A stretch of 64,000 bases of DNA. Source: an uncultured Anaerolineaceae bacterium (GTDB lineage: Bacteria; Chloroflexota; Anaerolineae; Anaerolineales; DRKV01). Shown here piece by piece: positions 1 to 64,000 of this stretch. The notes under the pieces are model-generated. The model saw nothing but the letters and a program-made list of their open reading frames with translations, had not been told where the DNA came from and made no database searches. The position numbers and the translations under genes are program-made. Numbering within the stretch: the stretch's first letter is position 1; every line of letters begins with the position of its first letter. Location of the stretch: NCBI GenBank assembly GCA_964524425.1, contig CAZGDA010000001.1, forward strand, positions 834 to 64,833. Direction: 5' to 3'.

Positions 1-196
1 ATTTGTAAGCGCAGAGGACATACGCCTGGTGAGCGGCGGATTTTGGGGGAAATAATCCGCAGGGTAGATCCCGGTTAACATAGTATTCACAATCCATTGC
101 AAACTCTTAATCCACTCATAAACATCTGTTAACATAAACTTGTTATGTTTACACTGGTGTAGATTGGGAAAATTTTGGATTTGAGAGAGTAAAAAT

Positions 197-1363
197 ATGC
201 AAATTGCTTTTTTCAGCGAAGTATTTTTGCCTAAGTTTGACGGTATTACGAACACGTTGTGTCGTCTGTTCGATTACATGGAAAAGAAAGACCATCACAG
301 CATCTTGTTTGCCCCGGCGGGGGGACCAGTTCAATACGCATCAACCGTCGTGATAGGGTTACGCGGGATACCGTCTGTTTTTTACCCTGATTTTCAACTT
401 GTTCCTCCGGTTCACGACGTCTCTGTTTATATCAAAGCCTTTAAACCAGATATTATTCACCTGGTAAACCCGGTATCTTTATGTCTGACCGGCTTGTGGT
501 ACGGCTTGGAGCATAACATCCCCATAGTTGCGTCCTATCAGACAGACATTGCCGGGTTTGCCGCCCAATGGGGCTTGGGGTATTTAGGACCGATGATCTG
601 GTCTTACCTGCGCCACATTCACAATCAAGCCGATCTAAACCTTGCTCCCTCGAATTTCACCAAACAGGAACTGGTGGCAAATCAGTTCAAGAACGTGGAG
701 ATATGGAGCAGAGGCGTGGATACGACGTTATATTCACCGAGTAAATATTCAAAAGAGATGCGCTCTCGTTTGACGGGTGGGCAGTCCTCTGCCCCGCTCT
801 TGTTATACGTGGGAAGGTTATCGAGCGAGAAACGAATCACCTGGCTGCGCGCCTTGTTGGATCAATTGCCCAACGTCCGCCTGGCTATCGTCGGGGACGG
901 ACCGCAGCGTGGTGATCTGGAAAAGATGTTTGCCGGAACCGCGACCGTGTTCACCGGGTTTTTATCTGGTGAACCACTGGCGCAGGCATACGCTTCCAGT
1001 GACGCTTTTGTGTTTACTGGCGCAAACGAAACCTTTGGAAATGTTGTCCTTGAAGCGATGGCTTCAGGGTTGGCGGTTGTGGTACCCAATTCTGGCGGCG
1101 TGGTTGATTTTGTTATCCATAACAAAACCGGTCTGCTTTACGAAGCCAACGACGTAGGCAAATTTGTGGCTGAAGTCGAGCGCCTGGTGTCAAGCCGCGA
1201 GCTTTCACGCCAATTGGGTGCGGCTGCGCTGGAATATGCCCGCAACCGCAGTTGGGACTCCATCTTCGATAAGTTAATGAATACGTATCAAATGTTGTTG
1301 GAACCACGGAACTCCTTATCTACACACAAAACACGTCCGAATCCATTGATGAGCAACCTTTGA
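197..1363 (+). CDS. Glycosyltransferase, GT4 family (GT-B fold)
   Basis: 388-aa ORF from ATG 197; N-terminal FFSEVFLPKFDGI and C-terminal ETFGNVVLEAMASGLAVVVPNSGG (GT4 E-x7-E region). Confidence 0.8.
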   Translation: MQIAFFSEVFLPKFDGITNTLCRLFDYMEKKDHHSILFAPAGGPVQYASTVVIGLRGIPSVFYPDFQLVPPVHDVSVYIKAFKPDIIHLVNPVSLCLTGLWYGLEHNIPIVASYQTDIAGFAAQWGLGYLGPMIWSYLRHIHNQADLNLAPSNFTKQELVANQFKNVEIWSRGVDTTLYSPSKYSKEMRSRLTGGQSSAPLLLYVGRLSSEKRITWLRALLDQLPNVRLAIVGDGPQRGDLEKMFAGTATVFTGFLSGEPLAQAYASSDAFVFTGANETFGNVVLEAMASGLAVVVPNSGGVVDFVIHNKTGLLYEANDVGKFVAEVERLVSSRELSRQLGAAALEYARNRSWDSIFDKLMNTYQMLLEPRNSLSTHKTRPNPLMSNL

Positions 1364-1371
1364 GAAATATT

Positions 1372-2121
1372 ATGGGAAAAGCAGATTTACACATACACAG
1401 CACGTATAGTTTTGATGGTTCTGCCTCCGTGGAGGCGATTTTAGAACAAGCAGCTCGTTCTGCTCAATTGGATGTCATTGCCATTACCGATCACGATAAT
1501 ATTTTTGGGGCACAAAAAGCATTGAAGCTGGCGCCCCTGTATGGGATTCACGTGATCCCAGGGTGTGAAGTATCCACGGCGGATGGGCATTTAATTGCGT
1601 TATTTGTACACAAACCCATTCCTGCGCGCCTGCCATTAAGTACGACAATCGAACACGTGCGCGAGCAAGGCGGGATATGTGTTATCCCTCATCCAATGGC
1701 GCTGGCTGTGCATAGCGTCAGTGAAAGCAAGATCATGGAAGTGTTGCAAATTCCTGACATTCGCAGAACGCTGGTGGGAATGGAAGCCGTCAACGCCGGA
1801 TTGTTGTATCGCGGAACGAATAAGGCAGCCCAGGCGCTGTGCCAGAGGGTGGACCTTTCTCCGGTCGGCTCCAGTGATTCGCACATCAATTGGACGATCG
1901 GGCATGGCGTTACGATTTTCCCTGGAAACACACCGGTGGATTTGAGAGAGGCGTTGCTGCAAGGAAATACGCACGCCCTCAACGAGAATCGCCGCCGCTC
2001 GCTCGGTTTTTACGTTAGCTCGGTGTTTCGCCGTATGCTGCGGATGATGGGTTGGGTTACCTGGACGCCTTCACCGAATGCGTCTCTCCGCCTACGCCCG
2101 CTGGCGCAGATTCAAGAATAA
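1372..2121 (+). CDS. PHP-domain metal-dependent phosphoesterase
   Basis: DLHIHSTYSFDG and AITDHD PHP motifs; ATG 1372 preferred over TTG 1360, which overlaps the upstream stop; probably co-transcribed with the GT4 gene. Confidence 0.75.
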   Translation: MGKADLHIHSTYSFDGSASVEAILEQAARSAQLDVIAITDHDNIFGAQKALKLAPLYGIHVIPGCEVSTADGHLIALFVHKPIPARLPLSTTIEHVREQGGICVIPHPMALAVHSVSESKIMEVLQIPDIRRTLVGMEAVNAGLLYRGTNKAAQALCQRVDLSPVGSSDSHINWTIGHGVTIFPGNTPVDLREALLQGNTHALNENRRRSLGFYVSSVFRRMLRMMGWVTWTPSPNASLRLRPLAQIQE

Positions 2122-2149
2122 AGGACACAACAGAAAAATAAAAAAATCA

Positions 2150-2178
2150 TTGCCCATTTGTGCCATGTATGGTAAAAT
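2150..2178 (+). promoter_or_regulatory. Sigma70-type promoter for the tRNA-Ser pair
   Basis: TTGCCC (2150-2155), 17-nt spacer, TGgTAAAAT extended -10 (2170-2178), about 50 nt upstream of the first tRNA. Confidence 0.45.
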
Positions 2179-2229
2179 TAGGGCAGTGGGGCGGAGTTTC
2201 CCTATCCAGGGAGCGACATCCCTGCATCT

Positions 2230-2316
2230 GGAGGGATGGCCGAGTGGACGAAGGCGCCTGTCTTGAAAACAGGTGTGGGTGTGAATCCACCGAGGGTTCG
2301 AATCCCTCTCCCTCCG
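2230..2316 (+). tRNA. tRNA-Ser (anticodon UGA)
   Basis: GGAGGGA acceptor pairs with TCCCTCC; GCCGAGTGG D-loop; anticodon loop CTTGAAA; long variable arm; GGTTCGAATCC T-loop; no encoded CCA. Confidence 0.9.
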
Positions 2317-2333
2317 CTGGATAACTACATATT

Positions 2334-2427
2334 GGGGAGGTGCCAGAGTGGACGATTGGGGCCGCCTGCTAAGTGGTTGTCGGGGTTAAAGCCTCGACCG
2401 AGGGTTCGAATCCCTCCCTCCCCGCCA
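2334..2427 (+). tRNA. tRNA-Ser (anticodon GCU)
   Basis: GGGGAGG acceptor pairs with CCTCCCC; anticodon loop CTGCTAA; long variable arm; GGTTCGAATCC T-loop; CCA encoded (2425-2427). Confidence 0.9.
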
Positions 2428-2487
2428 CGTCAATCAAGAGGAACGTTTTGTTTGCGCTCCTCTTGTTTCTTAAATCAGGAAGAAAAA

Positions 2488-2916
2488 ATGATAAAAGCCA
2501 TCTTTTTCAGCGAGGGTGTCGTACAGGTGTTCATCGGAATTGGCGCGCTTATTTCGGGTTTGCTGCTGGTAATTGCGCCGGACGGCAGTTTTTTCCAGAT
2601 GTCCGTGGATACGCTTGCCAATTCCCCCTTCCACGATTTTCTTATCCCCGGGCTAATTCTGATGACGGTCAACGGGCTGGGGAGCTTGGCTGGCGCGGTT
2701 TTTAGTTTCAAAAGGCACGCCCTGGCAGGTTACGCCGGTATGGTGTTTGGCTTTGGGTTGATGATCTGGATTTTCGTGCAGGTCAATTTGATTGGAGGCG
2801 GGCATTGGCTGCAATATCTGTATTTCAGCCTCGGTGTTCTTGAAACTGTACTGGCTATTCTGATGCACGAGGTGATCTTGGACGACGAGCGCATGAAACC
2901 GTTCCTGCGCTGGTAA
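2488..2916 (+). CDS. Small integral membrane protein, function unknown
   Basis: ORF-track ORF 2236-2916 overlaps both tRNAs in its 5' part; ATG 2488 (MIKAIFF...) lies after them and gives a 142-aa strongly hydrophobic protein. Confidence 0.55.
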   Translation: MIKAIFFSEGVVQVFIGIGALISGLLLVIAPDGSFFQMSVDTLANSPFHDFLIPGLILMTVNGLGSLAGAVFSFKRHALAGYAGMVFGFGLMIWIFVQVNLIGGGHWLQYLYFSLGVLETVLAILMHEVILDDERMKPFLRW

Positions 2917-2976
2917 GCGGCAGGGCGAGTTTCATTGCTAATGCGCTTGCTTCAAAAGGGCAGGGCGCTGCACGAT

Positions 2977-3813
2977 TCAGGGGGCGGACTGCATAAAATT
3001 GACAATCGCCAGGTTTTTATCGCACGATTCGTACGTGTCAAAATAAACCTTGGGGGAAAGCGGGCTGCCTTGGGCATCCAGGAGCTGCACCGAGAGCGTT
3101 CTTTCGGTATACAGTGGTTTGGGGCTGATTTGGATTTCGTAACCGGCGGGACCGTAGGTGAGGGCACTGCCGCTGATGGCGCTGAGGCTGATTTCACTCT
3201 CTCCCAGGTAGCCCTGCACACTGACGGTGATTTGCGGCACGGGTTCACCCCTGGCGTTGAACACCTGTCCGGCGATGCCAGACCAATCGCAGGTGCGGCT
3301 TTCGGCAGCAGAGGCGGCGCGGATGTAAAACGGGCTACCGCTTTGCGGCACGTACTCGCCGCTTTCCTCTACAGGCGTTTCGGGCAAGCCCAGTGTGGGG
3401 GCGGGGGTGATGGAAGCGTTGGCGGGTGGCGTAACGAGTGCCAGCGTTGGAGCCGGAGTGATGGTAACTGCGTCTTCTTCTCCTTCGTGAAAGCCAACTC
3501 CTGCAACCGTGGCAGATGGCTCAGCCGTCTGCACAGCAAAGGACGTCCCTGGCGTTGTGCTAGGGAGAGGGACTGCGTGGGTGGGTTGGGCAGCCCCTGG
3601 CAGTTGCAGAGAAGCACTCACTTTGGGGAGAAACCGAGGGATGATGACGAAGCGCACGATAAAAAACGCCACCACTAGAATGATAAGTAAATTAAGATAC
3701 CCCAATCCGACGTAAAATTTATGCCCGTTGGGACGACGACGATCCATTTGTTCTTTATTGTCTGGCTGGTTGTGGGTCAACTCATCTTCTAGGCTGCGCT
3801 TTGGATTTAACAT
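2977..3813 (-). CDS. Membrane-anchored hypothetical protein with Pro/Thr/Ala-rich linker
   Basis: 278-aa ORF; AGGAGGG SD upstream of ATG; one N-terminal TM helix (LGYLNLLIILVVAFFIVRFVII); no recognisable catalytic motif. Confidence 0.6.
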   Translation of the reverse strand: MLNPKRSLEDELTHNQPDNKEQMDRRRPNGHKFYVGLGYLNLLIILVVAFFIVRFVIIPRFLPKVSASLQLPGAAQPTHAVPLPSTTPGTSFAVQTAEPSATVAGVGFHEGEEDAVTITPAPTLALVTPPANASITPAPTLGLPETPVEESGEYVPQSGSPFYIRAASAAESRTCDWSGIAGQVFNARGEPVPQITVSVQGYLGESEISLSAISGSALTYGPAGYEIQISPKPLYTERTLSVQLLDAQGSPLSPKVYFDTYESCDKNLAIVNFMQSAP

Positions 3814-3829
3814 GCGCCCTCCTGTTATT

Positions 3830-4768
3830 TTATGGTGGGGTAGTTACTTCTATGGTACTCTGCTTCTTCCGCTCTGTCAACCAGTCATTTATCGCTTTCG
3901 ATTGTATCATCAAGAGAGCATCTGGCGCCAGCGCGTGCTGGGGGTCGCGCTCGACCACTTGCAGAATGTGATAGCCCATTTGCGTCTGGATGACGGGGCT
4001 GTATTCTCCAGCTTCCAATTGTTTTTGTTGAGCCGAACCGAAGCAATACGCGTCTAATTCTGGCAACAGCAGGTAGCCGCGTGGAAACCAACCCAGGTCT
4101 CCCCCCGCCAATATTCCTGCCTCTTTGGCAAGGTCTTCAAACTTTTCTCCGCCCTGCAAGCGGGCGTAAAACTCATTGGCTCTTTCCACGTCAAAAAATA
4201 AAAGTTGGCGTGCGTGTACTTGTTCAGCCAGCGAAGGAACGGAGACGAGGATTCTGTCGCGCATCCAGGCAGCCGCCGAGTCGCGCTGCAAGGCATTTTT
4301 AAAACTGTCTGCGGTGTATTGATTGGCGCTGAGCCAGTCTTGAAATGCCTGCGCCCCGCCCGCTTTTTCTGCAATCGAATTGACTTTTTCTTGAAGAGCG
4401 GCATCATCAAGGGAGAAGCCGGCTTCGTAAGCAGCCTGGGCAAGCAATAGGCGGGCGGTCAGATCCTCGATGACGTGGGTTTTATGCTCGGTGCGCACGG
4501 ATGACGGGCGCGGCACCAACACAGCCAGGTAGCGTTCCAGTTCCGCCTGGTATTCTTCCACTGAAATGGGTTCGCCGTTTACCCAGGCGGCAGCCGGCAA
4601 TGGTGTGTTTGTGGCGGTGGAGGATGGGGTTGGGTCTTGTACGCTGGCGGTGGCGGGGGTGAGGGTCTGAACGACCTGCGTACGCTTGCTCAAGGTGCAT
4701 CCTGCTGCAACGGCTGACAGAAAACACACAAGGAAAACAATAGACCTAAAAAAACGCACACCCTTCAT
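3830..4768 (-). CDS. PpiC/parvulin-type peptidyl-prolyl isomerase lipoprotein (PrsA/SurA-like)
   Basis: Lipobox LSAVAAGC; C-terminal parvulin region HARQLLF...GGDLGWFPRG...GYHILQVVERD. Confidence 0.75.
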   Translation of the reverse strand: MKGVRFFRSIVFLVCFLSAVAAGCTLSKRTQVVQTLTPATASVQDPTPSSTATNTPLPAAAWVNGEPISVEEYQAELERYLAVLVPRPSSVRTEHKTHVIEDLTARLLLAQAAYEAGFSLDDAALQEKVNSIAEKAGGAQAFQDWLSANQYTADSFKNALQRDSAAAWMRDRILVSVPSLAEQVHARQLLFFDVERANEFYARLQGGEKFEDLAKEAGILAGGDLGWFPRGYLLLPELDAYCFGSAQQKQLEAGEYSPVIQTQMGYHILQVVERDPQHALAPDALLMIQSKAINDWLTERKKQSTIEVTTPP

Positions 4769-4924
4769 AGCAGGTTAATTCTACCACGTTTTTGCCGCGC
4801 GTAGACCTGACAGGTCGTCGGAAACCTGCCAGGTCTTTAGAGACCACGAGGAAGAAATACGAATTCGTCAAGGAATTATGTGAATGCTTGCCCTATCTAC
4901 GGAGCGAGCTGTGTTTCTTTGCGC

Positions 4925-6109
4925 TTAAAAAGCGCGCAACACGTCTTCTAACACGGCGCATACCTGTTCGACCTGCGCTTCCGTCATAACGCCAGAGAAG
5001 GGCAAAGCCAATCCTCTGCGTCCCAATTCTTCGGTAACGGGAAAATCTCCCAGGCGGTAGCCAAATTGTTCGGCAATGTAAGGTTGCAGATGAATGGGCA
5101 GGAAATAAGGGCGGGCAGGCACGCCGCGCTTGCTCAGTTCGCGCGCCACGCGGTCGCGGTCCACTTTGGGGGCAAAACGCACGACGTACACGAACCAGCT
5201 TGGGCGCGTGGTTGTCGGAGCGAGGTATGGCGGTTCAACGGCGGCGATTTGCTGAAGCCGCTGCGTATACCAGTTTGCCACGCGCTGGCGTTTTTCCATC
5301 AAGTCGTCCAGGCGTTCCATCTGCACTCGCCCAATGGCGGCGCTCATTTCGTCCAGGCGGTAGTTATATCCCAGGAAAGTGTGTTGCAGCCAGGTATCAC
5401 CAACGGCGCGTCCCTGGTTACGCAGAGAGCGCATGAAGTTTGCCGCTTCCTCGTCTTGGGTAACGATCATCCCGCCTTCGCCGGTGGTGATCTGTTTGTT
5501 TGGGTAAAAGGCAAACACGGCAAAATCTCCCAGCAGACCAGCCGGGCGGTTTTTATACGTGGCGCCCAACGCCTCGCAGGCGTCTTCGATGACTGGCAGG
5601 TCATATTGGCGGGCGATTTCCAGCAAGGGGTCGGAATCCGCCGGCTGCCCAAAAACGTCCACGCTGAGAATCGCCTTGAGCGCCCCAGCTTTGCCTGCGC
5701 TGCCGTTCACGCTGCGGCGTGGCAGCCAGCGGCTGGCGGCTTTCCCACCTTCACTGAGATCGCGCACCGCCTGACAGGCTTGTTCCACGTCCAGGTTGCC
5801 GGTTTTAGCGTCCACATCCACGTAGATTGGCACGCCGCGCTCGTAGAGAATCACGTTAGAGGAGCTGACGAACGAAAATGGGCTGGTGAGCACGAAATCG
5901 CCGTCGCGCACGCCGGCGGCGCGCACGCACAGGTGTAAGCCAGCCGTACCGGAGTTCACGCCAATCGCCTGGGCGCAGCCCAGGCGTTGACGAAAGGCGT
6001 CCTCAAAGGCTTCAATTTGCTTGCCGATGCTGAGAATGGGCGTGTTTAACACCGCCGCCACAGCCTGACGCTCGGCTTCGCCGATATCGGGGGATGACAT
6101 GGGGATCAT
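4925..6109 (-). CDS. DegT/DnrJ/EryC1/StrS-family PLP aminotransferase
   Basis: 394-aa ORF; family pattern FAFYPNKQITTGEGGMIV (PLP lysine) and GYNYRLDEMSAAIG. Confidence 0.85.
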   Translation of the reverse strand: MIPMSSPDIGEAERQAVAAVLNTPILSIGKQIEAFEDAFRQRLGCAQAIGVNSGTAGLHLCVRAAGVRDGDFVLTSPFSFVSSSNVILYERGVPIYVDVDAKTGNLDVEQACQAVRDLSEGGKAASRWLPRRSVNGSAGKAGALKAILSVDVFGQPADSDPLLEIARQYDLPVIEDACEALGATYKNRPAGLLGDFAVFAFYPNKQITTGEGGMIVTQDEEAANFMRSLRNQGRAVGDTWLQHTFLGYNYRLDEMSAAIGRVQMERLDDLMEKRQRVANWYTQRLQQIAAVEPPYLAPTTTRPSWFVYVVRFAPKVDRDRVARELSKRGVPARPYFLPIHLQPYIAEQFGYRLGDFPVTEELGRRGLALPFSGVMTEAQVEQVCAVLEDVLRAF

Positions 6110-6136
6110 AGACGGGTTTCTCGAGCGCCTTACAGG

Positions 6137-6838
6137 CTAGTCGCGCCGCCGCCCGCCGGTGAGCAGAATGACGTAATATAAAAGCGTGGATAGTGCTTGA
6201 ATGGCAGCCGCCACGTAAGTCAGCGCCGCAGCGTCTAAAACGCTGTTTACCCCACTGCGATCGTTTTGGGAGATAATGCCCATGTTCACCAGGGCTTCTT
6301 TGGCGCGGCTGGTGGCGTTAAATTCCACTGGCAGAGTAACGATGGCGAACAACGCCGTCAATGCAAACAAGCCTACCCCCAGCCAGGCAACCGAATGTCC
6401 GAGTGTGCCGCTCATAAAGAACCCCACCATGAATATGACGGGACCCAGCCAACTGCCTATCTGGACGGAGGGCACCAGGGTCGAGCGGATGTACAAGGGG
6501 AAGTAGCCTTGTTGGTCTTGTAAGGCGTGTCCGGCTTCGTGCGCCGCCACGCCTACCGAAGCGATGCTGTTGCCGCGATACACGTCCGGGCTAAGACGCA
6601 GCACTTTTTTACCGGGGTCGTAGTGGTCGCTTAAAAATCCGTTCACCGGTTCAACCTGAACGTTGTATAATCCGTTCGAGTCCAGGATGCGACGGGCTGC
6701 CTCACCGCCAGAAAGCCCCGAGGCGGCGCGCACGCGTGAATATTTTCCAAACGCAGATTTGACTTTAAACTGCGCCCACAAGCCTAAAATCAACGCCGGC
6801 AGGGCGATGATAAAATACAAGGGGTCAAAGTAAAACAT
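6137..6838 (-). CDS. Membrane zinc metallopeptidase (YugP-like, Zn_peptidase_2 type)
   Basis: MFYFDPLYF start, HEAGHALQ zinc motif, several TM helices. Confidence 0.8.
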   Translation of the reverse strand: MFYFDPLYFIIALPALILGLWAQFKVKSAFGKYSRVRAASGLSGGEAARRILDSNGLYNVQVEPVNGFLSDHYDPGKKVLRLSPDVYRGNSIASVGVAAHEAGHALQDQQGYFPLYIRSTLVPSVQIGSWLGPVIFMVGFFMSGTLGHSVAWLGVGLFALTALFAIVTLPVEFNATSRAKEALVNMGIISQNDRSGVNSVLDAAALTYVAAAIQALSTLLYYVILLTGGRRRD

Positions 6839-7095
6839 GGATTGTGCCTCCTACTTTATCCATTCCAGAGATAAAACGAGCGATTTTGTCATTTTGCAAA
6901 GGTTGTGGATGCCGCTCAGTTCCGTCCCTTTCCTGTAATTAACACCTATCTCTACATTATACTAGATATATTACGAAGAACATGGGATAGAGTCAAGCCG
7001 TTTCGCGCCTATCTTATCATCTTCTAACATGCTTTATGTAAAAGATTAACCTGAATGAAATCGGGCATAAGGCGTTGTTTCATGCACGAAGAATG

Positions 7096-7104
7096 TGGTA
7101 AAAT
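7096..7104 (+). promoter_or_regulatory. Extended -10 element upstream of gpmA
   Basis: TGgTAAAAT about 78 nt upstream of ATG 7182. Confidence 0.35.
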
Positions 7105-7181
7105 CAAGCAGCATCGCAAAAATTCTCGTAATGTATGATTCTTTTTGGGAAAGAATTAAAATCTAAACAAAGGAGTTGGAT

Positions 7182-7940
7182 ATGAGTATTAAACTGGTAT
7201 TGGTTCGTCATGGGGAAAGCCTCTGGAATAAAGAAAACCGCTTTACTGGTTGGACAGACGTTGACCTCAACGAAAAAGGAATTGAAGAAGCTCACCAGGC
7301 GGGCAAACTCCTCGCCGCCGAAGGCTTTACCTTTGATGTGGCACTGACTTCCGTGCTCAAACGCGCCATTCACACGTTGTGGATCATCCTGGACGAAATG
7401 GACCTGGTGTGGATTCCGGTAGAACGCACCTGGCGTTTGAACGAGCGCCATTACGGCGACCTGCAAGGCTTAAACAAGGCGGAAACGGCGGAGAAATTTG
7501 GGCAGGATCAGGTAAAAATCTGGCGGCGCAGTTACGACGTCCCACCTCCTCCCCTGGCAGTGGACGACCCGCGCCACCCGCGCTTTGACGTGCGCTACAA
7601 GGGCAAACTCGACCCGGCTTTCCTGCCAGCTTGTGAAAGCCTGAAACTCACTCTGGATCGGGTGCTGCCATACTGGAACGATGCCATCGTACCGCGTTTG
7701 CTCGCCGGACAGCGCGTGCTTGTGGCTGCGCATGGCAACAGTTTGCGTGCTATGGTCAAACACCTGGATAACATTTCCGAGCAGGAGATCGTCGAGTTGA
7801 ACATCCCCACCGGTATTCCGCTGGTATACGAATTTGACGACAACCTTAAGGTGATTGAGCGGCACTACCTGGGCGACCCGGCAGCCGTCAAAGCTGCCGC
7901 CGAGGCTGTTGCCCGTCAGGCAGAGGCGAAAAAGAAGTAG
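7182..7940 (+). CDS. gpmA: 2,3-bisphosphoglycerate-dependent phosphoglycerate mutase
   Basis: [18 protein letters not shown] histidine-phosphatase motif; AGGAG SD at 7171-7175 favours ATG 7182 over TTG 7176. Confidence 0.9.
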
Positions 7941-7972
7941 CAAGCGTTCGTTAACGCAAAGGATGGTACGGA

Positions 7973-8572
7973 ATGAGCGTCCTGGTTGCGCGAGAAGCGC
8001 CCGATTTTGTGGCTGCGGCGGTCATGCCGGACGGAAAAATCAAAAAAGATTTCCGCCTGGCGGAATTGCGCGGCAAGTATGTGGTCTTGTTTTTCTGGCC
8101 TCTGGATTTCAGCTTTGTCTGCCCAACGGAGATCATCGCTCACGACAACCGCATCAGTCAGTTCCAAGAGCGTAACGTGGAAGTTGTGGGAGTGTCCATT
8201 GATTCGGAATACACACATTGTGCCTGGCGCAACACACCGGTGGAAAAGGGGGGGATTGGCAAGGTGGCTTTTCCCATCGTGGCAGATATAAACCACACAA
8301 TTGCGCGCGCCTACGGCGTGGAACACCCAGATGGGGTGGCGTTGCGCGCTTCTTTTCTCATTGACTGTAATGGAATTGTGCAGCATCAGACAATCAACAA
8401 CCTGGACCTGGGACGCAACGTGGACGAAATGCTGCGCATCGTGGATGCGTTACAATACAGCGAGAAGCACGGTGAAGTATGCCCGGCTGGCTGGCAAAAA
8501 GGCGAAGGTGGAATGCGAGCCGACGCGGATGGCGTGGCGTTTTTCCTTTCGGGGCACGCCGCAGAGTTGTGA
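7973..8572 (+). CDS. Typical 2-Cys peroxiredoxin (AhpC/Tsa family)
   Basis: FFWPLDFSFVCPTEI peroxidatic Cys and GEVCPAGW resolving Cys. Confidence 0.9.
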   Translation: MSVLVAREAPDFVAAAVMPDGKIKKDFRLAELRGKYVVLFFWPLDFSFVCPTEIIAHDNRISQFQERNVEVVGVSIDSEYTHCAWRNTPVEKGGIGKVAFPIVADINHTIARAYGVEHPDGVALRASFLIDCNGIVQHQTINNLDLGRNVDEMLRIVDALQYSEKHGEVCPAGWQKGEGGMRADADGVAFFLSGHAAEL

Positions 8573-8614
8573 GGATTCTGGAATAACGATTGGTGAGGTT
8601 ACAACGAGGTTAAC

Positions 8615-9493
8615 ATGTCAAAACTAAAAGAACGTCTTTCCCGACCTGGTGTTTTGGTTACCGATGGAGCCACGGGGACAATGCTGCAACGCGCTGGACT
8701 GCCTGCCGGCGCACCTTCCGAGAGTTGGGTGTTACAAAACCCGGACGGCGTGCGTGATTTGCATCGCGGCTACGTGAACGCTGGTTCGGACGTGATTCTG
8801 ACCAATACTTTTGGCGGAACGCGCGTCAAGCTAAACAACGCCGCGCTGGGAGATAAGGTCGTAGAAATTAACCGCACGGCAGCGCAACTGGCGCGCGAAA
8901 TTGCCGCCGATAAAGCCCTCGTGTTTGGGGATATCGGTCCAACCGGAAAAATCCTTGAACCGTTAGGTCCGCTAGGGTACGCAGATGCGGTGAAGACTTT
9001 TGCAGAACAAGCCAAAGGTCTGGTTGAGGGCGGCGTGGATGCCATTATTGTCGAGACGATGAGCGACTTGAATGAAGCCAAAGCTGCCATTGAGGGTGTG
9101 CGCCAGGTGAGTGATCTGTTTCTGGTAGTAACGATGAGTTTTGACACGCGCGGGCGCACGATGATGGGTGTGAAACCTGTCGCAGCCGCGCAGGAATTTT
9201 CCGCCTTGAAAGTGGATGCCATTGGCGCAAATTGCGGCAGGACGCTGGAAGAGACGCTGACTGCCATTCGGGAAATGCGCCAGGCTTTCCCTGACGCGGT
9301 CTTGTGGGCAAAACCCAACGCCGGACTGCCGCACATAGACGGCAGCGATACCGTTTACGACGTTACCCCACAAACGATGGCGGAATATGCACTTAAATTT
9401 GCCGAACAAGGAGTGAAGTTTTTTGGCGGCTGCTGCGGCAGCACCCCGGAACACATCCAGGCTGTTGCCAAAGCTCTTCACGCAGCGAGTTAA
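8615..9493 (+). CDS. Homocysteine S-methyltransferase domain protein (stand-alone MetH N-terminal-like module)
   Basis: TNTFG and GGCCGSTPEHI zinc/homocysteine-binding motifs; 292 aa, no cobalamin domain. Confidence 0.8.
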   Translation: MSKLKERLSRPGVLVTDGATGTMLQRAGLPAGAPSESWVLQNPDGVRDLHRGYVNAGSDVILTNTFGGTRVKLNNAALGDKVVEINRTAAQLAREIAADKALVFGDIGPTGKILEPLGPLGYADAVKTFAEQAKGLVEGGVDAIIVETMSDLNEAKAAIEGVRQVSDLFLVVTMSFDTRGRTMMGVKPVAAAQEFSALKVDAIGANCGRTLEETLTAIREMRQAFPDAVLWAKPNAGLPHIDGSDTVYDVTPQTMAEYALKFAEQGVKFFGGCCGSTPEHIQAVAKALHAAS

Positions 9494-10597
9494 ATGTTAG
9501 TATTTGTTTTGCAATGTATTGGGGCGGTTTTCCTGCTGTTCAATAGTGGATGCACAGGCTCACAGCCTGTTGCATCCACTCCGCCCACAGCTAGCCCTTC
9601 TCCCCAGCCAACGCTCCTCATCCCCTCTCCTGTGCCTTCGCCGACACCCACACCGGCGCGGCTGGTTCCTACGGTTGTCCCGCTACAAACGGCTTTGTCC
9701 ATGCAGGCAAAAACAGCCGCGCTTTTGCCTTCTCCCAGTCCCAGTGCTTGCCCAGACGGTGTGTGTTTACAGGACGGGCATTTTCTGCTCTCTTTTCCCT
9801 TGCCGCCCGAAGCGCAATCTGGCGTGGATGCTACGTATCGCTACGGTTTTACCCAGGCAGGCAAACGCCCGCTGCATCACGGGGTGGACTTGAAAGCCGC
9901 CCTGGATACAGCGGTGCTCGCCGCCGCGGATGGTGTCGTCGTGGTTGCTGGAAACGATAGTCAGATCGTATACGGTTTAAAGAACGATTTTTATGGCAAT
10001 CTGGTGATTTTGGAACACAAGTTCCCGGGCGTGCCGACGCCTGTTTACACCCTTTATGGGCATCTCTCAGACGTTATCGCCCGCAACGGACTGCGCGTGC
10101 GGCGCGGACAGGAAATTGGGCGCGTTGGCATGACCGGCGTGGCTATCGGTTACCATGTGCACTTTGAAGTGCGCCAGGGAAGCAATTCTTACGACAGCAC
10201 GCGCAATCCGGAGTTGTGGCTCATCCCGCCTCTGGACGAGAAAGGCGAGCAGAGCGGCGTTTTTGCCGGGCGGATTATAGACGAACATGGACAACCCATG
10301 CGCATCGCAAAAGTGGTGTTGGATGGGGAAGAACCTGGCGATGGCGCGCCGGTTTACCTGAACACGTACGACGACCCACCCATTCCGCATAAAACCGGCA
10401 GCCGGGATGATTCGTTTCTCATGCCCTACACCAGCAAAACTTTGGGCAGGGAAGACGATTGGCAGGAAGATTTTTGCCTGGGCGGTTTACCCCCTGGTAA
10501 ATATCGTTTCTCTTTCACCTCCCAAATTGTGTTTAACCAAATTGTTGAAATTAAGCCCGGTAAACTGACCTTTATCACCGTAAAAACAAATTATTGA
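9494..10597 (+). CDS. M23 (LytM-type) peptidase lipoprotein
   Basis: Lipobox LFNSGC; Pro-rich linker; HHGVDL and GYHVHFEV M23 zinc motifs. Confidence 0.8.
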   Translation: MLVFVLQCIGAVFLLFNSGCTGSQPVASTPPTASPSPQPTLLIPSPVPSPTPTPARLVPTVVPLQTALSMQAKTAALLPSPSPSACPDGVCLQDGHFLLSFPLPPEAQSGVDATYRYGFTQAGKRPLHHGVDLKAALDTAVLAAADGVVVVAGNDSQIVYGLKNDFYGNLVILEHKFPGVPTPVYTLYGHLSDVIARNGLRVRRGQEIGRVGMTGVAIGYHVHFEVRQGSNSYDSTRNPELWLIPPLDEKGEQSGVFAGRIIDEHGQPMRIAKVVLDGEEPGDGAPVYLNTYDDPPIPHKTGSRDDSFLMPYTSKTLGREDDWQEDFCLGGLPPGKYRFSFTSQIVFNQIVEIKPGKLTFITVKTNY

Positions 10598-10630
10598 CAA
10601 CTTCCCACGCTTTAGGAGAGGAGAATTGAT

Positions 10631-11185
10631 ATGGGACTTAAACCTGACCATTGGATACGAAAAATGGCGCTCGAACATAAAATGATTGAACCGTTTGAAT
10701 CGGCGCAGGTGCGCGAGGGCGTCATCTCTTATGGCGTCTCCTCTTATGGGTATGACGTGCGTGTGGCGGACGAATTTAAAATTTTTACCAACGTTTATTC
10801 CAGCGTGGTTGACCCCAAACATTTCGATACACGTTCGATGATAGATTTCCAGGGAGAGGTGTGCATCATCCCGCCCAATTCGTTTGCCCTGGCGCGCACG
10901 GTGGAATATTTCCGCATCCCGCGCACGGTGCAGGTAACTTGCCTGGGGAAGAGCACCTACGCTCGCTGCGGGATCGTGGTCAACGTTACGCCATTGGAAC
11001 CGGAATGGGAAGGGTTTGTTACCCTGGAAATCTCTAACACCACGCCCCTGCCGGCGAAGATTTACGCCAACGAAGGTCTGGCGCAGATGCTCTTCTTTGA
11101 GGCGGACGCAGTTTGTGAAATATCCTACGCGGACAAGAAGGGCAAATACCAAGGGCAGCGTTCCATCGTGTTGCCGAAAATATAA
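10631..11185 (+). CDS. dcd: dCTP deaminase
   Basis: 184 aa; SSYGYDVR and trimeric dUTPase-superfamily pattern (VTLEISN...[14 protein letters not shown]). Confidence 0.85.
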
Positions 11186-11224
11186 TCAATGTATCCAAAA
11201 GTAGAGTGGGGAGGAGGAAAGAAG

Positions 11225-12184
11225 ATGAAAATATTAATCACCGGCGCGGCTGGTTTTTTAGGTTCGCATCTGTGCGACCGGCTGCTGGCAGAGGGACACG
11301 AGATCATCGGCATGGATAATTTCGTTACTGGTAACCCGGAAAACCTGGCGCACCTTGCCGGACGGGACGGTTTTTCCTTCACTCGCCAGGACGTTTCCAA
11401 TTTTATTTTTGTGCCTAAAAACGTGGATGCGGTGATGCACTTTGCTTCACCTGCCAGCCCAAACATGGACAGCCCCTACGGCTACCCAAATCTGCCCATT
11501 CAGACGCTCAAGGCGGGTGCTCTGGGCACGCACAACACGCTGGGGGTTGCCCGCGCCCACAAGGCGCGCTTTATCCTGGCATCCACCAGCGAGATATACG
11601 GCGACCCGCAGGTTCACCCGCAGGTCGAGTCGTACGTCGGGCACGTCAACCCGATTGGGGCGCGCTCGGTGTACGACGAAGCGAAACGGTACGCGGAAGC
11701 CCTGACGATGGCGTATCATCGCTTTCACGGCATCAACACACACATCGTGCGCATCTTTAACACCTTTGGACCACGCATGCGCCTGGACGACGGGCGGGTG
11801 GTGCCCAATTTCATCCAGCAGGCGTTGCTGCGAAAACCGCTCACCATTTACGGGGACGGCTCGCAGACGCGCAGCTTTTGTTACGTGGACGATTTGATAG
11901 AAGGCATCTACCGCTTATTGCTCTCGGAGGAGCACGAGCCGGTGAACATTGGCAACCCCAACGAAATCAGTATGCTGCAACTGGCGGAGACGGTCAACCA
12001 GCTGACGGGCAACCCGGCGGGAATTGAGTACAAGCCGCGCCATCGCGGTGAGGGGGACCCACAGCGCCGCCAGCCCGACATCAGTAAAGCCCGCCGCCTG
12101 TTGGAATGGGAACCCAGAGTACCCCTGGAGGAAGGCTTGGAAAAGACCATCTCTAATTTTCGGGAGAGACTAAACCTGGCATGA
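11225..12184 (+). CDS. UDP-glucuronate decarboxylase / UDP-xylose synthase-type SDR
   Basis: [16 protein letters not shown] Rossmann start after a GGAGGAGGA SD; YDEAKRYAE (YxxxK); UXS-like IYGDP...HPQ segment. Confidence 0.8.
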
Positions 12185-12639
12185 TTCTGACCAACCCGCG
12201 CGAACGTTCCCGCTTTTTACGTTTTGCTGTTGTGGGTGCAATTGGTGCACTGGTGGATTTCGGCGTGATGAACCTACTCGTTCATCAACTGGGAGCAGCT
12301 GTGGTGGTGGGAGGTACGATTTCCTTCATCGCCGCGGTTACCAGCAATTTCCTGTGGAACCGCTACTGGACGTATCCCGATTCGCGGTCCAAGCCGGTGG
12401 CGCGCCAGTTCAGCGAGTTTGCTTTTATCAATGCCATTGGATTGGTGATTCGCGTGCCCATTTTGGCGTTTCTCGATCCGTTGCTGCGCAATATTTTCAG
12501 CGCCTTGCCTTTTCGTATTCCGTTGCTCACTCCTATCGCTCTGGCAGATAACCTGACCCTGGCGCTGGCGGTGGGGATTGTCATGTTCTGGAATTTCTTT
12601 GCCAACCGCTACTGGACTTACGCGGACGTTGAATCCTAA
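12181..12639 (+). CDS. GtrA-family membrane protein
   Basis: [24 protein letters not shown]; 4 TM; start overlaps the upstream stop (ATGA). Confidence 0.75.
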
Positions 12640-12674
12640 ACAAGGCATGGTAAACAGGTTGTGTGATTTGCAAT

Positions 12675-12705
12675 AAAAAGGGCTGCCGAAAATGGCAGCC
12701 CTTCC
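12675..12705. terminator. Bidirectional intrinsic terminator between convergent genes
   Basis: GGGCTGCC / GGCAGCCC 8-bp GC stem (12680-12687 / 12694-12701), flanked by an A-run on the + strand (a T-run for the minus gene) and CTTCCTTCTT. Confidence 0.55.
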
Positions 12706-12728
12706 TTCTTCATACGGATGAATTCATT

Positions 12729-14348
12729 CTACACAACAGGCAAAACCCACTCGCCATTCACCAGCGTCCCGCGCACTTGTAGGGAATGCAGATCCTGGGC
12801 GTCCATTTCAAACGGGTCTTGTTCTAGGACGATGAGGTCAGCGTAAAACCCCGGGCTGAGCATTCCCAGGCGGTCTTCCATCCCGGCTGCGAAGGCTGCT
12901 GCGGTGGTGTAGGCGTGCAGGGCGTACGTCAGGCTCAAGCGCTGTTCGGCATACCAGCCCTCTTTGCCGGGAGAGCCGTCCATACGCCGCCGCGTAACCG
13001 CGGCGTGCAATCCCCAAAACGGGTTGGGAGATTCTACCGGCGCGTCTGAACCGAAGACGAGCAGCGCGCCAGCCTGGCGTTGTGATTGCCAGGCGTAGGA
13101 GAGCGCGGCGCGTTGCCCCCAGTACCGTTCGGCGATTTCCATGTCCGAAGTGGCGTGAACGGGCTGCATGGAAGCGATCACGCCCAGCCGCGCTGGACGG
13201 TCCACGTCCTGGGTGTGCAGCAACTGTAAATGCTCAATACGGTGGCGCAGGGCGGGCAGTCCCTGGGTGCGCTCGTAAGATCGTAATTGCTCGAAGGCGT
13301 TTAACGCCTCGTGAGTGGCGCGGTCACCGATGGCGTGTACCGCCATGCTCAAGCCGCACTGGGCTGCCTTTTTCCCATGTTCAAAGAGTTGTTCCCCGTC
13401 CATCAACAGCATGCCTTTGTTGTTCGTCGCTTGCTCAAAAGGCTCCAGCATGGCAGCCGTCTGGGGACCCAGCGCGCCGTCCATGAAGGCTTTCACCGAA
13501 CCAATGCGCAGGAAATCGTCGCCGAAACCGCCGCGCAGCCCCAGCCCAACGGCGTGATCGAGCAAGTCCAGTGGCACGTCTTGCAACACGCGCAGGCGCA
13601 GTTTGCCAGCGCAGTGGATAGCCTGCAAGGCGCTGAAACAACGTCCGCCGTCAAAATTATGCACGCCAGTGATCCCCATTTTCCACAGGCTTGTCTGGGC
13701 GTCCAATAGGGCGGCGTTTAATTCGTCTGGGGATGGCGCAGGAATGCGACTCAGAATCAACTCAGAAGCGTCTTCCAACAAAATCCCGCTCAGGTTACCC
13801 TGCGCATCGAGAGGAATCATCGGGTTATGCTGAGCGTTTTTGGCGTTGATGCCTGCCATTTGTAACGCCAGGCTGTTTGCCCAGGCGGCGTGCAGAGATT
13901 TTGCCGTCAGCAAGATAGGATGGGTACGGCTGATGGCGTCCAGGTCTGCTGCGCAAGGAAAGGCTCCGCCTTCCCAGACGTTTTGATTCCAGCCGTGTCC
14001 CAGCACCCATTTGCCTGGCGGTGTACTGCGCAGACGATCTGTCACGCGCCGCAGGCATTCGGCTTTGGTGGGTGTTTCACAGTCCACCTTTTGCAAGCCG
14101 CGTCCATAATATTCCAGGTGAATGTGCGCGTCGGTCAAACCGGGCAGGATGACCAATCCATCCATATCCTGCGCGCTGGCGCGGGAAGGGAAAGCAGTTA
14201 ACACCTGCTCGTCGGTTCCCAGTGCTACGATGCGTCCGTTACGAAAAGCCAGCGCATTTACGAGCGGCTGTTTTACGTCTTGCGTGTGGATTTTTGCGTT
14301 GTATAGTACGTGTACCTTATCAAAATTGTTATATGAAGTGAGAGTCAT
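12729..14348 (-). CDS. Amidohydrolase-3 family metal-dependent hydrolase
   Basis: 539 aa; LPGLTDAHIHL, HAIGD and GSDAPVE metal-ligand motifs. Confidence 0.8.
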   Translation of the reverse strand: MTLTSYNNFDKVHVLYNAKIHTQDVKQPLVNALAFRNGRIVALGTDEQVLTAFPSRASAQDMDGLVILPGLTDAHIHLEYYGRGLQKVDCETPTKAECLRRVTDRLRSTPPGKWVLGHGWNQNVWEGGAFPCAADLDAISRTHPILLTAKSLHAAWANSLALQMAGINAKNAQHNPMIPLDAQGNLSGILLEDASELILSRIPAPSPDELNAALLDAQTSLWKMGITGVHNFDGGRCFSALQAIHCAGKLRLRVLQDVPLDLLDHAVGLGLRGGFGDDFLRIGSVKAFMDGALGPQTAAMLEPFEQATNNKGMLLMDGEQLFEHGKKAAQCGLSMAVHAIGDRATHEALNAFEQLRSYERTQGLPALRHRIEHLQLLHTQDVDRPARLGVIASMQPVHATSDMEIAERYWGQRAALSYAWQSQRQAGALLVFGSDAPVESPNPFWGLHAAVTRRRMDGSPGKEGWYAEQRLSLTYALHAYTTAAAFAAGMEDRLGMLSPGFYADLIVLEQDPFEMDAQDLHSLQVRGTLVNGEWVLPVV

Positions 14349-14380
14349 AGTGAAATCCTTTCTTGATTAAGTGCGCCTCT

Positions 14381-15403
14381 CTAGGCAGCGCACATCCAGA
14401 TCAACGTGTTGTGGGCGTGAAAACCCGCTCTTTGCAGAATATCAACTGCCAAGCCGTCAGGGTAATCTAAAGCCAGGGGGCGGTGCCGCGAAAAGCGTTC
14501 CTGCGCATAGCCTAACAAAGCGTCAATTGCCCGTTCTTGCACTTGCGGATTCACAGCCAGCCAAAGATAATCGGCGTAATAATTGGTTGGCTGCCAGGTG
14601 ATGCAACCTAATAATTCGCCTGCCTGCAGCGCCGACCACTGCCGTAAGTAAAGTTCGCTCAACAAACCGTATAGAGCGTTGAAAATCCCAGGCTTGATGG
14701 AATTGAGATGCACAGGGAAATACCAGCTCATGGCTGGGGGATAAGCCTGGTTGAACCAAATTTTATGCTTCTGCCAATGGCGGTTGCGGCGGGGTTCGAT
14801 GACGATTGCAGCCGAGCTGGAATGGGTTACGTGGCTGCGTTCTTGCAGAGAGCTATGCCAGGTGGTGCGTCGAAATCGTTCTTTAAAGCCCAGGGAAAGA
14901 TATAAGTCAAGCGCAGCCTGGTTTTCCTGGCGCACGTGCAGCCAGGGCGCCACAGCGCTGTGATTGTTTACCGCTTGCATGGCTGTTTGCGTGAGCGCTT
15001 TGGCGATCCCGCACCGGCGATACTCTGGATGCACAGCGACGTTGGCGATCAGATACGTCTTTTCGCCCCAGCCAAACAGGGATTGTGTGCAGGCGATCAG
15101 GCTGAGATTTCCGATAACCTTGCCGTTTTCTTCCCACACGTATCCAGAGGGGATGTTTCCATCCTGCCAGTTGGTCTGCATCATCCAGTTCCAATAACCC
15201 GGATTGCGGGCGGTGTAGCGCAGACGGCTGATGTACTGGCGACCATCTGCGTCCAGGGTCTCGGCAAAACAAAGTTCAATTAGACCAGCCACGGCTTCCA
15301 GGTCGCGAGTGACGTCCAATGGGCGCACACGCCCCGACGTAACCGAACGCGGAAATGGTAAAGATACAGTCGCCATATTTGCTAAGTCTATCACGAAAGG
15401 CAC
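14381..15403 (-). CDS. GNAT-family N-acetyltransferase (two-lobed, 340 aa)
   Basis: VAVHPEYRRCGIAKALT acetyl-CoA motif A; 32 nt upstream of the amidohydrolase on the same strand. Confidence 0.65.
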   Translation of the reverse strand: MPFVIDLANMATVSLPFPRSVTSGRVRPLDVTRDLEAVAGLIELCFAETLDADGRQYISRLRYTARNPGYWNWMMQTNWQDGNIPSGYVWEENGKVIGNLSLIACTQSLFGWGEKTYLIANVAVHPEYRRCGIAKALTQTAMQAVNNHSAVAPWLHVRQENQAALDLYLSLGFKERFRRTTWHSSLQERSHVTHSSSAAIVIEPRRNRHWQKHKIWFNQAYPPAMSWYFPVHLNSIKPGIFNALYGLLSELYLRQWSALQAGELLGCITWQPTNYYADYLWLAVNPQVQERAIDALLGYAQERFSRHRPLALDYPDGLAVDILQRAGFHAHNTLIWMCAA

Positions 15404-15433
15404 CAGGCGGGTAGATGAATCTTTTTCTTCTTA

Positions 15434-15442
15434 TGATATACT
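15434..15442 (+). promoter_or_regulatory. Extended -10 element
   Basis: TGaTATACT about 40 nt upstream of ATG 15481, followed by a GGAGG SD. Confidence 0.35.
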
Positions 15443-15480
15443 ACAAGTAAGGTCTTAATTCGTGAAATAAGGAGGTAAGC

Positions 15481-16827
15481 ATGGGTTTCCGTGGTATTTC
15501 TACTCTATTATTATCTGCGTGGATGGGATTAACTTCGCTGGTAATTACGCCTCCCCAACCACCACTCCCTGGGGCAGGTGATTTGGGCACGACTTACGCT
15601 CACCTGGATGCCACTGCACTGCTCATTGGAAAAAACTACGACGATATCCCCCTGCAAGGACAAGCCTTGCGGATGGTTAAACCAGAAGGGAAGATCAGTT
15701 ACCTGGTGTGGGAGGGACAGGCGGAGAAATCTCAAGCGGGTGTGGAACCATCCATAAACGGCGGGATCAATCAAAAAGGACTGGTGGTATTTTACAGCGC
15801 CGCACCACTGGGGACGAACAACAATCATAGTGCTATCGTGGCGCGCCTTCTGGAGAATTGCGACAGCGTGGCTTGTGTGCAGGAGAAGGCAACCGACCTG
15901 TTTCAAGAGGCGGGCACTGCGTTCTTAATCCTGGGAGATGCACACAAAATTGCCCAGGTGGAGATCGCTCCCGACGGCAAATACACAATCACCGCAAAAG
16001 AAAAAGGCAGCCTGTATCATACCAATCATTATCTTACGGAAGATTATGAAAAATATAATCAGGGTGTCTCGGAAAGTTCACTGAAGCGCTATGCGCGCAT
16101 TCAAAGCATAATGGAGGATAAAAAAGCACGCTTCAGCGCCGACGCGCTGCGAAAAATTAGTTTTGATCATTCCGATGGCCCCAATAACAGCCTGTACCGC
16201 ACGGGCACGCTGTGCAATCCCCTGCGCACGATCGGTCATCTGACGTTTGAGGTTAAGAAAAATCAACCTCCGAGATTGTACGGATGGCTGCGCGATATGC
16301 TGGCGGATAACCGCAAACTGGACATCAAGCTAAACGACGCCTTCTGGCAGAAACCGGAGGGTGTGGTCAGTCCGGCATCGAAACCTTTCCAGTGTGGAAA
16401 GGAGACAGCCAACCAGACGCGCCTGGCGCTTACGGATGACGCCACCATCCGTTACGGAGATACAAAAGGCGTACAGTATTGCCTGAACAATTACGCCGCA
16501 GACCAGCGATACGATCTTTACTTGTGGATCAAGTTTGCCGGTACGGATACCCTGCGTTATTTAAAACTGAAGGGAGAGAACTCGCAAACTGCGCTCTACG
16601 AGCTTTCTCCTGTGCCTTATTGTAAAGACGTTCCTGTTCTTGACCAGGAAGGCATTGTGATGCTGCCCCAGTTTGTGGTTGGAATGCCGACGGGGGAGTA
16701 TACGATTTTTGCCGTGCCTGTGCTGGCAGGCAATGACGTGAAGAACAGCGCCAATTGGGTGGGAGATTTGCAAAAAGTGAAATTTTCCCTGCTGTCCTCT
16801 GACGCACCACCGAGCGGTTTGGAGTGA
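15481..16827 (+). CDS. Secreted protein, N-terminal Ntn-hydrolase-like (C45/C59-like) region plus unknown C-terminal domain
   Basis: Signal-like N-terminus; IGKNYDD and GGINQKGLVV resemble the GRNxD and GxNEKGL motifs of choloylglycine-hydrolase/C45 proteins (recalled from memory). Confidence 0.45.
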   Translation: MGFRGISTLLLSAWMGLTSLVITPPQPPLPGAGDLGTTYAHLDATALLIGKNYDDIPLQGQALRMVKPEGKISYLVWEGQAEKSQAGVEPSINGGINQKGLVVFYSAAPLGTNNNHSAIVARLLENCDSVACVQEKATDLFQEAGTAFLILGDAHKIAQVEIAPDGKYTITAKEKGSLYHTNHYLTEDYEKYNQGVSESSLKRYARIQSIMEDKKARFSADALRKISFDHSDGPNNSLYRTGTLCNPLRTIGHLTFEVKKNQPPRLYGWLRDMLADNRKLDIKLNDAFWQKPEGVVSPASKPFQCGKETANQTRLALTDDATIRYGDTKGVQYCLNNYAADQRYDLYLWIKFAGTDTLRYLKLKGENSQTALYELSPVPYCKDVPVLDQEGIVMLPQFVVGMPTGEYTIFAVPVLAGNDVKNSANWVGDLQKVKFSLLSSDAPPSGLE

Positions 16828-16832
16828 TTGCG

Positions 16833-16841
16833 TGTTACAAT
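16833..16841 (+). promoter_or_regulatory. Extended -10 element
   Basis: TGtTACAAT about 55 nt upstream of ATG 16896. Confidence 0.35.
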
Positions 16842-16895
16842 AGAAAATGGATTTAATAAGAAATCGAGGAGGTAGTTAGCTTCATAGAATTCACT

Positions 16896-18449
16896 ATGAA
16901 TTTTGACATCAGAACTCTGATTCTCTTGAATTTCATCGTCAACGTAATCAACGTTGGTACGATGGCAATTATCTGGGTCCAGTATCGTAAAAGATTTGCC
17001 GGGTTATCTTTTTGGCTGGTCAACATGCTTTGCCATGCAATTGGAATCGGCTTGATTCTCATGCGCGGCGTGATTGCAGATTTTTTCGCCATAGTGCTTT
17101 CAAACACACTGCTTTTGTGCGGTTCCATTTTTATCTTAATCGGATTGGAACGCTTCGTGGGGCAAAGAGGACGGCAATTCCACAACTATGCTCTCTTGGC
17201 AGTCTACGTCTGTTTAACTACGTATTTTTACGCGGTGCAACCCGACATGACGATGCGCGAAATCATTATGTCGGCGATGATCATTCTCTTTTATTCACAA
17301 ATATTTTGGCTCTTACGGTACAAAGTGCCGCCTGGGTTACACCAGATCACGCGCATTCCTGGTCTGGTGATAAGCGGGTACGTCGTCGTCAGCCTGGTAA
17401 GAATGGTTCTGCTGATCGTTTTTCCGCTGAAAACCAGCGATTTCTTTAAATCTGGGTTTGCTGACTCGATGGCGGTTACTATGTATTTATCCCTGCACAT
17501 CTGTTTGATGATCGCCCTGGTATTAATGGTAACCAAACGGCTGCTCGGTGAGGTTCAGGCGCAGGAGGAGAAATTCACCAAGGCGTTTCATTCCTCTCCG
17601 TACGCAATCATGCTAACCAGAACGTCTGACGGAAAAATATTTGAGGTCAACGACGGCTTTGTAAATATTACCGGGTATCAATATGCAGAAGCTGTTGGGA
17701 AAACGACGCTTGATTTGCGTCTTTGGGCGAAGGAGGAAAATCGCGCCGAGGTGATTCAACAATTGTCCCTGAATCAGAAAATGCAGGGAGTCGAGATTCA
17801 AATCCGGAAAAGGACGGGGGAATTGATAACGGGATTATTTTCGGCGGACGTTATCGAGATCAACAACGAAAAATATATCTTGTCCAGCATCAGCGACATT
17901 ACTGAACTAAGCCAGGTGAAGCAGAAACTGCACGACATGGCAACGCACGACGCCCTCACCGGTCTGCCAAACCGCACATTGTTCTACGATAGATTTGACG
18001 TCGCACACGCGAACGCACAACGCAACGCCAAGAAGCTCGCCGTTATGTCACTTGATCTCGATAAGTTTAAAAGCATCAACGACAGATTTGGACACGCAGT
18101 TGGAGATGCGGTTTTAATAGAAACTGCAAAACGATTGGTGCACTCTTTGCGGAAAGTTGACACCGTAGCGCGCTTCGGCGGGGACGAATTTGTGGTCTTG
18201 CTTTGGGAAGTTGAACAGAAAGACGACGCTATCAACGTGGCGCACAAGATAGTAGAAGAATTTCAACGAGCATTGCCTGTGGATGAACACGAGCTTGTAC
18301 TTACTACCAGTATAGGGATTGCACTGTATCCTGAGGATGGTACAGATGCGCAAACTTTGCTAACGAAATCGGACGAAGCCTTATACTACATAAAGGAACA
18401 CGGCAAGAACAATTACCTCCTTTACGGTGACATGATTGGCAGTACCTGA
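16896..18449 (+). CDS. Membrane-bound PAS-GGDEF diguanylate cyclase
   Basis: About 7 N-terminal TM helices; PAS-like segment (FHSSPYAIMLTR...); GGDEF domain with RFGGDEFVVLL. Confidence 0.85.
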   Translation: MNFDIRTLILLNFIVNVINVGTMAIIWVQYRKRFAGLSFWLVNMLCHAIGIGLILMRGVIADFFAIVLSNTLLLCGSIFILIGLERFVGQRGRQFHNYALLAVYVCLTTYFYAVQPDMTMREIIMSAMIILFYSQIFWLLRYKVPPGLHQITRIPGLVISGYVVVSLVRMVLLIVFPLKTSDFFKSGFADSMAVTMYLSLHICLMIALVLMVTKRLLGEVQAQEEKFTKAFHSSPYAIMLTRTSDGKIFEVNDGFVNITGYQYAEAVGKTTLDLRLWAKEENRAEVIQQLSLNQKMQGVEIQIRKRTGELITGLFSADVIEINNEKYILSSISDITELSQVKQKLHDMATHDALTGLPNRTLFYDRFDVAHANAQRNAKKLAVMSLDLDKFKSINDRFGHAVGDAVLIETAKRLVHSLRKVDTVARFGGDEFVVLLWEVEQKDDAINVAHKIVEEFQRALPVDEHELVLTTSIGIALYPEDGTDAQTLLTKSDEALYYIKEHGKNNYLLYGDMIGST

Positions 18450-18606
18450 CGAAGTTAACCGGGACGGATGCATCGCTATCCCCTTGCGGAAAGACGGATT
18501 TTATCAACTCCCCAAAAAACACAGCCTGAACGAATGCGTGGCACTATAATTGCACGGTAGTTCTTAACCGTAAATTCGCGCGGGACGAATTTCGGAAAGG
18601 TGTGTT

Positions 18607-19887
18607 ATGACGCGAAAATCCTGGTTTACTCGCTTGAGTGGATTTCTGATACTGGCGGTGGTCTTATGCGCCTGCACGGGCGGGCAAAGCGCCGCGCCCA
18701 CTCCCCAAACGCAGGCGGGGGTCAAAGCAGACCCGGCGCTGATGACCGAGGCGTTGGTTACGTTTAAAGTGGAGGTGCCGGCTGATTCGCCAGGCGGCGA
18801 GGGCGTCTCCCTCATGCTGTTAGATGAAGTAACCGGTTTGGGCTTAAACCCGCAGCGTTATACAATGCGTCCTAGCGGTTTGACTCATTTTATCGCCAGC
18901 ATTCCCATTCCAATTGGTTCAATCATCCGCTATCGTTTCGTGCGCACGGGGATGTCCCTTGCAGAAGAGCAGACTTCGGACGGCAAACCGGTGCGTTATC
19001 GCCTCTTTCGTGTGGACGGTCCCAGTGTGATAACGGATCTGGTCAGCCGTTGGGCGGACACTCCCCCCAACGCTGCGACAGGTACGGTGCAGGGTGTAAT
19101 CGGCGACTCAGCTAACGGGAAGGGAGTCGGCGGCATTTTGGTCGTTTGCGGCGGGGCACACACGCTGACCGCCAAAGACGGTTCTTTTTCTTTCAGCGGT
19201 TTGGTTGCCGGATTGCACAATCTGGTGGCTTATGCCAGGGATGGGAAATACCAAACTGCCCAACAGGGGGTGTTGGTGGGCGAAAACATGCTTACGGAGG
19301 TTGCGCTTTCTTTGCAACGCGTCCCCACGGTCAGCATTGTTTTCAACGTAACGGTTCCCCCGGGCATGGATGAGACAGCTCGGTTGCGCATAGCCGGAAA
19401 TTTACAACAGCTTGGCAACACCTTCAGCGACCTGCCCGGCGGCGTCAGCGTGCAGGTCTCGCGCATGCCGGAACTGATTCGAGTGGACAACCAACATTAC
19501 GCCATCGCCCTAGACCTGCCTGTTGGCGCAGACGTGCGCTATAAATATACCCTGGGAGACAGCTTCTGGAATGCGGAGCGCGGCGCCAACCAACGCCTGC
19601 GCGTGCGCCAGCTCGTTGTTCCAAGCCAGGGGAAAATGATCCAAGACGAGGTAATCACCTGGAGCGACAGTCAGAAGACTCCCATGAACTTTGAGATTAC
19701 CACTCCAGAGGGCAGCGCAGGCATCACGATTCAATTCTATGCGTTGGGATGGACGCAGCCTATTCCAGCCTGGGGGCAGGATGGAAAGCGCTGGACGTAT
19801 ACCTTGTATAACCCGTTGAATCTGGTCGGCAGCGATTTTAAACACCGCTTCTGCCGCGCTGGGGAATGCGCCGGCGAAGCGCAGTAG
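18607..19887 (+). CDS. Hypothetical lipoprotein with carboxypeptidase-regulatory-like beta-sandwich segment
   Basis: Lipobox AVVLCAC; GTVQGVI...TAKDGSFSFSGLVAGLHNLVAY pattern; otherwise unassigned. Confidence 0.55.
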   Translation: MTRKSWFTRLSGFLILAVVLCACTGGQSAAPTPQTQAGVKADPALMTEALVTFKVEVPADSPGGEGVSLMLLDEVTGLGLNPQRYTMRPSGLTHFIASIPIPIGSIIRYRFVRTGMSLAEEQTSDGKPVRYRLFRVDGPSVITDLVSRWADTPPNAATGTVQGVIGDSANGKGVGGILVVCGGAHTLTAKDGSFSFSGLVAGLHNLVAYARDGKYQTAQQGVLVGENMLTEVALSLQRVPTVSIVFNVTVPPGMDETARLRIAGNLQQLGNTFSDLPGGVSVQVSRMPELIRVDNQHYAIALDLPVGADVRYKYTLGDSFWNAERGANQRLRVRQLVVPSQGKMIQDEVITWSDSQKTPMNFEITTPEGSAGITIQFYALGWTQPIPAWGQDGKRWTYTLYNPLNLVGSDFKHRFCRAGECAGEAQ

Positions 19888-19904
19888 GTTTTCTGTATGA
19901 TAGC

Positions 19905-21632
19905 TTACGCTTTCAGTTCATCAACCTGGAGTTTTAGCGCTTCAAGGTCGTTGCGAATGGAATCCAAATCGGCTTTGACTGTGTTTAGTTTTTCGCCTTC
20001 GGCGCGCACAAAACGTGTGTAAGGTGAAACCGCGTCGCGGACGCGCTGCAAGCTGCGTTCTAATTCGCGCTCGAAATGGGCTTGCAAAGACTGCGCCAGG
20101 CGCTCGCGCATCTGGCTCATTTTCTCGCGTAGGTCTTGTTTGGCTTGACGACGGCGGGCGGGGATGATGAACAAACCCAAAGCCGCGATGAGTGACGCCA
20201 GAAGGATTCCGGTAAAATCCGCTGCGGCGGTGGTGGCAGCCGCAGCAATGGCTGCGCCTAACCCCACCGCGCTAATTTCCACTGCGGCGACGGCGGCGAC
20301 GGCTGCCTGTGTGCCTTCAGCAAGCTGGCGCGCCTCCTCATCGCGATCGTAGGTTTCCACCACGCGTTGAGCTTCGCGTCCCACTCCCTCCATGATCCTT
20401 TCCCGATCGTAACTAAACGACCCGATATCTCCTACAATGTGCTCTTTGTGCTGGCGGCGGCGTTCTGCCAGGTGCTCTGTTACTGCCTGCCATTGATTAA
20501 AATTGGCTTCCACCAGCCAATCAATCAGGTCGTTCACCTTGCGGTCAATCTGCTCTGAGACGTTGCCCATCACTTTTTCTTCAAAACCGCGTTTGACGCT
20601 TTCCTTATCCAGCAAATCAAAAATGCGCGCCAGGCGAATCGTTTCGTCGAAATAATCCTGCCCCTGCTGCTCTACCTGATAGAGGATGTTCTCGACGTCG
20701 GCGATGCGCAGCCTGAAATCGCGTTGCATGTCTTCTTTATAAACCGTCATGTGGTTGTCCACATCTTCCAACATGCTAAAATCGTCTTTTAGAACGTCCA
20801 GGCGCTGCTGGGCTAAGGTGAGGTAGCGTTGCAGGAGGTTCATACCAACGCCAATTGGGTTGAGGAATTTCAGGTAGAGGCGGTTGCGTTCGTCCAGGTT
20901 GTCGCGGATGTACGTTTCCAAAGCCTCGAAACGGCTCGTTTGCCAAAGCTCTGGTTGTCCCGTTTTCGCTTGCAAGGCTGCCCTGGCGCTGACGGGAAAG
21001 ACTTCCGGGGTGATCCCCAGCAGGGCGCGTGCGTTGTCTGCCACAAAGGTCTCAATTTCCGCCAGGTCTGCCTGGGCGTGTAAAATGTCAATCTTGTTGA
21101 CCACGATGACGATTTTCTTACCCCAGTCGCGTATCTGTTCTAAAAAGGCGCGCTCGCTTTCAGTGAATGGGCGATCGGCGGAGGTGATGAACAGCCCCAG
21201 GTCTGCGCGCGGCACAAAGCGGGCGGTGATGAGTTCGTGCTTGCGGATGATGGCGTTCGTGCCGGGGGTATCTGCGATGCTCACGTCTTTCAGAAAATCT
21301 AGAGCGGCACCGAGTACGTGCAGGTTTTCGTTCATCACAATCCGCTCGGTTTTTTCGGCGTAGCGCAGCATGTTTACCTGCATGGTGGTCGGGGTAACGC
21401 CTTCTTTAAGCAATTCCTGCCCCAGCAAAGCGTTGATAAAAGCCGACTTGCCGGCGTTGAATTCACCCACCACAACCAGCAAAAAGAACTCGTCCAACTG
21501 TTCCAGTGAATCCTTCAGCGTGGTTTGGTCTTCGGGGCTGGCGTCAAACCTCACCAGAGCCAGTTGCAGCTCGTTTAACACGCTCCGTTCTGCTTTCAGC
21601 AATTCCTCGTGCTGGTTCGTCAAGATGCGCAT
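19905..21632 (-). CDS. Bacterial dynamin-like GTPase
   Basis: GEFNAGKSAFINALLG (P-loop), DTPGTNA and NKID; hydrophobic Ala-rich paddle (AVAAVAAVEISAVGLGAAIAAAA...LFIIP); C-terminal coiled coil. Confidence 0.8.
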   Translation of the reverse strand: MRILTNQHEELLKAERSVLNELQLALVRFDASPEDQTTLKDSLEQLDEFFLLVVVGEFNAGKSAFINALLGQELLKEGVTPTTMQVNMLRYAEKTERIVMNENLHVLGAALDFLKDVSIADTPGTNAIIRKHELITARFVPRADLGLFITSADRPFTESERAFLEQIRDWGKKIVIVVNKIDILHAQADLAEIETFVADNARALLGITPEVFPVSARAALQAKTGQPELWQTSRFEALETYIRDNLDERNRLYLKFLNPIGVGMNLLQRYLTLAQQRLDVLKDDFSMLEDVDNHMTVYKEDMQRDFRLRIADVENILYQVEQQGQDYFDETIRLARIFDLLDKESVKRGFEEKVMGNVSEQIDRKVNDLIDWLVEANFNQWQAVTEHLAERRRQHKEHIVGDIGSFSYDRERIMEGVGREAQRVVETYDRDEEARQLAEGTQAAVAAVAAVEISAVGLGAAIAAAATTAAADFTGILLASLIAALGLFIIPARRRQAKQDLREKMSQMRERLAQSLQAHFERELERSLQRVRDAVSPYTRFVRAEGEKLNTVKADLDSIRNDLEALKLQVDELKA

Positions 21633-21696
21633 GTATACCCTCCTGCCAAATACCTGTTTTGATTATAGCATAAGATAAATATTTACACAGAACTAT

Positions 21697-21743
21697 CCAA
21701 AATAAAAACAGGGATAGACAGCCTGGTTGCTATCCATCCCTGT
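21697..21743 (-). terminator. Intrinsic terminator after the LysM gene
   Basis: On the minus strand: ACAGGGAT / ATCCCTGT 8-bp stem followed by TTTTATTTT. Confidence 0.5.
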
Positions 21744-21761
21744 CTTTTGTACTTGCCGGTA

Positions 21762-21956
21762 TTACCAGAGTTCAATCGAAATGCCGGCGCGTATAAGGTT
21801 GGGATTGGGTCCGATGATGCGGGCGTTGTTGTGGTAGTTATAAATCGCTGTCCACAAATTCCCGTTGCCGTAGAAACGCTGGGCAATTTTATACAAACTG
21901 TCCCCAGATTGCACGGTGTACCACCAGCCGGAATGAAGATGAGTTTTTAACTTCAT
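21762..21956 (-). CDS. Stand-alone LysM-domain mini-protein (64 aa, no signal peptide)
   Basis: YTVQSGDSLYKIAQRFYGNGNLW...IRAGISIELW is a complete LysM fold pattern. Confidence 0.75.
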   Translation of the reverse strand: MKLKTHLHSGWWYTVQSGDSLYKIAQRFYGNGNLWTAIYNYHNNARIIGPNPNLIRAGISIELW

Positions 21957-22005
21957 GGTCGTTCTCCCAAAATAAAAAGAAAAGAGGGTTTATCGTTCTT
22001 TATTT

Positions 22006-22014
22006 ATTGTAACA
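22006..22014 (-). promoter_or_regulatory. Extended -10 element for the LysM gene
   Basis: Minus-strand TGtTACAAT about 50 nt upstream of ATG 21956, with a GGGAG SD in between. Confidence 0.35.
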
Positions 22015-22072
22015 CGTCTTGTCAAATATCTATACCGTAAAAGTACGGTATTTTGAGGGCGCCGGAAGTGGT

Positions 22073-22963
22073 TCAGCTTTCTTTGGTATGGATGACATAA
22101 GGATCCATGGCGTCTCGTAAGCCGTCGCCGACGTAATTAATGCACATTACCGAAATGAAAATCATAATTCCTGGGAAGATCGCCAGCCAAGGAGCACGAA
22201 AGACGTGAGACTGGGCGCTGGCTAGAATGTTGCCCCAGCTTGGAGTGGGTGGTTGAATTCCAAAGCCGAGATAACTAAGCCCAGATTCAACAATAATGGC
22301 GGTCGCCATTTCCAGTGTGCCATTTACCAAAATTGGACCCACGCAGTTGGGCAGGATGTGCAAGAAAATGAGACGTCCATCCCCGGCGCCCAGAGCGCGA
22401 GATGCGGTAACGAAATCGCGCTCGCGCAGGGTGAGCATCAAACTGCGCACCAGGCGCGCCGACCACATCCACGACAGCACGGAGATAATGATGATGACCA
22501 CGACGACGCTATTCCGCAATATCAAGAATGGGAGGTCGCGCAGCAGTGAACTGATCAAAATCAAAACCAGGACAACCGGAAAGCTGAGGAAGGCGTCGGT
22601 GATGCGCATGAGGATGTTGTCTATCCAGCCTCCATAATACCCCGCCAGCGAGCCGACGAGGATACCGATAACCAGGGTGAAGAAAGTAGCCAGTGAGCCG
22701 ACTGCCAGCGAAATCCGTCCACCGTATAGGATGCGCGTGTACACGTCCCTGCCCAATTCGTCGGTGCCAAACCAGTGCTGGCTGGAAGGAGGTTGGTAGG
22801 CTTTCTGCGGTGCTTGTTGCGTGGGAGTGTAACGGCTTAAGAAAGCGAACGAGGCGCTCAACAGAAGCAGCACAAAGACTGCCAGCGCCACAGGTGCAAG
22901 CCGATGGCGGAAGAACCGCCGGATAATAAGCTGGATGGGGGATTCGTATTTTACTTCACTCAT
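22073..22963 (-). CDS. ABC peptide/nickel-type transporter permease (DppC/OppC-like)
   Basis: 296 aa, 6 TM; EAA-loop region RERDFVTASRALGAGDGR; overlaps the upstream permease by 8 nt. Confidence 0.85.
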   Translation of the reverse strand: MSEVKYESPIQLIIRRFFRHRLAPVALAVFVLLLLSASFAFLSRYTPTQQAPQKAYQPPSSQHWFGTDELGRDVYTRILYGGRISLAVGSLATFFTLVIGILVGSLAGYYGGWIDNILMRITDAFLSFPVVLVLILISSLLRDLPFLILRNSVVVVIIIISVLSWMWSARLVRSLMLTLRERDFVTASRALGAGDGRLIFLHILPNCVGPILVNGTLEMATAIIVESGLSYLGFGIQPPTPSWGNILASAQSHVFRAPWLAIFPGIMIFISVMCINYVGDGLRDAMDPYVIHTKES

Positions 22964-23930
22964 AATGCACTCTCGGATCGAGGAAGCCGTAAAGTAAATC
23001 TGCCAGCAGGTTGCAGGCGAGAATTAATACGGCTTCAATCATAATGACACCCATCAACACCGGATAATCCCTGCCTTTGGCTGCATCCCAGAACAGGCGT
23101 CCCATACCGGGCCAGGAAAATATCGTCTCTACAAACAGCGCCCCGCCAAACAAAGCCGGTAAATCGAGGGCGATGAGGGTTACGACGGGCAACAAGGCGT
23201 TGCGCAAGGCGTGTTTATACACCACCATGTTTTCTTTTAGCCCCTTGGCGCGGGCGGTGCGGACGAAATCTTCGTGCAACACTTCGCGCATGCTGGCGCG
23301 CAGGTAGCGCGAATACCAGCCTGCCCAGGTAAAGCTCAACGCCGCCACCGGCAGGATCATGTGCCAAATCAGATCGGGCAGGTCTTTACTGCCCGTGGTG
23401 TGCATCCCGCCGGATGGGAAGAACGCCGAACCGGTAACTGGATTTTTGATCAGCATGTAAAAAAGGATAATCAGCACTAACCCAAGCCAATACACCGGCA
23501 CAGATTGCCCCATGAAGGCAAGGGTGGTGCTGACGTAATCAAACAGGGATTGGGGCTTTGTTGCTGCGATGATGCCGATGGGAAATGCAATCAGCAGGGT
23601 AACCAAGAACGAAGCGCCGACCAGCACGAGTGTGTTGGGAAATCGTTCGGCGATCATATCTGTAACCGGGCGACGGAATTTAATTGAGGTGCCCAAATCG
23701 CCTTCGGTAATGATCTGTTGCATCCAGCGCACGTATTGCACTGGCAGGGGCTGGTCCAGCCCCAGTTTCTGGCGTAATTTTTGTAATTGCTCTTTGCTGA
23801 TGCTGGGGTTGCGCTCCGCAGATGCCAACGGTCCCCCGGGGGTGAGGCGCACAATGGCAAACAGTAAAACGCTTAAGATAATGAGAATGGGAATTGCTTG
23901 AAAAGTCCTCCGAATGGCGTAAATGTGCAT
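22956..23930 (-). CDS. ABC peptide/nickel-type transporter permease (DppB/OppB-like)
   Basis: 324 aa; MHIYAIRRTFQAIPILI start; EDFVRTARAKGLKE EAA loop. Confidence 0.85.
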   Translation of the reverse strand: MHIYAIRRTFQAIPILIILSVLLFAIVRLTPGGPLASAERNPSISKEQLQKLRQKLGLDQPLPVQYVRWMQQIITEGDLGTSIKFRRPVTDMIAERFPNTLVLVGASFLVTLLIAFPIGIIAATKPQSLFDYVSTTLAFMGQSVPVYWLGLVLIILFYMLIKNPVTGSAFFPSGGMHTTGSKDLPDLIWHMILPVAALSFTWAGWYSRYLRASMREVLHEDFVRTARAKGLKENMVVYKHALRNALLPVVTLIALDLPALFGGALFVETIFSWPGMGRLFWDAAKGRDYPVLMGVIMIEAVLILACNLLADLLYGFLDPRVHYE

Positions 23931-23933
23931 ATC

Positions 23934-25556
23934 TCACCCCTCGAATACAATTTGACCATCACACATCGTCAGCACCGGGCGCACTTTTTCGATCTCTTGC
24001 GGCGCGAGCGTTTCTAAATTGGCGTCCAACAATACGAGGTCGGCAAGCATACCCTTGCGTAACATTCCTTTTTCGTTTTCCATAAATTCAGCGTAGGCGG
24101 CGAGGTTTGTGTACGAATGCAACGCATCTGTGAGAGTCTGACGGTGGTGCGGTAGTCCTTCTTCCCACGGCTGGCGGCAGAGAGCCGCGTATAGACCGCG
24201 CATTGGGTTGAGGGTTACGACGGGCCAATCGCTGCCAAAAACCAGGACTGCGCCGGAACGGCGAACGTCGCTCCAGGCAAAGGAGTGCTGCCAGCGCTGC
24301 CTGCCAGCGCGCATTCGCCACGGGTCAGGGTCGCTGACGGAAAGAGGGCAATGCGCTGGTTGCATGGAGGCGATTACGCCCAGTTGCTGGAAACGCGGCA
24401 GGTCGGCGGGATGCAGCAATTCGATGTGTTCGACGCGGTGGCGGCGTTGGCGCGGCGGATTGGTATTGCTGATGGCTTCATACGTATCCAGCACGCGGCG
24501 CACGCCTCCATCTCCGACGGAGTGAGTAAAGATCTGCAACCCCAGGCGGTCGCAGGCGCTGGTCAGGCGTAAATAATCTTCGGCGCTGAATTGCGCTTCA
24601 CCGCAGTAGCCTGGCTGGTCAGCGTATTCATCCACCAGCAAACCGGTGTACGATTCAATTACCCCATCTATGAAAAATTTGACGCAACCGGCGCGAACCA
24701 CGTTGCCAGAAGCCTCGTTCTGCATGGCTTGTGCCTCAGCCAGGGCTTCCAGTGGCATTTCGGGGGTTACGGTAAACGGCAGGTAGATGCGCAAGGTCAT
24801 CTCTGCGCGTTCTAGCAAGGTGGTGTAGAGCTGGAGTTGTTCCAGATCGCCGTCCATGTTATGTACGCTGGTGATGCCCGCCTGGGCAGCCAGCGCCAGC
24901 CCTTGTTTGAGGAGAGCCTGTTTTTGGACTGCGTCCGGTTCTGGGATTAGGTCTGAGATAGGAGCCAGGGCGGCAGGTTCGCGCAACTCGCCGCTGGCTT
25001 TACCGTCTTGTCCCATGACGATCTCGTTGCCCGGGGGAAGTTCCCGCCCGTGCAAAATGCCGGCTCTTTCCAGCGCGACGGTGTTTGCCCAAGCGGTATG
25101 CCCATCGTAAGCGACTACGACGAGCGGGCGTTGCGCTTCAGCCATGTCCAGGTGGTGGCGGTTGAGAGTCTCTCCCTGCGGCAGGCGGATGGAATAAAGC
25201 AAACCGTGCCCTTCCAGCCACTCCTTGGTTGGATGTGCCGCAGCAAACGTGCGCACAGCCTGGATAAATTCTTCCAGCGTTTTCACCTGGTCGAGTTGGA
25301 TAGCAGCCAGCTGCAGAGAACCGAGCAGTAAGTGGAAGTGGCTATCAATGAACCCGGGCATGAGCGTGCAGCCTTGCGCGTCAATGACATGCGTGTCCGC
25401 GGGACAAAAGCTGTGTGCCTGCTCTGCGCTGCCGACGAAGGCGATGCGATCTCCCTGAATAAGCACCGCCTCAGCGTGCGGCTTGTGCGGGTCTGCCGTG
25501 AAGCCGCGCGCGTGAGTGATAAGTACATTATTTGGTGTCATGCGTGTCTTTTTCAT
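23934..25556 (-). CDS. Amidohydrolase-3 family metal-dependent hydrolase (paralog of 12729-14348)
   Basis: 540 aa; MPGFIDSHFHLL, HSVGD, GSDWPV; 3 nt upstream of the permease gene. Confidence 0.8.
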   Translation of the reverse strand: MKKTRMTPNNVLITHARGFTADPHKPHAEAVLIQGDRIAFVGSAEQAHSFCPADTHVIDAQGCTLMPGFIDSHFHLLLGSLQLAAIQLDQVKTLEEFIQAVRTFAAAHPTKEWLEGHGLLYSIRLPQGETLNRHHLDMAEAQRPLVVVAYDGHTAWANTVALERAGILHGRELPPGNEIVMGQDGKASGELREPAALAPISDLIPEPDAVQKQALLKQGLALAAQAGITSVHNMDGDLEQLQLYTTLLERAEMTLRIYLPFTVTPEMPLEALAEAQAMQNEASGNVVRAGCVKFFIDGVIESYTGLLVDEYADQPGYCGEAQFSAEDYLRLTSACDRLGLQIFTHSVGDGGVRRVLDTYEAISNTNPPRQRRHRVEHIELLHPADLPRFQQLGVIASMQPAHCPLSVSDPDPWRMRAGRQRWQHSFAWSDVRRSGAVLVFGSDWPVVTLNPMRGLYAALCRQPWEEGLPHHRQTLTDALHSYTNLAAYAEFMENEKGMLRKGMLADLVLLDANLETLAPQEIEKVRPVLTMCDGQIVFEG

Positions 25557-25592
25557 GGCATTATTCTATCATATCTGTTCTATTGCGACAAT

Positions 25593-25600
25593 ATTATACA
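25593..25600 (-). promoter_or_regulatory. Extended -10 element for the amidohydrolase-permease operon
   Basis: Minus-strand TGTATAAT about 37 nt upstream of ATG 25556. Confidence 0.35.
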
Positions 25601-25728
25601 GAGATGTTTCCAGGTTATTTTAAGATTATTTCCAGTTCTGCTGATAAAAACAACCTCTCTTACACGCTGCGAGATGGCGCAAAACCAGGTTGGCATTTAC
25701 GCTTTTTGGCTATGGAAGATCAATGGGT

Positions 25729-25768
25729 AAGGGAAAATAAAAGAGGAACGTGTCTGAGACGTTCCTCT
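25729..25768 (-). terminator. Intrinsic terminator after tRNA-Ser(GGA)
   Basis: AGAGGAACG / CGTTCCTCT 9-bp stem (25742-25750 / 25760-25768), followed on the minus strand by CTTTTATTTT. Confidence 0.55.
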
Positions 25769-25776
25769 GGAAAATG

Positions 25777-25870
<94 letters not shown>

Positions 25871-26037
25871 AATTCGTCCTGAAAGATTCTCTTTCAGGCG
25901 TGCCAGTTGGCAAGCATGGATTATACCACATCCTGTGCATAAGGCAAGAAAATGAGGGTAACATTTTAGGTTGGCGTTTGACAGTTTGGCGATTTCAGGG
26001 TATGGTTAATGGCATGGAAATTGCAACTATCCAGGCG

Positions 26038-27228
26038 ATGATGAAACGGTTGTTGTCTTCCTTTCTGTGTGTATTGTTCTTGTTTACCAGCCCGCTGTGG
26101 GCGCGTGCGGCGGCTTTGCCAGAGCAGGCTTTCGTCTCTGGTGTGACAGGGCACGCCCAGTCTTACGGGCTTTCGTGTGAGTCGCGCTCGGCGGCGGACG
26201 TGGCTGCGTTTTGGGGTGCTTCGGTCAGTGAAACAGAGATACTCAACGCCCTGCCGCGTTCGGACGACCCGGAAATCGGTTTTGTGGGGGACGTCAACGG
26301 CGCGTGGGGGTACGTACCTCCGCAGGCATACGGTGTTCACGCTCAGCCGATCGCCAAAGTCTTGCAGCAATACGGGCTGGACGCCGAGGCGCGCCAGAAT
26401 ATGACCTGGGAAGAAGCGCAGGCAGAGATTGCACCCTGAAGACCTCTGAACGGCTGGCTCATCGGGGCAGTGTGGAGCGGAACGCCGCAAGTGTATACAA
26501 CTCTGGCGGGAAAGCAAGTAACCGTGGCTGCCTTTGAACACACGATGACTCTGATCGGTTACGAAGCACAGAACGTTACCTTGATAAACGCCGGCGACGG
26601 GAAAACCGGCGTTTATCCGTTGAGTAATTTTTTAAATTCCTGGAGCGTGTTGAATAACATGGCTGTGGTGGTGCGCGGCAAACAGCAACAGACGCCCGGC
26701 GGATTCACCACCCTCACGGCGACGGTCGTGTTGCCCAAGGAAACCCCCCCCGTACCCCAGGCGAGCGCAACATCGCCTGTACCTGACCCCACGCAAATGA
26801 CGCCTGTTGCGCCAACCATTGCGTATACTGTCTTGCCAGGCGACACGCTTGCGGACATCGCCCAGCGCTTTGGGACGACCGCCGAAATCATTGCAGAATT
26901 AAATCAGCTTGCTTTCCCATACGTGATTTTTTCGGGGCAGGTTTTACAGATTCCACAAGGCGGCAGCTCGTTTGCTACGCCAACTGTAGTTTCGCCGGAA
27001 ACCCCTGCTGCGGTTGAGTCTCCGCCGTTTGAAAACACACCAGCTACCGCTCTCCCTGGGGAGACTTTAGCTGCGCCGCGTGAGATGCAAATCTACGTCG
27101 TTCAAGCCGGCGACACGTTGGCGACGGTGGCGCGGCGCTGGAAGATGACCTGGATTGAGCTGGCGCGATGGAACAACCTAGCGTACCCCTATCAATTGAC
27201 GGAAGGGCAGATCCTGAAAGTGCCTTGA
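26038..27228 (+). pseudogene. Secreted C39-like cysteine peptidase with two C-terminal LysM domains, interrupted by an in-frame TGA (26437-26439)
   Basis: ORF-track pieces 25750-26439 and 26470-27228 share one frame. Signal peptide MMKRLLSSFLCVLFLFTSPLWARA. The Cys motif GLSCESRSAA lies before the stop and the His motif AFEHTMTLIGY after it. Two LysM repeats (YTVLPGDTLADIAQRFG, YVVQAGDTLATVARRW). Confidence 0.6.
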
Positions 27229-27265
27229 AAGGGCGGTTTAGGGTGTGCGTTTGAGCGGGAATAAA

Positions 27266-27320
27266 CAACAGGGTTTTGAACATGCCTGCGCCGTCAAAAC
27301 CCTGTTGTGGTTTGTTTTCT
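27266..27320. terminator. Bidirectional intrinsic terminator (copy 1 of a repeated terminator)
   Basis: CAACAGGGTTTTGA (27266-27279) / TCAAAACCCTGTTG (27294-27307), perfect 14-bp stem, T-rich on both sides. Confidence 0.65.
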
Positions 27321-27326
27321 GTCCGT

Positions 27327-28199
27327 CTACGAAGTGGTTGTTGGCGTTGGTTTGCCGGGTTGACCAGGTCCACCAGGACCAGGTCTGCCATTGCCGGCGT
27401 TCTTTAATTGTTCGAGAATAGCTGCGCCTTGTTCTTTCGTAAGTGTGCCCTTGCTGATGGCTGTGTTGACGACTTTTGTCAACACTTCGGTGAGTTTCGC
27501 CTGGAAGGTTTCCATGCTCATGCCTTTTTCAGTGGCAATGTCCATGAAATTCTTGCCGTTTTTCAGGCTGGCTTTTAAGTCGGTCGTGGTCATGCCGAAT
27601 ACACTTGCCAGGGCGGTAACGACGTCATCGTAGATTGCGCTGCTGGAATTCATCCAGTCAAACCCGCCACCGCGGTTAGAAGTGTTCTTACGCATCCACT
27701 CCGCCTGCTCTTGCGTGATGGTTCCGGCTGCCAGAGCCAGTTCAATGGCTTTCGTGCGCACCTCTTCCATTTTCTTATTGAAATCTTCCGCTTTCCAGCC
27801 AGCTTTGATGGCGATGTCGTATATCCGTTCGCCTGCCTTCAAACGCGCCTCTAAGTCAGTCAGTTTCATTCCTAACGCCTCTGCCCAGGCTTTGTTCATG
27901 TACGTGTTGAGTTTATCGTCACCGGGAGGCATCATGTCGCTACTGCCAGGAGCACCAGGAGTACCGTTAGCCCGAGGAGTGCCAGAAAATCCAGGACCAG
28001 CAGGTCCACCAGGGGCACCGGAGCCACCGGGTCCGCCAGGTCCGCCGGGTCCGCCGGGACCCCCAGGTGCGCCAGGGGTTCCAGATATCCCAGGCGCGGT
28101 TTCGTCCATGCCATCCGCATATACGGCATTGATGGCAAACAGGCTGGCAATTAAAATGCTCACGCAACCGATTGCTACAATTAAAAAGGTTTTTTTCAT
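27327..28199 (-). CDS. Secreted/anchored helical-repeat protein, paralog 1 (Gly/Pro spacer plus two ~65-aa modules)
   Basis: [28 protein letters not shown] signal; ten G-X-Y triplets (GIS GTP GAP GGPx4 GGS GAP GGP); modules ending ...[11 protein letters not shown] and ...[11 protein letters not shown]. Confidence 0.8.
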
Positions 28200-28396
28200 T
28201 TTCGTAACTCCTTATTTTTTCCTTCTTTTTTGTGGTATTCCCAGACGTGAGAAGGATATTGTCTGGATTTTCTAATCTTAGCCGGAGTTTATATAGAAAT
28301 GATGTAGTTTTGGTTTATTGATGGGGTAATATTGAGCAATAATCATAAACAGGTAAAAAGGAAAAAGGGGCGCCATGTCCGTCTGTTTTAGAAAAC

Positions 28397-28429
28397 AAAC
28401 AGGGTTTAGAGTTTATCAAAACCCTGTTT
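28397..28429 (-). terminator. Intrinsic terminator (copy 2)
   Basis: AAACAGGGTTT / AAACCCTGTTT stem, same core sequence as copies 1 and 3. Confidence 0.55.
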
Positions 28430-28452
28430 GGGATTATTTTGTTAGTTGAAGG

Positions 28453-29133
28453 TTATTTGGGATTGGCTGGTGCATCCTGCGCGGGCGGAGGGGGATTGCC
28501 GTGCCCGAAGCCGGGGAAGCCCATGCCGCGCTCTTGGATGCGTTTGAGCATGCTTTCGCCCTGCTCTTTGCTAATGCTCCCCTTGGATACCGCCTGGTTG
28601 ACTGCTTTGGTCATGGCTTCAGACATCTTTTCACGATAACCTGCAATGGTCATGCCTTTATCAGCGGCGATATCTTCCACGCTTTTGCCTGCTTTCATGG
28701 CTGTTTCCAGATCGTTCTGGCTGATGCCAAAGACGCTTGCCAGGGCGGAAACCATTTCGTCGTGCACGGCGGTTTCTTCCTTGCCAGGACCGGCAGGTTT
28801 TTCACCTTCCGCAGGACGTTCGGCGTCTCGGGTGCGAATCTGCTGCGCCTGTTCCTGGGTGATGGCGCCGTCCGCCACAGCCAGCTCTATGGCTTTGTTG
28901 CGGGCTTCGTCCATCTTCTTGGTGTAGTCTTCCTCTTTCAAGCCCAACACGTCTGCCCAGGCTTTGCTCATGTATTTTCCGATTGCTCCGCCGCCGTCTC
29001 TGCCGCCGGGACCACCCGGACCGGCGGGAGGGGTATCGCTTATGCTGCTGGCGAATACTGTGTTCAAGGCGAACAGACTAGCGGTTAGCATCACGATACT
29101 GCCGATTGCTATATTTAAAATTATCTTTTTCAT
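28453..29133 (-). CDS. Secreted/anchored helical-repeat protein, paralog 2
   Basis: ATG 29133 (MKKIILNIAIGS...) preceded by an AAGGAG SD; same two-module architecture (..GAITQEQAQQI, ..GSISKEQGESML). Confidence 0.8.
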   Translation of the reverse strand: MKKIILNIAIGSIVMLTASLFALNTVFASSISDTPPAGPGGPGGRDGGGAIGKYMSKAWADVLGLKEEDYTKKMDEARNKAIELAVADGAITQEQAQQIRTRDAERPAEGEKPAGPGKEETAVHDEMVSALASVFGISQNDLETAMKAGKSVEDIAADKGMTIAGYREKMSEAMTKAVNQAVSKGSISKEQGESMLKRIQERGMGFPGFGHGNPPPPAQDAPANPK

Positions 29134-29313
29134 AATGGTACTCCTTTTATCTCCTTCTCGTTTTTCTTTTCCCAGACGAGAGAAGGATTTCATCTGGGTA
29201 TATTCTGAATCATAGTGTATGCCTATATAGAATTGATATAGATTTGGTTAAATCGCAATGAAATCTTGGACAAGAAATATGAAGAGTAAGAAAAGAGTGG
29301 GTGGGAAATAAAA

Positions 29314-29348
29314 AAACAGGGTTTTGAAGCCGCTTCAAAACCCTGTTT
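29314..29348 (-). terminator. Intrinsic terminator (copy 3)
   Basis: AAACAGGGTTTTGAAG / CTTCAAAACCCTGTTT stem, followed on the minus strand by TTTTTATTT. Confidence 0.6.
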
Positions 29349-29366
29349 CCATAATTTTGATATATC

Positions 29367-30152
29367 TTATCCGTTGGAGGTGGGAGTTTTATTGGGTTGC
29401 GGTGTACCGCTTTGCGGTGCAAATCTACCGCCTCTGTTGCCGCGCTGCTGCATCCGTTCGAGCATAAAATCGCCCTGTTCTTTGGTGATCAACCCCTTGC
29501 TGACAGCCTGGTTGATTGCCTTCGTCATTGCGTCGGTCATCTTGGTGCGGAAGTCGGCGATGCTCATGCCTTTATCGGCAGCGATATCCATCATGTTTTT
29601 GCCCTCTTTCAGGGCGGCTTCCAGGTCGGTTGTGCTCATTCCGAAGACGCCTGCCATGGCAGCGACCATCTCGTCGTGCAAGAACCCGTCACCGTTGCGC
29701 AAGCCTCCGCTGTTCATCCAGCTGCCTGTGCCGCCGCGCCGAAAGCTGCCGCCATTCTGGCTCATTTTCTGGCGCATCCAGTCCGCCTGCGTCTGGGTGA
29801 TGGCGCCGTCTGCCAGGGCTAAGTCAATAGCTTTGTTGCGCACTTCTTCCATCTTGGTGCTGAAATCTTCCGCTTTCCAGCCGGCTTTGATGGCGATGTC
29901 GTAAATACGCTCGCCGCTGTCCAGGCGTGCTTGCAATTCATCCTCTTTCATCCCCAGCGTTTCCGCCCAGGCTTTGGTCATGTACGTGCCGAGAGATCCG
30001 CCGCCTTTTCCCGCGGGACCCATCATGCCACCGCCTGGACCGCCAGGAGCAAATTCATCCCCGCCGCTGGCGTAGGTCGGATTAACTACGAACACTCCGG
30101 CGGTCAAGATGACCATACTTGTTACGGCTAAAATCAAAAGTGTTTTTTTCAT
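29367..30152 (-). CDS. Secreted/anchored helical-repeat protein, paralog 3
   Basis: MKKTLLILAVTSMVILTAGVFV signal; [18 protein letters not shown] identical to paralog 1; modules ending ..GAITQTQADWM and ..GLITKEQGDFML. Confidence 0.8.
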   Translation of the reverse strand: MKKTLLILAVTSMVILTAGVFVVNPTYASGGDEFAPGGPGGGMMGPAGKGGGSLGTYMTKAWAETLGMKEDELQARLDSGERIYDIAIKAGWKAEDFSTKMEEVRNKAIDLALADGAITQTQADWMRQKMSQNGGSFRRGGTGSWMNSGGLRNGDGFLHDEMVAAMAGVFGMSTTDLEAALKEGKNMMDIAADKGMSIADFRTKMTDAMTKAINQAVSKGLITKEQGDFMLERMQQRGNRGGRFAPQSGTPQPNKTPTSNG

Positions 30153-30345
30153 GTTTGTTTCTCCTTGTTGTTTTCCCTTTCTCTCTGCGACGGATGCGCC
30201 GAGAAAGAAGAAGGGAATATATTTATATTTAATTTAGCTATATCTTACTGTACAGCTATGAAGAAAGTATGAAGATTTGATTTGAGAATAATGAAGGAAT
30301 GAGTTAGAATAGAGGTGCCGATAGAATATGAAAAGAGGTAAAAAA

Positions 30346-31143
30346 ATGATGATGCGAAAGACTCGCCAGCCTGGCGCTGGTATTGAACTTAAAACTCCGC
30401 AAGAGATTGCTCTCATGCGTCAGGCAGGGCGCCTGGTGGCGGAAATTTTTGAGATGCTCAAGGATGCCATTCGTCCTGGGGTGAAATTAAGCGCTCTGGA
30501 CGGCATGGCGGAAGAATACATTCACCAAAAGGGAGGCACGCAAATCTATAAGGGATATCAGTTATACCCGGAACAGCGTCCTTTTCCGGGGGTGATAACC
30601 GCCTCGGTGAACGAACAAATCTGCCATGGCTTTCCAAATGGACGGGTATTGAAAGAGGGTGATATTGTGGGGATTGACCTCGGCTTAAGTTACCAGGGCT
30701 GGTGCAGCGATTCGTGCGTAACCTACGCGGTGGGAAAAATCTCTCCCCAGGCGCAGGAATTGCTTGATGTAGCGCGGGAAAGCCTAAACGTGGGCATTCA
30801 AGCCGCCCAACCTGGCAATCATCTATCCGACATCGGGGCTGCCATCCAGTTTTACGTAGAGCGGCGTGGATTCAGCGTGGTGCGCGATTGGGGCGGACAC
30901 GGACTGGGGCGCAGCCTGCACGAAGACCCCCACGTCCCACACGTAGGACCAGGCGGGCGGGGACCGCGCTTACGCCCTGGAATGACGCTGGCAATTGAAC
31001 CGATGGTCAACGCCGGAAAACCAGATTATAAGCTATTAAATGACCAATGGACTGTGGTAACGGCGGACGGTTCCCTCTCGGCACAATATGAGCATTCCAT
31101 TGCCATCACCGAAGCGGGACCGGTCATCCTCTCCACGTTATAG
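30346..31143 (+). CDS. map: Methionine aminopeptidase, type I
   Basis: IELKTPQEIALMRQAG start region; metal ligands in the DIVGIDLG..., HGLG... and AIEPM... pattern; ATG 30346 preferred (AGAGG SD), ATG 30328 possible. Confidence 0.85.
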   Translation: MMMRKTRQPGAGIELKTPQEIALMRQAGRLVAEIFEMLKDAIRPGVKLSALDGMAEEYIHQKGGTQIYKGYQLYPEQRPFPGVITASVNEQICHGFPNGRVLKEGDIVGIDLGLSYQGWCSDSCVTYAVGKISPQAQELLDVARESLNVGIQAAQPGNHLSDIGAAIQFYVERRGFSVVRDWGGHGLGRSLHEDPHVPHVGPGGRGPRLRPGMTLAIEPMVNAGKPDYKLLNDQWTVVTADGSLSAQYEHSIAITEAGPVILSTL

Positions 31144-31145
31144 AT

Positions 31146-32309
31146 CTATTGGATGCCTTCCATTGTCTCGTTGGCGAGGTGTTCAACCACGTTCTTGAGG
31201 GCGACGTTGGGTGGCGCACCTTGCTCTAGAGATTTGCGGTATACCTGTAACTGACGGTCTGCGCTGGTGCCGTTTTCCAGAATGGTGAGCAGATAATTGA
31301 TTTCCTGGCGCGTGCCCAGTTCATCTACCACATCGTCCAGCATTTCAATGATTTCGACAGCCAGATCGCGCATAGGCACTTCGCTGGCGTTGCCGTAGTT
31401 GATCAACCTTCCATCAATGCCGTAGCGCATGGCGCGCCATTTGTTTTCCATAAAGTATGCCTGGCGGTAGCTGCGCCAGCTCATGTTTTGATTGCGTAGC
31501 TGGATGAGTTTCGCCGCCAGGGCTTGCATCAACGCGGCGATACAAACCGCCTCATCCAGGCGGGTGGGGATGTCGGCGATGCGTACTTCCAGCGTGTTGA
31601 ACTTCGGACTGGGGCGGATGTCCCACCAGATTTTTGACGGATCTGGCTGCCCGGTGGTTGCATCGCGGATCGCGCCTACTTTGCCTAACATCTCCACGTA
31701 TTCCCAATATTCGGTATAAGAGTTGAACGCTTCTGGAATGCCTGTGCGCGGCAAAGGCTCAAAGATTACCGATCGGTATGACTTAAGCCCGGTGTCGTTG
31801 CCCATCCAAAAAGGTGAGCTGGTGGAAAAGGCAAGAATGTGAGGCAGAAAATAACGATATTGGTTCATTATGTCCATCATCAGTTCTTTCTGGTCACTTC
31901 CGAAGCCAATGTGCACGTGAAAGCCGAAGATGAGGAACTGGGCAATCACGCCGCGCAGCTCGTCTAAGATGACGCGATAGCGCGGATTATCCGAAATATC
32001 TTGTTCCTGCCAGGAAGCGAAAGGATGTGTGCTGGCAGCAATTATTCTCGCGTCCTGTTTTTCTGCCAATATGCCGGCAATTTTCCGCAGGCGTATCACT
32101 TCCTGGCGGACTTCCTGAATGTTTTGACACACGTTGGAATTGCTTTCGATTTGGCTTTGCATGAACTCGGGTTTGATATTCGCGTCCGGGAAGGCTTCTT
32201 TACAATGTTTGAGCATTTGGGCGGAGCGGGAGCACAGATTCAACGTCTGTGCGTCCACAATTTGATATTCTTCTTCAATACCTAGGGTGAGCGGCGTATT
32301 TTGATACAT
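31146..32309 (-). CDS. Carboxylate-amine ligase, GCS2 / YbdK family
   Basis: 387 aa; LGIEEEYQIVD start and FGFHVHIG motif typical of glutamate-cysteine ligase family 2. Confidence 0.8.
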   Translation of the reverse strand: MYQNTPLTLGIEEEYQIVDAQTLNLCSRSAQMLKHCKEAFPDANIKPEFMQSQIESNSNVCQNIQEVRQEVIRLRKIAGILAEKQDARIIAASTHPFASWQEQDISDNPRYRVILDELRGVIAQFLIFGFHVHIGFGSDQKELMMDIMNQYRYFLPHILAFSTSSPFWMGNDTGLKSYRSVIFEPLPRTGIPEAFNSYTEYWEYVEMLGKVGAIRDATTGQPDPSKIWWDIRPSPKFNTLEVRIADIPTRLDEAVCIAALMQALAAKLIQLRNQNMSWRSYRQAYFMENKWRAMRYGIDGRLINYGNASEVPMRDLAVEIIEMLDDVVDELGTRQEINYLLTILENGTSADRQLQVYRKSLEQGAPPNVALKNVVEHLANETMEGIQ

Positions 32310-32372
32310 AATAAATAATCTCTCCTGCGTGCCGGAAAATTGTGGACTTGATTATACCAGATGTTACGCATC

Positions 32373-34043
32373 TTATCGCTTCAGATTACGATATTTAATA
32401 CGATGCGGCGTATCGGCTGCTTCTCCCAGGCGGGCGCGGCGATCGGATTCGTAATCCGAGTAATTGCCAACAAACCAGCGCAACTGGCTTTCATCTTCAA
32501 ATGCAAGGATGTGGGTAGCCACGCGGTCTAAAAACCAGCGATCGTGGCTGAGGACGAGCGCGCAGCCGGCAATTTCTTCCCAGGCGTTTTCCAGGGCTCG
32601 CAGGGTGTTCACGTCCAGGTCGTGCGTGGGTTCGTCCAGCAAGATGACGTTGGCGCCTTCGGTGAGAGTCTTGGCGAGGTGAACACGGTTGCGCTCTCCA
32701 CCGGAGAGTTCGCTTACCTTTTTTTGCTGGTCGCCGCCCAGAAAGTTGAAACTGGCGACGTAAGCGCGCGAATTCATCTGGCGGCTGCCCAGCACGAGGG
32801 TATCTTTACCGCCGGAGATCTCTTCCCAGACTGTTTTGGCGCCGTCCAGGGTGCGGTTTTGGTCGGCGTAAGCCAATTTCACCGTTTCACCAATCTTGAT
32901 GCTGCCGGAATCCGGTTTTTCCTGGGCGGTCATCATGCGCAGCAGGGTCGTTTTACCGGCGCCGTTGGCGCCGATGATGCCGATGATGCTGCCGGGCGGG
33001 ATTTTCAGGCTGAAATTGTCCAGGAGGATGCGCTCGCCGAATGTTTTGGTAACGTTCTCCGCGTCAATGACGACGTCTCCCAGGCGGGGACCAGGCGGAA
33101 TGTAAATTTCCAGTTCTTCACGGCGTTGCTCGAATTCCTGACTGAGCAGGTCGTTATAGGCGCTGATACGCGCTTTGCCTTTTGCCTGGCGCGCCTTGGG
33201 GGACATGTGGATCCACTCCAGTTCCCGGGTTAAGGTGCGCTGGCGTTTGCTTTCCGCCTTCTCTTCGCGCGCCAAACGCTCGCGTTTTTGTTCCAGCCAG
33301 GAGGAGTAATTCCCTTTCCAGGGAATGCCGTGCCCGCGGTCCAGTTCCAGGATCCACTCCGCCACGTTATCCAGAAAATAGCGGTCGTGGGTTACGGCAA
33401 TGACGGTGCCCTTGTATTGCTGCAAGTGGCGTTCCAGCCAGGCGACCGACTCGGCATCGAGGTGGTTGGTGGGTTCGTCTAATAGGAGGATGTCCGGCTC
33501 GGTGAGCAGCAAGCGGGTGAGGGCTACCCGACGGCGCTCACCGCCCGAGAGCACGGATACGAGTGTATCCCCCGCCGGGCAGCGCAGGGCGTCCATGGCT
33601 AGTTCTAGACGGTTGTCCAAAGTCCAGGCGTCCGTCTTGTCTAATTGTTCTTGGACGCGTGCCTGCTCTGCGATCAGGGCGTCGAAATCGGCGTCCGGGT
33701 CGGCAAATTTGGCGTTGATTTCGTCAAAGCGGTTGAGCATGTCCACGATGGGTTGAACGGCTTCTTGCACAACTTGCTTGACTGTTTTATTAGCGTCCAG
33801 TTGCGGCTCCTGTTCCAACATGCCAACGGAATATCCCTTGGAAAGCATGACTTCGCCAACGTAGTCCTTATCAATGCCTGCCATAATGCGCAGCAAGCTG
33901 CTCTTGCCAGAACCGTTCAAGCCTACAACGCCAATTTTTGCTCCGTAGAAAAAGCCCAGCGAGATATCGCGCAGCACTTGTTGGTTGGGAGGGTAAATTT
34001 TCCCCACCCGCACCATTGAGTAAATCACCTGTTGGTCGCTCAT
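32373..34043 (-). CDS. ettA: ABC-F translational throttle ATPase EttA
   Basis: 556 aa; two ABC cassettes (GLNGSGKSS/LSGGERRRVAL; GANGAGKTT/LSGGERNRVHL); EttA-type N-terminus MSDQQVIYSMVRVGKIYPP. Confidence 0.85.
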   Translation of the reverse strand: MSDQQVIYSMVRVGKIYPPNQQVLRDISLGFFYGAKIGVVGLNGSGKSSLLRIMAGIDKDYVGEVMLSKGYSVGMLEQEPQLDANKTVKQVVQEAVQPIVDMLNRFDEINAKFADPDADFDALIAEQARVQEQLDKTDAWTLDNRLELAMDALRCPAGDTLVSVLSGGERRRVALTRLLLTEPDILLLDEPTNHLDAESVAWLERHLQQYKGTVIAVTHDRYFLDNVAEWILELDRGHGIPWKGNYSSWLEQKRERLAREEKAESKRQRTLTRELEWIHMSPKARQAKGKARISAYNDLLSQEFEQRREELEIYIPPGPRLGDVVIDAENVTKTFGERILLDNFSLKIPPGSIIGIIGANGAGKTTLLRMMTAQEKPDSGSIKIGETVKLAYADQNRTLDGAKTVWEEISGGKDTLVLGSRQMNSRAYVASFNFLGGDQQKKVSELSGGERNRVHLAKTLTEGANVILLDEPTHDLDVNTLRALENAWEEIAGCALVLSHDRWFLDRVATHILAFEDESQLRWFVGNYSDYESDRRARLGEAADTPHRIKYRNLKR

Positions 34044-34118
34044 TTTATGCCCTCCTTGATCGTGTCTGTGGCGTTTCGTTCGTCAAATTAATAATTATAT
34101 CCCATCTCACTGCCTGTG

Positions 34119-34127
34119 TGGTACAAT
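34119..34127 (+). promoter_or_regulatory. Extended -10 element
   Basis: TGgTACAAT about 32 nt upstream of ATG 34159, with a GGAGGA SD in between. Confidence 0.4.
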
Positions 34128-34158
34128 TTTAAAGAATTTTAGGAAGAGGAGGAAACCA

Positions 34159-34845
34159 ATGGAAGTACAAATTCTATATCGTCCGGCGTTCTCTATGGCG
34201 GTGTTATCACTGGGACCCAGTGAGATCGTGCAGGTGGAAGGCGGCTCGATGGTGAGCATGTCTTCGGGGATGACCTTGGAGACGAAAGCGGCTGGCGGCA
34301 TATTAAAATCGCTGACGCGCTCTCTGCTGGGTGGAGAGAGCTTCTTCTTGAACAATTTCAAGGCGCCGCTTAACGGCGGACAGGTGATGGTCGCCCCGCC
34401 TTTGCCCGGCGACCTCTCTGTGCTCAGCCTGCAAAACGAGAAAATCATGTTGCAGTCCGGAGGTTACGTAGCCTCCGAGATGGGAATTAACGTGGAGACG
34501 AAATGGGGCGGGGCGAAGACTTTCTTCGCTTCGGAAGGGTTGATCATGCTGCATTGCAGCGGCACGGGGAAAGTTTTGTTTTCCTCCTACGGCGCCATTC
34601 ACGAGATGAACCTGGGACCCGGGCAAACCATCACAATTGACACGGGGCACCTAGTAGCTTTCTCGGAAGGGGTAGGCTTTAAAGTACGCACGATTGGAGG
34701 AATTAAATCAACTTTGTTCAGTGGGGAGGGATTGGTTGTGGATTTGACCGGGCCCGGCAGAGTGTTAATGCAGACGCGCTCGATGGATGCTTTCCTTTCC
34801 TGGCTTATCCCCAAGATACCCCGTTCCGACGGGCACAACAGTTAG
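34159..34845 (+). CDS. AIM24 / TIGR00266 (DUF124) family protein
   Basis: 228 aa; MEVQILYRPAFSMAVLSLGPSEIVQVEGGSMVSMS... matches the family N-terminus as I recall it. Confidence 0.7.
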   Translation: MEVQILYRPAFSMAVLSLGPSEIVQVEGGSMVSMSSGMTLETKAAGGILKSLTRSLLGGESFFLNNFKAPLNGGQVMVAPPLPGDLSVLSLQNEKIMLQSGGYVASEMGINVETKWGGAKTFFASEGLIMLHCSGTGKVLFSSYGAIHEMNLGPGQTITIDTGHLVAFSEGVGFKVRTIGGIKSTLFSGEGLVVDLTGPGRVLMQTRSMDAFLSWLIPKIPRSDGHNS

Positions 34846-34885
34846 CGCAGAAGCGCATCTGATATTCGGCAAAAAGCAAAGTCGA

Positions 34886-34946
34886 GGCTTGCGCAGGGTC
34901 ATCCTGGCGCTGCGTAAGCCTGTGAAAATTGTATTTTATTTTTTAA
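34886..34946 (+). terminator. Possible intrinsic terminator
   Basis: GGCTTGCGCAG / CTGCGTAAGCC stem (one G-U pair) with the T-run (TTTTATTTTTT) only about 12 nt further on, so weak. Confidence 0.3.
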
Positions 34947-35008
34947 AAAGGAGTTGACCCGGCACGACGATAGATCGTATTGATATCGGTAAAGTGCACA
35001 GGGAAAAC

Positions 35009-35722
35009 ATGATTAGTTGTATGAAACGTATCTCTGCTATTGTCTTTTTTATTATTACCGCGGTGCTGTTATTCGGTGCGGGTTGTTCCATTGCTATTCG
35101 GCGCGGTACTGTTATGCCATTGTTTGACCAGGCGAGCGGAAAATGGGGCTACATAAATACCAGAAACGAGTGGGAGATTCCTGCGCAATACGAACATGCA
35201 CACGAGTTCACGGAAGGCTTGGCGGGAGTTAAGTCATCTGGCAAATGGGGGTTTATTGATGAGAAAGGGAAATTTGTCATTCAACCGCAGTTTGAAGTAG
35301 CTTACGTGTTTTCGGAAGGGCTGGCGGCGGTGCGCAGCGGCAGCAAATGGGGCTTTATTGATAAAACTGGCAAGTACGTCATTCAGCCGCAGTTTGAACA
35401 CGCCACTGATTTCGCGGAAGGGTTGGTAATGGTGCAAGAGCGCGACTTGCAGGTCTTCCTGGATAAAAACGGACAGCCAGCTTTCAGCGAACGATATGAG
35501 GACGCCCAGCCGTTTTCGGATGGACTGGCAGCCGTGCGCGTGCGCACGAATAAATTTTACTGGGGGTACATTGATAAAACTGGAACGATGGTTATTCTTC
35601 CCAGATTTGACAAAGCCGGTGATTTCAAACAGGGTTTCGCCGAAGTAATTCTGGACGGGGAGAAAATCACCATTGATAAAACAGGCAAAACGATACAGGC
35701 AACTCCTGTTGAGAAAGAATGA
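35009..35722 (+). CDS. WG-repeat (KWG) lipoprotein
   Basis: Lipobox LFGAGC; repeated GKWGYIN / GKWGFIDEKGKFVIQPQFE units; start ambiguous (GTG 34994, ATG 35009 or ATG 35021). Confidence 0.7.
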   Translation: MISCMKRISAIVFFIITAVLLFGAGCSIAIRRGTVMPLFDQASGKWGYINTRNEWEIPAQYEHAHEFTEGLAGVKSSGKWGFIDEKGKFVIQPQFEVAYVFSEGLAAVRSGSKWGFIDKTGKYVIQPQFEHATDFAEGLVMVQERDLQVFLDKNGQPAFSERYEDAQPFSDGLAAVRVRTNKFYWGYIDKTGTMVILPRFDKAGDFKQGFAEVILDGEKITIDKTGKTIQATPVEKE

Positions 35723-36969
35723 AAGCAGTCCGTGGATTGATATTAATAAGTTTGCTTGCGGCAGGCTGCGCGCCATCGGCGCGCCAAATCAAAGCGACCG
35801 TGCAGGCAGGGATTGCGCAAACCCAAATGGCTGCCTTGTCCGCTGCGCCAACGGCAGCGCTACCATTGCCGCCGCCTGAACATCTGCCCACTGTTGTTGC
35901 TCCTCCTACACAAGCATCCCCGCTTAGTTTTGGCAGCAGCGAACGTCTGTTGCTGGAAACTGTGCAATGTCTTCCCACCGGGCAGACGGATTGCCTGCGT
36001 CTGGCGGAAGGGATATACAGCGCATCTTGGAAGGGGGAAGGTCTGCAAAAGCTGATTGACAAGGCGCGCTTGTTAAGCCTCTCGAAAAATGGGAAACAGG
36101 CATTGGTGGCGCGACGCGGCGCCGATGGCGCTGTTGGCGCTACTGAGGAGCTGCTGTTGTTGAATTTATCCGATTCCAGCCAGACGCAAATCAGCCCGGT
36201 TTTTGCAAGCGATTTCACCTGCGACGCGGCGCATTGTGGCGCGCTATGGTCTGCGGATGGGAGTAAAATATTATTTGTCGCGAATGTGAAAGACATTAGC
36301 AGTAACAGAATAGAAAAACACGTCTTTCAAGCCGCAGCGGACGGGACGCAGCCCATTCAAGTAACCAAATCGGGTACGGGCGTTTCGGCGTTGTTCCTGT
36401 ATTTTAATACGGATAGCGAGCGTGTGGTTTGGCAGCAGGATAACGGCGGCGTCTCCGGTGGGGTGGTTTCAACGCGTCTGGACGGCACGCAACAAACAGA
36501 ATTAGCGGGTATGATCAACCCTGCCTTCTCACCCGGCGGTGGGATGAGCGCCTATCTGAAACAAACGAACCCGCTCGGCTATCAAACGGCGTTTTTCGTG
36601 GCAGGGGTGGATGCAAGCAACGAAATCCAGTTATACACCCCGCAAACCTCCGAATTTGTGCACAACGCCATCTGGGCTACGGATGGAAATCGGTTGGTCG
36701 TCGACGTGAGCCGTTGTGTGCCGGAATGCAGTAGTAAGCATTACCTGTGGCAGGTTGCCGCGCCAAGCCTGGTGGAGCTGCCCGCGCAGGTGGGGTACGC
36801 GGCGCGACCTCCGGTTTGGTCACCGGATAACCGTTACGTGCTGTACGTTAGCACGCAGCCGCGCGGCTTATGGGCTGTGGACGTGCAAAGCGCGCAGGCA
36901 CAGCCATTTTTGGATGCGCTGACCCTGCCAGAAGGGACGGAAGTAGAAAGGGTGCTGGTTGTTCCGTGA
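35719..36969 (+). CDS. Lipoprotein with PD40/TolB-like beta-propeller repeats
   Basis: Lipobox LLAAGC; repeated WSADGSKILFV, FSPGGGMSAYL, WATDGNRLVV, WSPDNRYVLYVS; ATGA overlap with the upstream gene. Confidence 0.6.
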   Translation: MKAVRGLILISLLAAGCAPSARQIKATVQAGIAQTQMAALSAAPTAALPLPPPEHLPTVVAPPTQASPLSFGSSERLLLETVQCLPTGQTDCLRLAEGIYSASWKGEGLQKLIDKARLLSLSKNGKQALVARRGADGAVGATEELLLLNLSDSSQTQISPVFASDFTCDAAHCGALWSADGSKILFVANVKDISSNRIEKHVFQAAADGTQPIQVTKSGTGVSALFLYFNTDSERVVWQQDNGGVSGGVVSTRLDGTQQTELAGMINPAFSPGGGMSAYLKQTNPLGYQTAFFVAGVDASNEIQLYTPQTSEFVHNAIWATDGNRLVVDVSRCVPECSSKHYLWQVAAPSLVELPAQVGYAARPPVWSPDNRYVLYVSTQPRGLWAVDVQSAQAQPFLDALTLPEGTEVERVLVVP

Positions 36970-36972
36970 GTT

Positions 36973-36981
36973 TGGTATAAT
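36973..36981 (+). promoter_or_regulatory. Extended -10 element only 6 nt upstream of the obg ATG
   Basis: TGgTATAAT at 36973-36981; ATG at 36988. Confidence 0.35.
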
Positions 36982-36987
36982 AGAGAG

Positions 36988-38265
36988 ATGTTTATAGATC
37001 AGGCTTTTATTTACGTGAAATCGGGCAAGGGCGGCGACGGGGTCGTTCATTTTCGACGCGAGAAGTACGTGCCGCGCGGCGGACCGGACGGCGGCGACGG
37101 CGGGCGCGGCGCAGACGTTATCCTCGAGGTAAAGCCGACCTTGAATACCCTGGCTTCCTTTCAATTCAACAAGGAATTTCGAGCGCAGGACGGCGGGCGT
37201 GGCGGCGGGAGTAACAAGACCGGTCGCTCTGCGGATGCGCTGGTGATCTACGTGCCGCCAGGCACGATCATCTACGACGCGGATACGGAAAATTTGCTGG
37301 GAGACCTGGTGGATGCCGGGCAGCAATTGACCGTAGCCGAGGGCGGGCGCGGTGGACGCGGTAACGCCCGCTTTGCCAACTCGCGCAACCAGGCGCCGCG
37401 CGTGGCAGAAAAAGGGGAACCGGCGCAGGAACGCCGGCTGCGCCTGGATTTGAAACTCATCGCCGATGTAGGTATCGTCGGTGTGCCCAACGCAGGTAAA
37501 TCCACTTTCCTCGCCAAGGTAACCCGAGCCACCCCAAAAATTGGCGCGTATCCTTTCACCACGTTAACGCCCAACCTGGGCGTGGCGGAACTGGACGAGG
37601 AACACAGCCTCGTTTTAGCAGATATCCCCGGCTTAATTGAAGGGGCGCACAAGGGGATTGGACTGGGGCACGACTTCTTGCGCCACGTTCAACGCACGCG
37701 GGTGTTGATCCATTTGCTGGACGGTCTGGCGCAAGACCCGTTATTGGATTTCGCCCAGATCAACAGCGAACTTGCGCTCTTTGACCCGACGCTGGCGCAA
37801 AAACCGCAGGTCGTAGCTTTGAACAAGATAGATATGCCCGAGGCGCAGGCGCGTTGGAAAACCTTGCAAGCTGAATTAAAACGACGCGGGTATGCGGCTT
37901 ACGCCATTTCCGCCTTGGCGGGCACGGAAGTGCGCGCCGTGCTATATAAGGCGGCGCAATTGTTAGCGGAAACGCCGCTTCCCTCCACCCCTGCCGCAGT
38001 GGCGGGAGAGGAGGAGTTGCCCGTGTATCGCTTTGAAGGAGACGCGCGCGATTTCACCATCACACGCTCGGCGGAAGGGTGGCGGGTTTCTGGCAAAGCT
38101 ATCGAGCGCGCCGCAGCGATGACGTATTGGGAATACGACCAGTCTGTGCGCCGCTTCCAGCGCATTTTGGATACGCTGGGGATTGACGCGGCTTTACGCG
38201 AGCGCGGCGTACAGGAAGGAGACAGCGTGTTTATCGGCGATTACGAACTGGAATGGCAGAACTGA
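36988..38265 (+). CDS. obg: GTPase Obg/CgtA
   Basis: MFIDQAFIYVKSGKGGDG Obg fold start; GVPNAGKST P-loop; DIPGLIEGA; NKID. Confidence 0.9.
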   Translation: MFIDQAFIYVKSGKGGDGVVHFRREKYVPRGGPDGGDGGRGADVILEVKPTLNTLASFQFNKEFRAQDGGRGGGSNKTGRSADALVIYVPPGTIIYDADTENLLGDLVDAGQQLTVAEGGRGGRGNARFANSRNQAPRVAEKGEPAQERRLRLDLKLIADVGIVGVPNAGKSTFLAKVTRATPKIGAYPFTTLTPNLGVAELDEEHSLVLADIPGLIEGAHKGIGLGHDFLRHVQRTRVLIHLLDGLAQDPLLDFAQINSELALFDPTLAQKPQVVALNKIDMPEAQARWKTLQAELKRRGYAAYAISALAGTEVRAVLYKAAQLLAETPLPSTPAAVAGEEELPVYRFEGDARDFTITRSAEGWRVSGKAIERAAAMTYWEYDQSVRRFQRILDTLGIDAALRERGVQEGDSVFIGDYELEWQN

Positions 38266-38268
38266 GCC

Positions 38269-38865
38269 ATGCGATTAGGAGTCTTTGGCGGCACGTTTGA
38301 CCCTCCTCACGTAGGGCACCTCATTCTGGCTGCGGAGGCTGATCACACCCTGGCATTGGACCAGGTGCTGTGGGTGATTACCCCGGACCCGCCGCATAAA
38401 AAGGGACAGAAGATCACCCCTTTACAGCATCGTCTGGAGATGCTGGAATCTGCCATTGCGGCTGATCCGCATTTTTCCTTATCCCGCATCGAGATGGAAC
38501 GCCCCGGACCGCACTACGTGGTGGATACGATGCGTTTGCTGCGTGAGCGGTATCCAACTGCGGAGCTGATTTATTTAATGGGTGGAGATTCTCTCTTCGA
38601 CCTGCCCACCTGGAACCGTCCACGCTTGTTCCTGTCTTTGTGTAATGCGCTGGGGGTGATGCGCCGCCCAGACGACGCCCTGGATTTACCCGCCCTGGAA
38701 AAAATTCTGCCGGGGGTAAGCGCAAAAGTACGCTTTATTGAAGCGCCGCTGCTACAAATTGCCTCGCACGAGATTCGCCAGCGCGTGCAAGAACGGCGCG
38801 CATTCCGCTACTATCTGCCGGATGCGGTGTATCAGATCGTTCAGGAGCGGCAGCTCTACCGCTAA
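38269..38865 (+). CDS. nadD: Nicotinate-nucleotide adenylyltransferase
   Basis: GVFGGTFDPPHVGH motif; conserved obg-nadD adjacency. Confidence 0.85.
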   Translation: MRLGVFGGTFDPPHVGHLILAAEADHTLALDQVLWVITPDPPHKKGQKITPLQHRLEMLESAIAADPHFSLSRIEMERPGPHYVVDTMRLLRERYPTAELIYLMGGDSLFDLPTWNRPRLFLSLCNALGVMRRPDDALDLPALEKILPGVSAKVRFIEAPLLQIASHEIRQRVQERRAFRYYLPDAVYQIVQERQLYR

Positions 38866-38894
38866 GGGGATGGCTGCAATCTGGTTGGCGGCGG

Positions 38895-39242
38895 TTAGAC
38901 CATTCTGGAAAATGTGTAGTAGGCGTAAGGGGGCGGCATGGCTTTGTTCGCGAAGCGCCCGTGCACCACACTGTCATCTTGCAGGAAAAAGACCACCACG
39001 ATCTCCTTTTCTGGGTCGTAGGCGTTTACTGCTCTTTCCACTTCGGCGTTGGGATAATTGTTATAGCCGTAATCGGATAATCGCGGTACGTACATGGGGA
39101 AATTGTAACCAGGGGCAAAAACGACGGCACCACGGTCGTGTATTTTAAAACCTGCGTAAGCAAGCCCAGCCGTGCCGGGCCAGGTATCCAGAATGAATTG
39201 CTGGCGTCCGACGGGAGTTTTTAAGTCATAACTGGTGCGCAT
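38895..39242 (-). CDS. Small hypothetical protein, tandem paralog A (115 aa)
   Basis: Shares TWPGTAGLAYAG-K--DRGAVVFAPG---PMYVP ... YDPEKEIV--FF with the neighbouring ORF; no family recognised. Confidence 0.6.
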   Translation of the reverse strand: MRTSYDLKTPVGRQQFILDTWPGTAGLAYAGFKIHDRGAVVFAPGYNFPMYVPRLSDYGYNNYPNAEVERAVNAYDPEKEIVVVFFLQDDSVVHGRFANKAMPPPYAYYTFSRMV

Positions 39243-39252
39243 AGTCCCACTC

Positions 39253-39588
39253 TTAAAGCATCTTTACGAACAACTGGAAAGCTTTCGCCGGGGGAAGGCT
39301 GTCCACAGCGTGGCGTTCGTAAATCGTATCCGAATTGTAGATGAAGAAAATCGCCACGATTTCCTTTTCCGGGTCGTAATTCTGCACAAACTGGACGATG
39401 TTCGGGTTGCCGTAATCGTTACCCTTTAACGGAACGTACATGGGTCGGTCGTGCCCGGGCGCAAAGACGACCGCCCCGCGATCGTAGGCTTTGTAGCCTG
39501 CGTAGGCTAACCCGGCTGTGCCGGGCCAGGTGTTGATGATGAATTCACGCCGTCCTTCGGCGGTGGTTAAATCGTATTTCCGAACCAT
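39253..39588 (-). CDS. Small hypothetical protein, tandem paralog B (111 aa)
   Basis: Paralog of 38895-39242, 10-nt spacing, same strand. Confidence 0.6.
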   Translation of the reverse strand: MVRKYDLTTAEGRREFIINTWPGTAGLAYAGYKAYDRGAVVFAPGHDRPMYVPLKGNDYGNPNIVQFVQNYDPEKEIVAIFFIYNSDTIYERHAVDSLPPAKAFQLFVKML

Positions 39589-39722
39589 CCGTGTTTCATC
39601 CCCATAGTATTGTTTACCTTACGCTTATATTATAACCTAAGTTGGGCGAGTGTGCATCCCCAACGTGCAGAAGAAGCTGTGATTTTGCTGGCATTAAATA
39701 GCAGCCAGTTACAATTTTGGTC

Positions 39723-39771
39723 TTGACAAAATGAACTGTATTAGTGTATTATATACATATAACACTAATAC
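39723..39771 (+). promoter_or_regulatory. Promoter with overlapping inverted-repeat operator (likely YtrA-type autoregulation)
   Basis: TTGACA (39723-39728), 18-nt spacer, TATTAT (39747-39752); perfect inverted repeat GTATTAGTG (39738-39746) / CACTAATAC (39763-39771) brackets the -10. Confidence 0.55.
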
Positions 39772-39785
39772 AGGTGGTGCTGAAA

Positions 39786-40142
39786 ATGAAGTTTAACCCA
39801 ACCATACCGATCTATTTACAGATCATGGACAGTATCAAAAAGGATATTGTTACGGGTGTCCTCGCCCGCGGGGAACGGATCGAATCAGTGAGAACACTGG
39901 CGGAAAGATTTGGTGTAAACCTAAACACGATGCAACGAGCCTGCTCGGAATTGGAACGACAGCAGGTTATCTATACACAGAGAGGGGTGGGAAGTTTTGT
40001 TACGGAGAGTGAATCGGTAATTTCTTCCCTAAAGCAAGAGATGTCCTCCACTATGGTAGATATGTTCCTGGAGGAAATGCGTAGTATTGGATATAGCAAT
40101 CAAGAAATAATGAAAATTCTCGGAGAAGCAATTCAAATATGA
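39786..40142 (+). CDS. GntR-family transcriptional regulator, short YtrA-type
   Basis: 118 aa from ATG 39786; wHTH region ESVRTLAERFGVNLNTMQRACSELE; short C-terminal tail. Confidence 0.8.
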   Translation: MKFNPTIPIYLQIMDSIKKDIVTGVLARGERIESVRTLAERFGVNLNTMQRACSELERQQVIYTQRGVGSFVTESESVISSLKQEMSSTMVDMFLEEMRSIGYSNQEIMKILGEAIQI

Positions 40143-40840
40143 ATACACTTATGTCTGTAAAAGGGTTGTGTAAAAAGTTTGGCGATAAAAATGCCTTGCA
40201 GGACGTTAATTTTGATTTGATGGAAGGTCGCATCGTTGGTTTGATGGGTCCAAATGGAGCCGGGAAAACCACGTTGATTAAAACCTTGATGCAAATCTAT
40301 AAACAAGATGCCGGTGAGATCAGCATTCATGGTAAACCCCTTGGGTATGCGGCTAAACAAGAGATCGCCTATATGCCAGATCAAAACCATCTTTTCCCCT
40401 GGATGAATATTGGGGATGCCATTCATTACTACCGGGATATGTTCCCAGGTTTTGATGTTGCCAGGGCGAAAGAATTGTGTAATTTATTGCGTTTGAACGA
40501 AAAGGAGCGCGTAAAAACGTTATCCAAAGGGACGCTTGAGCGTGTGCAAATTATGCTGACGTTTGCGCGCCCAGCCAGTATTTACATCCTGGACGAACCA
40601 ATCGCCGAGATTGACCCGCTGAACAGGGATAAGATCCTTAAAATCATCCTCGGCGGTGTTAATGAACGCAGCACGGTCATCCTCTCTACTCACCTGGTTA
40701 AGGACGTGGAGACAATTGTGGATGATGTCTTGTTCCTGCACGAAGGTCGCCTGGCGCTTGTTGAAACTGCGGAAAATATACGCGCCCAACGCGGTATGTC
40801 TATTGAAGAATGTTACCTGGAGGTATATAAGAATGTTTAA
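40139..40840 (+). CDS. ABC transporter ATP-binding protein
   Basis: GPNGAGKTT, LSKGTLERVQI and ILDEP; ATGA overlap with the GntR gene. Confidence 0.85.
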   Translation: MNTLMSVKGLCKKFGDKNALQDVNFDLMEGRIVGLMGPNGAGKTTLIKTLMQIYKQDAGEISIHGKPLGYAAKQEIAYMPDQNHLFPWMNIGDAIHYYRDMFPGFDVARAKELCNLLRLNEKERVKTLSKGTLERVQIMLTFARPASIYILDEPIAEIDPLNRDKILKIILGGVNERSTVILSTHLVKDVETIVDDVLFLHEGRLALVETAENIRAQRGMSIEECYLEVYKNV

Positions 40841-41570
40841 CTTGATCAAGTGGAATTCCATTGATTTTTTCCGGAACAGTTCCTGGGTGTGGATTGGGAT
40901 GGCGGTGAGTCTCCTTCTGGCGTTGATTCCGATCAATGGGAATGGTGTCTGGAACGCATCCATGATTTTATTATCTGGAACGATTGGGATTATCGTATTC
41001 CAGGCGGGAATTGTGTTGGCGCTATTTTTCTGCTTTCGCTGGCTAGAGAAAGCAAGCCATTTGTTGGAACTCTCCCTGCCGTTTTCTGCGTGGAAAATTT
41101 TATTCGCCAAACTATTGGTGGCAGGATTTGTGAATCTTGTGTCTGGTTTGTTTTTGATGCAATTGTGGGTGGTCATGGGCAAGTATAAGACAGGCGCGTT
41201 GCAATTGCTTTCCCTGGGGAATTTGAAAAGTGTTGCTGGTCTGGCGCTATTTTTGATGGTGGTGGATTGCACAATTTTATTATCGTACCTCGTATCGAAG
41301 AGTATGCGCATGCGGCGGGGTATGTCCCTGTTGGTAACCGGAGGATTGAGTTTGGTGATTTTCGGAGCCGTAACCGTCGGGGTTGTTACCTTGATGGCGG
41401 TCAGCGGTGTTTTGATCTTACCCGTCGTCAGCGGGACGGGTATTCTCACCATCAACGGGTCCTTGCAAGTGCTTTCCACCCTCGTGCCGGTTTGCGTGGG
41501 GCTGGGGGTTGTCCTTCTGGAATACGCCGGCAGTTGTCTTCTGCTTACTTACAGTTTCCAGGAGAGTTAA
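40833..41570 (+). CDS. Polytopic membrane protein, presumed permease partner of the ABC ATPase
   Basis: ATG 40833 overlaps the ATPase stop by 8 nt; about 6 TM helices; no recognisable family motif. Confidence 0.6.
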   Translation: MFNLIKWNSIDFFRNSSWVWIGMAVSLLLALIPINGNGVWNASMILLSGTIGIIVFQAGIVLALFFCFRWLEKASHLLELSLPFSAWKILFAKLLVAGFVNLVSGLFLMQLWVVMGKYKTGALQLLSLGNLKSVAGLALFLMVVDCTILLSYLVSKSMRMRRGMSLLVTGGLSLVIFGAVTVGVVTLMAVSGVLILPVVSGTGILTINGSLQVLSTLVPVCVGLGVVLLEYAGSCLLLTYSFQES

Positions 41571-41838
41571 CCTGTGGTTAGGTCGTTGGTGTCCAAGTTG
41601 GAGAATGCCTGAAGAAAAGCGGGACCATCCAGGAAAAATCGTACTTCCAATACAAGTAGTCCATTAACAAGCGGCGAGTAATCTTACTTAAATGCCGCAG
41701 GGCAGCGCCTTACGTACTCTGAAAACTGTGTTTCATGAGGATGGGCGTGCCATGCCTAAATTCTGGTGTGGGAAGCAGGCTGGGAGACGCCTTTGCTGGT
41801 GCTGCCTGGAAATTCGTAAAAAGAAAAGGAAAATCATT

Positions 41839-42672
41839 ATGAACAAATTACAAAGCATTGTTTTTCAGCACCCGTTGCTGTTTTCGGGTCTGGTAATGGT
41901 CGTGGCGACCGCGCTGACGGAAATCCAGCTCGCCGGCAGCCTGACTGGTTACATGAGTTATCAGAGCGCCCATTATCTGAGTGGGATTATCGAACAAGGC
42001 GGCGTCAGCATTCTGCTGGGTGTTCTCTTGCACAAACTGGGTATGGCAGACGAAGCCGGTTTCGTCAAACCGAAACAGTGGAAGAGTATGTGGCTGATTT
42101 GGCCGATCTTCGTCTACAGCATCCTCAACTGCGGCACTTCGCCATTTGACGGTACTTTGACCTTTGATACCAGTAAGCCTGGTCTCTTCGTGCTGTTCTT
42201 TTTATTGTACGTATCGGTCGGGTTCTTCGAGGAGATCGTGATGCGCAGTTTGGTATTAAATCTGATGCTGCGAAAGTGGGGCTTTACCCGCAAGGGCGTC
42301 TATCTGGCGGTGCTGTTGTCAAGCTCCATATTCGGCTTATTGCACTTGATGAATTATTTCATGGGCAGGCGCACTCTGCTAGCGACAGTTTCCCAAGTCA
42401 TCTTCGGCACTTTCTTCGGCGTCTTTTTTGCCGCCTGTTTCCTGCGCAGCAAGACGGTCTGGTCGGTGATCTTCGCACACGCTTTGTTCGACCTGTGCGG
42501 GAATATTGAGGACATCGCCGTAGGCGGAACTTTTAACCAGGTTGCAGACTTCAGCCTACAGGAGGCTGCCATCGTTGTAATAGTTCTTTTCCCATTGATG
42601 CTATATGGTCTCTTTCTCTTACGCAAAGTTGATCCTATTCCACAGAAACCTGAATTGCTTGTGGAGACGTAA
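41839..42672 (+). CDS. CPBP-family intramembrane glutamic endopeptidase (CAAX protease / Abi type)
   Basis: FEEIVMRS (EExxxR), FGLLHL and HALFD motifs; ATG 41839 (MNKLQS) preferred over the in-frame upstream extension from 41692. Confidence 0.75.
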   Translation: MNKLQSIVFQHPLLFSGLVMVVATALTEIQLAGSLTGYMSYQSAHYLSGIIEQGGVSILLGVLLHKLGMADEAGFVKPKQWKSMWLIWPIFVYSILNCGTSPFDGTLTFDTSKPGLFVLFFLLYVSVGFFEEIVMRSLVLNLMLRKWGFTRKGVYLAVLLSSSIFGLLHLMNYFMGRRTLLATVSQVIFGTFFGVFFAACFLRSKTVWSVIFAHALFDLCGNIEDIAVGGTFNQVADFSLQEAAIVVIVLFPLMLYGLFLLRKVDPIPQKPELLVET

Positions 42673-42741
42673 GAGGAGGAAGTGTTTTATCCTGCGCTGC
42701 AGTTTGGTGAAGGGATAATACAATAAGTTCAGCAAAAGTTG

Positions 42742-42766
42742 TAGCCCCGACCGCCGGTCGGGGCTA
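42742..42766. terminator. Bidirectional terminator hairpin between convergent genes
   Basis: TAGCCCCGACC-gcc-GGTCGGGGCTA, 11-bp GC-rich stem. Confidence 0.55.
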
Positions 42767-42769
42767 TCA

Positions 42770-43426
42770 TTATTTCCGGGCAAGGATGAAATAATTCAGC
42801 GGCGCAGGGTGCAGGGTGTAAGTCTCTACGATGGTTAGTTCGTGTTGTTCAAATTTCTTCTGCAAGTCGTCTTTTTTATATAAATTTAGGAAGGGAATGT
42901 TGCCCAGCTTGTGCAGCAGCCATTCCACCGCCAGGGTGAGGTAAGCAAGCAAAGAGACCGGTTCGGCTAGGCAATCGGTTGCGGAAACGATGCAACCGCC
43001 CGGCTTCAGCAGACGGCAGGCTTCTTTCAGCAGTGTATCGGGTTCCTTGACGATGTGCAGGACGTTAAACAGTAAAACCTGGTCGAAAGTCTCGTCTTCA
43101 AAAGGCAGGGAATAACCGTCGGCGGTTTGAAAGCTGACGTTATGAATGGCTTGTTGGGCGGCTTTGGCTTGGGCGATGGCGATCATGTTGGGGGATATGT
43201 CCACCCCGACGACCCGCTTGACGCGCCGGGCAATTCCCAGGGCGATGATGCCCGTGCCGCAGCCAATTTCCAGCACTTCATGTGTCTCTGATGAAAGCGC
43301 GCCCGTGCGCAGGACGGATTCTGCGTAGGCGGCTTTGAAGGTTTTCAGGTTGCTGCGATCGTAGCCTGCGGCGAGTTTATCCCACAGAGTTCTCTCTTTT
43401 TCTTGACGGATGGCGTTGTTTGGCAT
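42770..43426 (-). CDS. Class I SAM-dependent methyltransferase
   Basis: VLEIGCGTGIIAL motif I; start taken at ATG 43426 (MPNNAIRQ), ORF extends to 43495. Confidence 0.75.
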   Translation of the reverse strand: MPNNAIRQEKERTLWDKLAAGYDRSNLKTFKAAYAESVLRTGALSSETHEVLEIGCGTGIIALGIARRVKRVVGVDISPNMIAIAQAKAAQQAIHNVSFQTADGYSLPFEDETFDQVLLFNVLHIVKEPDTLLKEACRLLKPGGCIVSATDCLAEPVSLLAYLTLAVEWLLHKLGNIPFLNLYKKDDLQKKFEQHELTIVETYTLHPAPLNYFILARK

Positions 43427-43567
43427 GTCTTTTGTGTCCTCTCTAGATTGAAGATGATGGCGAGGTTTTTGGCGCGTTGCTATGGCGAGATTCATCTCGG
43501 GTTACGATGACGAGATAAAATCTCGCGTTGCGGCGGCGGAGAAAACTCCGCTCACGCAAGCTCAACC

Positions 43568-43813
43568 CTAATGGTGGCAGGTGGCGCAACTGGAAGAGGA
43601 GCACGAGCCGCACCCGCACCCTGCGCCACTCGCGCCGGAGATGGCTCTCGTTTCCGCGCCCGCAGCGCTGAACGCGTTCACCTTGCTCACCATACGGCTG
43701 GTGTGATGGCTCTCGCAATGCGGGCAGGGCGTATTCTTATCCGCTTCCGACATTCTGCGGATGAGTTCAAATTTGTGGCTGCACTGATGGCATTGATATT
43801 CGTAAATTGGCAT
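43568..43813 (-). CDS. FmdB-family zinc-ribbon protein (CxxC_CxxC_SSSS type)
   Basis: MPIYEYQCHQCSHKFE...CPHC plus a Gly/Ser/Cys-rich tail. Confidence 0.8.
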   Translation of the reverse strand: MPIYEYQCHQCSHKFELIRRMSEADKNTPCPHCESHHTSRMVSKVNAFSAAGAETRAISGASGAGCGCGSCSSSSCATCHH

Positions 43814-43860
43814 TCTATGTTCCTTGGTTTAAAAACTCTTCGCCCAATCGTCCAGGGCGT

Positions 43861-44433
43861 TTATTCGTGAAATTCTTCCACCTGATAAATGGACACTTGC
43901 AGCGTTTTCTTGCGCCACAGGTCGGCGGGTGCACCCATCTTTTCGCACAGGTGATTGAGAAAAACGCTGGGGGTGGGCAGTTTCTCCCACACCTGGGGTA
44001 AAAATGTGGCTCTGCGCTGCCCGTCGCGCAGAATGACTCCGTCCACGTTCGGGCGCAGGTGTTCCAGCAATTCCTGGGGTGTGGTGTAGGACAGGGGCAC
44101 CGGTTTGGTCAGGCGCGAGATTTCAATTTCGATGCTATTCAACTCTTTCGGCTGCACGGAAGCGAAGCGGTAATCGTGCAGGGCGGCGTCCACGGCGTGG
44201 GCGCGCACGTCTTCGGCAAGGGGCTGATAAGCTTCTAGTGTGCCGATGCAGCCGCGTAATTGTTTGTGGATGGTCAGGGTAACGAAGCAGGCGCCTGTTT
44301 GGCGCAAAGCCTCAGGCAGCGCTTCTAAATCCAGCGTTGCGAGGGGGCGCTCGTTCACACTATCCTCCAGCGCCTGACGGGCAATGCGCAGCAGGATGTG
44401 CTTTTCTTCTTGCGTCAAACCTTCATCGGGCAT
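43861..44433 (-). CDS. AMMECR1-domain protein
   Basis: 190 aa; GACFVTL...LRGCIGTLEA core motif. Confidence 0.8.
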   Translation of the reverse strand: MPDEGLTQEEKHILLRIARQALEDSVNERPLATLDLEALPEALRQTGACFVTLTIHKQLRGCIGTLEAYQPLAEDVRAHAVDAALHDYRFASVQPKELNSIEIEISRLTKPVPLSYTTPQELLEHLRPNVDGVILRDGQRRATFLPQVWEKLPTPSVFLNHLCEKMGAPADLWRKKTLQVSIYQVEEFHE

Positions 44434-44473
44434 ATAACTTGCACTCCATAAGCAGTGTCGAGGTTCTCACATT

Positions 44474-44493
44474 TGCTAAAATGATGATACAAT
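44474..44493 (+). promoter_or_regulatory. Two adjacent extended -10-like elements
   Basis: TGcTAAAAT (44474-44482) and TGaTACAAT (44485-44493), upstream of ATG 44557. Confidence 0.3.
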
Positions 44494-44556
44494 CATGGCA
44501 AGAATTCGTCAAGAGGAATCTCGCTTTTGTAACCGGTTTGATGAAAGGTTCGTTTT

Positions 44557-45426
44557 GTGAGAATGACTATGGAAAGACAAGTAGAACAACCATCCTTACA
44601 TTCTGCCAGCCAGGCTGCCAACCAGCAAACCAGCCGTGACCCCATTATGGAGACGTTCCGTATCCTTCAGGAAGTGGTGGTCATCGCCCTGTTGCTGGCT
44701 ACGGTTTACACTGCCTGGTCGCCCTCGGGTTTGTTTAGCGGGAATGTACAAGAACAGTTTCCCAATCTAATGAGTCAGGCATCTGGCGAGGGTGGCGTAC
44801 CTGGTGCAACCCCGACGGCGCGCCCGCGTCGCGTCGGCATCATCGCCGGGCACTGGGGCAACGATTCTGGTGCGGTTTGTCCTGACGGATTGCGCGAGGT
44901 GGACTTAAACCTGGATTTTGCCACGCGCGTGCAGCAAAATTTGGAAGCCATGGGCATTCCAACCGATTTGCTCAGGGAAAAAGACCCCAAGTTAAGCGGG
45001 TACGTTGGAACTGTGCTCGTTTCCATCCACAACGACTCGTGTGATTATTATTCTGATTCCCTGACCGGTTTTAAAGTGGCTGGAAACGATTATTATAACG
45101 GCAACGCCACCCGCCTGGTGGCGTGTATGAATAACCGTTACGCCAGGGATACCGGTTTACCACGCCATGGCACCACGATCACGTCGCACATGACCGATTA
45201 TCACGTCTTCGACCCGGAAAACCCAACCGGAATTAACCCAGACACACCCGCGGCGATCATCGAAACAGGATTCATGAATCTGGACCGCCAGTTCCTCACC
45301 ACGCACCCCGACCTGGTGGCGAAGGGGGTTACGGATGGGATTTTGTGCTTTATCAATTATGAAGACATTGAGCCGGCGTCTCCACCTGCTCCCAGCGTAT
45401 CGCAAACAGACGTGCCCCAGCCATGA
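44557..45426 (+). CDS. Membrane-anchored N-acetylmuramoyl-L-alanine amidase (Amidase_3)
   Basis: One TM helix, then IIAGHWGNDSGA, VSIHNDS and ETGFMN zinc-amidase motifs. Confidence 0.8.
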   Translation: MRMTMERQVEQPSLHSASQAANQQTSRDPIMETFRILQEVVVIALLLATVYTAWSPSGLFSGNVQEQFPNLMSQASGEGGVPGATPTARPRRVGIIAGHWGNDSGAVCPDGLREVDLNLDFATRVQQNLEAMGIPTDLLREKDPKLSGYVGTVLVSIHNDSCDYYSDSLTGFKVAGNDYYNGNATRLVACMNNRYARDTGLPRHGTTITSHMTDYHVFDPENPTGINPDTPAAIIETGFMNLDRQFLTTHPDLVAKGVTDGILCFINYEDIEPASPPAPSVSQTDVPQP

Positions 45427-46676
45427 TCGAGGACGCATCCAGCCAGTTTAAGCAGGCGCTGCGAGAAGCCCAACAGGCGTTGCGGGCAGGTGATTCTTCT
45501 GCTGCGCGGCACTGGGCAAAACGCGCCCTGGCTCTGGCGCCCGAGCGCGAGGAAGGCTGGCTTTTGATGGCGCGGGTTGCCAGCCCGCGCGCCAGTGTGG
45601 CTTATTTGGAGCAGGCGCTTAAACTAAACCCGCACAGCCAGCGTGCCCGCCAGGGAATGCACTGGGCGGTGCAAAGGCTGCGCCAACAGGAACAGGCGCA
45701 AGCCTTGACACAAAAAGCATCTGCGCAACCCCGACGTAGACAGGCAGACCGCCCCTATCAGACAGACCCTTTTCCGGCTGTTCCAGACCTTGACCTGCTC
45801 AACGGCAGCGCGGTTGATTTTTTCTCTCCCATCCCAGGATACGATACGGGCAGCGCACTGCCGCGCCGTCCTCGTCGTCGTCCGCGCCGTTCTCTCAGCC
45901 GTTTCCTTCCCCTGTGGGCAATTCTCGTCTTGCTCTTGGGGGTAGTTGGGTTCTTTGCTTACCCGCCCATGGCGCGCGTGTTTGGGCGTTCAAACGTGTT
46001 CACGTATAACGCGGTCAACCTGATCATGCCGACCCTGACGCCGACTATCACACCCACACCCACGGCGACGGCTACTTTTACGCCAACGCCGACTGACGTA
46101 GGGGCCGAACGGCCCGCCTATATCGGGACCCTCGTCCCACCGGATACCCCTCCCCCTCCCCCACCCCCGCCGCTTCCCCCGACGCCAACCGAACTGCCTA
46201 CGCAAACTCCCTTGCCAACGTTGACTTTCACTCCTACTCTCACACCGACGGTTACGCTGACGCCTTCACCCACCAGCACGTTTACACCCACGATGCCTGC
46301 TCTGCCGGAGGGAATAAAACCGGACGCCGGCTGGATTGACGTGAATCTCAGCGAGCAGCGCCTTTACGTATACCAGGGCACGCGTCTGCTCAATTCTTTT
46401 GAAATATCCTCCGGGGCAGCGGAAACGCAAACCTTACCGGGTAGCTTCCGTATTTACGCCAAGAACAAAGCCTCTAACATGATGGGGCAGGAATACGACG
46501 TTCCGGCAGTGCCATACGTTTTGTTTTACGATAAGGATTTTGCCTTACACGGCGCATATTGGCACGATGAGTTTGGCAAACCGGTCAGTCATGGCTGCGT
46601 GAATCTGCGCGTGGACGACGCGCGCTGGATATTCGATTGGGCGCCCATCGGAACGCTGGTCAAGATCCACTATTAA
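45423..46676 (+). CDS. L,D-transpeptidase (YkuD) with N-terminal TPR-like region and Pro/Thr linker
   Basis: C-terminal LHGAYWHDEFGKPVSHGCVNL catalytic motif; TM helix; long TPTPT linker; ATGA overlap with the amidase gene. Confidence 0.8.
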   Translation: MIEDASSQFKQALREAQQALRAGDSSAARHWAKRALALAPEREEGWLLMARVASPRASVAYLEQALKLNPHSQRARQGMHWAVQRLRQQEQAQALTQKASAQPRRRQADRPYQTDPFPAVPDLDLLNGSAVDFFSPIPGYDTGSALPRRPRRRPRRSLSRFLPLWAILVLLLGVVGFFAYPPMARVFGRSNVFTYNAVNLIMPTLTPTITPTPTATATFTPTPTDVGAERPAYIGTLVPPDTPPPPPPPPLPPTPTELPTQTPLPTLTFTPTLTPTVTLTPSPTSTFTPTMPALPEGIKPDAGWIDVNLSEQRLYVYQGTRLLNSFEISSGAAETQTLPGSFRIYAKNKASNMMGQEYDVPAVPYVLFYDKDFALHGAYWHDEFGKPVSHGCVNLRVDDARWIFDWAPIGTLVKIHY

Positions 46677-46686
46677 TGATGTACGT

Positions 46687-47409
46687 ATGAAGTACGAAAT
46701 CTGGGAGTGTACACAAGCGCAGTGCGGCTTTCGGTTTCCCATCGGCGCAGACGAGGCGCAGCGTGTTGCCTGGAAGGATAAATGCCCACGCTGCGACGCG
46801 CCTGTGCAGGTATGCGGCAGGTATGACGCCGCAGGTGAGGAAAGCAACGTGCACAATTCCCCGCAGGCGCGCATAGAGAGCGGCGCGGCGCATGGCAGTT
46901 TCCCGTTCTTATTTCACGCCTTGTTGGATAATATTCGCAGCGCCTGGAACGTCGGCGCTATGCTGCGCACTGCCGATGGGGCAGGCATACAACATATTTA
47001 CCTGTGTGGGATTACTGCTGCGGCGCACCATTCAGGAGTGGTAGCCGCGGCTCTCGGCGCGCACAAAATTGTATCCAGCAGCAGCCATGCCAACGCCCTG
47101 CACACTGCACAGGCGCTCAAACAGCAGGGTTGGCAGCTTTGGGCTTTGGAATGTGGCTTGAGCGGTGCACACCCGCCGGCGTATTCTCTGCCGGAAGCGG
47201 TGGTTTGTCTGCGTGAGCTGGCTGGGGAAAGCCCCAACGGCTTGCAAATTGTCTTGGTGGTGGGCAACGAGCGCTACGGAGTTGACCCGCAGCTTGTCAG
47301 CCTGTGTGACGCGGCTTTATCAATCCCTATGCTGGGACGCAAAGGATCGCTAAACGCGGCGATCGCTTTTGGCGTCGCCGCGTATTCCCTGCGTTTTGGT
47401 GGATTATAA
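46687..47409 (+). CDS. SpoU/TrmH-family RNA 2'-O-methyltransferase with N-terminal zinc ribbon
   Basis: CTQAQC...CPRC ribbon; LVVGNERYGV and IPMLGRKGSLNAAIA SPOUT motifs. Confidence 0.75.
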   Translation: MKYEIWECTQAQCGFRFPIGADEAQRVAWKDKCPRCDAPVQVCGRYDAAGEESNVHNSPQARIESGAAHGSFPFLFHALLDNIRSAWNVGAMLRTADGAGIQHIYLCGITAAAHHSGVVAAALGAHKIVSSSSHANALHTAQALKQQGWQLWALECGLSGAHPPAYSLPEAVVCLRELAGESPNGLQIVLVVGNERYGVDPQLVSLCDAALSIPMLGRKGSLNAAIAFGVAAYSLRFGGL

Positions 47410-49200
47410 TTTGTATTCGACCGTGCTGCCAGATTCGCCGTCCAATGTGGCGTCTATGCCGCCGACGTGAATTTCGTCCACGGTCGAATCTGAAGCAGTA
47501 TCGCGGATGAGCTTTTCGAAGCGCATTCGACAGCGAGTCCCCAGGCGGATTTCATCTCCGCTCTTTATTTCCACCGGCACGCCTTCTACCTTGCTCTCAT
47601 TGATGAAAGTGCCGTAGGTTGGGCGTTTAGGAGTGCGGTTGGCGTCCTGAGAGACAATTTCTGCCAGAAAAACACGGCTGCCGGATAGCTCTAACATGGC
47701 GTGTTCGCGCGATACGGCTTTATCCCCAGGCATAACGATGTCGTTTTCAGAACTGCGCCCGATGGTTGTGCGTCCGGCATTGACGATCAACACTTTTCCA
47801 ATCATAGCTGGGTCGTCGCTCGCCAGGACGGTCAGCGTACCCACTTGCTGAGCGCCGTCACCGGCTTTGCTGCCGGGAACGCCGACGGGCGCCATACCGT
47901 CCACGGTTGCTTCAGCGCTGCCTGCCGGGTGAGGCGCAGCAGAAGGAGTGGGTGGGCGTCCTACGCCCTTGGCTTTCTTCTTCCCTCCCGCTGCCACGCG
48001 TTTGATGACGGATACGATAATAATCAACAATACAATGACACCAACGATAACTCCAATACCCGCCAGCATCCAGGGGTTCATCCCTTCCAGCATAGAAGGT
48101 TCTTCGGTGGGTATGCTGATAGGCAGGGTGGGTATGGCAGCCGCCACGGTAGGCAGTGTAATTTCAGCCGGGAGGGTGGGTAAAACTGCTTCTTGAGCCG
48201 GTTCGGCTGCTGCTATAGTGGGAGGCGGTTCTTCCACCGCTGCGCTGCCTTGAACGAATTCCATCGTGCGAGTATCTTCGTCTTTGGCGCTCTTGCGGTC
48301 CACTTCTATGACCAGGGTGTGTGTGCCCACTCCGTTTGGCGAGGTGTAGGTAATGATGTATTCGTTTTGGAACTGATTGGACAGGTCATTTAGGGCGTCT
48401 TTTATGTCGCCAGAGTTTTCTGAGAGTTTGTAACGACCACCGGTTTTTTCCGCCATGCGTTTCAAAGCTTTTTCGTCGGCGCTTTTGGTAATGCCAATGG
48501 TGTAAATAGGTACGCGCGTGTTCCAGGCGGTGGCTAGGTCAATAACGTCATCGTCGGTGTGAGAACTGCATTCTTTGCTGCTCTTGTACTGTTTGTCCTC
48601 GCCATCTGTCATCACAATCACCGCGCGCCGACCGGCGGGCTGCTTGGCAATTTGTTTGACGGCTTCATAGGCAGCGTCGTACAGGCAGTTCCCGGCTTCG
48701 GATACGCTTTTGATCTTTTTTAGTCTGTCTTCCACGTCATCGTGTTCGGTGGTTATGTCCTCTTCGGTCTTGATTTCTTCGTGAAAAGAAATTACACCCA
48801 CAGCGTCGTCGCGTTCCAGGTTTTTCACAAAATCAATCGCAGCTTCGCGCTCATCCGCCACGCGAACGCTGTTTCCGCTGATGTCAATGGCGAGGACGAT
48901 GTTGAGCGGTTCAGTCGTTACCTGTTTCAATTCGTCTATGGTCATTTGCACGCCATCTTCCGTAATGGTCAGATCCCCTTTTTCAATACCTTTGACCAAC
49001 TTCTTGTCCTGATCCAATACTGAGAAATAGGCGTCAACTCCATATCCCCCGCTTTTGACCTGCGTGGATATGTAGTGAATCACCAGATCGTATGACGTTT
49101 TGGCTAACGAGATGACAGGAAAAGCAAAAATCGCTGTCAGAACCAGAGCCCAGCAAACGATTCGCAGCAGTGTGTTAGAATGGGTTTCTCTCCTGAGCAT
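47404..49200 (-). CDS. Transmembrane vWA-FHA protein (extracytoplasmic von Willebrand A domain, one TM helix, cytoplasmic FHA domain)
   Basis: ATG 49200 (MLRRETH) after an AAGGAGGA SD; signal/anchor; vWA region NIVLAIDISGNS...VIVMTDGED; TM MLAGIGVIVGVIVLLIIIVSVI; C-terminal FHA pattern GRSSENDIVM...VSREHAML...NGT/FINE. Confidence 0.75.
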   Translation of the reverse strand: MLRRETHSNTLLRIVCWALVLTAIFAFPVISLAKTSYDLVIHYISTQVKSGGYGVDAYFSVLDQDKKLVKGIEKGDLTITEDGVQMTIDELKQVTTEPLNIVLAIDISGNSVRVADEREAAIDFVKNLERDDAVGVISFHEEIKTEEDITTEHDDVEDRLKKIKSVSEAGNCLYDAAYEAVKQIAKQPAGRRAVIVMTDGEDKQYKSSKECSSHTDDDVIDLATAWNTRVPIYTIGITKSADEKALKRMAEKTGGRYKLSENSGDIKDALNDLSNQFQNEYIITYTSPNGVGTHTLVIEVDRKSAKDEDTRTMEFVQGSAAVEEPPPTIAAAEPAQEAVLPTLPAEITLPTVAAAIPTLPISIPTEEPSMLEGMNPWMLAGIGVIVGVIVLLIIIVSVIKRVAAGGKKKAKGVGRPPTPSAAPHPAGSAEATVDGMAPVGVPGSKAGDGAQQVGTLTVLASDDPAMIGKVLIVNAGRTTIGRSSENDIVMPGDKAVSREHAMLELSGSRVFLAEIVSQDANRTPKRPTYGTFINESKVEGVPVEIKSGDEIRLGTRCRMRFEKLIRDTASDSTVDEIHVGGIDATLDGESGSTVEYKL

Positions 49201-49256
49201 GTTGTCTTCCTCCTTATGAACAATAAACCGGAACAATAATCGAGCTTCACGCAAAG

Positions 49257-49556
49257 TTAAAAAGCCTTGTCGCGTTCTTGACCGTTAATGTGAGGTGGTT
49301 TTTCGTCCTCTTCATCGGCGAAGATAGAGTCGAAGAAATCGTCCTCAAATTCATCTTCATCCTCATCGTCCATATCGCTCTCAAAGTCATCGTATTCGTC
49401 TTCCTCGTCCCACCAATCTAATTCAATTGGGTCCAGCCAGATGATTTTAAGTGATGCATCACATACGGGACAATCCAGGCGAAGTCCGATTTGAGGCGTG
49501 ATTCCAACTTCGATCTCCGCATCACACGAAGGACAGACTGCTGTCATCCCGAACAT
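49257..49556 (-). CDS. LysW-like zinc-ribbon protein with long polyacidic C-terminal tail
   Basis: ATG 49556 (MFGMTAV) after a GGAGG SD; CPSCDAEIEV...LDCPVCDASLKIIWLDPIELD has LysW-type spacing; 27 of the last 51 residues are Asp/Glu. Confidence 0.6.
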   Translation of the reverse strand: MFGMTAVCPSCDAEIEVGITPQIGLRLDCPVCDASLKIIWLDPIELDWWDEEDEYDDFESDMDDEDEDEFEDDFFDSIFADEEDEKPPHINGQERDKAF

Positions 49557-49734
49557 CGTTACCTCCTCTCGTCGGATAACCGATACGAGGTTTTCCTGCA
49601 AACACATCACAAGCATCGCAACGAGTATAACGAGAATTAGCGCATCTCATGCGTAATTCTAGTATAAAACAATTAAGGAAATGCCGTCAAGTATCGGTTT
49701 ACGACTGCGGATTTGGCAGAAGTTCGTTTCAGGT

Positions 49735-50913
49735 TTAATCTTCAGCGAAGGCGCGCAGGTCTTCGGCGCGACACCACACCTTGACCAGGTCGCCGTTTTT
49801 AAATGCACTGGTCTCATCTGGGGCAGCCAGCGGTGTGCTGATATTGCGTAATTGCACAGACAGCGTCTCTCCACTGTCAAGTTGCACTTTATAGCGCGTG
49901 TCGGTACCAATGTAAACGGAAGCGCTCACCAACCCGGTGAAGGACAAATGACCGTTGGCAGTTTCGGTAAAAACGTTGTTTACCGGAGTACGCTGCATTT
50001 TGAATTTCTCGGGGCGTATCGTTAGCGTGATTTTTTCCCTGTGCAGCAGCAGCTCTTCCAGATGAGAAATACCGCTGCGTTTTAAATCCACGCGTGTACC
50101 ACCAACCAGAAGGGAAACCTGCCCATTGTGCACTTCACCCAACCTGGCGGCGAGGAAGTTGGTCTCTCCGATGAACTCGGCGACAAAACGCGTGGCTGGG
50201 TTTTCGTAAATGTGGATGGGGGAATCAACTTGCAATACTCTGCCTTGTTCCATCACCGCGATGCGGTCGGACATGGTTAACGCCTCTTCCTGATCGTGCG
50301 TAACGTAAATAAAGGTGATGCCAACTTGAGCTTGAAGCTGTTTGAGTTCTAGCTGCATTTGCTTGCGCAATTTGAGGTCCAGCGCGCCGAGTGGTTCATC
50401 CAGCAACAAAACGGACGGGCGGTTGACCAGGGCGCGCGCCAGCGCCACGCGTTGCTGCTGTCCACCGGAAAGTTGGGACGGTTTGCGCTTTTCCATCCCT
50501 TGCAGGCGCACCAAAGCCAGCGCCTGGCGGGTACGTTCTTCTTTCTCATGGGCGGGGACGTGCTTGATCGTCAAGCCAAAGGCGACGTTTTGCTCCACCG
50601 ATAAATGGGGGAACAAGGCGTAGTTTTGGAACACGGTGTTTACCGGGCGGTGATAGGGCGGCACGTGGTTCATCGCTTTGCCCTGGATGTAGACGACGCC
50701 GCTGCTTGGCTCTTCAAAGCCGGCAATCAGGCGCAAGGTGGTTGTCTTTCCGCAGCCGCTGGGACCCAACAAGGTGAAAAACTCTCCCGCCTTGATGCTG
50801 AGGTTGATCTCTTGTACGGCGGCAACTTCTTCGGCGTAGTTTTGCGCCTGCTCTTTAGCGGTGTGGTTGAACACTTTGCTAACCTGAACGAGTTCAACAG
50901 AGGTATCGCTCAT
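49735..50913 (-). CDS. potA: Spermidine/putrescine-type ABC importer ATPase
   Basis: [42 protein letters not shown]; C-terminal TOBE-like domain; start taken at ATG 50913 (MSDTSV). Confidence 0.8.
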
Positions 50914-51713
50914 TTTCCATCCTTCTTTGCGGCTTGTCCAAGCCGCCGCATCCATTCAGATAATATCATAAGGACAAGAGATATACAAACAATAATCGCA
51001 GCCAGGGTGATGATCAACGGCAGGCGGCTGGGAAAACGTAATTGGGAATACAGATAAATTGGCAGCGTGTTTTGCGTGCCAGTCAGAAAGAAAGACAGGG
51101 CAAACTCATCAAACGAGGTGGTGAAAGAAGACAAAAAAGCTGCCATGATTGCCGGTGCGCTGATGGGCAGGGTAACGCGCATTAACGTAGACCAATAGGT
51201 CGCGCCCAGGTCCATGGCGGCTTCTTCCAGGTTGGCTTCAAAACCTGCCAGGCGTGCGGCTACAATCAGCATTACGTAAGGGATGTTGATGACGACGTGT
51301 CCGGCGCCAACCGTCCACAGGCTGAGTGGAATCCCCGCCTGGTGAAATAACATCAACAGTGCCACACTGAGTACAACGTAAGGGATCACCAGGGGCATGG
51401 ACGCCACGGTGGTAAAAAGGCTACGCCCGGGAAAGCGGAAGCGCGTGATGGCTAAGGCTGCCATCGTGCCGAGCGCAGTGGCGATCAACGAGGAGAATAG
51501 CCCGACGATCAGACTGTTGCGCACGGCTTTGAGCAGTTCATCTGCCCCCAGCAGGGCGCGGTACCATTTCAACGTGAAGCCTTTCAGCGGTAAAACAAGC
51601 GTGGTCGAGTCGTTAAAAGAGAAAACGACCAGCAGCGCGATGGGCAGGTAAAGAAAAAATAACATCAGCAGGAAGTAAAAAAAATGAGGGGAGAACACGC
51701 GCCGCAGAGTCAT
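50910..51713 (-). CDS. potC: Polyamine-type ABC importer permease
   Basis: 267 aa, 6 TM; EAA loop LEEAAMDLGATYWSTLMRVTLP. Confidence 0.75.
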   Translation of the reverse strand: MTLRRVFSPHFFYFLLMLFFLYLPIALLVVFSFNDSTTLVLPLKGFTLKWYRALLGADELLKAVRNSLIVGLFSSLIATALGTMAALAITRFRFPGRSLFTTVASMPLVIPYVVLSVALLMLFHQAGIPLSLWTVGAGHVVINIPYVMLIVAARLAGFEANLEEAAMDLGATYWSTLMRVTLPISAPAIMAAFLSSFTTSFDEFALSFFLTGTQNTLPIYLYSQLRFPSRLPLIITLAAIIVCISLVLMILSEWMRRLGQAAKKDGK

Positions 51714-52601
51714 TTATAACACCGAAGCGTCGCTGATGCGCACGAAACGCGAAAGCATGAAGGTAAAAACCAGCACCGCAGCCAACAGCGCCAGAGCTAA
51801 CACAGCTCCCATAGACCAGTTCAAGGCGCGCAAGAATTGATCCTGGATGAGGTTGCCGTACATCATTCCGTTCACACCTCCCACCATGGAAGGGGCTACC
51901 CATTCTCCCAGGGTGGGGATAAAAACGAAAAAGAAACTGGCTGCCACACCAGTCAGGCTTAAGGGCAAAGTTACGCGCAGGAAGGCTTGCCAGGGTTTAC
52001 AGCCCAGGTCTGCCGCGGCTTCCAAAAGGCGCGGATCAATTCGTTCTAACGCCGAAAAAATGGGCAAGGCAGCAAACGGAAGCCATTCGTATATCAAGGT
52101 GATCAATACCGCTGTGCGGCTGTAAAGGAAAAATGGTACGCCCTGCTCTACCAGACCGCTGGAAATGAGCAGGCTATTGACGACGCCGTTTGACCCCAGG
52201 ATTAGCTTCCAGGATAAAAGACGTAGCAGGTAACTCGTCCAGGCAGGTAAAATTAGCAGCGTGAGAAAAACGATGCGTAGCCTGCCGGCTTTGAAAGCCA
52301 GAAAATAAGCCAGAGGGTAAGCGAGCAAAACCGCCAGCAGGGCGCATTGCAATGCCAACAGCCCGGATTGCCAAAGCAGCCGCTGGTAGGTGGCGTGGCT
52401 GAGGAAATTTCGATAGTGTTCCAGCGTGAACGCCTCGCGTGCTGCTCCAAACGTTCCGGCGCGGAAACTGAACACAACCATCATGCCCAAGGGAATAAGA
52501 TAGAGCACCATCAGCCACAAAGCCGGGGGAGTGATCAGGATAAGTAAGCGGCTGCGTTTTTCCATCTGGTTATTTATGGGGCGGCTTTGACTTCGCTCCA
52601 C
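51714..52601 (-). CDS. potB: Polyamine-type ABC importer permease
   Basis: EAA loop LLEAAADLGCKPWQAFLRVTLP; alternative start ATG 52565 would remove the overlap with the upstream gene. Confidence 0.75.
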   Translation of the reverse strand: MERSQSRPINNQMEKRSRLLILITPPALWLMVLYLIPLGMMVVFSFRAGTFGAAREAFTLEHYRNFLSHATYQRLLWQSGLLALQCALLAVLLAYPLAYFLAFKAGRLRIVFLTLLILPAWTSYLLRLLSWKLILGSNGVVNSLLISSGLVEQGVPFFLYSRTAVLITLIYEWLPFAALPIFSALERIDPRLLEAAADLGCKPWQAFLRVTLPLSLTGVAASFFFVFIPTLGEWVAPSMVGGVNGMMYGNLIQDQFLRALNWSMGAVLALALLAAVLVFTFMLSRFVRISDASVL

Positions 52602-53728
52602 ATATCTGCAAAATGCTGGCGCTGCTGATCGGTGATGGGGCGGTAAAAAATGGTCGCGTCGAGAACGTCCGGTTTCTCCAATTCCAGCAGAGCGGAAGCC
52701 TCTGGGTTAATGAGAGGCACAGCTTTGAGGTTGGCAACGCCGTTGCCGAAGTCATTGGACATGTTTGCCAAAGATTGCGGCGCGATGAGAGCGTCTATAA
52801 AGCGATACGCCAGGTCGGTGTTCTGGCTGGCTGTGGAAATGGCGTACCCGCATACCCAGCCGAGACGCCCTTCTTTGGGCTTGATGTACTCAACAGGTAC
52901 TCCCTCGCGGTACAACGTCAGAAAAGCGTCGTTCCAGGCGTTAGCTGCCAGCCACACGTCACCGGAGGCTACCAACTGGTTGATTTGTGTGTAATCTGAC
53001 CAGTACGTGAGCAACCCCGGTTTGATAGAGACAAGCTTCTGCTGGATTTCTGCGTTCTGCTCGGGGGTTGTGTTCCAGGGATCAAGACCGAGGGCGAGGG
53101 CGGTAATGATGTGATTTTGTTCTCCGCCGTCAAAGAGAGAGACGTGCCCGGCGTATTGGGTATCCCATAAATCTGCCCACGAATCGGGCATCTCTTGCAC
53201 TTTGTCCTTGCGCACCAGGATAGACTCGTAGCCCCAGTCCCAGGGAACAAAATATTGTTTTCCGTTAAATTCGCCCAATTTCTGTAGCTTGGGGTATAAG
53301 TCATTCCAATTCGTCAGGCGGGTGGTGTCAATCTCCTGAACCAATCCGTTATCTACGTAGAGTTTCCAATATTCGTTGCAGGGGTGAATGACGTCGTAGG
53401 CGAAACCGCTCTGTGCCTTGGCGAAGGCTTCGGCGTCTTCGGCGAAGAAGCTGTATTCTACCTGCACGGCAGGATATTCCTGGGTAAACGGTTCGAAATA
53501 ATTGGGTGATTCGTAGCCCGACCAGCCAAAGACGGTCAACGTGCCGGTTTCCTGGGTTGCCGGGGTGTCTGTTGCAGCTGGTGCGGTTGTGGGAGCGGGA
53601 AGCCCTGCCTGGGTTTCAACGGTTGGTGTTAGCGGAGGAAGCGCTGTGGTTTGGCTGGTGCATGCAAACAAAAGGAGCACACCAGTGAGGAAGAGGGAGG
53701 TAAGAGAAACGTGCGTTGTAAGTTTCAT
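52574..53728 (-). CDS. potD: Polyamine-type extracellular solute-binding lipoprotein
   Basis: Lipobox LLLFACTSQ; Pro/Thr linker; PotD/PotF-like body (LTVFGWSGYE..., WDWGY..). Confidence 0.7.
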   Translation of the reverse strand: MKLTTHVSLTSLFLTGVLLLFACTSQTTALPPLTPTVETQAGLPAPTTAPAATDTPATQETGTLTVFGWSGYESPNYFEPFTQEYPAVQVEYSFFAEDAEAFAKAQSGFAYDVIHPCNEYWKLYVDNGLVQEIDTTRLTNWNDLYPKLQKLGEFNGKQYFVPWDWGYESILVRKDKVQEMPDSWADLWDTQYAGHVSLFDGGEQNHIITALALGLDPWNTTPEQNAEIQQKLVSIKPGLLTYWSDYTQINQLVASGDVWLAANAWNDAFLTLYREGVPVEYIKPKEGRLGWVCGYAISTASQNTDLAYRFIDALIAPQSLANMSNDFGNGVANLKAVPLINPEASALLELEKPDVLDATIFYRPITDQQRQHFADMWSEVKAAP

Positions 53729-53833
53729 GGTAACCCCTTTGTCAGGAGAAATGGTTCTTGAGCGGGCGGGACGAGGAAACCCTCCAACGCAGCTACCGTC
53801 CGCTCAAGAAAAGCATAAATAAAAAATGAGAGG

Positions 53834-54493
53834 CTACGTAGCAGCCACAGGTCTACGGCTGGAAGTGCCCTTTTTGCCGCTGACTATTTTGATCCCATAG
53901 ACAGTTTTCTTGCCACTGACGATTTTGATGTCGTAGTCTGTCTTGCGCCCAGCCATTTTACTGAAGCTCTTGCGCTTGCTGTAAAAGGCGTCAATGCGGC
54001 GTTGAATGTAAGGCATGAAATAGCCGTAATAACGGCGTTGTAATTCCGGGCGCATCCAGTCGTTGCCGGTTACGCGTCCACGGCAGGTCGGCGCGCCGCA
54101 ATTACATTCAAACTCATCGTAGGGCGTTGTATCGCTCATAGCGTAATCGAAACAAATTTCTTCGTCGGGAAAGATATCGCGCATGGCAACCAGACAGACC
54201 TGCCCGCTAAGCCCGGCATTAGGATTGCATGAATGGTTTACGTAATCGCCTGTGGTCAATCCACCGGGGGGCATGAGATACATTCCCTCTTCGATCTGGA
54301 CGCCGTGAGTAATCGTCTCAATAGATAGCTCACTCAAGGCACTCTCAGGTACCATTATGCCTCCCCAGGCGCATAACAACTCATTTTTCTTAACGGCTTC
54401 GCGTGCAAACACACCAAAGCCACCCTTTTCTGGGCATGGGCGCAGTTCCAGCTTAGGGGAAGTGTAATGAGGGGATGAAAGGTCAATGGTCAT
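53834..54493 (-). CDS. SET-domain protein (putative lysine methyltransferase) with basic repeat tail
   Basis: GFGVFA..., NHSCNPNAG, FDYAM and post-SET CNCGAPTCRG motifs; Lys/Arg-rich C-terminus. Confidence 0.8.
   Translation of the reverse strand: MTIDLSSPHYTSPKLELRPCPEKGGFGVFAREAVKKNELLCAWGGIMVPESALSELSIETITHGVQIEEGMYLMPPGGLTTGDYVNHSCNPNAGLSGQVCLVAMRDIFPDEEICFDYAMSDTTPYDEFECNCGAPTCRGRVTGNDWMRPELQRRYYGYFMPYIQRRIDAFYSKRKSFSKMAGRKTDYDIKIVSGKKTVYGIKIVSGKKGTSSRRPVAAT
53870..53941 (-). repeat. Tandem 36-nt (12-aa) duplication inside the SET gene tail
   Basis: 53870-53905 versus 53906-53941: 27/36 nt identical by my count; encodes TDYDIKIVSGKK / TVYGIKIVSGKK. Confidence 0.8.
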
Positions 54494-54997
54494 TCTTTAT
54501 CTCCTTTAGAACCAAAAATAATATTAACCACCCCACCCGAAAGTGACGTGAACAACCAACACTGGAAAAACCAGTTAAAAACAAACAGGATGTACCTGGT
54601 AAATCGGAAGCGAACCCGCTTTATCTTGTATATCCTGCCTATCCCGTGCCGGTCTAAGTTGTTAAGGCTGCTAACCTGTCCAAATAGCCTGAATGATTAT
54701 ACGTGGAAATTGTATAATATGTGTATTAATATATGTGTAAACGTGTATTAATATCGGTGAGATGTGTATTGTTTTATACTTTTAATTAAACAAAATATTA
54801 ACTTTCTACCTCTTTACTTTCGTGAACTATGGATTATAATTAATTCCGTAAATAATATAAATAGGCTGATTGGTCTCAAATGTAAGAGAAACCTGGTTTA
54901 TTGTTGTGTTTATCCATCATTGCGGATATATCAAGCCGGGTTTTTTATTTTAAAAAATTTTTAAAACGAAAAGGAGAGTGCACTAAATAGGAGAAAA
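54494..54997. promoter_or_regulatory. Very AT-rich divergent intergenic region (SET <-> kamA-like)
   Basis: 16/60 G+C at 54721-54780 and 13/60 at 54781-54840. TGTATAAT at 54711-54718 (+). GTGTATTAATAT direct repeat at 54721-54732 and 54743-54754. Hairpin AAACCTGG / CCGGGTTT plus a T-run at 54889-54950. AAGGAGAG SD before ATG 54998. Confidence 0.5.
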
Positions 54998-56326
54998 ATG
55001 TCAAATATACCGTTTCCTTCCAAACGTGCTTCAATTTACGCTGACGTTCCCGATGATAAATGGAACGACTGGAAATGGCAACTTAGTCATCGTTTAAATA
55101 CCATTGAAGAATTTGAGCAGATATTTCCTCTAACTGCAGAGGAACGCCGTGCTCTTTCTATGCCGGGTGTTTTTCGAGTGGATGTAACGCCGTACTTTGC
55201 GTCTCTGATTGATCCGCTTGCCCCGAATGATCCCATTCGTAAACAGGTGATTCCCACCACTGCGGAATTCTTGCTTTTTGATGGGATGATGGAAGACTCT
55301 TTGGCGGAAGACCGACATTCTCCTGTGCCTGGATTGGTGCATCGTTATCCTGATCGGGTATTAATGTTGCTTACCACGCAATGCGCTTCCTATTGCCGCT
55401 ATTGCACGCGCTCGCGCCTGGTGGGTAACCCTCTGGCTACTTTTACGCGCCGGGATTTTGACAAGCAATTTGATTATCTGGAACGCTCCCCGCAAGTGCG
55501 GGATGTGTTGCTTTCCGGTGGAGACCCGCTTACCCTGGCGCCGGCAATGCTGGATTACGTTTTAGACCGCCTCAGGCGTATCCCCCACATCGAAGTCATC
55601 CGGATTGGCAGCCGCGTGCCGGTTTTTCTGCCAATGCGTGTTAATGCCGACCTTATGGATATGCTTGAAAAGTATCACCCCTTGTGGATGAACATCCATG
55701 TAAATCATCCGAATGAAATAACAACCGAACTGGCGCAAGCCTGTGATAAACTGACTCGCGCCGGCATCCCGCTGGGAAATCAGTCCGTGCTTCTGGCGGG
55801 CGTGAATGACAATGTGCACGTTCAGCGCGAACTGGTGCATAAATTAGTACGCATGCGTGTGCGCCCGTACTACCTCTACCAGTGTGATCTGGTGGCAGGA
55901 GCGGGGCATTTTCGCACCTCAATTGCCAAAGGAATTGAAATCATGGAAGGGCTGCGCGGGCATACTTCTGGTTTTGCCGTGCCGCAATACGTGGTGGATG
56001 CCCCCGGCGGCGGCGGTAAGATTCCGCTCGCTCCAAACTACCTGCTCAGCATGGCGGATCACAAGGTCGTCTTGCGCAACTTTGAGGGATACATCACCAC
56101 GTATCAGGAGCCAACCGACTACGTTGGGTCTTCCGCGGCTGCAGCCCCAGCCCAATACACAGACGCCGACCAGGAAGGCATTCTGGCGCTGCTGGAAGGG
56201 GAGCATTTAGCCATCAAACCAGAAGGGTTCGATCAGGTGCACGACCGGGCGCGTACTGCCGCTGCAATGCCTGTCATGCGCCGGAAGGCGCTGGAACCCA
56301 TGTCCCGCAGGGGAGTGGGCACGTAG
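54998..56326 (+). CDS. kamA: Lysine 2,3-aminomutase family (KamA/AblA-type) radical SAM / PLP enzyme
   Basis: WNDWKWQL N-terminus; CASYCRYCTRS radical SAM cluster; VVDAPGGGGKIP PLP-lysine motif; 442 aa. Confidence 0.8.
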   Translation: MSNIPFPSKRASIYADVPDDKWNDWKWQLSHRLNTIEEFEQIFPLTAEERRALSMPGVFRVDVTPYFASLIDPLAPNDPIRKQVIPTTAEFLLFDGMMEDSLAEDRHSPVPGLVHRYPDRVLMLLTTQCASYCRYCTRSRLVGNPLATFTRRDFDKQFDYLERSPQVRDVLLSGGDPLTLAPAMLDYVLDRLRRIPHIEVIRIGSRVPVFLPMRVNADLMDMLEKYHPLWMNIHVNHPNEITTELAQACDKLTRAGIPLGNQSVLLAGVNDNVHVQRELVHKLVRMRVRPYYLYQCDLVAGAGHFRTSIAKGIEIMEGLRGHTSGFAVPQYVVDAPGGGGKIPLAPNYLLSMADHKVVLRNFEGYITTYQEPTDYVGSSAAAAPAQYTDADQEGILALLEGEHLAIKPEGFDQVHDRARTAAAMPVMRRKALEPMSRRGVGT

Positions 56327-56343
56327 GGTGGGGTAAAATCTGC

Positions 56344-56389
56344 AAACGGACTTCTGAACAGCGACGTTTTGGAAGTCCGTTTTTTCTTT
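56344..56389 (+). terminator. Intrinsic terminator of the kamA-like gene
   Basis: AAACGGACTTC (56344-56354) / GAAGTCCGTTT (56372-56382), followed by TTTTCTTT. Confidence 0.7.
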
Positions 56390-56414
56390 ACCCAGCCAGC
56401 GCCAAAGAGAGGCG

Positions 56415-58304
56415 TTATTTCTTAATGTGTAAACGGTTGGCGCGCCAGATTTGCAAGGGCAATTGGCAATCCAAAGAGAGCATCCCCGGAACGTCTCTGT
56501 AATGGCTATAATTTTGCTGGATGAGATCCAGTATTTCCAGGTTGGTTGTGGGTGGAGCCTGAGCATCTCCGATGAAATTTGGCAGAGTGCCGCCGCGGTT
56601 AAATAAGGACCAGTCGCGACGGATGAGGATGTAATCAAAGTATTCTTTGCGCAGCTTGCGCACGTAATCGGAATACCAGGGGGTTGCCGGGCTGATTTGC
56701 GTGCTGGCTGTGCGCATAGATTTTACGGAAAGCGGAGCGCCCAGCGCATATTGCAGCCCTGAGGATGGGTCTATCAGCCAGATTTTTTTCTCCTCGATGT
56801 TCGGAACCAGGGAATGAATAATACGGTATGTGCTGCGCACTTTTTGAATGTCATTTTTGGAATAATATGCCTCTAGGTCTGAACGAAAAACGAGATTTTC
56901 CGTTTCGTATTCTTTATAAACGACCTGAGACGTGTAATATTGTACCGAATTGTAGATTAAAACTGCGCAAACGAGGAGGAAAACAAGGTTGATGAACTGA
57001 GATGCAAGCACTGCCCAGCGTATGTTGACATACCGGATTTTCAAGGGATGTGAGCTGGTCTTGTTTGTGGATACGAATAAGATGCGATGCAGGGGGATTT
57101 GCAGCGGCTTGTCTGTCAAGTTGAGAGACCACACACCGGAAACGACGAGGGCTGTTATCGTCAGTGGCAAGTCTAATACGCCGTGCAAAATGTGTTGGTG
57201 AAAGCTTATGTTTGCCAGGGCGAAGAAGGAGAACACGATAAGAATGACCTCTCGTTCCGTAAGCGCAGTGAGGCGAAATGGACGGGAGAAAATTTTCTTG
57301 AGGATATTCCAGGCGCAAACGCTCACCAACCCCAATTTGAGGATAAAATCTATCAGGTAACTTTTATAGACGCCCAAATTCCAGCTTTCCAAGATAGTGG
57401 CTGGGTCAATTTCGGGAAGTAAAGAGTGAAAAAACCAGCCGGTGTAATTCCAACCACTTATCAACCGAGAACTGGACTGTACCAGGTACTGGTATGGGAA
57501 TAGGAAATAAAAATTTTGTCGGTTCATTGCCTGTTGGGGACTCACCAGAACCCCCCAGGTGAGTTCAAGGATGAATAGAGAGAACGCCAACGCAAGAAGC
57601 CCATCCAGGAGGAGACGGGATAAACGCATTCTCAAAGGCAAAGGCTGGCTGAACATCGCGAGACTATAATAGAGAGCGCTGGCAGCGAGCATGACGTACC
57701 CGTTGCTTGGTCTGGCTAGGATGCAAATACAGGCGAGAATTACGCTGCTGAAGAATTTAGCGCGCGGGGATAATTTCTGGGACGCCAGGATAAGCATAAA
57801 TAACATCCACGAAAGGACGTAAACCGGATTTCCTAGCGACCAGCCTTGATGAATGTCTTGAAAGGTGTAGTGGAAAAAGACAGCCAGGCTCAGCGCGGTG
57901 AGCGTTCGCGTTTGATGCGGGTGAAGGTAAATGAATATGATTGCACAGAACAAAATGAAAGACGCCCAGACGCCAATGGAAAAATAAAGCTGTACGGCTT
58001 GGAACGCGGTCAGGTGGAATAGAACCTGGAGGGCTAAACTAAACCAGTACCCTAAAAGCCCGTAAGAGGGGATAAAATCAACGTAGATTTTTTGACCTTT
58101 GGACATCAAGTCCACCGAGAAGGCTTCTGCGCCAAAATCGTTTAAGAGCGAACTGGCGCTGTCGGAGTACGTATAGCAAGCCATTCCCAGGAGTATACCA
58201 AACACGAGGAACATCAAGATGAAGTAGGGGTGCCGAATGGCGAAGTGTAATGAGGTTGAGCTTGTTTTCTTTGCCGCGGCTTTGATGGAACTTACTAATG
58301 TCAT
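56415..58304 (-). CDS. Large polytopic membrane protein (at least 12 predicted TM segments) with ~170-aa C-terminal soluble domain; unassigned
   Basis: 629-aa ORF; GGAG SD 8 nt before the ATG; hydrophobic segments throughout the first ~450 aa; overall shape recalls GT-C glycosyltransferases or O-antigen polymerase/ligase, but I see no diagnostic motif. Confidence 0.6.
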   Translation of the reverse strand: MTLVSSIKAAAKKTSSTSLHFAIRHPYFILMFLVFGILLGMACYTYSDSASSLLNDFGAEAFSVDLMSKGQKIYVDFIPSYGLLGYWFSLALQVLFHLTAFQAVQLYFSIGVWASFILFCAIIFIYLHPHQTRTLTALSLAVFFHYTFQDIHQGWSLGNPVYVLSWMLFMLILASQKLSPRAKFFSSVILACICILARPSNGYVMLAASALYYSLAMFSQPLPLRMRLSRLLLDGLLALAFSLFILELTWGVLVSPQQAMNRQNFYFLFPYQYLVQSSSRLISGWNYTGWFFHSLLPEIDPATILESWNLGVYKSYLIDFILKLGLVSVCAWNILKKIFSRPFRLTALTEREVILIVFSFFALANISFHQHILHGVLDLPLTITALVVSGVWSLNLTDKPLQIPLHRILFVSTNKTSSHPLKIRYVNIRWAVLASQFINLVFLLVCAVLIYNSVQYYTSQVVYKEYETENLVFRSDLEAYYSKNDIQKVRSTYRIIHSLVPNIEEKKIWLIDPSSGLQYALGAPLSVKSMRTASTQISPATPWYSDYVRKLRKEYFDYILIRRDWSLFNRGGTLPNFIGDAQAPPTTNLEILDLIQQNYSHYRDVPGMLSLDCQLPLQIWRANRLHIKK

Positions 58305-58324
58305 GTTTAACTCCAGCGGGTATA

Positions 58325-58332
58325 ATTATACA
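58325..58332 (-). promoter_or_regulatory. Extended -10 element for the 629-aa membrane protein gene
   Basis: Minus-strand TGTATAAT 20 nt upstream of ATG 58304. Confidence 0.4.
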
Positions 58333-58381
58333 ATAAAAACAATCGAACATCGGATAAAAACCTTTTCAATTCTTTGAAGTA

Positions 58382-58390
58382 TGGTAAAAT
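58382..58390 (+). promoter_or_regulatory. Extended -10 element for the DegT-led operon
   Basis: TGgTAAAAT about 170 nt upstream of ATG 58562; an AACGTCgcgGACGTT palindrome lies at 58419-58433 in the leader. Confidence 0.35.
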
Positions 58391-58561
58391 ACCGCAGGAT
58401 TAGAAAGGTCAGGGCGGAAACGTCGCGGACGTTGACGCGGCTGAACTTGCTTTGTTTTGTTTTATCCAGTATGTTAGTGTCGCAAATGAAAGAATGCTTG
58501 TGCGTTGTGAAGAATGTCGCTTGACAGGCAAGAACGCGCAAAAGGAGATAATGCGTAACTT

Positions 58562-59785
58562 ATGGAAGAAACGAAAACCGCAAAAGAAATGCTTGCCCAC
58601 TATGGTGGTCCCAGGGTCAGGGTAAGCCCTATGCCGCCGCGTTCCTCTTTTGGAGCGGGCGAGTTTGCAGCGGTGCAACGTGTGTATGAGCGCTGCAAAC
58701 AAACCGGGACAGATTTTGGATACCAGGATTTTTTTGAAAAGGAATACACGGATGCGTTTGTGAAATCGCTGGGCGTGGATGGATATGCAGACGCAGTTGC
58801 CACCGGTTCGGCGGCGCTGTACGTGGGAATTGCCGCCTTGCGTCTTCCTGCCGGCTCGCACGTGTTGGTGTCTTCCATCACAGACCCTGGGACGATTAAC
58901 TCCATTATCCTAAACAACCTCGTTCCCGTCGTGGTGGATACCATGCCGGGGTCTTACAACATCGGCGCCGAACAGGTGGAAAGCCGCCTAACCGACAAGA
59001 CCAAGGCAGTCCTGGTGGTGCACGCAGCTGGCAAACCCGCGCCCGTGGATGAAATTGTTAAGATCACCAAACGGCTTGGCATTTCCCTCATCGAAGATTG
59101 TTCACAATCTCACGGCGCCACTATTGGCGGAAAGAAAGTGGGGACGATCGGTGAAATTGCCATGTTTTCAACCATGTACCGCAAAGCACACACGACCGGT
59201 GGCTGTGGCGGGGTTATCTTTACACAGGACAAAGACTTGTATCACATGGTGCGGGCATTTGCCGATCGTGGGAAACCATTCTGGAGCAGCGGGTTTAATG
59301 ACCGCGACCCCAGGCAATTTCTCTTCCCGGCGTTAAACTTTAACCTGGATGAATTGTCCTGTGCAATTGGTTCTGCCAGCCTTGCGCGGTTGGAAGACAC
59401 GCGCGTTAAACGAGTGCGTTTTCTGCAAAAGATGTGCGACGCGTTGGAAGAAAATTCCCATATATGCAAACTGATGCCCGTCAGTGAAACGGATTCGCCG
59501 TTCTTCCAGCCTGTGTTTGTGGATGTGGAGCGGATTACGTGTTCCAAGCTGGAATTCGCCGGAGCAGTGTTTAACGAAGGCATTCCAATTAACGCCAACT
59601 ACCAATACGTTGTGTGTGAATGGCAGTTTGTCAAACCATATTTATCCGATGCGTTTGACTGCCCGAACGCAAGGGACGTGCGCGATCGCTCGTTTAATCT
59701 CTTGCTCAATGAAAATTATGGAGATCAAGAAGTGTTGGATATCACCAACGCTATTTTGAAAGTGGAAAGGTATTTCGGAAAATGA
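58562..59785 (+). CDS. DegT/DnrJ/EryC1/StrS-family PLP aminotransferase (second copy, divergent from 4925-6109)
   Basis: 407 aa; ATGSAALYVG, SLIEDCSQSHGA and FSTMYRKAHTTGGCGGVIF (candidate PLP lysine). Confidence 0.75.
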   Translation: MEETKTAKEMLAHYGGPRVRVSPMPPRSSFGAGEFAAVQRVYERCKQTGTDFGYQDFFEKEYTDAFVKSLGVDGYADAVATGSAALYVGIAALRLPAGSHVLVSSITDPGTINSIILNNLVPVVVDTMPGSYNIGAEQVESRLTDKTKAVLVVHAAGKPAPVDEIVKITKRLGISLIEDCSQSHGATIGGKKVGTIGEIAMFSTMYRKAHTTGGCGGVIFTQDKDLYHMVRAFADRGKPFWSSGFNDRDPRQFLFPALNFNLDELSCAIGSASLARLEDTRVKRVRFLQKMCDALEENSHICKLMPVSETDSPFFQPVFVDVERITCSKLEFAGAVFNEGIPINANYQYVVCEWQFVKPYLSDAFDCPNARDVRDRSFNLLLNENYGDQEVLDITNAILKVERYFGK

Positions 59786-60504
59786 ATAATCAACACGACG
59801 ACGAAATCTTCTTCGGCAGTCAATCCTCTGATTTTGCGCGAAAAGTATACCGTGAGATTCCCAGTCAGGAATTTGAACGTGGGTTTGAGTTAGGTCCTTT
59901 TAATACGCGGGAGATTTTTAACGATCCCAAACGATTGGGATTTTTATTTGCCCGCTACAAATTCGTCTCAAAGATGCTGCAGGGCTGTGAGCGCGCTTTG
60001 GAAATTGGCTGTCAGGAAGGGCTGGGGTCAATGGTGATTGCCAAGGTGGTTGGTTTCTTGCTCGCCACCGATTTTTACAAACCCCACATTGAGAGTTGTG
60101 TGGCGCGCTTGAGCGGCGCTGTGCCAAATATCGAGTTTCGCGGGCACGATATTTTAGACGGACCTGTCGCCGGGAAATTTGACGCCGCCCTTTCCATTGA
60201 CGTCATTGAACACATTGACCCGAATCAAGAATACCTTTACATGCGTAATATTGCTACCAGTTTGACTGAGCATGGTATTTTTGTCGTGGGCACCCCGTCT
60301 CTCGAATCGCAGCAATACGCTTCGGTACATTCAAAAGCTGGACACATCAATTGCAAAACCGGGGAATCGCTGCGCGCGCTCTGCAAGCAATATTATCACA
60401 ACGTTTTTGTGTTTGGTATGAATGATGAAATGCTGCACACCGGCTTTCTGCCGATGGCGCATTACCTGTTTGCTTTGTGTGTGGAACCGAAAAAAGGCGT
60501 ATAA
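59782..60504 (+). CDS. Class I SAM-dependent methyltransferase
   Basis: ALEIGCQEGLGS motif I and SIDVIEHI; 4-nt overlap with the upstream gene. Confidence 0.7.
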   Translation: MNNQHDDEIFFGSQSSDFARKVYREIPSQEFERGFELGPFNTREIFNDPKRLGFLFARYKFVSKMLQGCERALEIGCQEGLGSMVIAKVVGFLLATDFYKPHIESCVARLSGAVPNIEFRGHDILDGPVAGKFDAALSIDVIEHIDPNQEYLYMRNIATSLTEHGIFVVGTPSLESQQYASVHSKAGHINCKTGESLRALCKQYYHNVFVFGMNDEMLHTGFLPMAHYLFALCVEPKKGV

Positions 60505-60511
60505 TTCTTCC

Positions 60512-61084
60512 ATGACGAGCGAAAAAATCACGTTTCAGATTCCAGTTACGGAAGCAGACGCCAGATTGATTTACAATTGGCGAAATGATCCGCGTACCAC
60601 TGTGTATTGGGCAGACACCCATCGTATTGTGTGGGATGAGCATTTGCAGTGGTTTGCAAATATCACAAAAAAGGCGGACGAGCGGCTTTTATTTGCCCTG
60701 GAAGAAGGCGAAAAGGTCGGTGTTGTGCGGCTCTCCCGTTCATATATAGAAAGTGAGACGGTGGCGGAAGTGGGTATTTATTTAGACCCCGACCTGCACG
60801 GGCGTGGCTTGGGTCCGCGCATCCTTTCCTCCCTGACGGGATGGTGCACCAGCCAGGATGATTTCCATCTAGACTGGTTGGTGGCGCGGGTTGATAAGCG
60901 AAACATGCCTTCACGGCGCAGTTTTGAAAAAGCCGCTTATGCTTTAACGCCCCTGGAAATCCAGGGCGCGATGAGTGTTGTCTCTCTCCTGGAACTGGCT
61001 GTTGCATATCGAAAGGGAGAGCTTTCTCCAACTGAATGGGTTGACAGCCAAGCAACGCACGTTGTTTTCATCCTGGATTTGTAG
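60512..61084 (+). CDS. GNAT-family N-acetyltransferase (PseH/RimL-like size)
   Basis: ATG 60512 (MTSEKITFQ); NWRNDP...; IYLDPDLHGRGLGPRIL motif A. Confidence 0.7.
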   Translation: MTSEKITFQIPVTEADARLIYNWRNDPRTTVYWADTHRIVWDEHLQWFANITKKADERLLFALEEGEKVGVVRLSRSYIESETVAEVGIYLDPDLHGRGLGPRILSSLTGWCTSQDDFHLDWLVARVDKRNMPSRRSFEKAAYALTPLEIQGAMSVVSLLELAVAYRKGELSPTEWVDSQATHVVFILDL

Positions 61085-61128
61085 ATGAGAGCATATCCCC
61101 AACTAAAAAATGGAATTAGAAAATCAAA

Positions 61129-62109
61129 ATGAAATTTGAACTCCCTGAATATCCGAAGAGATTGTTGATTGGTTTACAGGAAGGATACTGTAACCTCAAG
61201 TGTCCGATGTGTTTTGTACACGGCAGCAGTGATTCTGAGGCAATTAAAGCCACGCGCGGGCAGATGAGCCTGGAAGACGCAGTAAAGATCTTCGACGAAG
61301 TGGCAGAGGCGAAACCGACCATAAGCCCGTTCACGTGGTACGAACCCTTTTTATTTAAAAACTCAATGGATTACATTCGTGCGATCAAAGCGCGCGGTTT
61401 GCCGATAAATATCAACACGAACGGCTTGAACGTCAATGAGGAATTGGCGCAGTTTATCGTCGAATCCGGCATCGAATCGGTGTTTGTCAGTATAGATGCA
61501 ACAACTCCCGAAACGTTACTGAAGATGCGCGGCATCACTGCCCTTGATAAAATCCACGCGGCAGTGTTTCGTCTGCTCGATGCGCGGGGTGAGCTGGACC
61601 ACCCGCGCATTGGGGTCGCTTTTGTGAACGACCCGAAAAGCACGCACGAAAAGGACGAATTCATCCGTTTCTGGTTGCAGCACGTGGATAGTGTGCACAT
61701 CATTGAACTCTACAATGAAAATCGTTCCGTGGATGCGGCAAAAATTCCTGAAGAGCGCATTCCGTGTGGAGCGCTGTACGATACGATGGTGATTAGCAAT
61801 CGCGGCAACGTGCCGATTTGCTGCCTGGATGCCTTCAATGAAACCAGCATGGGAAACGTGTTGGAAAGCGGCGTCAAGAACGTCTGGCTTTCTGAAGAAT
61901 TGCAAACCATTCGTTATTATCACGAGACCAACCAATATGATAAAGTACCGTTTTGTCTGAACTGCCAGGTTTGGGCAGATTATTTAGTAACAGAGACGGT
62001 GGAAAATGGCGTAATGATCCGCACTTCTCCGATGAATACGTATTACAACCGGCTGGATCGCATGTACACCTGGAAGAGCGGCGGAAAAGCAGTGGTGGAA
62101 AAGAAATAG
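61129..62109 (+). CDS. Radical SAM protein with partial SPASM/twitch-like C-terminal Cys motif
   Basis: CNLKCPMC (CxxxCxxC); C-terminal C-x12-G-x4-C (CGALYDTMVISNRGNVPIC) followed by C and a distal CLNC pair. Confidence 0.75.
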   Translation: MKFELPEYPKRLLIGLQEGYCNLKCPMCFVHGSSDSEAIKATRGQMSLEDAVKIFDEVAEAKPTISPFTWYEPFLFKNSMDYIRAIKARGLPININTNGLNVNEELAQFIVESGIESVFVSIDATTPETLLKMRGITALDKIHAAVFRLLDARGELDHPRIGVAFVNDPKSTHEKDEFIRFWLQHVDSVHIIELYNENRSVDAAKIPEERIPCGALYDTMVISNRGNVPICCLDAFNETSMGNVLESGVKNVWLSEELQTIRYYHETNQYDKVPFCLNCQVWADYLVTETVENGVMIRTSPMNTYYNRLDRMYTWKSGGKAVVEKK

Positions 62110-62115
62110 GCTGCT

Positions 62116-63315
62116 ATGGACGATAAAACACAGCAGAAGATGTTTGAATATTATCAGGAACAAACCGTGCTGCCGACGTATGGCGCGTTTAAATCCCAGA
62201 TGGATTTGGCGATCTACGAAAAGCAGCGCCGGGAAATCTTTTTAGATAAGCTTTACCTTCCCGTACAGGTATTTAAAGGCGCCCATCTGATTGAATTTGG
62301 TCCCGATTCCGGCGAAAACTCGCTCGTCTTCGCACAATGGGGGGCAGATTGTACTTTGGTTGAACCAAACCCCAAGGCGCACCCAGTTATATTAAACTAC
62401 TTCCGTTCCTATGGACTTAAAGAACGTCTGACGGAATTGATGAACGTGGACCTGGCTGGGTTTGCCGGGACGGTGGACGGCAAACAAAAATACGACATCA
62501 TTGACGCCGAAAATTTCATTTATACCGTCAAACCACATGAATTGTGGATGGCCCTGTTTGCCCGCATACTCAAACCAGACGGATTCCTGGTCATTTTCTA
62601 CGCTGAGGCGTACGGGTATTTTATGGAATTTTTTCGCAGGGCGCTGTACCTGCGTCTGAAAGAGATGACAGGTATGAGCAGCCTGGCTTGTGCCAGGGCG
62701 CTGTTCACTGCCAAATGGGATTCTATTCCACACAAGCGCTCGTTTGAATCGTGGGTGATGGACTCGCTCGAAAGCCCGTTTGTGCGCTTGGACTACGTAT
62801 ATAAAGCCGGCTGGTTGTGTGAGGAAATGTACAGGCACGGCTTTAATCTTTATTCCTCACACCCGCACTATAAGGACGCCTTGTGTATAGATTGGTTTAA
62901 GAAAAAACTGCCGGATGAGGAGGCTTTACGTTCCCACCAGGCGTTCATAGCCCGCAACAGCCTCAGCTATTTGCTTGGAAAGAAATTATTCTTGCGCTCC
63001 AACGATGGCGTGGATGAGGCATTGTGGCGTTTGCTTACGTTGACGGATGCGATGATTGACGGGTACCTGCCCGAGCAGCTTCAGGAATGCGTGGAGATTT
63101 TGACGCGCATGCAGCATACGGTTCAATCGGATGCCGTGATTGCCGACCAGGCAGAAAAAGCACGGGCAGTAGCAATGCTGCACAGCCATACGCGAATCCT
63201 CCAATTGCTCCTCGCCGGAAACGCACAAGAAATTCTGGAATTTTGTAATCAGGACGAGGCATTTATCCAAAGTTGGGGAAATCCTGTGCATCTGATTGTA
63301 TTTACATTGCGATAA
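62116..63315 (+). CDS. SAM-dependent methyltransferase domain protein with ~200-aa unassigned C-terminal extension
   Basis: HLIEFGPDSGENSL motif I-like, ILKPDGFLVIF; 399 aa. Confidence 0.55.
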   Translation: MDDKTQQKMFEYYQEQTVLPTYGAFKSQMDLAIYEKQRREIFLDKLYLPVQVFKGAHLIEFGPDSGENSLVFAQWGADCTLVEPNPKAHPVILNYFRSYGLKERLTELMNVDLAGFAGTVDGKQKYDIIDAENFIYTVKPHELWMALFARILKPDGFLVIFYAEAYGYFMEFFRRALYLRLKEMTGMSSLACARALFTAKWDSIPHKRSFESWVMDSLESPFVRLDYVYKAGWLCEEMYRHGFNLYSSHPHYKDALCIDWFKKKLPDEEALRSHQAFIARNSLSYLLGKKLFLRSNDGVDEALWRLLTLTDAMIDGYLPEQLQECVEILTRMQHTVQSDAVIADQAEKARAVAMLHSHTRILQLLLAGNAQEILEFCNQDEAFIQSWGNPVHLIVFTLR

Positions 63316-63330
63316 AACTTTGAGGAAAGT

Positions 63331-64000
63331 ATGCGACAATTGACTATGGTAATTCCGGCGTTAAATGAGGAGGAGAACATCGCTCCTACTGTGGAAGAGA
63401 TCCTTCCCATCGCCAGAAAAACGCTGGATTCGTTTGAAATGATTCTCATCAACGATGGAAGCGACGATAAAACCGGTGAGATTATGGAAGGATTTGGGCG
63501 TGATAACCCTGAAATCCGCGTGATTCACCACCCGCAACGCAAGGGTTTTGGAGCCTCGTATCTGGAAGGCATCTCTCTGGCGAAAATGGAATACGTCTCC
63601 TCTATCCCTGGGGATCACGTGGTGGATAAAATTACCTGGGAAGCATATTTTAGCGCGATCGGACAGGCGGATTTGGTGGTTGGCGTGCGCACCAACCAGA
63701 CTAACGCACGCCCTTTTTACCGTGTGGCGCTCTCGCGGCTGTATACCCACGGGATCAACATTATTTTCGGAATGCATTACACGGATATCAATGGGCTTAC
63801 GGTATACCCAACCGAAATGTTACGTGCCATGGGGCTACGTTCCACAGGCTACACCCTCCAGCTTGAGGCGTTGATCCCCCTCACGCGACGAAAAATGACG
63901 TATGTTGAAGTACCCTGTGTCATGTTGCCTTCCGAGGATAAGAGCAGCCATTCGCTCAAGTTTGCTACCTTGCAGGAGGTATTGAGGACGGTCTGGCGAT
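63331..64000 (+). CDS. GT2-family glycosyltransferase (DPM1/ArnC-like), 3'-truncated by the window edge
   Basis: Not in the ORF track because no stop is reached. My translation from ATG 63331 is MRQLTMVIPALNEEENI...MILINDGSDDKTGEIM...GFGASYLEG...GDH, the GT-A/GT2 signature. The frame stays open to 64000. Confidence 0.75.
   Translation, partial: MRQLTMVIPALNEEENIAPTVEEILPIARKTLDSFEMILINDGSDDKTGEIMEGFGRDNPEIRVIHHPQRKGFGASYLEGISLAKMEYVSSIPGDHVVDKITWEAYFSAIGQADLVVGVRTNQTNARPFYRVALSRLYTHGINIIFGMHYTDINGLTVYPTEMLRAMGLRSTGYTLQLEALIPLTRRKMTYVEVPCVMLPSEDKSSHSLKFATLQEVLRTVWR

Follow-up and report, generated by a model that had tools for sequence, protein, structure and literature searches.

A conserved radical SAM and aminotransferase cassette at a putative surface-glycosylation locus of an uncultured Anaerolineaceae bacterium

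Background

The Arn pathway (ArnB-ArnC-ArnA-ArnD-ArnT-ArnE/F) modifies lipid A with L-Ara4N, and related systems of two or three components include Gtr (GtrA/B/C), Bordetella LgmA/B/C, Francisella FlmF/FlmK and mycobacterial PpgS/Rv3632/Rv3779. NAD-dependent modules that oxidize, transaminate and acetylate are represented by WbpB/WbpE/WbpD (UDP-ManNAc3NAcA), GnnA/GnnB and PseB/PseC/PseH (pseudaminic acid). In the butirosin pathway, the product of the radical SAM dehydrogenase BtrN passes to a DegT-type aminotransferase (BtrS/BtrR); the twitch radical SAM enzymes that act on sugars also include epimerases, namely, HygY and NeoN. The reaction of BtrN in butirosin biosynthesis is the two-electron oxidation of an alcohol, and its auxiliary cluster has four cysteine ligands (PMC9012708).

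Here we describe a locus at the end of a 64,000-nucleotide stretch of DNA from an uncultured Anaerolineaceae bacterium (hereinafter the window) in which elements reminiscent of all these systems are combined. An earlier note, made from the sequence alone, read this locus as an operon for amino-sugar or glycan tailoring, and the families of its products (DegT, GNAT, methyltransferases, GT2), together with a co-conserved core, support that reading. We propose, with a probability of roughly 0.45, that the locus is responsible for lipid-carrier-dependent surface glycosylation with a sugar tailored by a conserved radical SAM/aminotransferase cassette.

Organization of the locus

All seven open reading frames that the earlier note placed in 56415-64000 were recovered at the same coordinates (Table 1), and the tight, co-directional packing that it described holds: the frame of the first methyltransferase begins within the last 4 nt of the DegT frame (59782 versus 59785), and the gaps that follow, up to the GT2 gene, are 7, 44, 6 and 15 nt. 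The family calls for the six operon genes likewise agree with Pfam. The gene set is a real operon, and this structure, with its tight packing and promoter-like divergent spacer, supports the reading proposed here. The spacer presumably harbors the promoters of both transcription units; three sigma-70-like matches, which are consensus matches only, lie on the plus strand at 58298-58390.

Metagenome contigs identical to the window allowed the extension beyond 64000 that had been called for, to ~64.9 kb. One of these provides the end of the GT2 gene, downstream of which are encoded a 187-aa membrane protein (~64087-64650) and, with a 4-nt overlap, a second membrane protein. On the 5' side, the neighbors recognized with Pfam and NCBIfam are an ABC importer, a SET-domain protein and a lysine aminomutase.

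The AT-richness noticed earlier is real but small, with 48.6% G+C in the block against 53.3% over 1-54500 and a GC3 of 52-59% against 63-69% among the G+C-richest genes, and some other genes of the window have an equally low G+C content. No boundary marker (tRNA, repeat or mobile-element gene) was seen at the locus, and the deficit of 4-5 points, the sole basis of the earlier hint at an acquired block, makes a weak case for acquisition.

Table 1. Features of the locus, with the matches or properties on which each assignment is based
Feature	Coordinates	Strand	Basis
Polytopic membrane protein, 629 aa	56415..58304	-	Foldseek GT-C matches, topology
Divergent intergenic region, 257 nt, 41% G+C	58305..58561	.	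sigma-70-like matches
DegT/DnrJ/EryC1-family PLP aminotransferase, 407 aa	58562..59785	+	PF01041 DegT_DnrJ_EryC1, 1.8e-55
Class I SAM methyltransferase, 240 aa	59782..60504	+	Methyltransf_25/11/31/23
GNAT N-acetyltransferase, 190 aa, PseH-like	60512..61084	+	Acetyltransf_3, 6.7e-17
Twitch radical SAM enzyme, 326 aa, BtrN-like	61129..62109	+	PF04055 + PF13186 (SPASM)
Methyltransferase, 399 aa, ~150-aa C-terminal extension without assigned role	62116..63315	+	Methyltransf_23 PF13489, 1.2e-12
Short GT2 glycosyltransferase, 228 aa	63331..64000, end ~64017 outside the window	+	Glycos_transf_2 PF00535, 5e-22

A cassette conserved across phyla

Orthologs of the radical SAM enzyme were found in 55 loci from at least eight phyla, and in ~33 of these 55, an ortholog of the DegT aminotransferase (43-59% identity) is encoded within 10 kb, often directly adjoining the radical SAM gene. 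Orthologs of the 240-aa methyltransferase (42-64% identity) adjoin the DegT gene in Microcoleus, an Actinomycetota metagenome-assembled genome (MAG) and others, so that, judging by sequence, this methyltransferase belongs to the conserved cassette as well. The core, which by the same criterion consists of the DegT enzyme, the 240-aa methyltransferase and the radical SAM enzyme, ranges from cyanobacteria to Actinomycetota and Alphaproteobacteria and represents an uncharacterized cassette; the possibility, left open previously, that the genes of the operon are not co-conserved does not apply to these three. All 32 cluster-associated relatives of the DegT protein retain its Schiff-base lysine K208 and E178-D179.

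In Microcoleus, Actinomycetota, Verrucomicrobiota, Alphaproteobacteria, Nitrospirales and Pseudoalteromonas, the cassette encodes a DegT enzyme, a 235-aa methyltransferase, an AAC(3)-like acetyltransferase, a twitch radical SAM enzyme and a long Methyltransf_23 protein. The window shares orthologous DegT (51-59% identity), methyltransferase (up to 64%) and radical SAM (40-60%) genes with this arrangement, and the cassette of the Actinomycetota MAG has a near-identical gene order, down to a short GT2 gene at the end. The window differs, however, in encoding a GNAT enzyme instead of the AAC(3)-like acetyltransferase (PF02522), an unrelated protein that is present in 32 loci. An N-acetyltransferase is near-constant beside the cassette, and co-conserved with the DegT, methyltransferase and radical SAM genes, although it comes from differing superfamilies; this non-orthologous displacement speaks for a product that has to be N-acetylated. 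The best PDB matches of the GNAT enzyme are PseH structures, and it scores 63.7 bits with the NCBIfam PseH model (cut-off 93.1).

Co-conservation with the cassette in the orthologous loci was not found for the GNAT, GT2, 629-aa and 187-aa proteins, which counts against the reading proposed here, and among the cassettes compared, the version in the window alone is coupled to a GT-C-like protein. The 399-aa methyltransferase, for which there was no NCBIfam match and no PDB relative, matches PF13489 over residues 52-245; its C-terminal part has no Pfam match, in agreement with the long extension noted previously. It shows 29% identity (E 4e-38) to the Microcoleus gene that likewise follows the radical SAM gene, and in other loci, an unrelated long Methyltransf_23 protein fills this slot.

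The radical SAM enzyme and the origin of the ketone

The invariant cysteines of the radical SAM enzyme, which has 392 homologs and orthologs across many phyla, are C21/C25/C28 (CX3CX2C) and, beyond this motif, C213, C231, C232, C276 and C279 alone, as the partial SPASM motif of the earlier description implied. Because there are five C-terminal cysteines versus seven in SPASM proteins, this is a twitch enzyme with a single auxiliary cluster. The best PDB match of the family profile is BtrN (1.6e-14), and C213, C231/C232, C276 and C279 align with BtrN cysteines, but the significant match is limited to the twitch domain (5e-9), the match in the core domain being weak, and the enzyme is ~75 residues longer than BtrN.

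As stated earlier for the part then visible, genes for a nucleotidyltransferase, a 4,6-dehydratase or an epimerase are lacking in 53.8-64.9 kb; nor is there an SDR dehydratase or dehydrogenase in or near the operon. That no gene for sugar activation is seen in this interval counts against the proposed reading. By analogy, the resemblance to BtrN suggests how the keto intermediate could arise in the absence of a 4,6-dehydratase, and the co-conservation of the DegT and radical SAM genes across phyla, with no other keto-forming enzyme in or near the operon, supports the proposed reading.

Alternatively, the glycosylation system could be as proposed but with a radical SAM enzyme that is an epimerase, a dehydratase or another tailoring enzyme working ahead of transamination or following it, the ketone for the DegT enzyme being derived from an unlinked NAD-dependent enzyme. 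Most related loci combine the cassette with at least two SDR enzymes, including one that resembles dTDP-glucose-4,6-dehydratase and could feed the DegT enzyme, so the radical SAM enzyme there need not supply the ketone. Furthermore, carbohydrate-acting twitch enzymes include epimerases, and the additional invariant cysteine beside a cluster ligand (C231/C232) could be a hydrogen-atom donor as in epimerases; the sole SDR of the window (11189-12184) and a second DegT gene are encoded elsewhere in it. Nevertheless, the radical SAM enzyme is the sole redox enzyme of the operon, its closest solved relative is a dehydrogenase, and its tightest partner across phyla, often adjoining, is an aminotransferase, mirroring BtrN and the DegT-type enzyme of butirosin biosynthesis. 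On balance, we consider this alternative unlikely, albeit one to be taken seriously.

The glycosyltransferase and the membrane proteins

The only full-length matches of the GT2 protein, all below the cut-offs, are AglJ, PpgS and the dolichol-phosphate mannose synthase of Pyrococcus (5mlz), which makes it a probable polyprenyl-phosphate sugar synthase; the protein itself contains no transmembrane segment.

The earlier note could not assign the 629-aa protein, and sequence and profile searches of Pfam, NCBIfam and PDB indeed gave no match; five homologs were detected among 1.84 billion representatives. The protein can now be placed tentatively. It has ~11 transmembrane helices, an N-in orientation, an acidic first outer loop and a ~180-aa extracytoplasmic C-terminal domain. 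A Foldseek search with an AF2 model (pLDDT 56, pTM 0.56, built on a 6-sequence alignment) yielded GT-C enzymes as all six best PDB matches, namely, ArnT, the best one, DPY19 and AftA (TM 0.36-0.45, E 0.011-0.1), versus a TM of ~0.1 for transporters; an hhalign comparison with E. coli ArnT was below significance. The model thus tentatively suggests a GT-C fold, with which the topology agrees, and, by extension, glycosyltransferase activity. The BtrN-matching twitch domain, the polyprenyl-phosphate-type GT2 with small transmembrane proteins, the exclusively GT-C top Foldseek matches and the GT2, methyltransferase and amidotransferase genes that adjoin the five homologs of the 629-aa protein lend further support to lipid-carrier-dependent glycosylation.

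It is also conceivable that we see the edge of a conventional O-antigen, EPS or S-layer glycan cluster in which the cassette makes one unusual repeat-unit residue, the GT2 takes part in chain building like any ordinary transferase, and the 629-aa protein is polymerase- or ligase-like rather than a GT-C enzyme using a monosaccharide-lipid donor. The orthologous cassettes usually lie within large heptose/O-antigen-type clusters with ABC-2 transporters, FkbM methyltransferases, several GT2/GT4 enzymes, UDP-sugar dehydrogenases and heptose-nucleotide genes; homologs of the 629-aa protein adjoin genes for GT2, methyltransferase and asparagine-synthase-like proteins; and the locus as read ends at ~64.9 kb. 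However, of the genes that usually flank the cassette, SDRs, the PDH-E1-like pair, NUDIX, GmhA, HldE and AAC(3) are all absent near the operon within the window, as are other heptose-nucleotide genes and the B12-radical SAM gene. Moreover, the 5' neighbors are unrelated, the GT2 belongs to the short type represented by dolichol-phosphate mannose synthase, and the folds retrieved by Foldseek are those of GT-C enzymes rather than of Wzy or O-antigen ligase. We therefore deem such a cluster improbable, to about the same extent as a radical SAM enzyme with another activity; as read, the locus does not consist of close homologs of characterized enzymes in a standard cluster.

Comparison with known systems and a proposed pathway

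None of the genes of the locus reaches an NCBIfam equivalog cut-off, all matches being far under the curated values, and therefore this is not a textbook pathway, as anticipated by the earlier failure to tie it to a named one. Like the Arn system, the locus combines a DegT-family aminotransferase (31% identity to ArnB), a putative polyprenyl-phosphate-loading GT2, small membrane proteins and, in the 629-aa protein, a predicted large GT-C-type transferase that is polytopic and has its C-terminal domain on the outside. Unlike Arn, it has no ArnA-type dehydrogenase/decarboxylase/formyltransferase and no ArnD-type deformylase; the ArnB, ArnC and ArnT models are silent or far under cut-off (108 versus 631 for ArnB); the GT2 lacks the C-terminal transmembrane helices that ArnC and GtrB have; the operon additionally encodes two methyltransferases, a GNAT and a radical SAM enzyme; and five relatives are known in the family of the 629-aa protein.

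With the Wbp, Gnn and Pse modules, the operon would share the conversion of a hydroxyl, via a ketone and an amine, to an acetamido group by a DegT-family transaminase and an N-acetyltransferase, PseH being the nearest characterized relative of the latter. In the window, the oxidation would be radical-SAM-dependent rather than NAD-dependent, and two methyltransferases are added; the PseC (124 versus 423) and PseH models remain below cut-off, and counterparts of PseB, G, I and F are missing.

With butirosin biosynthesis, the operon shares the pairing of a twitch radical SAM enzyme with a DegT-family aminotransferase, but its context consists of glycosyltransferases and membrane proteins instead of an aminoglycoside cluster, and it probably works on an activated sugar rather than on a free cyclitol. 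A role of the cassette in making a secondary metabolite or compatible solute, with a cyclitol or an aminoglycoside-like small molecule in place of a cell-surface sugar, is very improbable, even though BtrN is the closest solved relative, scyllo-inositol and 2-deoxy-scyllo-inosose transaminases are among the top PDB relatives of the DegT enzyme, and related loci encode AAC(3)-type acetyltransferases and, in one case, an APH-family kinase: perosamine synthase, another top relative, and ArnB match the DegT enzyme about equally well, a 2-deoxy-scyllo-inosose synthase or other sugar-phosphate cyclase is absent from the window and from five Pfam-annotated related loci, glycosyltransferases and polysaccharide exporters abound in related loci, and the operon ends with a GT2 and membrane proteins and faces the GT-C-like protein.

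For surface glycosylation through a lipid carrier, we infer the following order of steps. The twitch radical SAM enzyme would convert a secondary hydroxyl of an activated sugar into a ketone, by analogy with the action of BtrN on a cyclitol; the DegT enzyme would transaminate the ketone, the GNAT would acetylate the new amine, and the two methyltransferases would add methyl groups. At the inner membrane face, the short GT2 would then load polyprenyl phosphate with the finished sugar or its precursor, and the small downstream membrane proteins would serve as anchors for the GT2 and/or flip the lipid-linked sugar, which the divergent GT-C-like protein would finally move to an extracytoplasmic acceptor (lipid, polysaccharide or protein). 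The locus is thus best read, by analogy, as an Arn/Gtr/PpgS-like surface-modification system built around a radical SAM amino-sugar cassette, the product of which is most likely an N-acetylated, methylated amino sugar that is put on the cell surface via a lipid carrier.

Organization of the operon

Mapping of the open reading frames reproduced exactly the gene coordinates of the earlier note, which had been read from the sequence alone, and each of the gene families assigned there is borne out by Pfam. The genes of the operon are joined by a 4-nt overlap and then by gaps of 7, 44, 6 and 15 nt, and none of them attains a curated equivalog cut-off of NCBIfam, the best scores being those for PseC (124 bits, cut-off 423.5), RfbH (125 bits, cut-off 423), ArnB (108 bits, cut-off 631), PseH (63.7 bits, cut-off 93.1) and AglJ (45 bits, cut-off 325).

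Coordinates of the operon, of its divergent neighbor and of other features of the window
Feature	Position	Strand	Match or remark
GT4 glycosyltransferase	197-1363	+	
Tandem tRNA-Ser genes	2230-2427		TGA and GCT anticodons, 17 nt apart
226-aa ORF	2236-2916		probably spurious
Second, canonical DegT aminotransferase	4925-6109	-	PF01041, 4e-104
SDR epimerase/dehydratase and GtrA-family flippase-like gene	11189-12639	+	the two genes overlap by 4 nt
Acyl-CoA:6-APA acyltransferase-like protein and PAS-GGDEF diguanylate cyclase	within 15481-21632		
426-aa protein	18607-19887		no Pfam match
Dynamin-family GTPase	19905-21632		
Third tRNA-Ser gene	25778-25870	-	GGA anticodon
PotABCD-like ABC importer	49735-53728		
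SET-domain protein, 219 aa	53834-54493	-	PF00856, 6.6e-13
Intergenic spacer	54494-54997		504 nt, 33% G+C
Lysine 2,3-aminomutase	54998-56326	+	524.5 bits, AblA cut-off 525.4
629-aa membrane protein	56415-58304	-	no Pfam or NCBIfam match
DegT_DnrJ_EryC1 aminotransferase	58562-59785	+	Pfam, 1.8e-55
Class I methyltransferase, 240 aa	59782-60504	+	Pfam
GNAT	60512-61084	+	Pfam
Radical_SAM + SPASM	61129-62109	+	Pfam
Methyltransf_23, 399 aa	62116-63315	+	Pfam, match confined to residues 52-245
Glycos_transf_2	63331 to past the window edge	+	Pfam
187-aa membrane protein	~64087-64650		read from identical contigs

The part of the operon beyond the window was read from three JGI metagenome contigs with an identical locus, which were found by an exact-protein look-up. 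The GT2 protein comprises 228 amino acids, with the gene ending at ~64017, and is followed by the 187-aa membrane protein, the gene of which overlaps by 4 nt that of a second membrane protein; Pfam has no family for either of these two. All three contigs (L001, L002 and L003), which are independent assemblies, break within ~100 nt of each other, at ~64834-64940, inside the gene for the second small membrane protein, and their common break suggests repeat or strain-variable sequence directly downstream of ~64.9 kb. A DNA pattern scan and a protein scan of metagenome contigs detected no continuation of the locus; the window itself belongs to an NCBI contig of 79,817 nt. Of 14 window proteins looked up, 13 were present in the collection, and none of these 13 has a named relative at 90% identity or more; nor is the genome one of the species representatives that the radical SAM scan recovered. 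The source lineage appears to be poorly sampled and known from few metagenomes alone.

The earlier note had found the partly AT-richer region compatible with an accessory or acquired block. The G+C deficit is real but small (48.6% in the operon block versus 53.3% in the first 54.5 kb, with a lower GC3 as well), some other genes of the window have an equally low G+C content, and neither a tRNA or structured RNA nor a long repeat or mobility gene was detected at the block borders. The composition lends weak support to acquisition, and with so small a deficit and no tRNA, repeat or mobility gene, we reject horizontal transfer of the block.

A twitch-type radical SAM enzyme

In an alignment of 36 family members, the CX3CX2C cysteines of the radical SAM protein (C21, C25 and C28) are invariant, and so are five further cysteines in the C-terminal part, C213, C231, C232, C276 and C279. 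The earlier note had reported a partial SPASM motif, and this is indeed the case: despite a PF13186 match of 43 bits, the core domain is followed by five conserved cysteines, not the seven of the SPASM motif, which is too few to hold the two auxiliary clusters of SPASM proteins. When the family profile was compared to all PDB sequences, BtrN ranked first (1.6e-14), driven by the C-terminal domain (5e-9), and C213 in a PC motif, one of C231/C232, and C276 and C279 in a CxxC motif each aligned with a BtrN cysteine. BtrN is a twitch enzyme that oxidizes 2-deoxy-scyllo-inosamine to amino-inosose and binds its auxiliary cluster through four cysteine ligands (PMC9012708). The conserved residues of the family match this arrangement and are predicted to form a single four-cysteine auxiliary [4Fe-4S] site in a truncated SPASM fold, that is, a twitch domain of the BtrN type. 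Butirosin synthesis continues with transamination of the BtrN product by an enzyme of the DegT family. Since it is paired with DegT in an operon that has no other oxidoreductase, the radical SAM enzyme may, we infer tentatively, act as a two-electron secondary-alcohol dehydrogenase. A role as a RiPP maturase was rejected, given the twitch rather than SPASM architecture and the neighborhood of sugar-tailoring rather than peptide-maturation genes; the protein scores far below all cut-offs of the NCBIfam maturase models.

A cassette conserved across many phyla

A total of 392 homologs of the radical SAM protein were detected, and a scan of species-representative genomes revealed orthologs with 40-55% identity in Microcoleus, Kamptonema, Actinomycetota, Planctomycetes, Verrucomicrobiota (including an Akkermansia MAG), many soil Alphaproteobacteria, Nitrospirales, Pseudodesulfovibrio, Pseudoalteromonas and a Coxiella-like MAG. 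In a tblastn survey of 55 orthologous loci, many of them short contigs, an ortholog of the DegT protein (43-59% identity, near-full coverage) is located within 10 kb of the radical SAM gene in ~33 loci and an ortholog of the 240-aa methyltransferase (42-64%) is present in ~13; the 399-aa methyltransferase has a match in Microcoleus alone, and no match to the GNAT, the GT2, the 629-aa and 187-aa membrane proteins, the lysine aminomutase or the SET protein was found in any of the 55.

Pfam-annotated neighborhoods display a recurring gene order, namely, DegT, a ~235-aa methyltransferase, an AAC(3)-type N-acetyltransferase (PF02522) and the twitch radical SAM protein, usually followed by a ~370-400-aa Methyltransf_23 protein; in some loci, the radical SAM gene comes first. 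The order in an Actinomycetota MAG (DegT, methyltransferase, radical SAM, acetyltransferase, long methyltransferase, short GT2) is nearly that of the window, and its GT2, of 247 aa, is weakly homologous to the window GT2 over the full length (22% identity, E 5e-16). The 399-aa methyltransferase of the window and the Microcoleus protein in the equivalent slot are homologs (29%, E 4e-38); the former is unrelated to the long methyltransferases of the other cassette loci. The window version of the cassette is a minimal form in which the AAC(3)-type acetyltransferase is replaced by an unrelated GNAT, the nearest characterized relative of which is PseH. An identification of this GNAT, which is PseH-like and too short, with AblB was rejected.

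De novo clustering of the ORFs around the radical SAM gene in 57 loci identified the usual companions: SDR epimerase/dehydratases (36 of the 57 loci, about two per locus), DegT (34), the AAC(3)-like acetyltransferase (32), the beta and alpha subunits of a PDH-E1/transketolase-like enzyme (28 and 19, respectively), a 220-aa methyltransferase (19), an FkbM methyltransferase (19), NUDIX (16), and a GmhA-like isomerase and an HldE-like kinase/adenylyltransferase (15 each). ABC-2 exporters, carbamoyltransferases and UDP-sugar dehydrogenases are encoded in cassette loci as well, and all these companions are also below the NCBIfam equivalog cut-offs. Judging from the companion genes, the cassette is normally part of large, uncharacterized, heptose-linked polysaccharide clusters. 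The amino-sugar or glycan-tailoring function proposed in the earlier note is supported and sharpened. The operon has at its core a widespread cassette without an NCBIfam equivalog, and a full-text literature search turned up neither a characterized enzyme from this radical SAM family nor one from the cassette.

The HldE-like enzyme of the cassette clusters (657-2186 and 15675-17207 in the related loci L006 and L088, respectively, and in related ones) has an N-terminal adenylyltransferase and a C-terminal kinase domain, the reverse of E. coli HldE, and scores far below the equivalog cut-off. It is accompanied by PDH-E1 alpha/beta-like pairs, NUDIX and a B12-radical SAM enzyme, a set that points to an uncharacterized pathway for a branched or higher-carbon sugar.

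The aminotransferase and known amino-sugar pathways

The DegT protein matches PF01041 over residues 60-398 with 189.1 bits (cut-off 19.8), and the Schiff-base lysine K208 and E178-D179 are invariant in 32 of 32 relatives. Its identity to E. coli ArnB is 31% across 262 residues, and K208 is one residue off the ArnB lysine in the BLAST alignment. The best PDB relatives, an unnamed DegT enzyme, scyllo-inositol transaminase, perosamine synthases and 2-deoxy-scyllo-inosose transaminases, have similar scores and so favor no substrate class over another.

The contention of the earlier note that the operon is tied to no named pathway holds for each of the three pathways compared. Equivalogs of the Arn (L-Ara4N) pathway are absent, ArnB being far below its cut-off and ArnC scoring 23.6 bits versus 529, and the window locus has no ArnA-like or ArnD-like gene. 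Of the pseudaminic acid pathway, both PseC and PseH are below cut-off, and PseB, PseG, PseI and PseF genes are missing from the locus. A sugar-phosphate cyclase, such as the 2-deoxy-scyllo-inosose synthase of butirosin-type 2-deoxystreptamine synthesis, was found neither in the window locus nor in five Pfam-annotated related loci.

A rare, putatively GT-C-like membrane protein

An exhaustive phmmer search among 1.84 billion representatives detected only five relatives of the 629-aa protein (25-31% identity). On their short contigs, the genes for these relatives immediately follow Methyltransf_23 genes and have GT2 and asparagine-synthase-like genes as neighbors, which is also a glycan context. 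The protein had been described as impossible to place by sequence, and so it is: neither it nor its five homologs match Pfam or NCBIfam, a profile search of the PDB found no match, and hhalign against E. coli ArnT gave a non-significant probability of 0.1%. A single-sequence AlphaFold model had a pLDDT of 38, and a model from the six-sequence alignment reached a pLDDT of 56 and a pTM of 0.56. In a Foldseek search of the PDB with the latter model, the top six hits were ArnT (two entries), DPY19, AftA, DPY19 and AftA, with TM-scores of 0.36-0.45 and E 0.011-0.1; STT3, AftD and EmbB ranked lower, and MFS and other transporters had TM-scores of ~0.1.

By hydropathy and the positive-inside rule only, the N-terminus (4 K/R, 0 D/E) is predicted to be cytoplasmic. 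The first outer loop (residues 46-82) is acidic, with 5 D/E, and contains a Q/N-D-[IF]-[GH]-x-[DE] motif, the aspartate of which, D55, is common to the five full-length sequences. Ahead of the last TM helix there is a K/R-rich loop (398-431), which in this prediction places the 180-residue domain 451-629 outside. The predicted topology, with the N-terminus inside, an acidic first loop and an external C-terminal domain, conforms to the GT-C pattern. In view of the Foldseek hits and the topology, and since the sequence-level GT-C tests all failed, we call this putative transferase GT-C-like and assign it to none of the named GT-C families.

The GT2 protein and a possible lipid carrier

The GT2 protein matches PF00535, lacks a TM segment and shows full-length similarity only to AglJ (sub-threshold), PpgS (29 bits, cut-off 370) and the Pyrococcus DPMS 5mlz (2.5e-6); for other GT2 proteins, ArnC included, the match is confined to the N-terminal 100 residues. 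By this comparison, its sole full-length relatives appear to be enzymes that glycosylate polyprenyl phosphates. A GT2 together with small membrane proteins recalls DPM1/DPM2-3, PpgS/Rv3632, GtrB/GtrA and ArnC/ArnE-F. A link to arsenosugars or hopanoids, suggested by weak sub-threshold GT2 matches only, was rejected.

Other genes of the window

The lysine 2,3-aminomutase gene converges on the 629-aa gene and has no adjoining AblB-type acetyltransferase gene; the spacer before it contains many promoter-like matches and a 20-nt AT palindrome. The SET-domain protein, of a kind uncommon in bacteria, is encoded between the ABC importer and the aminomutase. Both were rejected as parts of the system since neither accompanies the cassette in the other genomes, and the convergent orientation further argues against the aminomutase. 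Further glycan genes are dispersed over the window, namely, those for the GT4, the second DegT, and the SDR with its GtrA-family neighbor. Although 45 kb from the operon, the SDR encoded at 11189 could be its source of a keto sugar. The 226-aa ORF, which overlaps the tandem tRNA-Ser genes, is probably spurious.

A proposed pathway and its alternatives

All parts can be accommodated in a single scheme. Plausibly, the cytoplasmic cassette makes an acetamido, methylated sugar, with the radical SAM enzyme supplying the ketone for DegT; the short GT2 would load this sugar onto polyprenyl phosphate, the small membrane proteins would serve as anchors of the GT2 or as flippases for the lipid-linked sugar, and the GT-C-like enzyme would transfer it outside the cytoplasm. 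A further-reaching reading is that the twitch radical SAM enzyme, together with the DegT that co-evolves with it, constitutes a widespread, uncharacterized and NAD-independent amino-sugar route (radical oxidation of an unactivated sugar hydroxyl, transamination, N-acetylation and methylation), which here feeds a lipid-carrier pathway ending in a new GT-C family with five relatives in 1.84 billion. We consider this reading tentative, with a probability of roughly 0.3. The scheme has its logic in common with the Arn, Gtr, Lgm and PpgS systems; however, none of their defining proteins is present here as an ortholog, and the window operon adds a radical SAM step.

Ketone supply by the radical SAM enzyme, mechanistically the most appealing idea, is suggested by the operon having no other oxidoreductase, but the idea is weakened by the SDR dehydratases in most related loci. 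The latter favor the alternative that the enzyme forms no ketone and may be an epimerase or another tailoring enzyme, against which the lack of any other oxidoreductase in the window operon counts in turn. The locus may also represent one end of a larger polysaccharide cluster of conventional type; none of the companion families of the cassette loci is found close to the window operon.

We regard the locus as a variant of an established kind of system that combines a widespread, uncharacterized cassette with a very rare family of putative membrane transferases. The window cassette is the most stripped-down form found, without a dehydratase, heptose genes or a B12 enzyme, and is, for that reason, a good minimal system for the function of the cassette. 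To our knowledge, the pathways to aminoglycoside antibiotics are so far the only ones for which keto-forming chemistry by radical SAM enzymes has been documented. Should the radical SAM enzyme make a keto intermediate, this would be new chemistry for primary cell-surface glycan synthesis and would also account for a cassette that occurs in many phyla. As a GT-C glycosyltransferase, the 629-aa protein would represent a very rare new family of that class.
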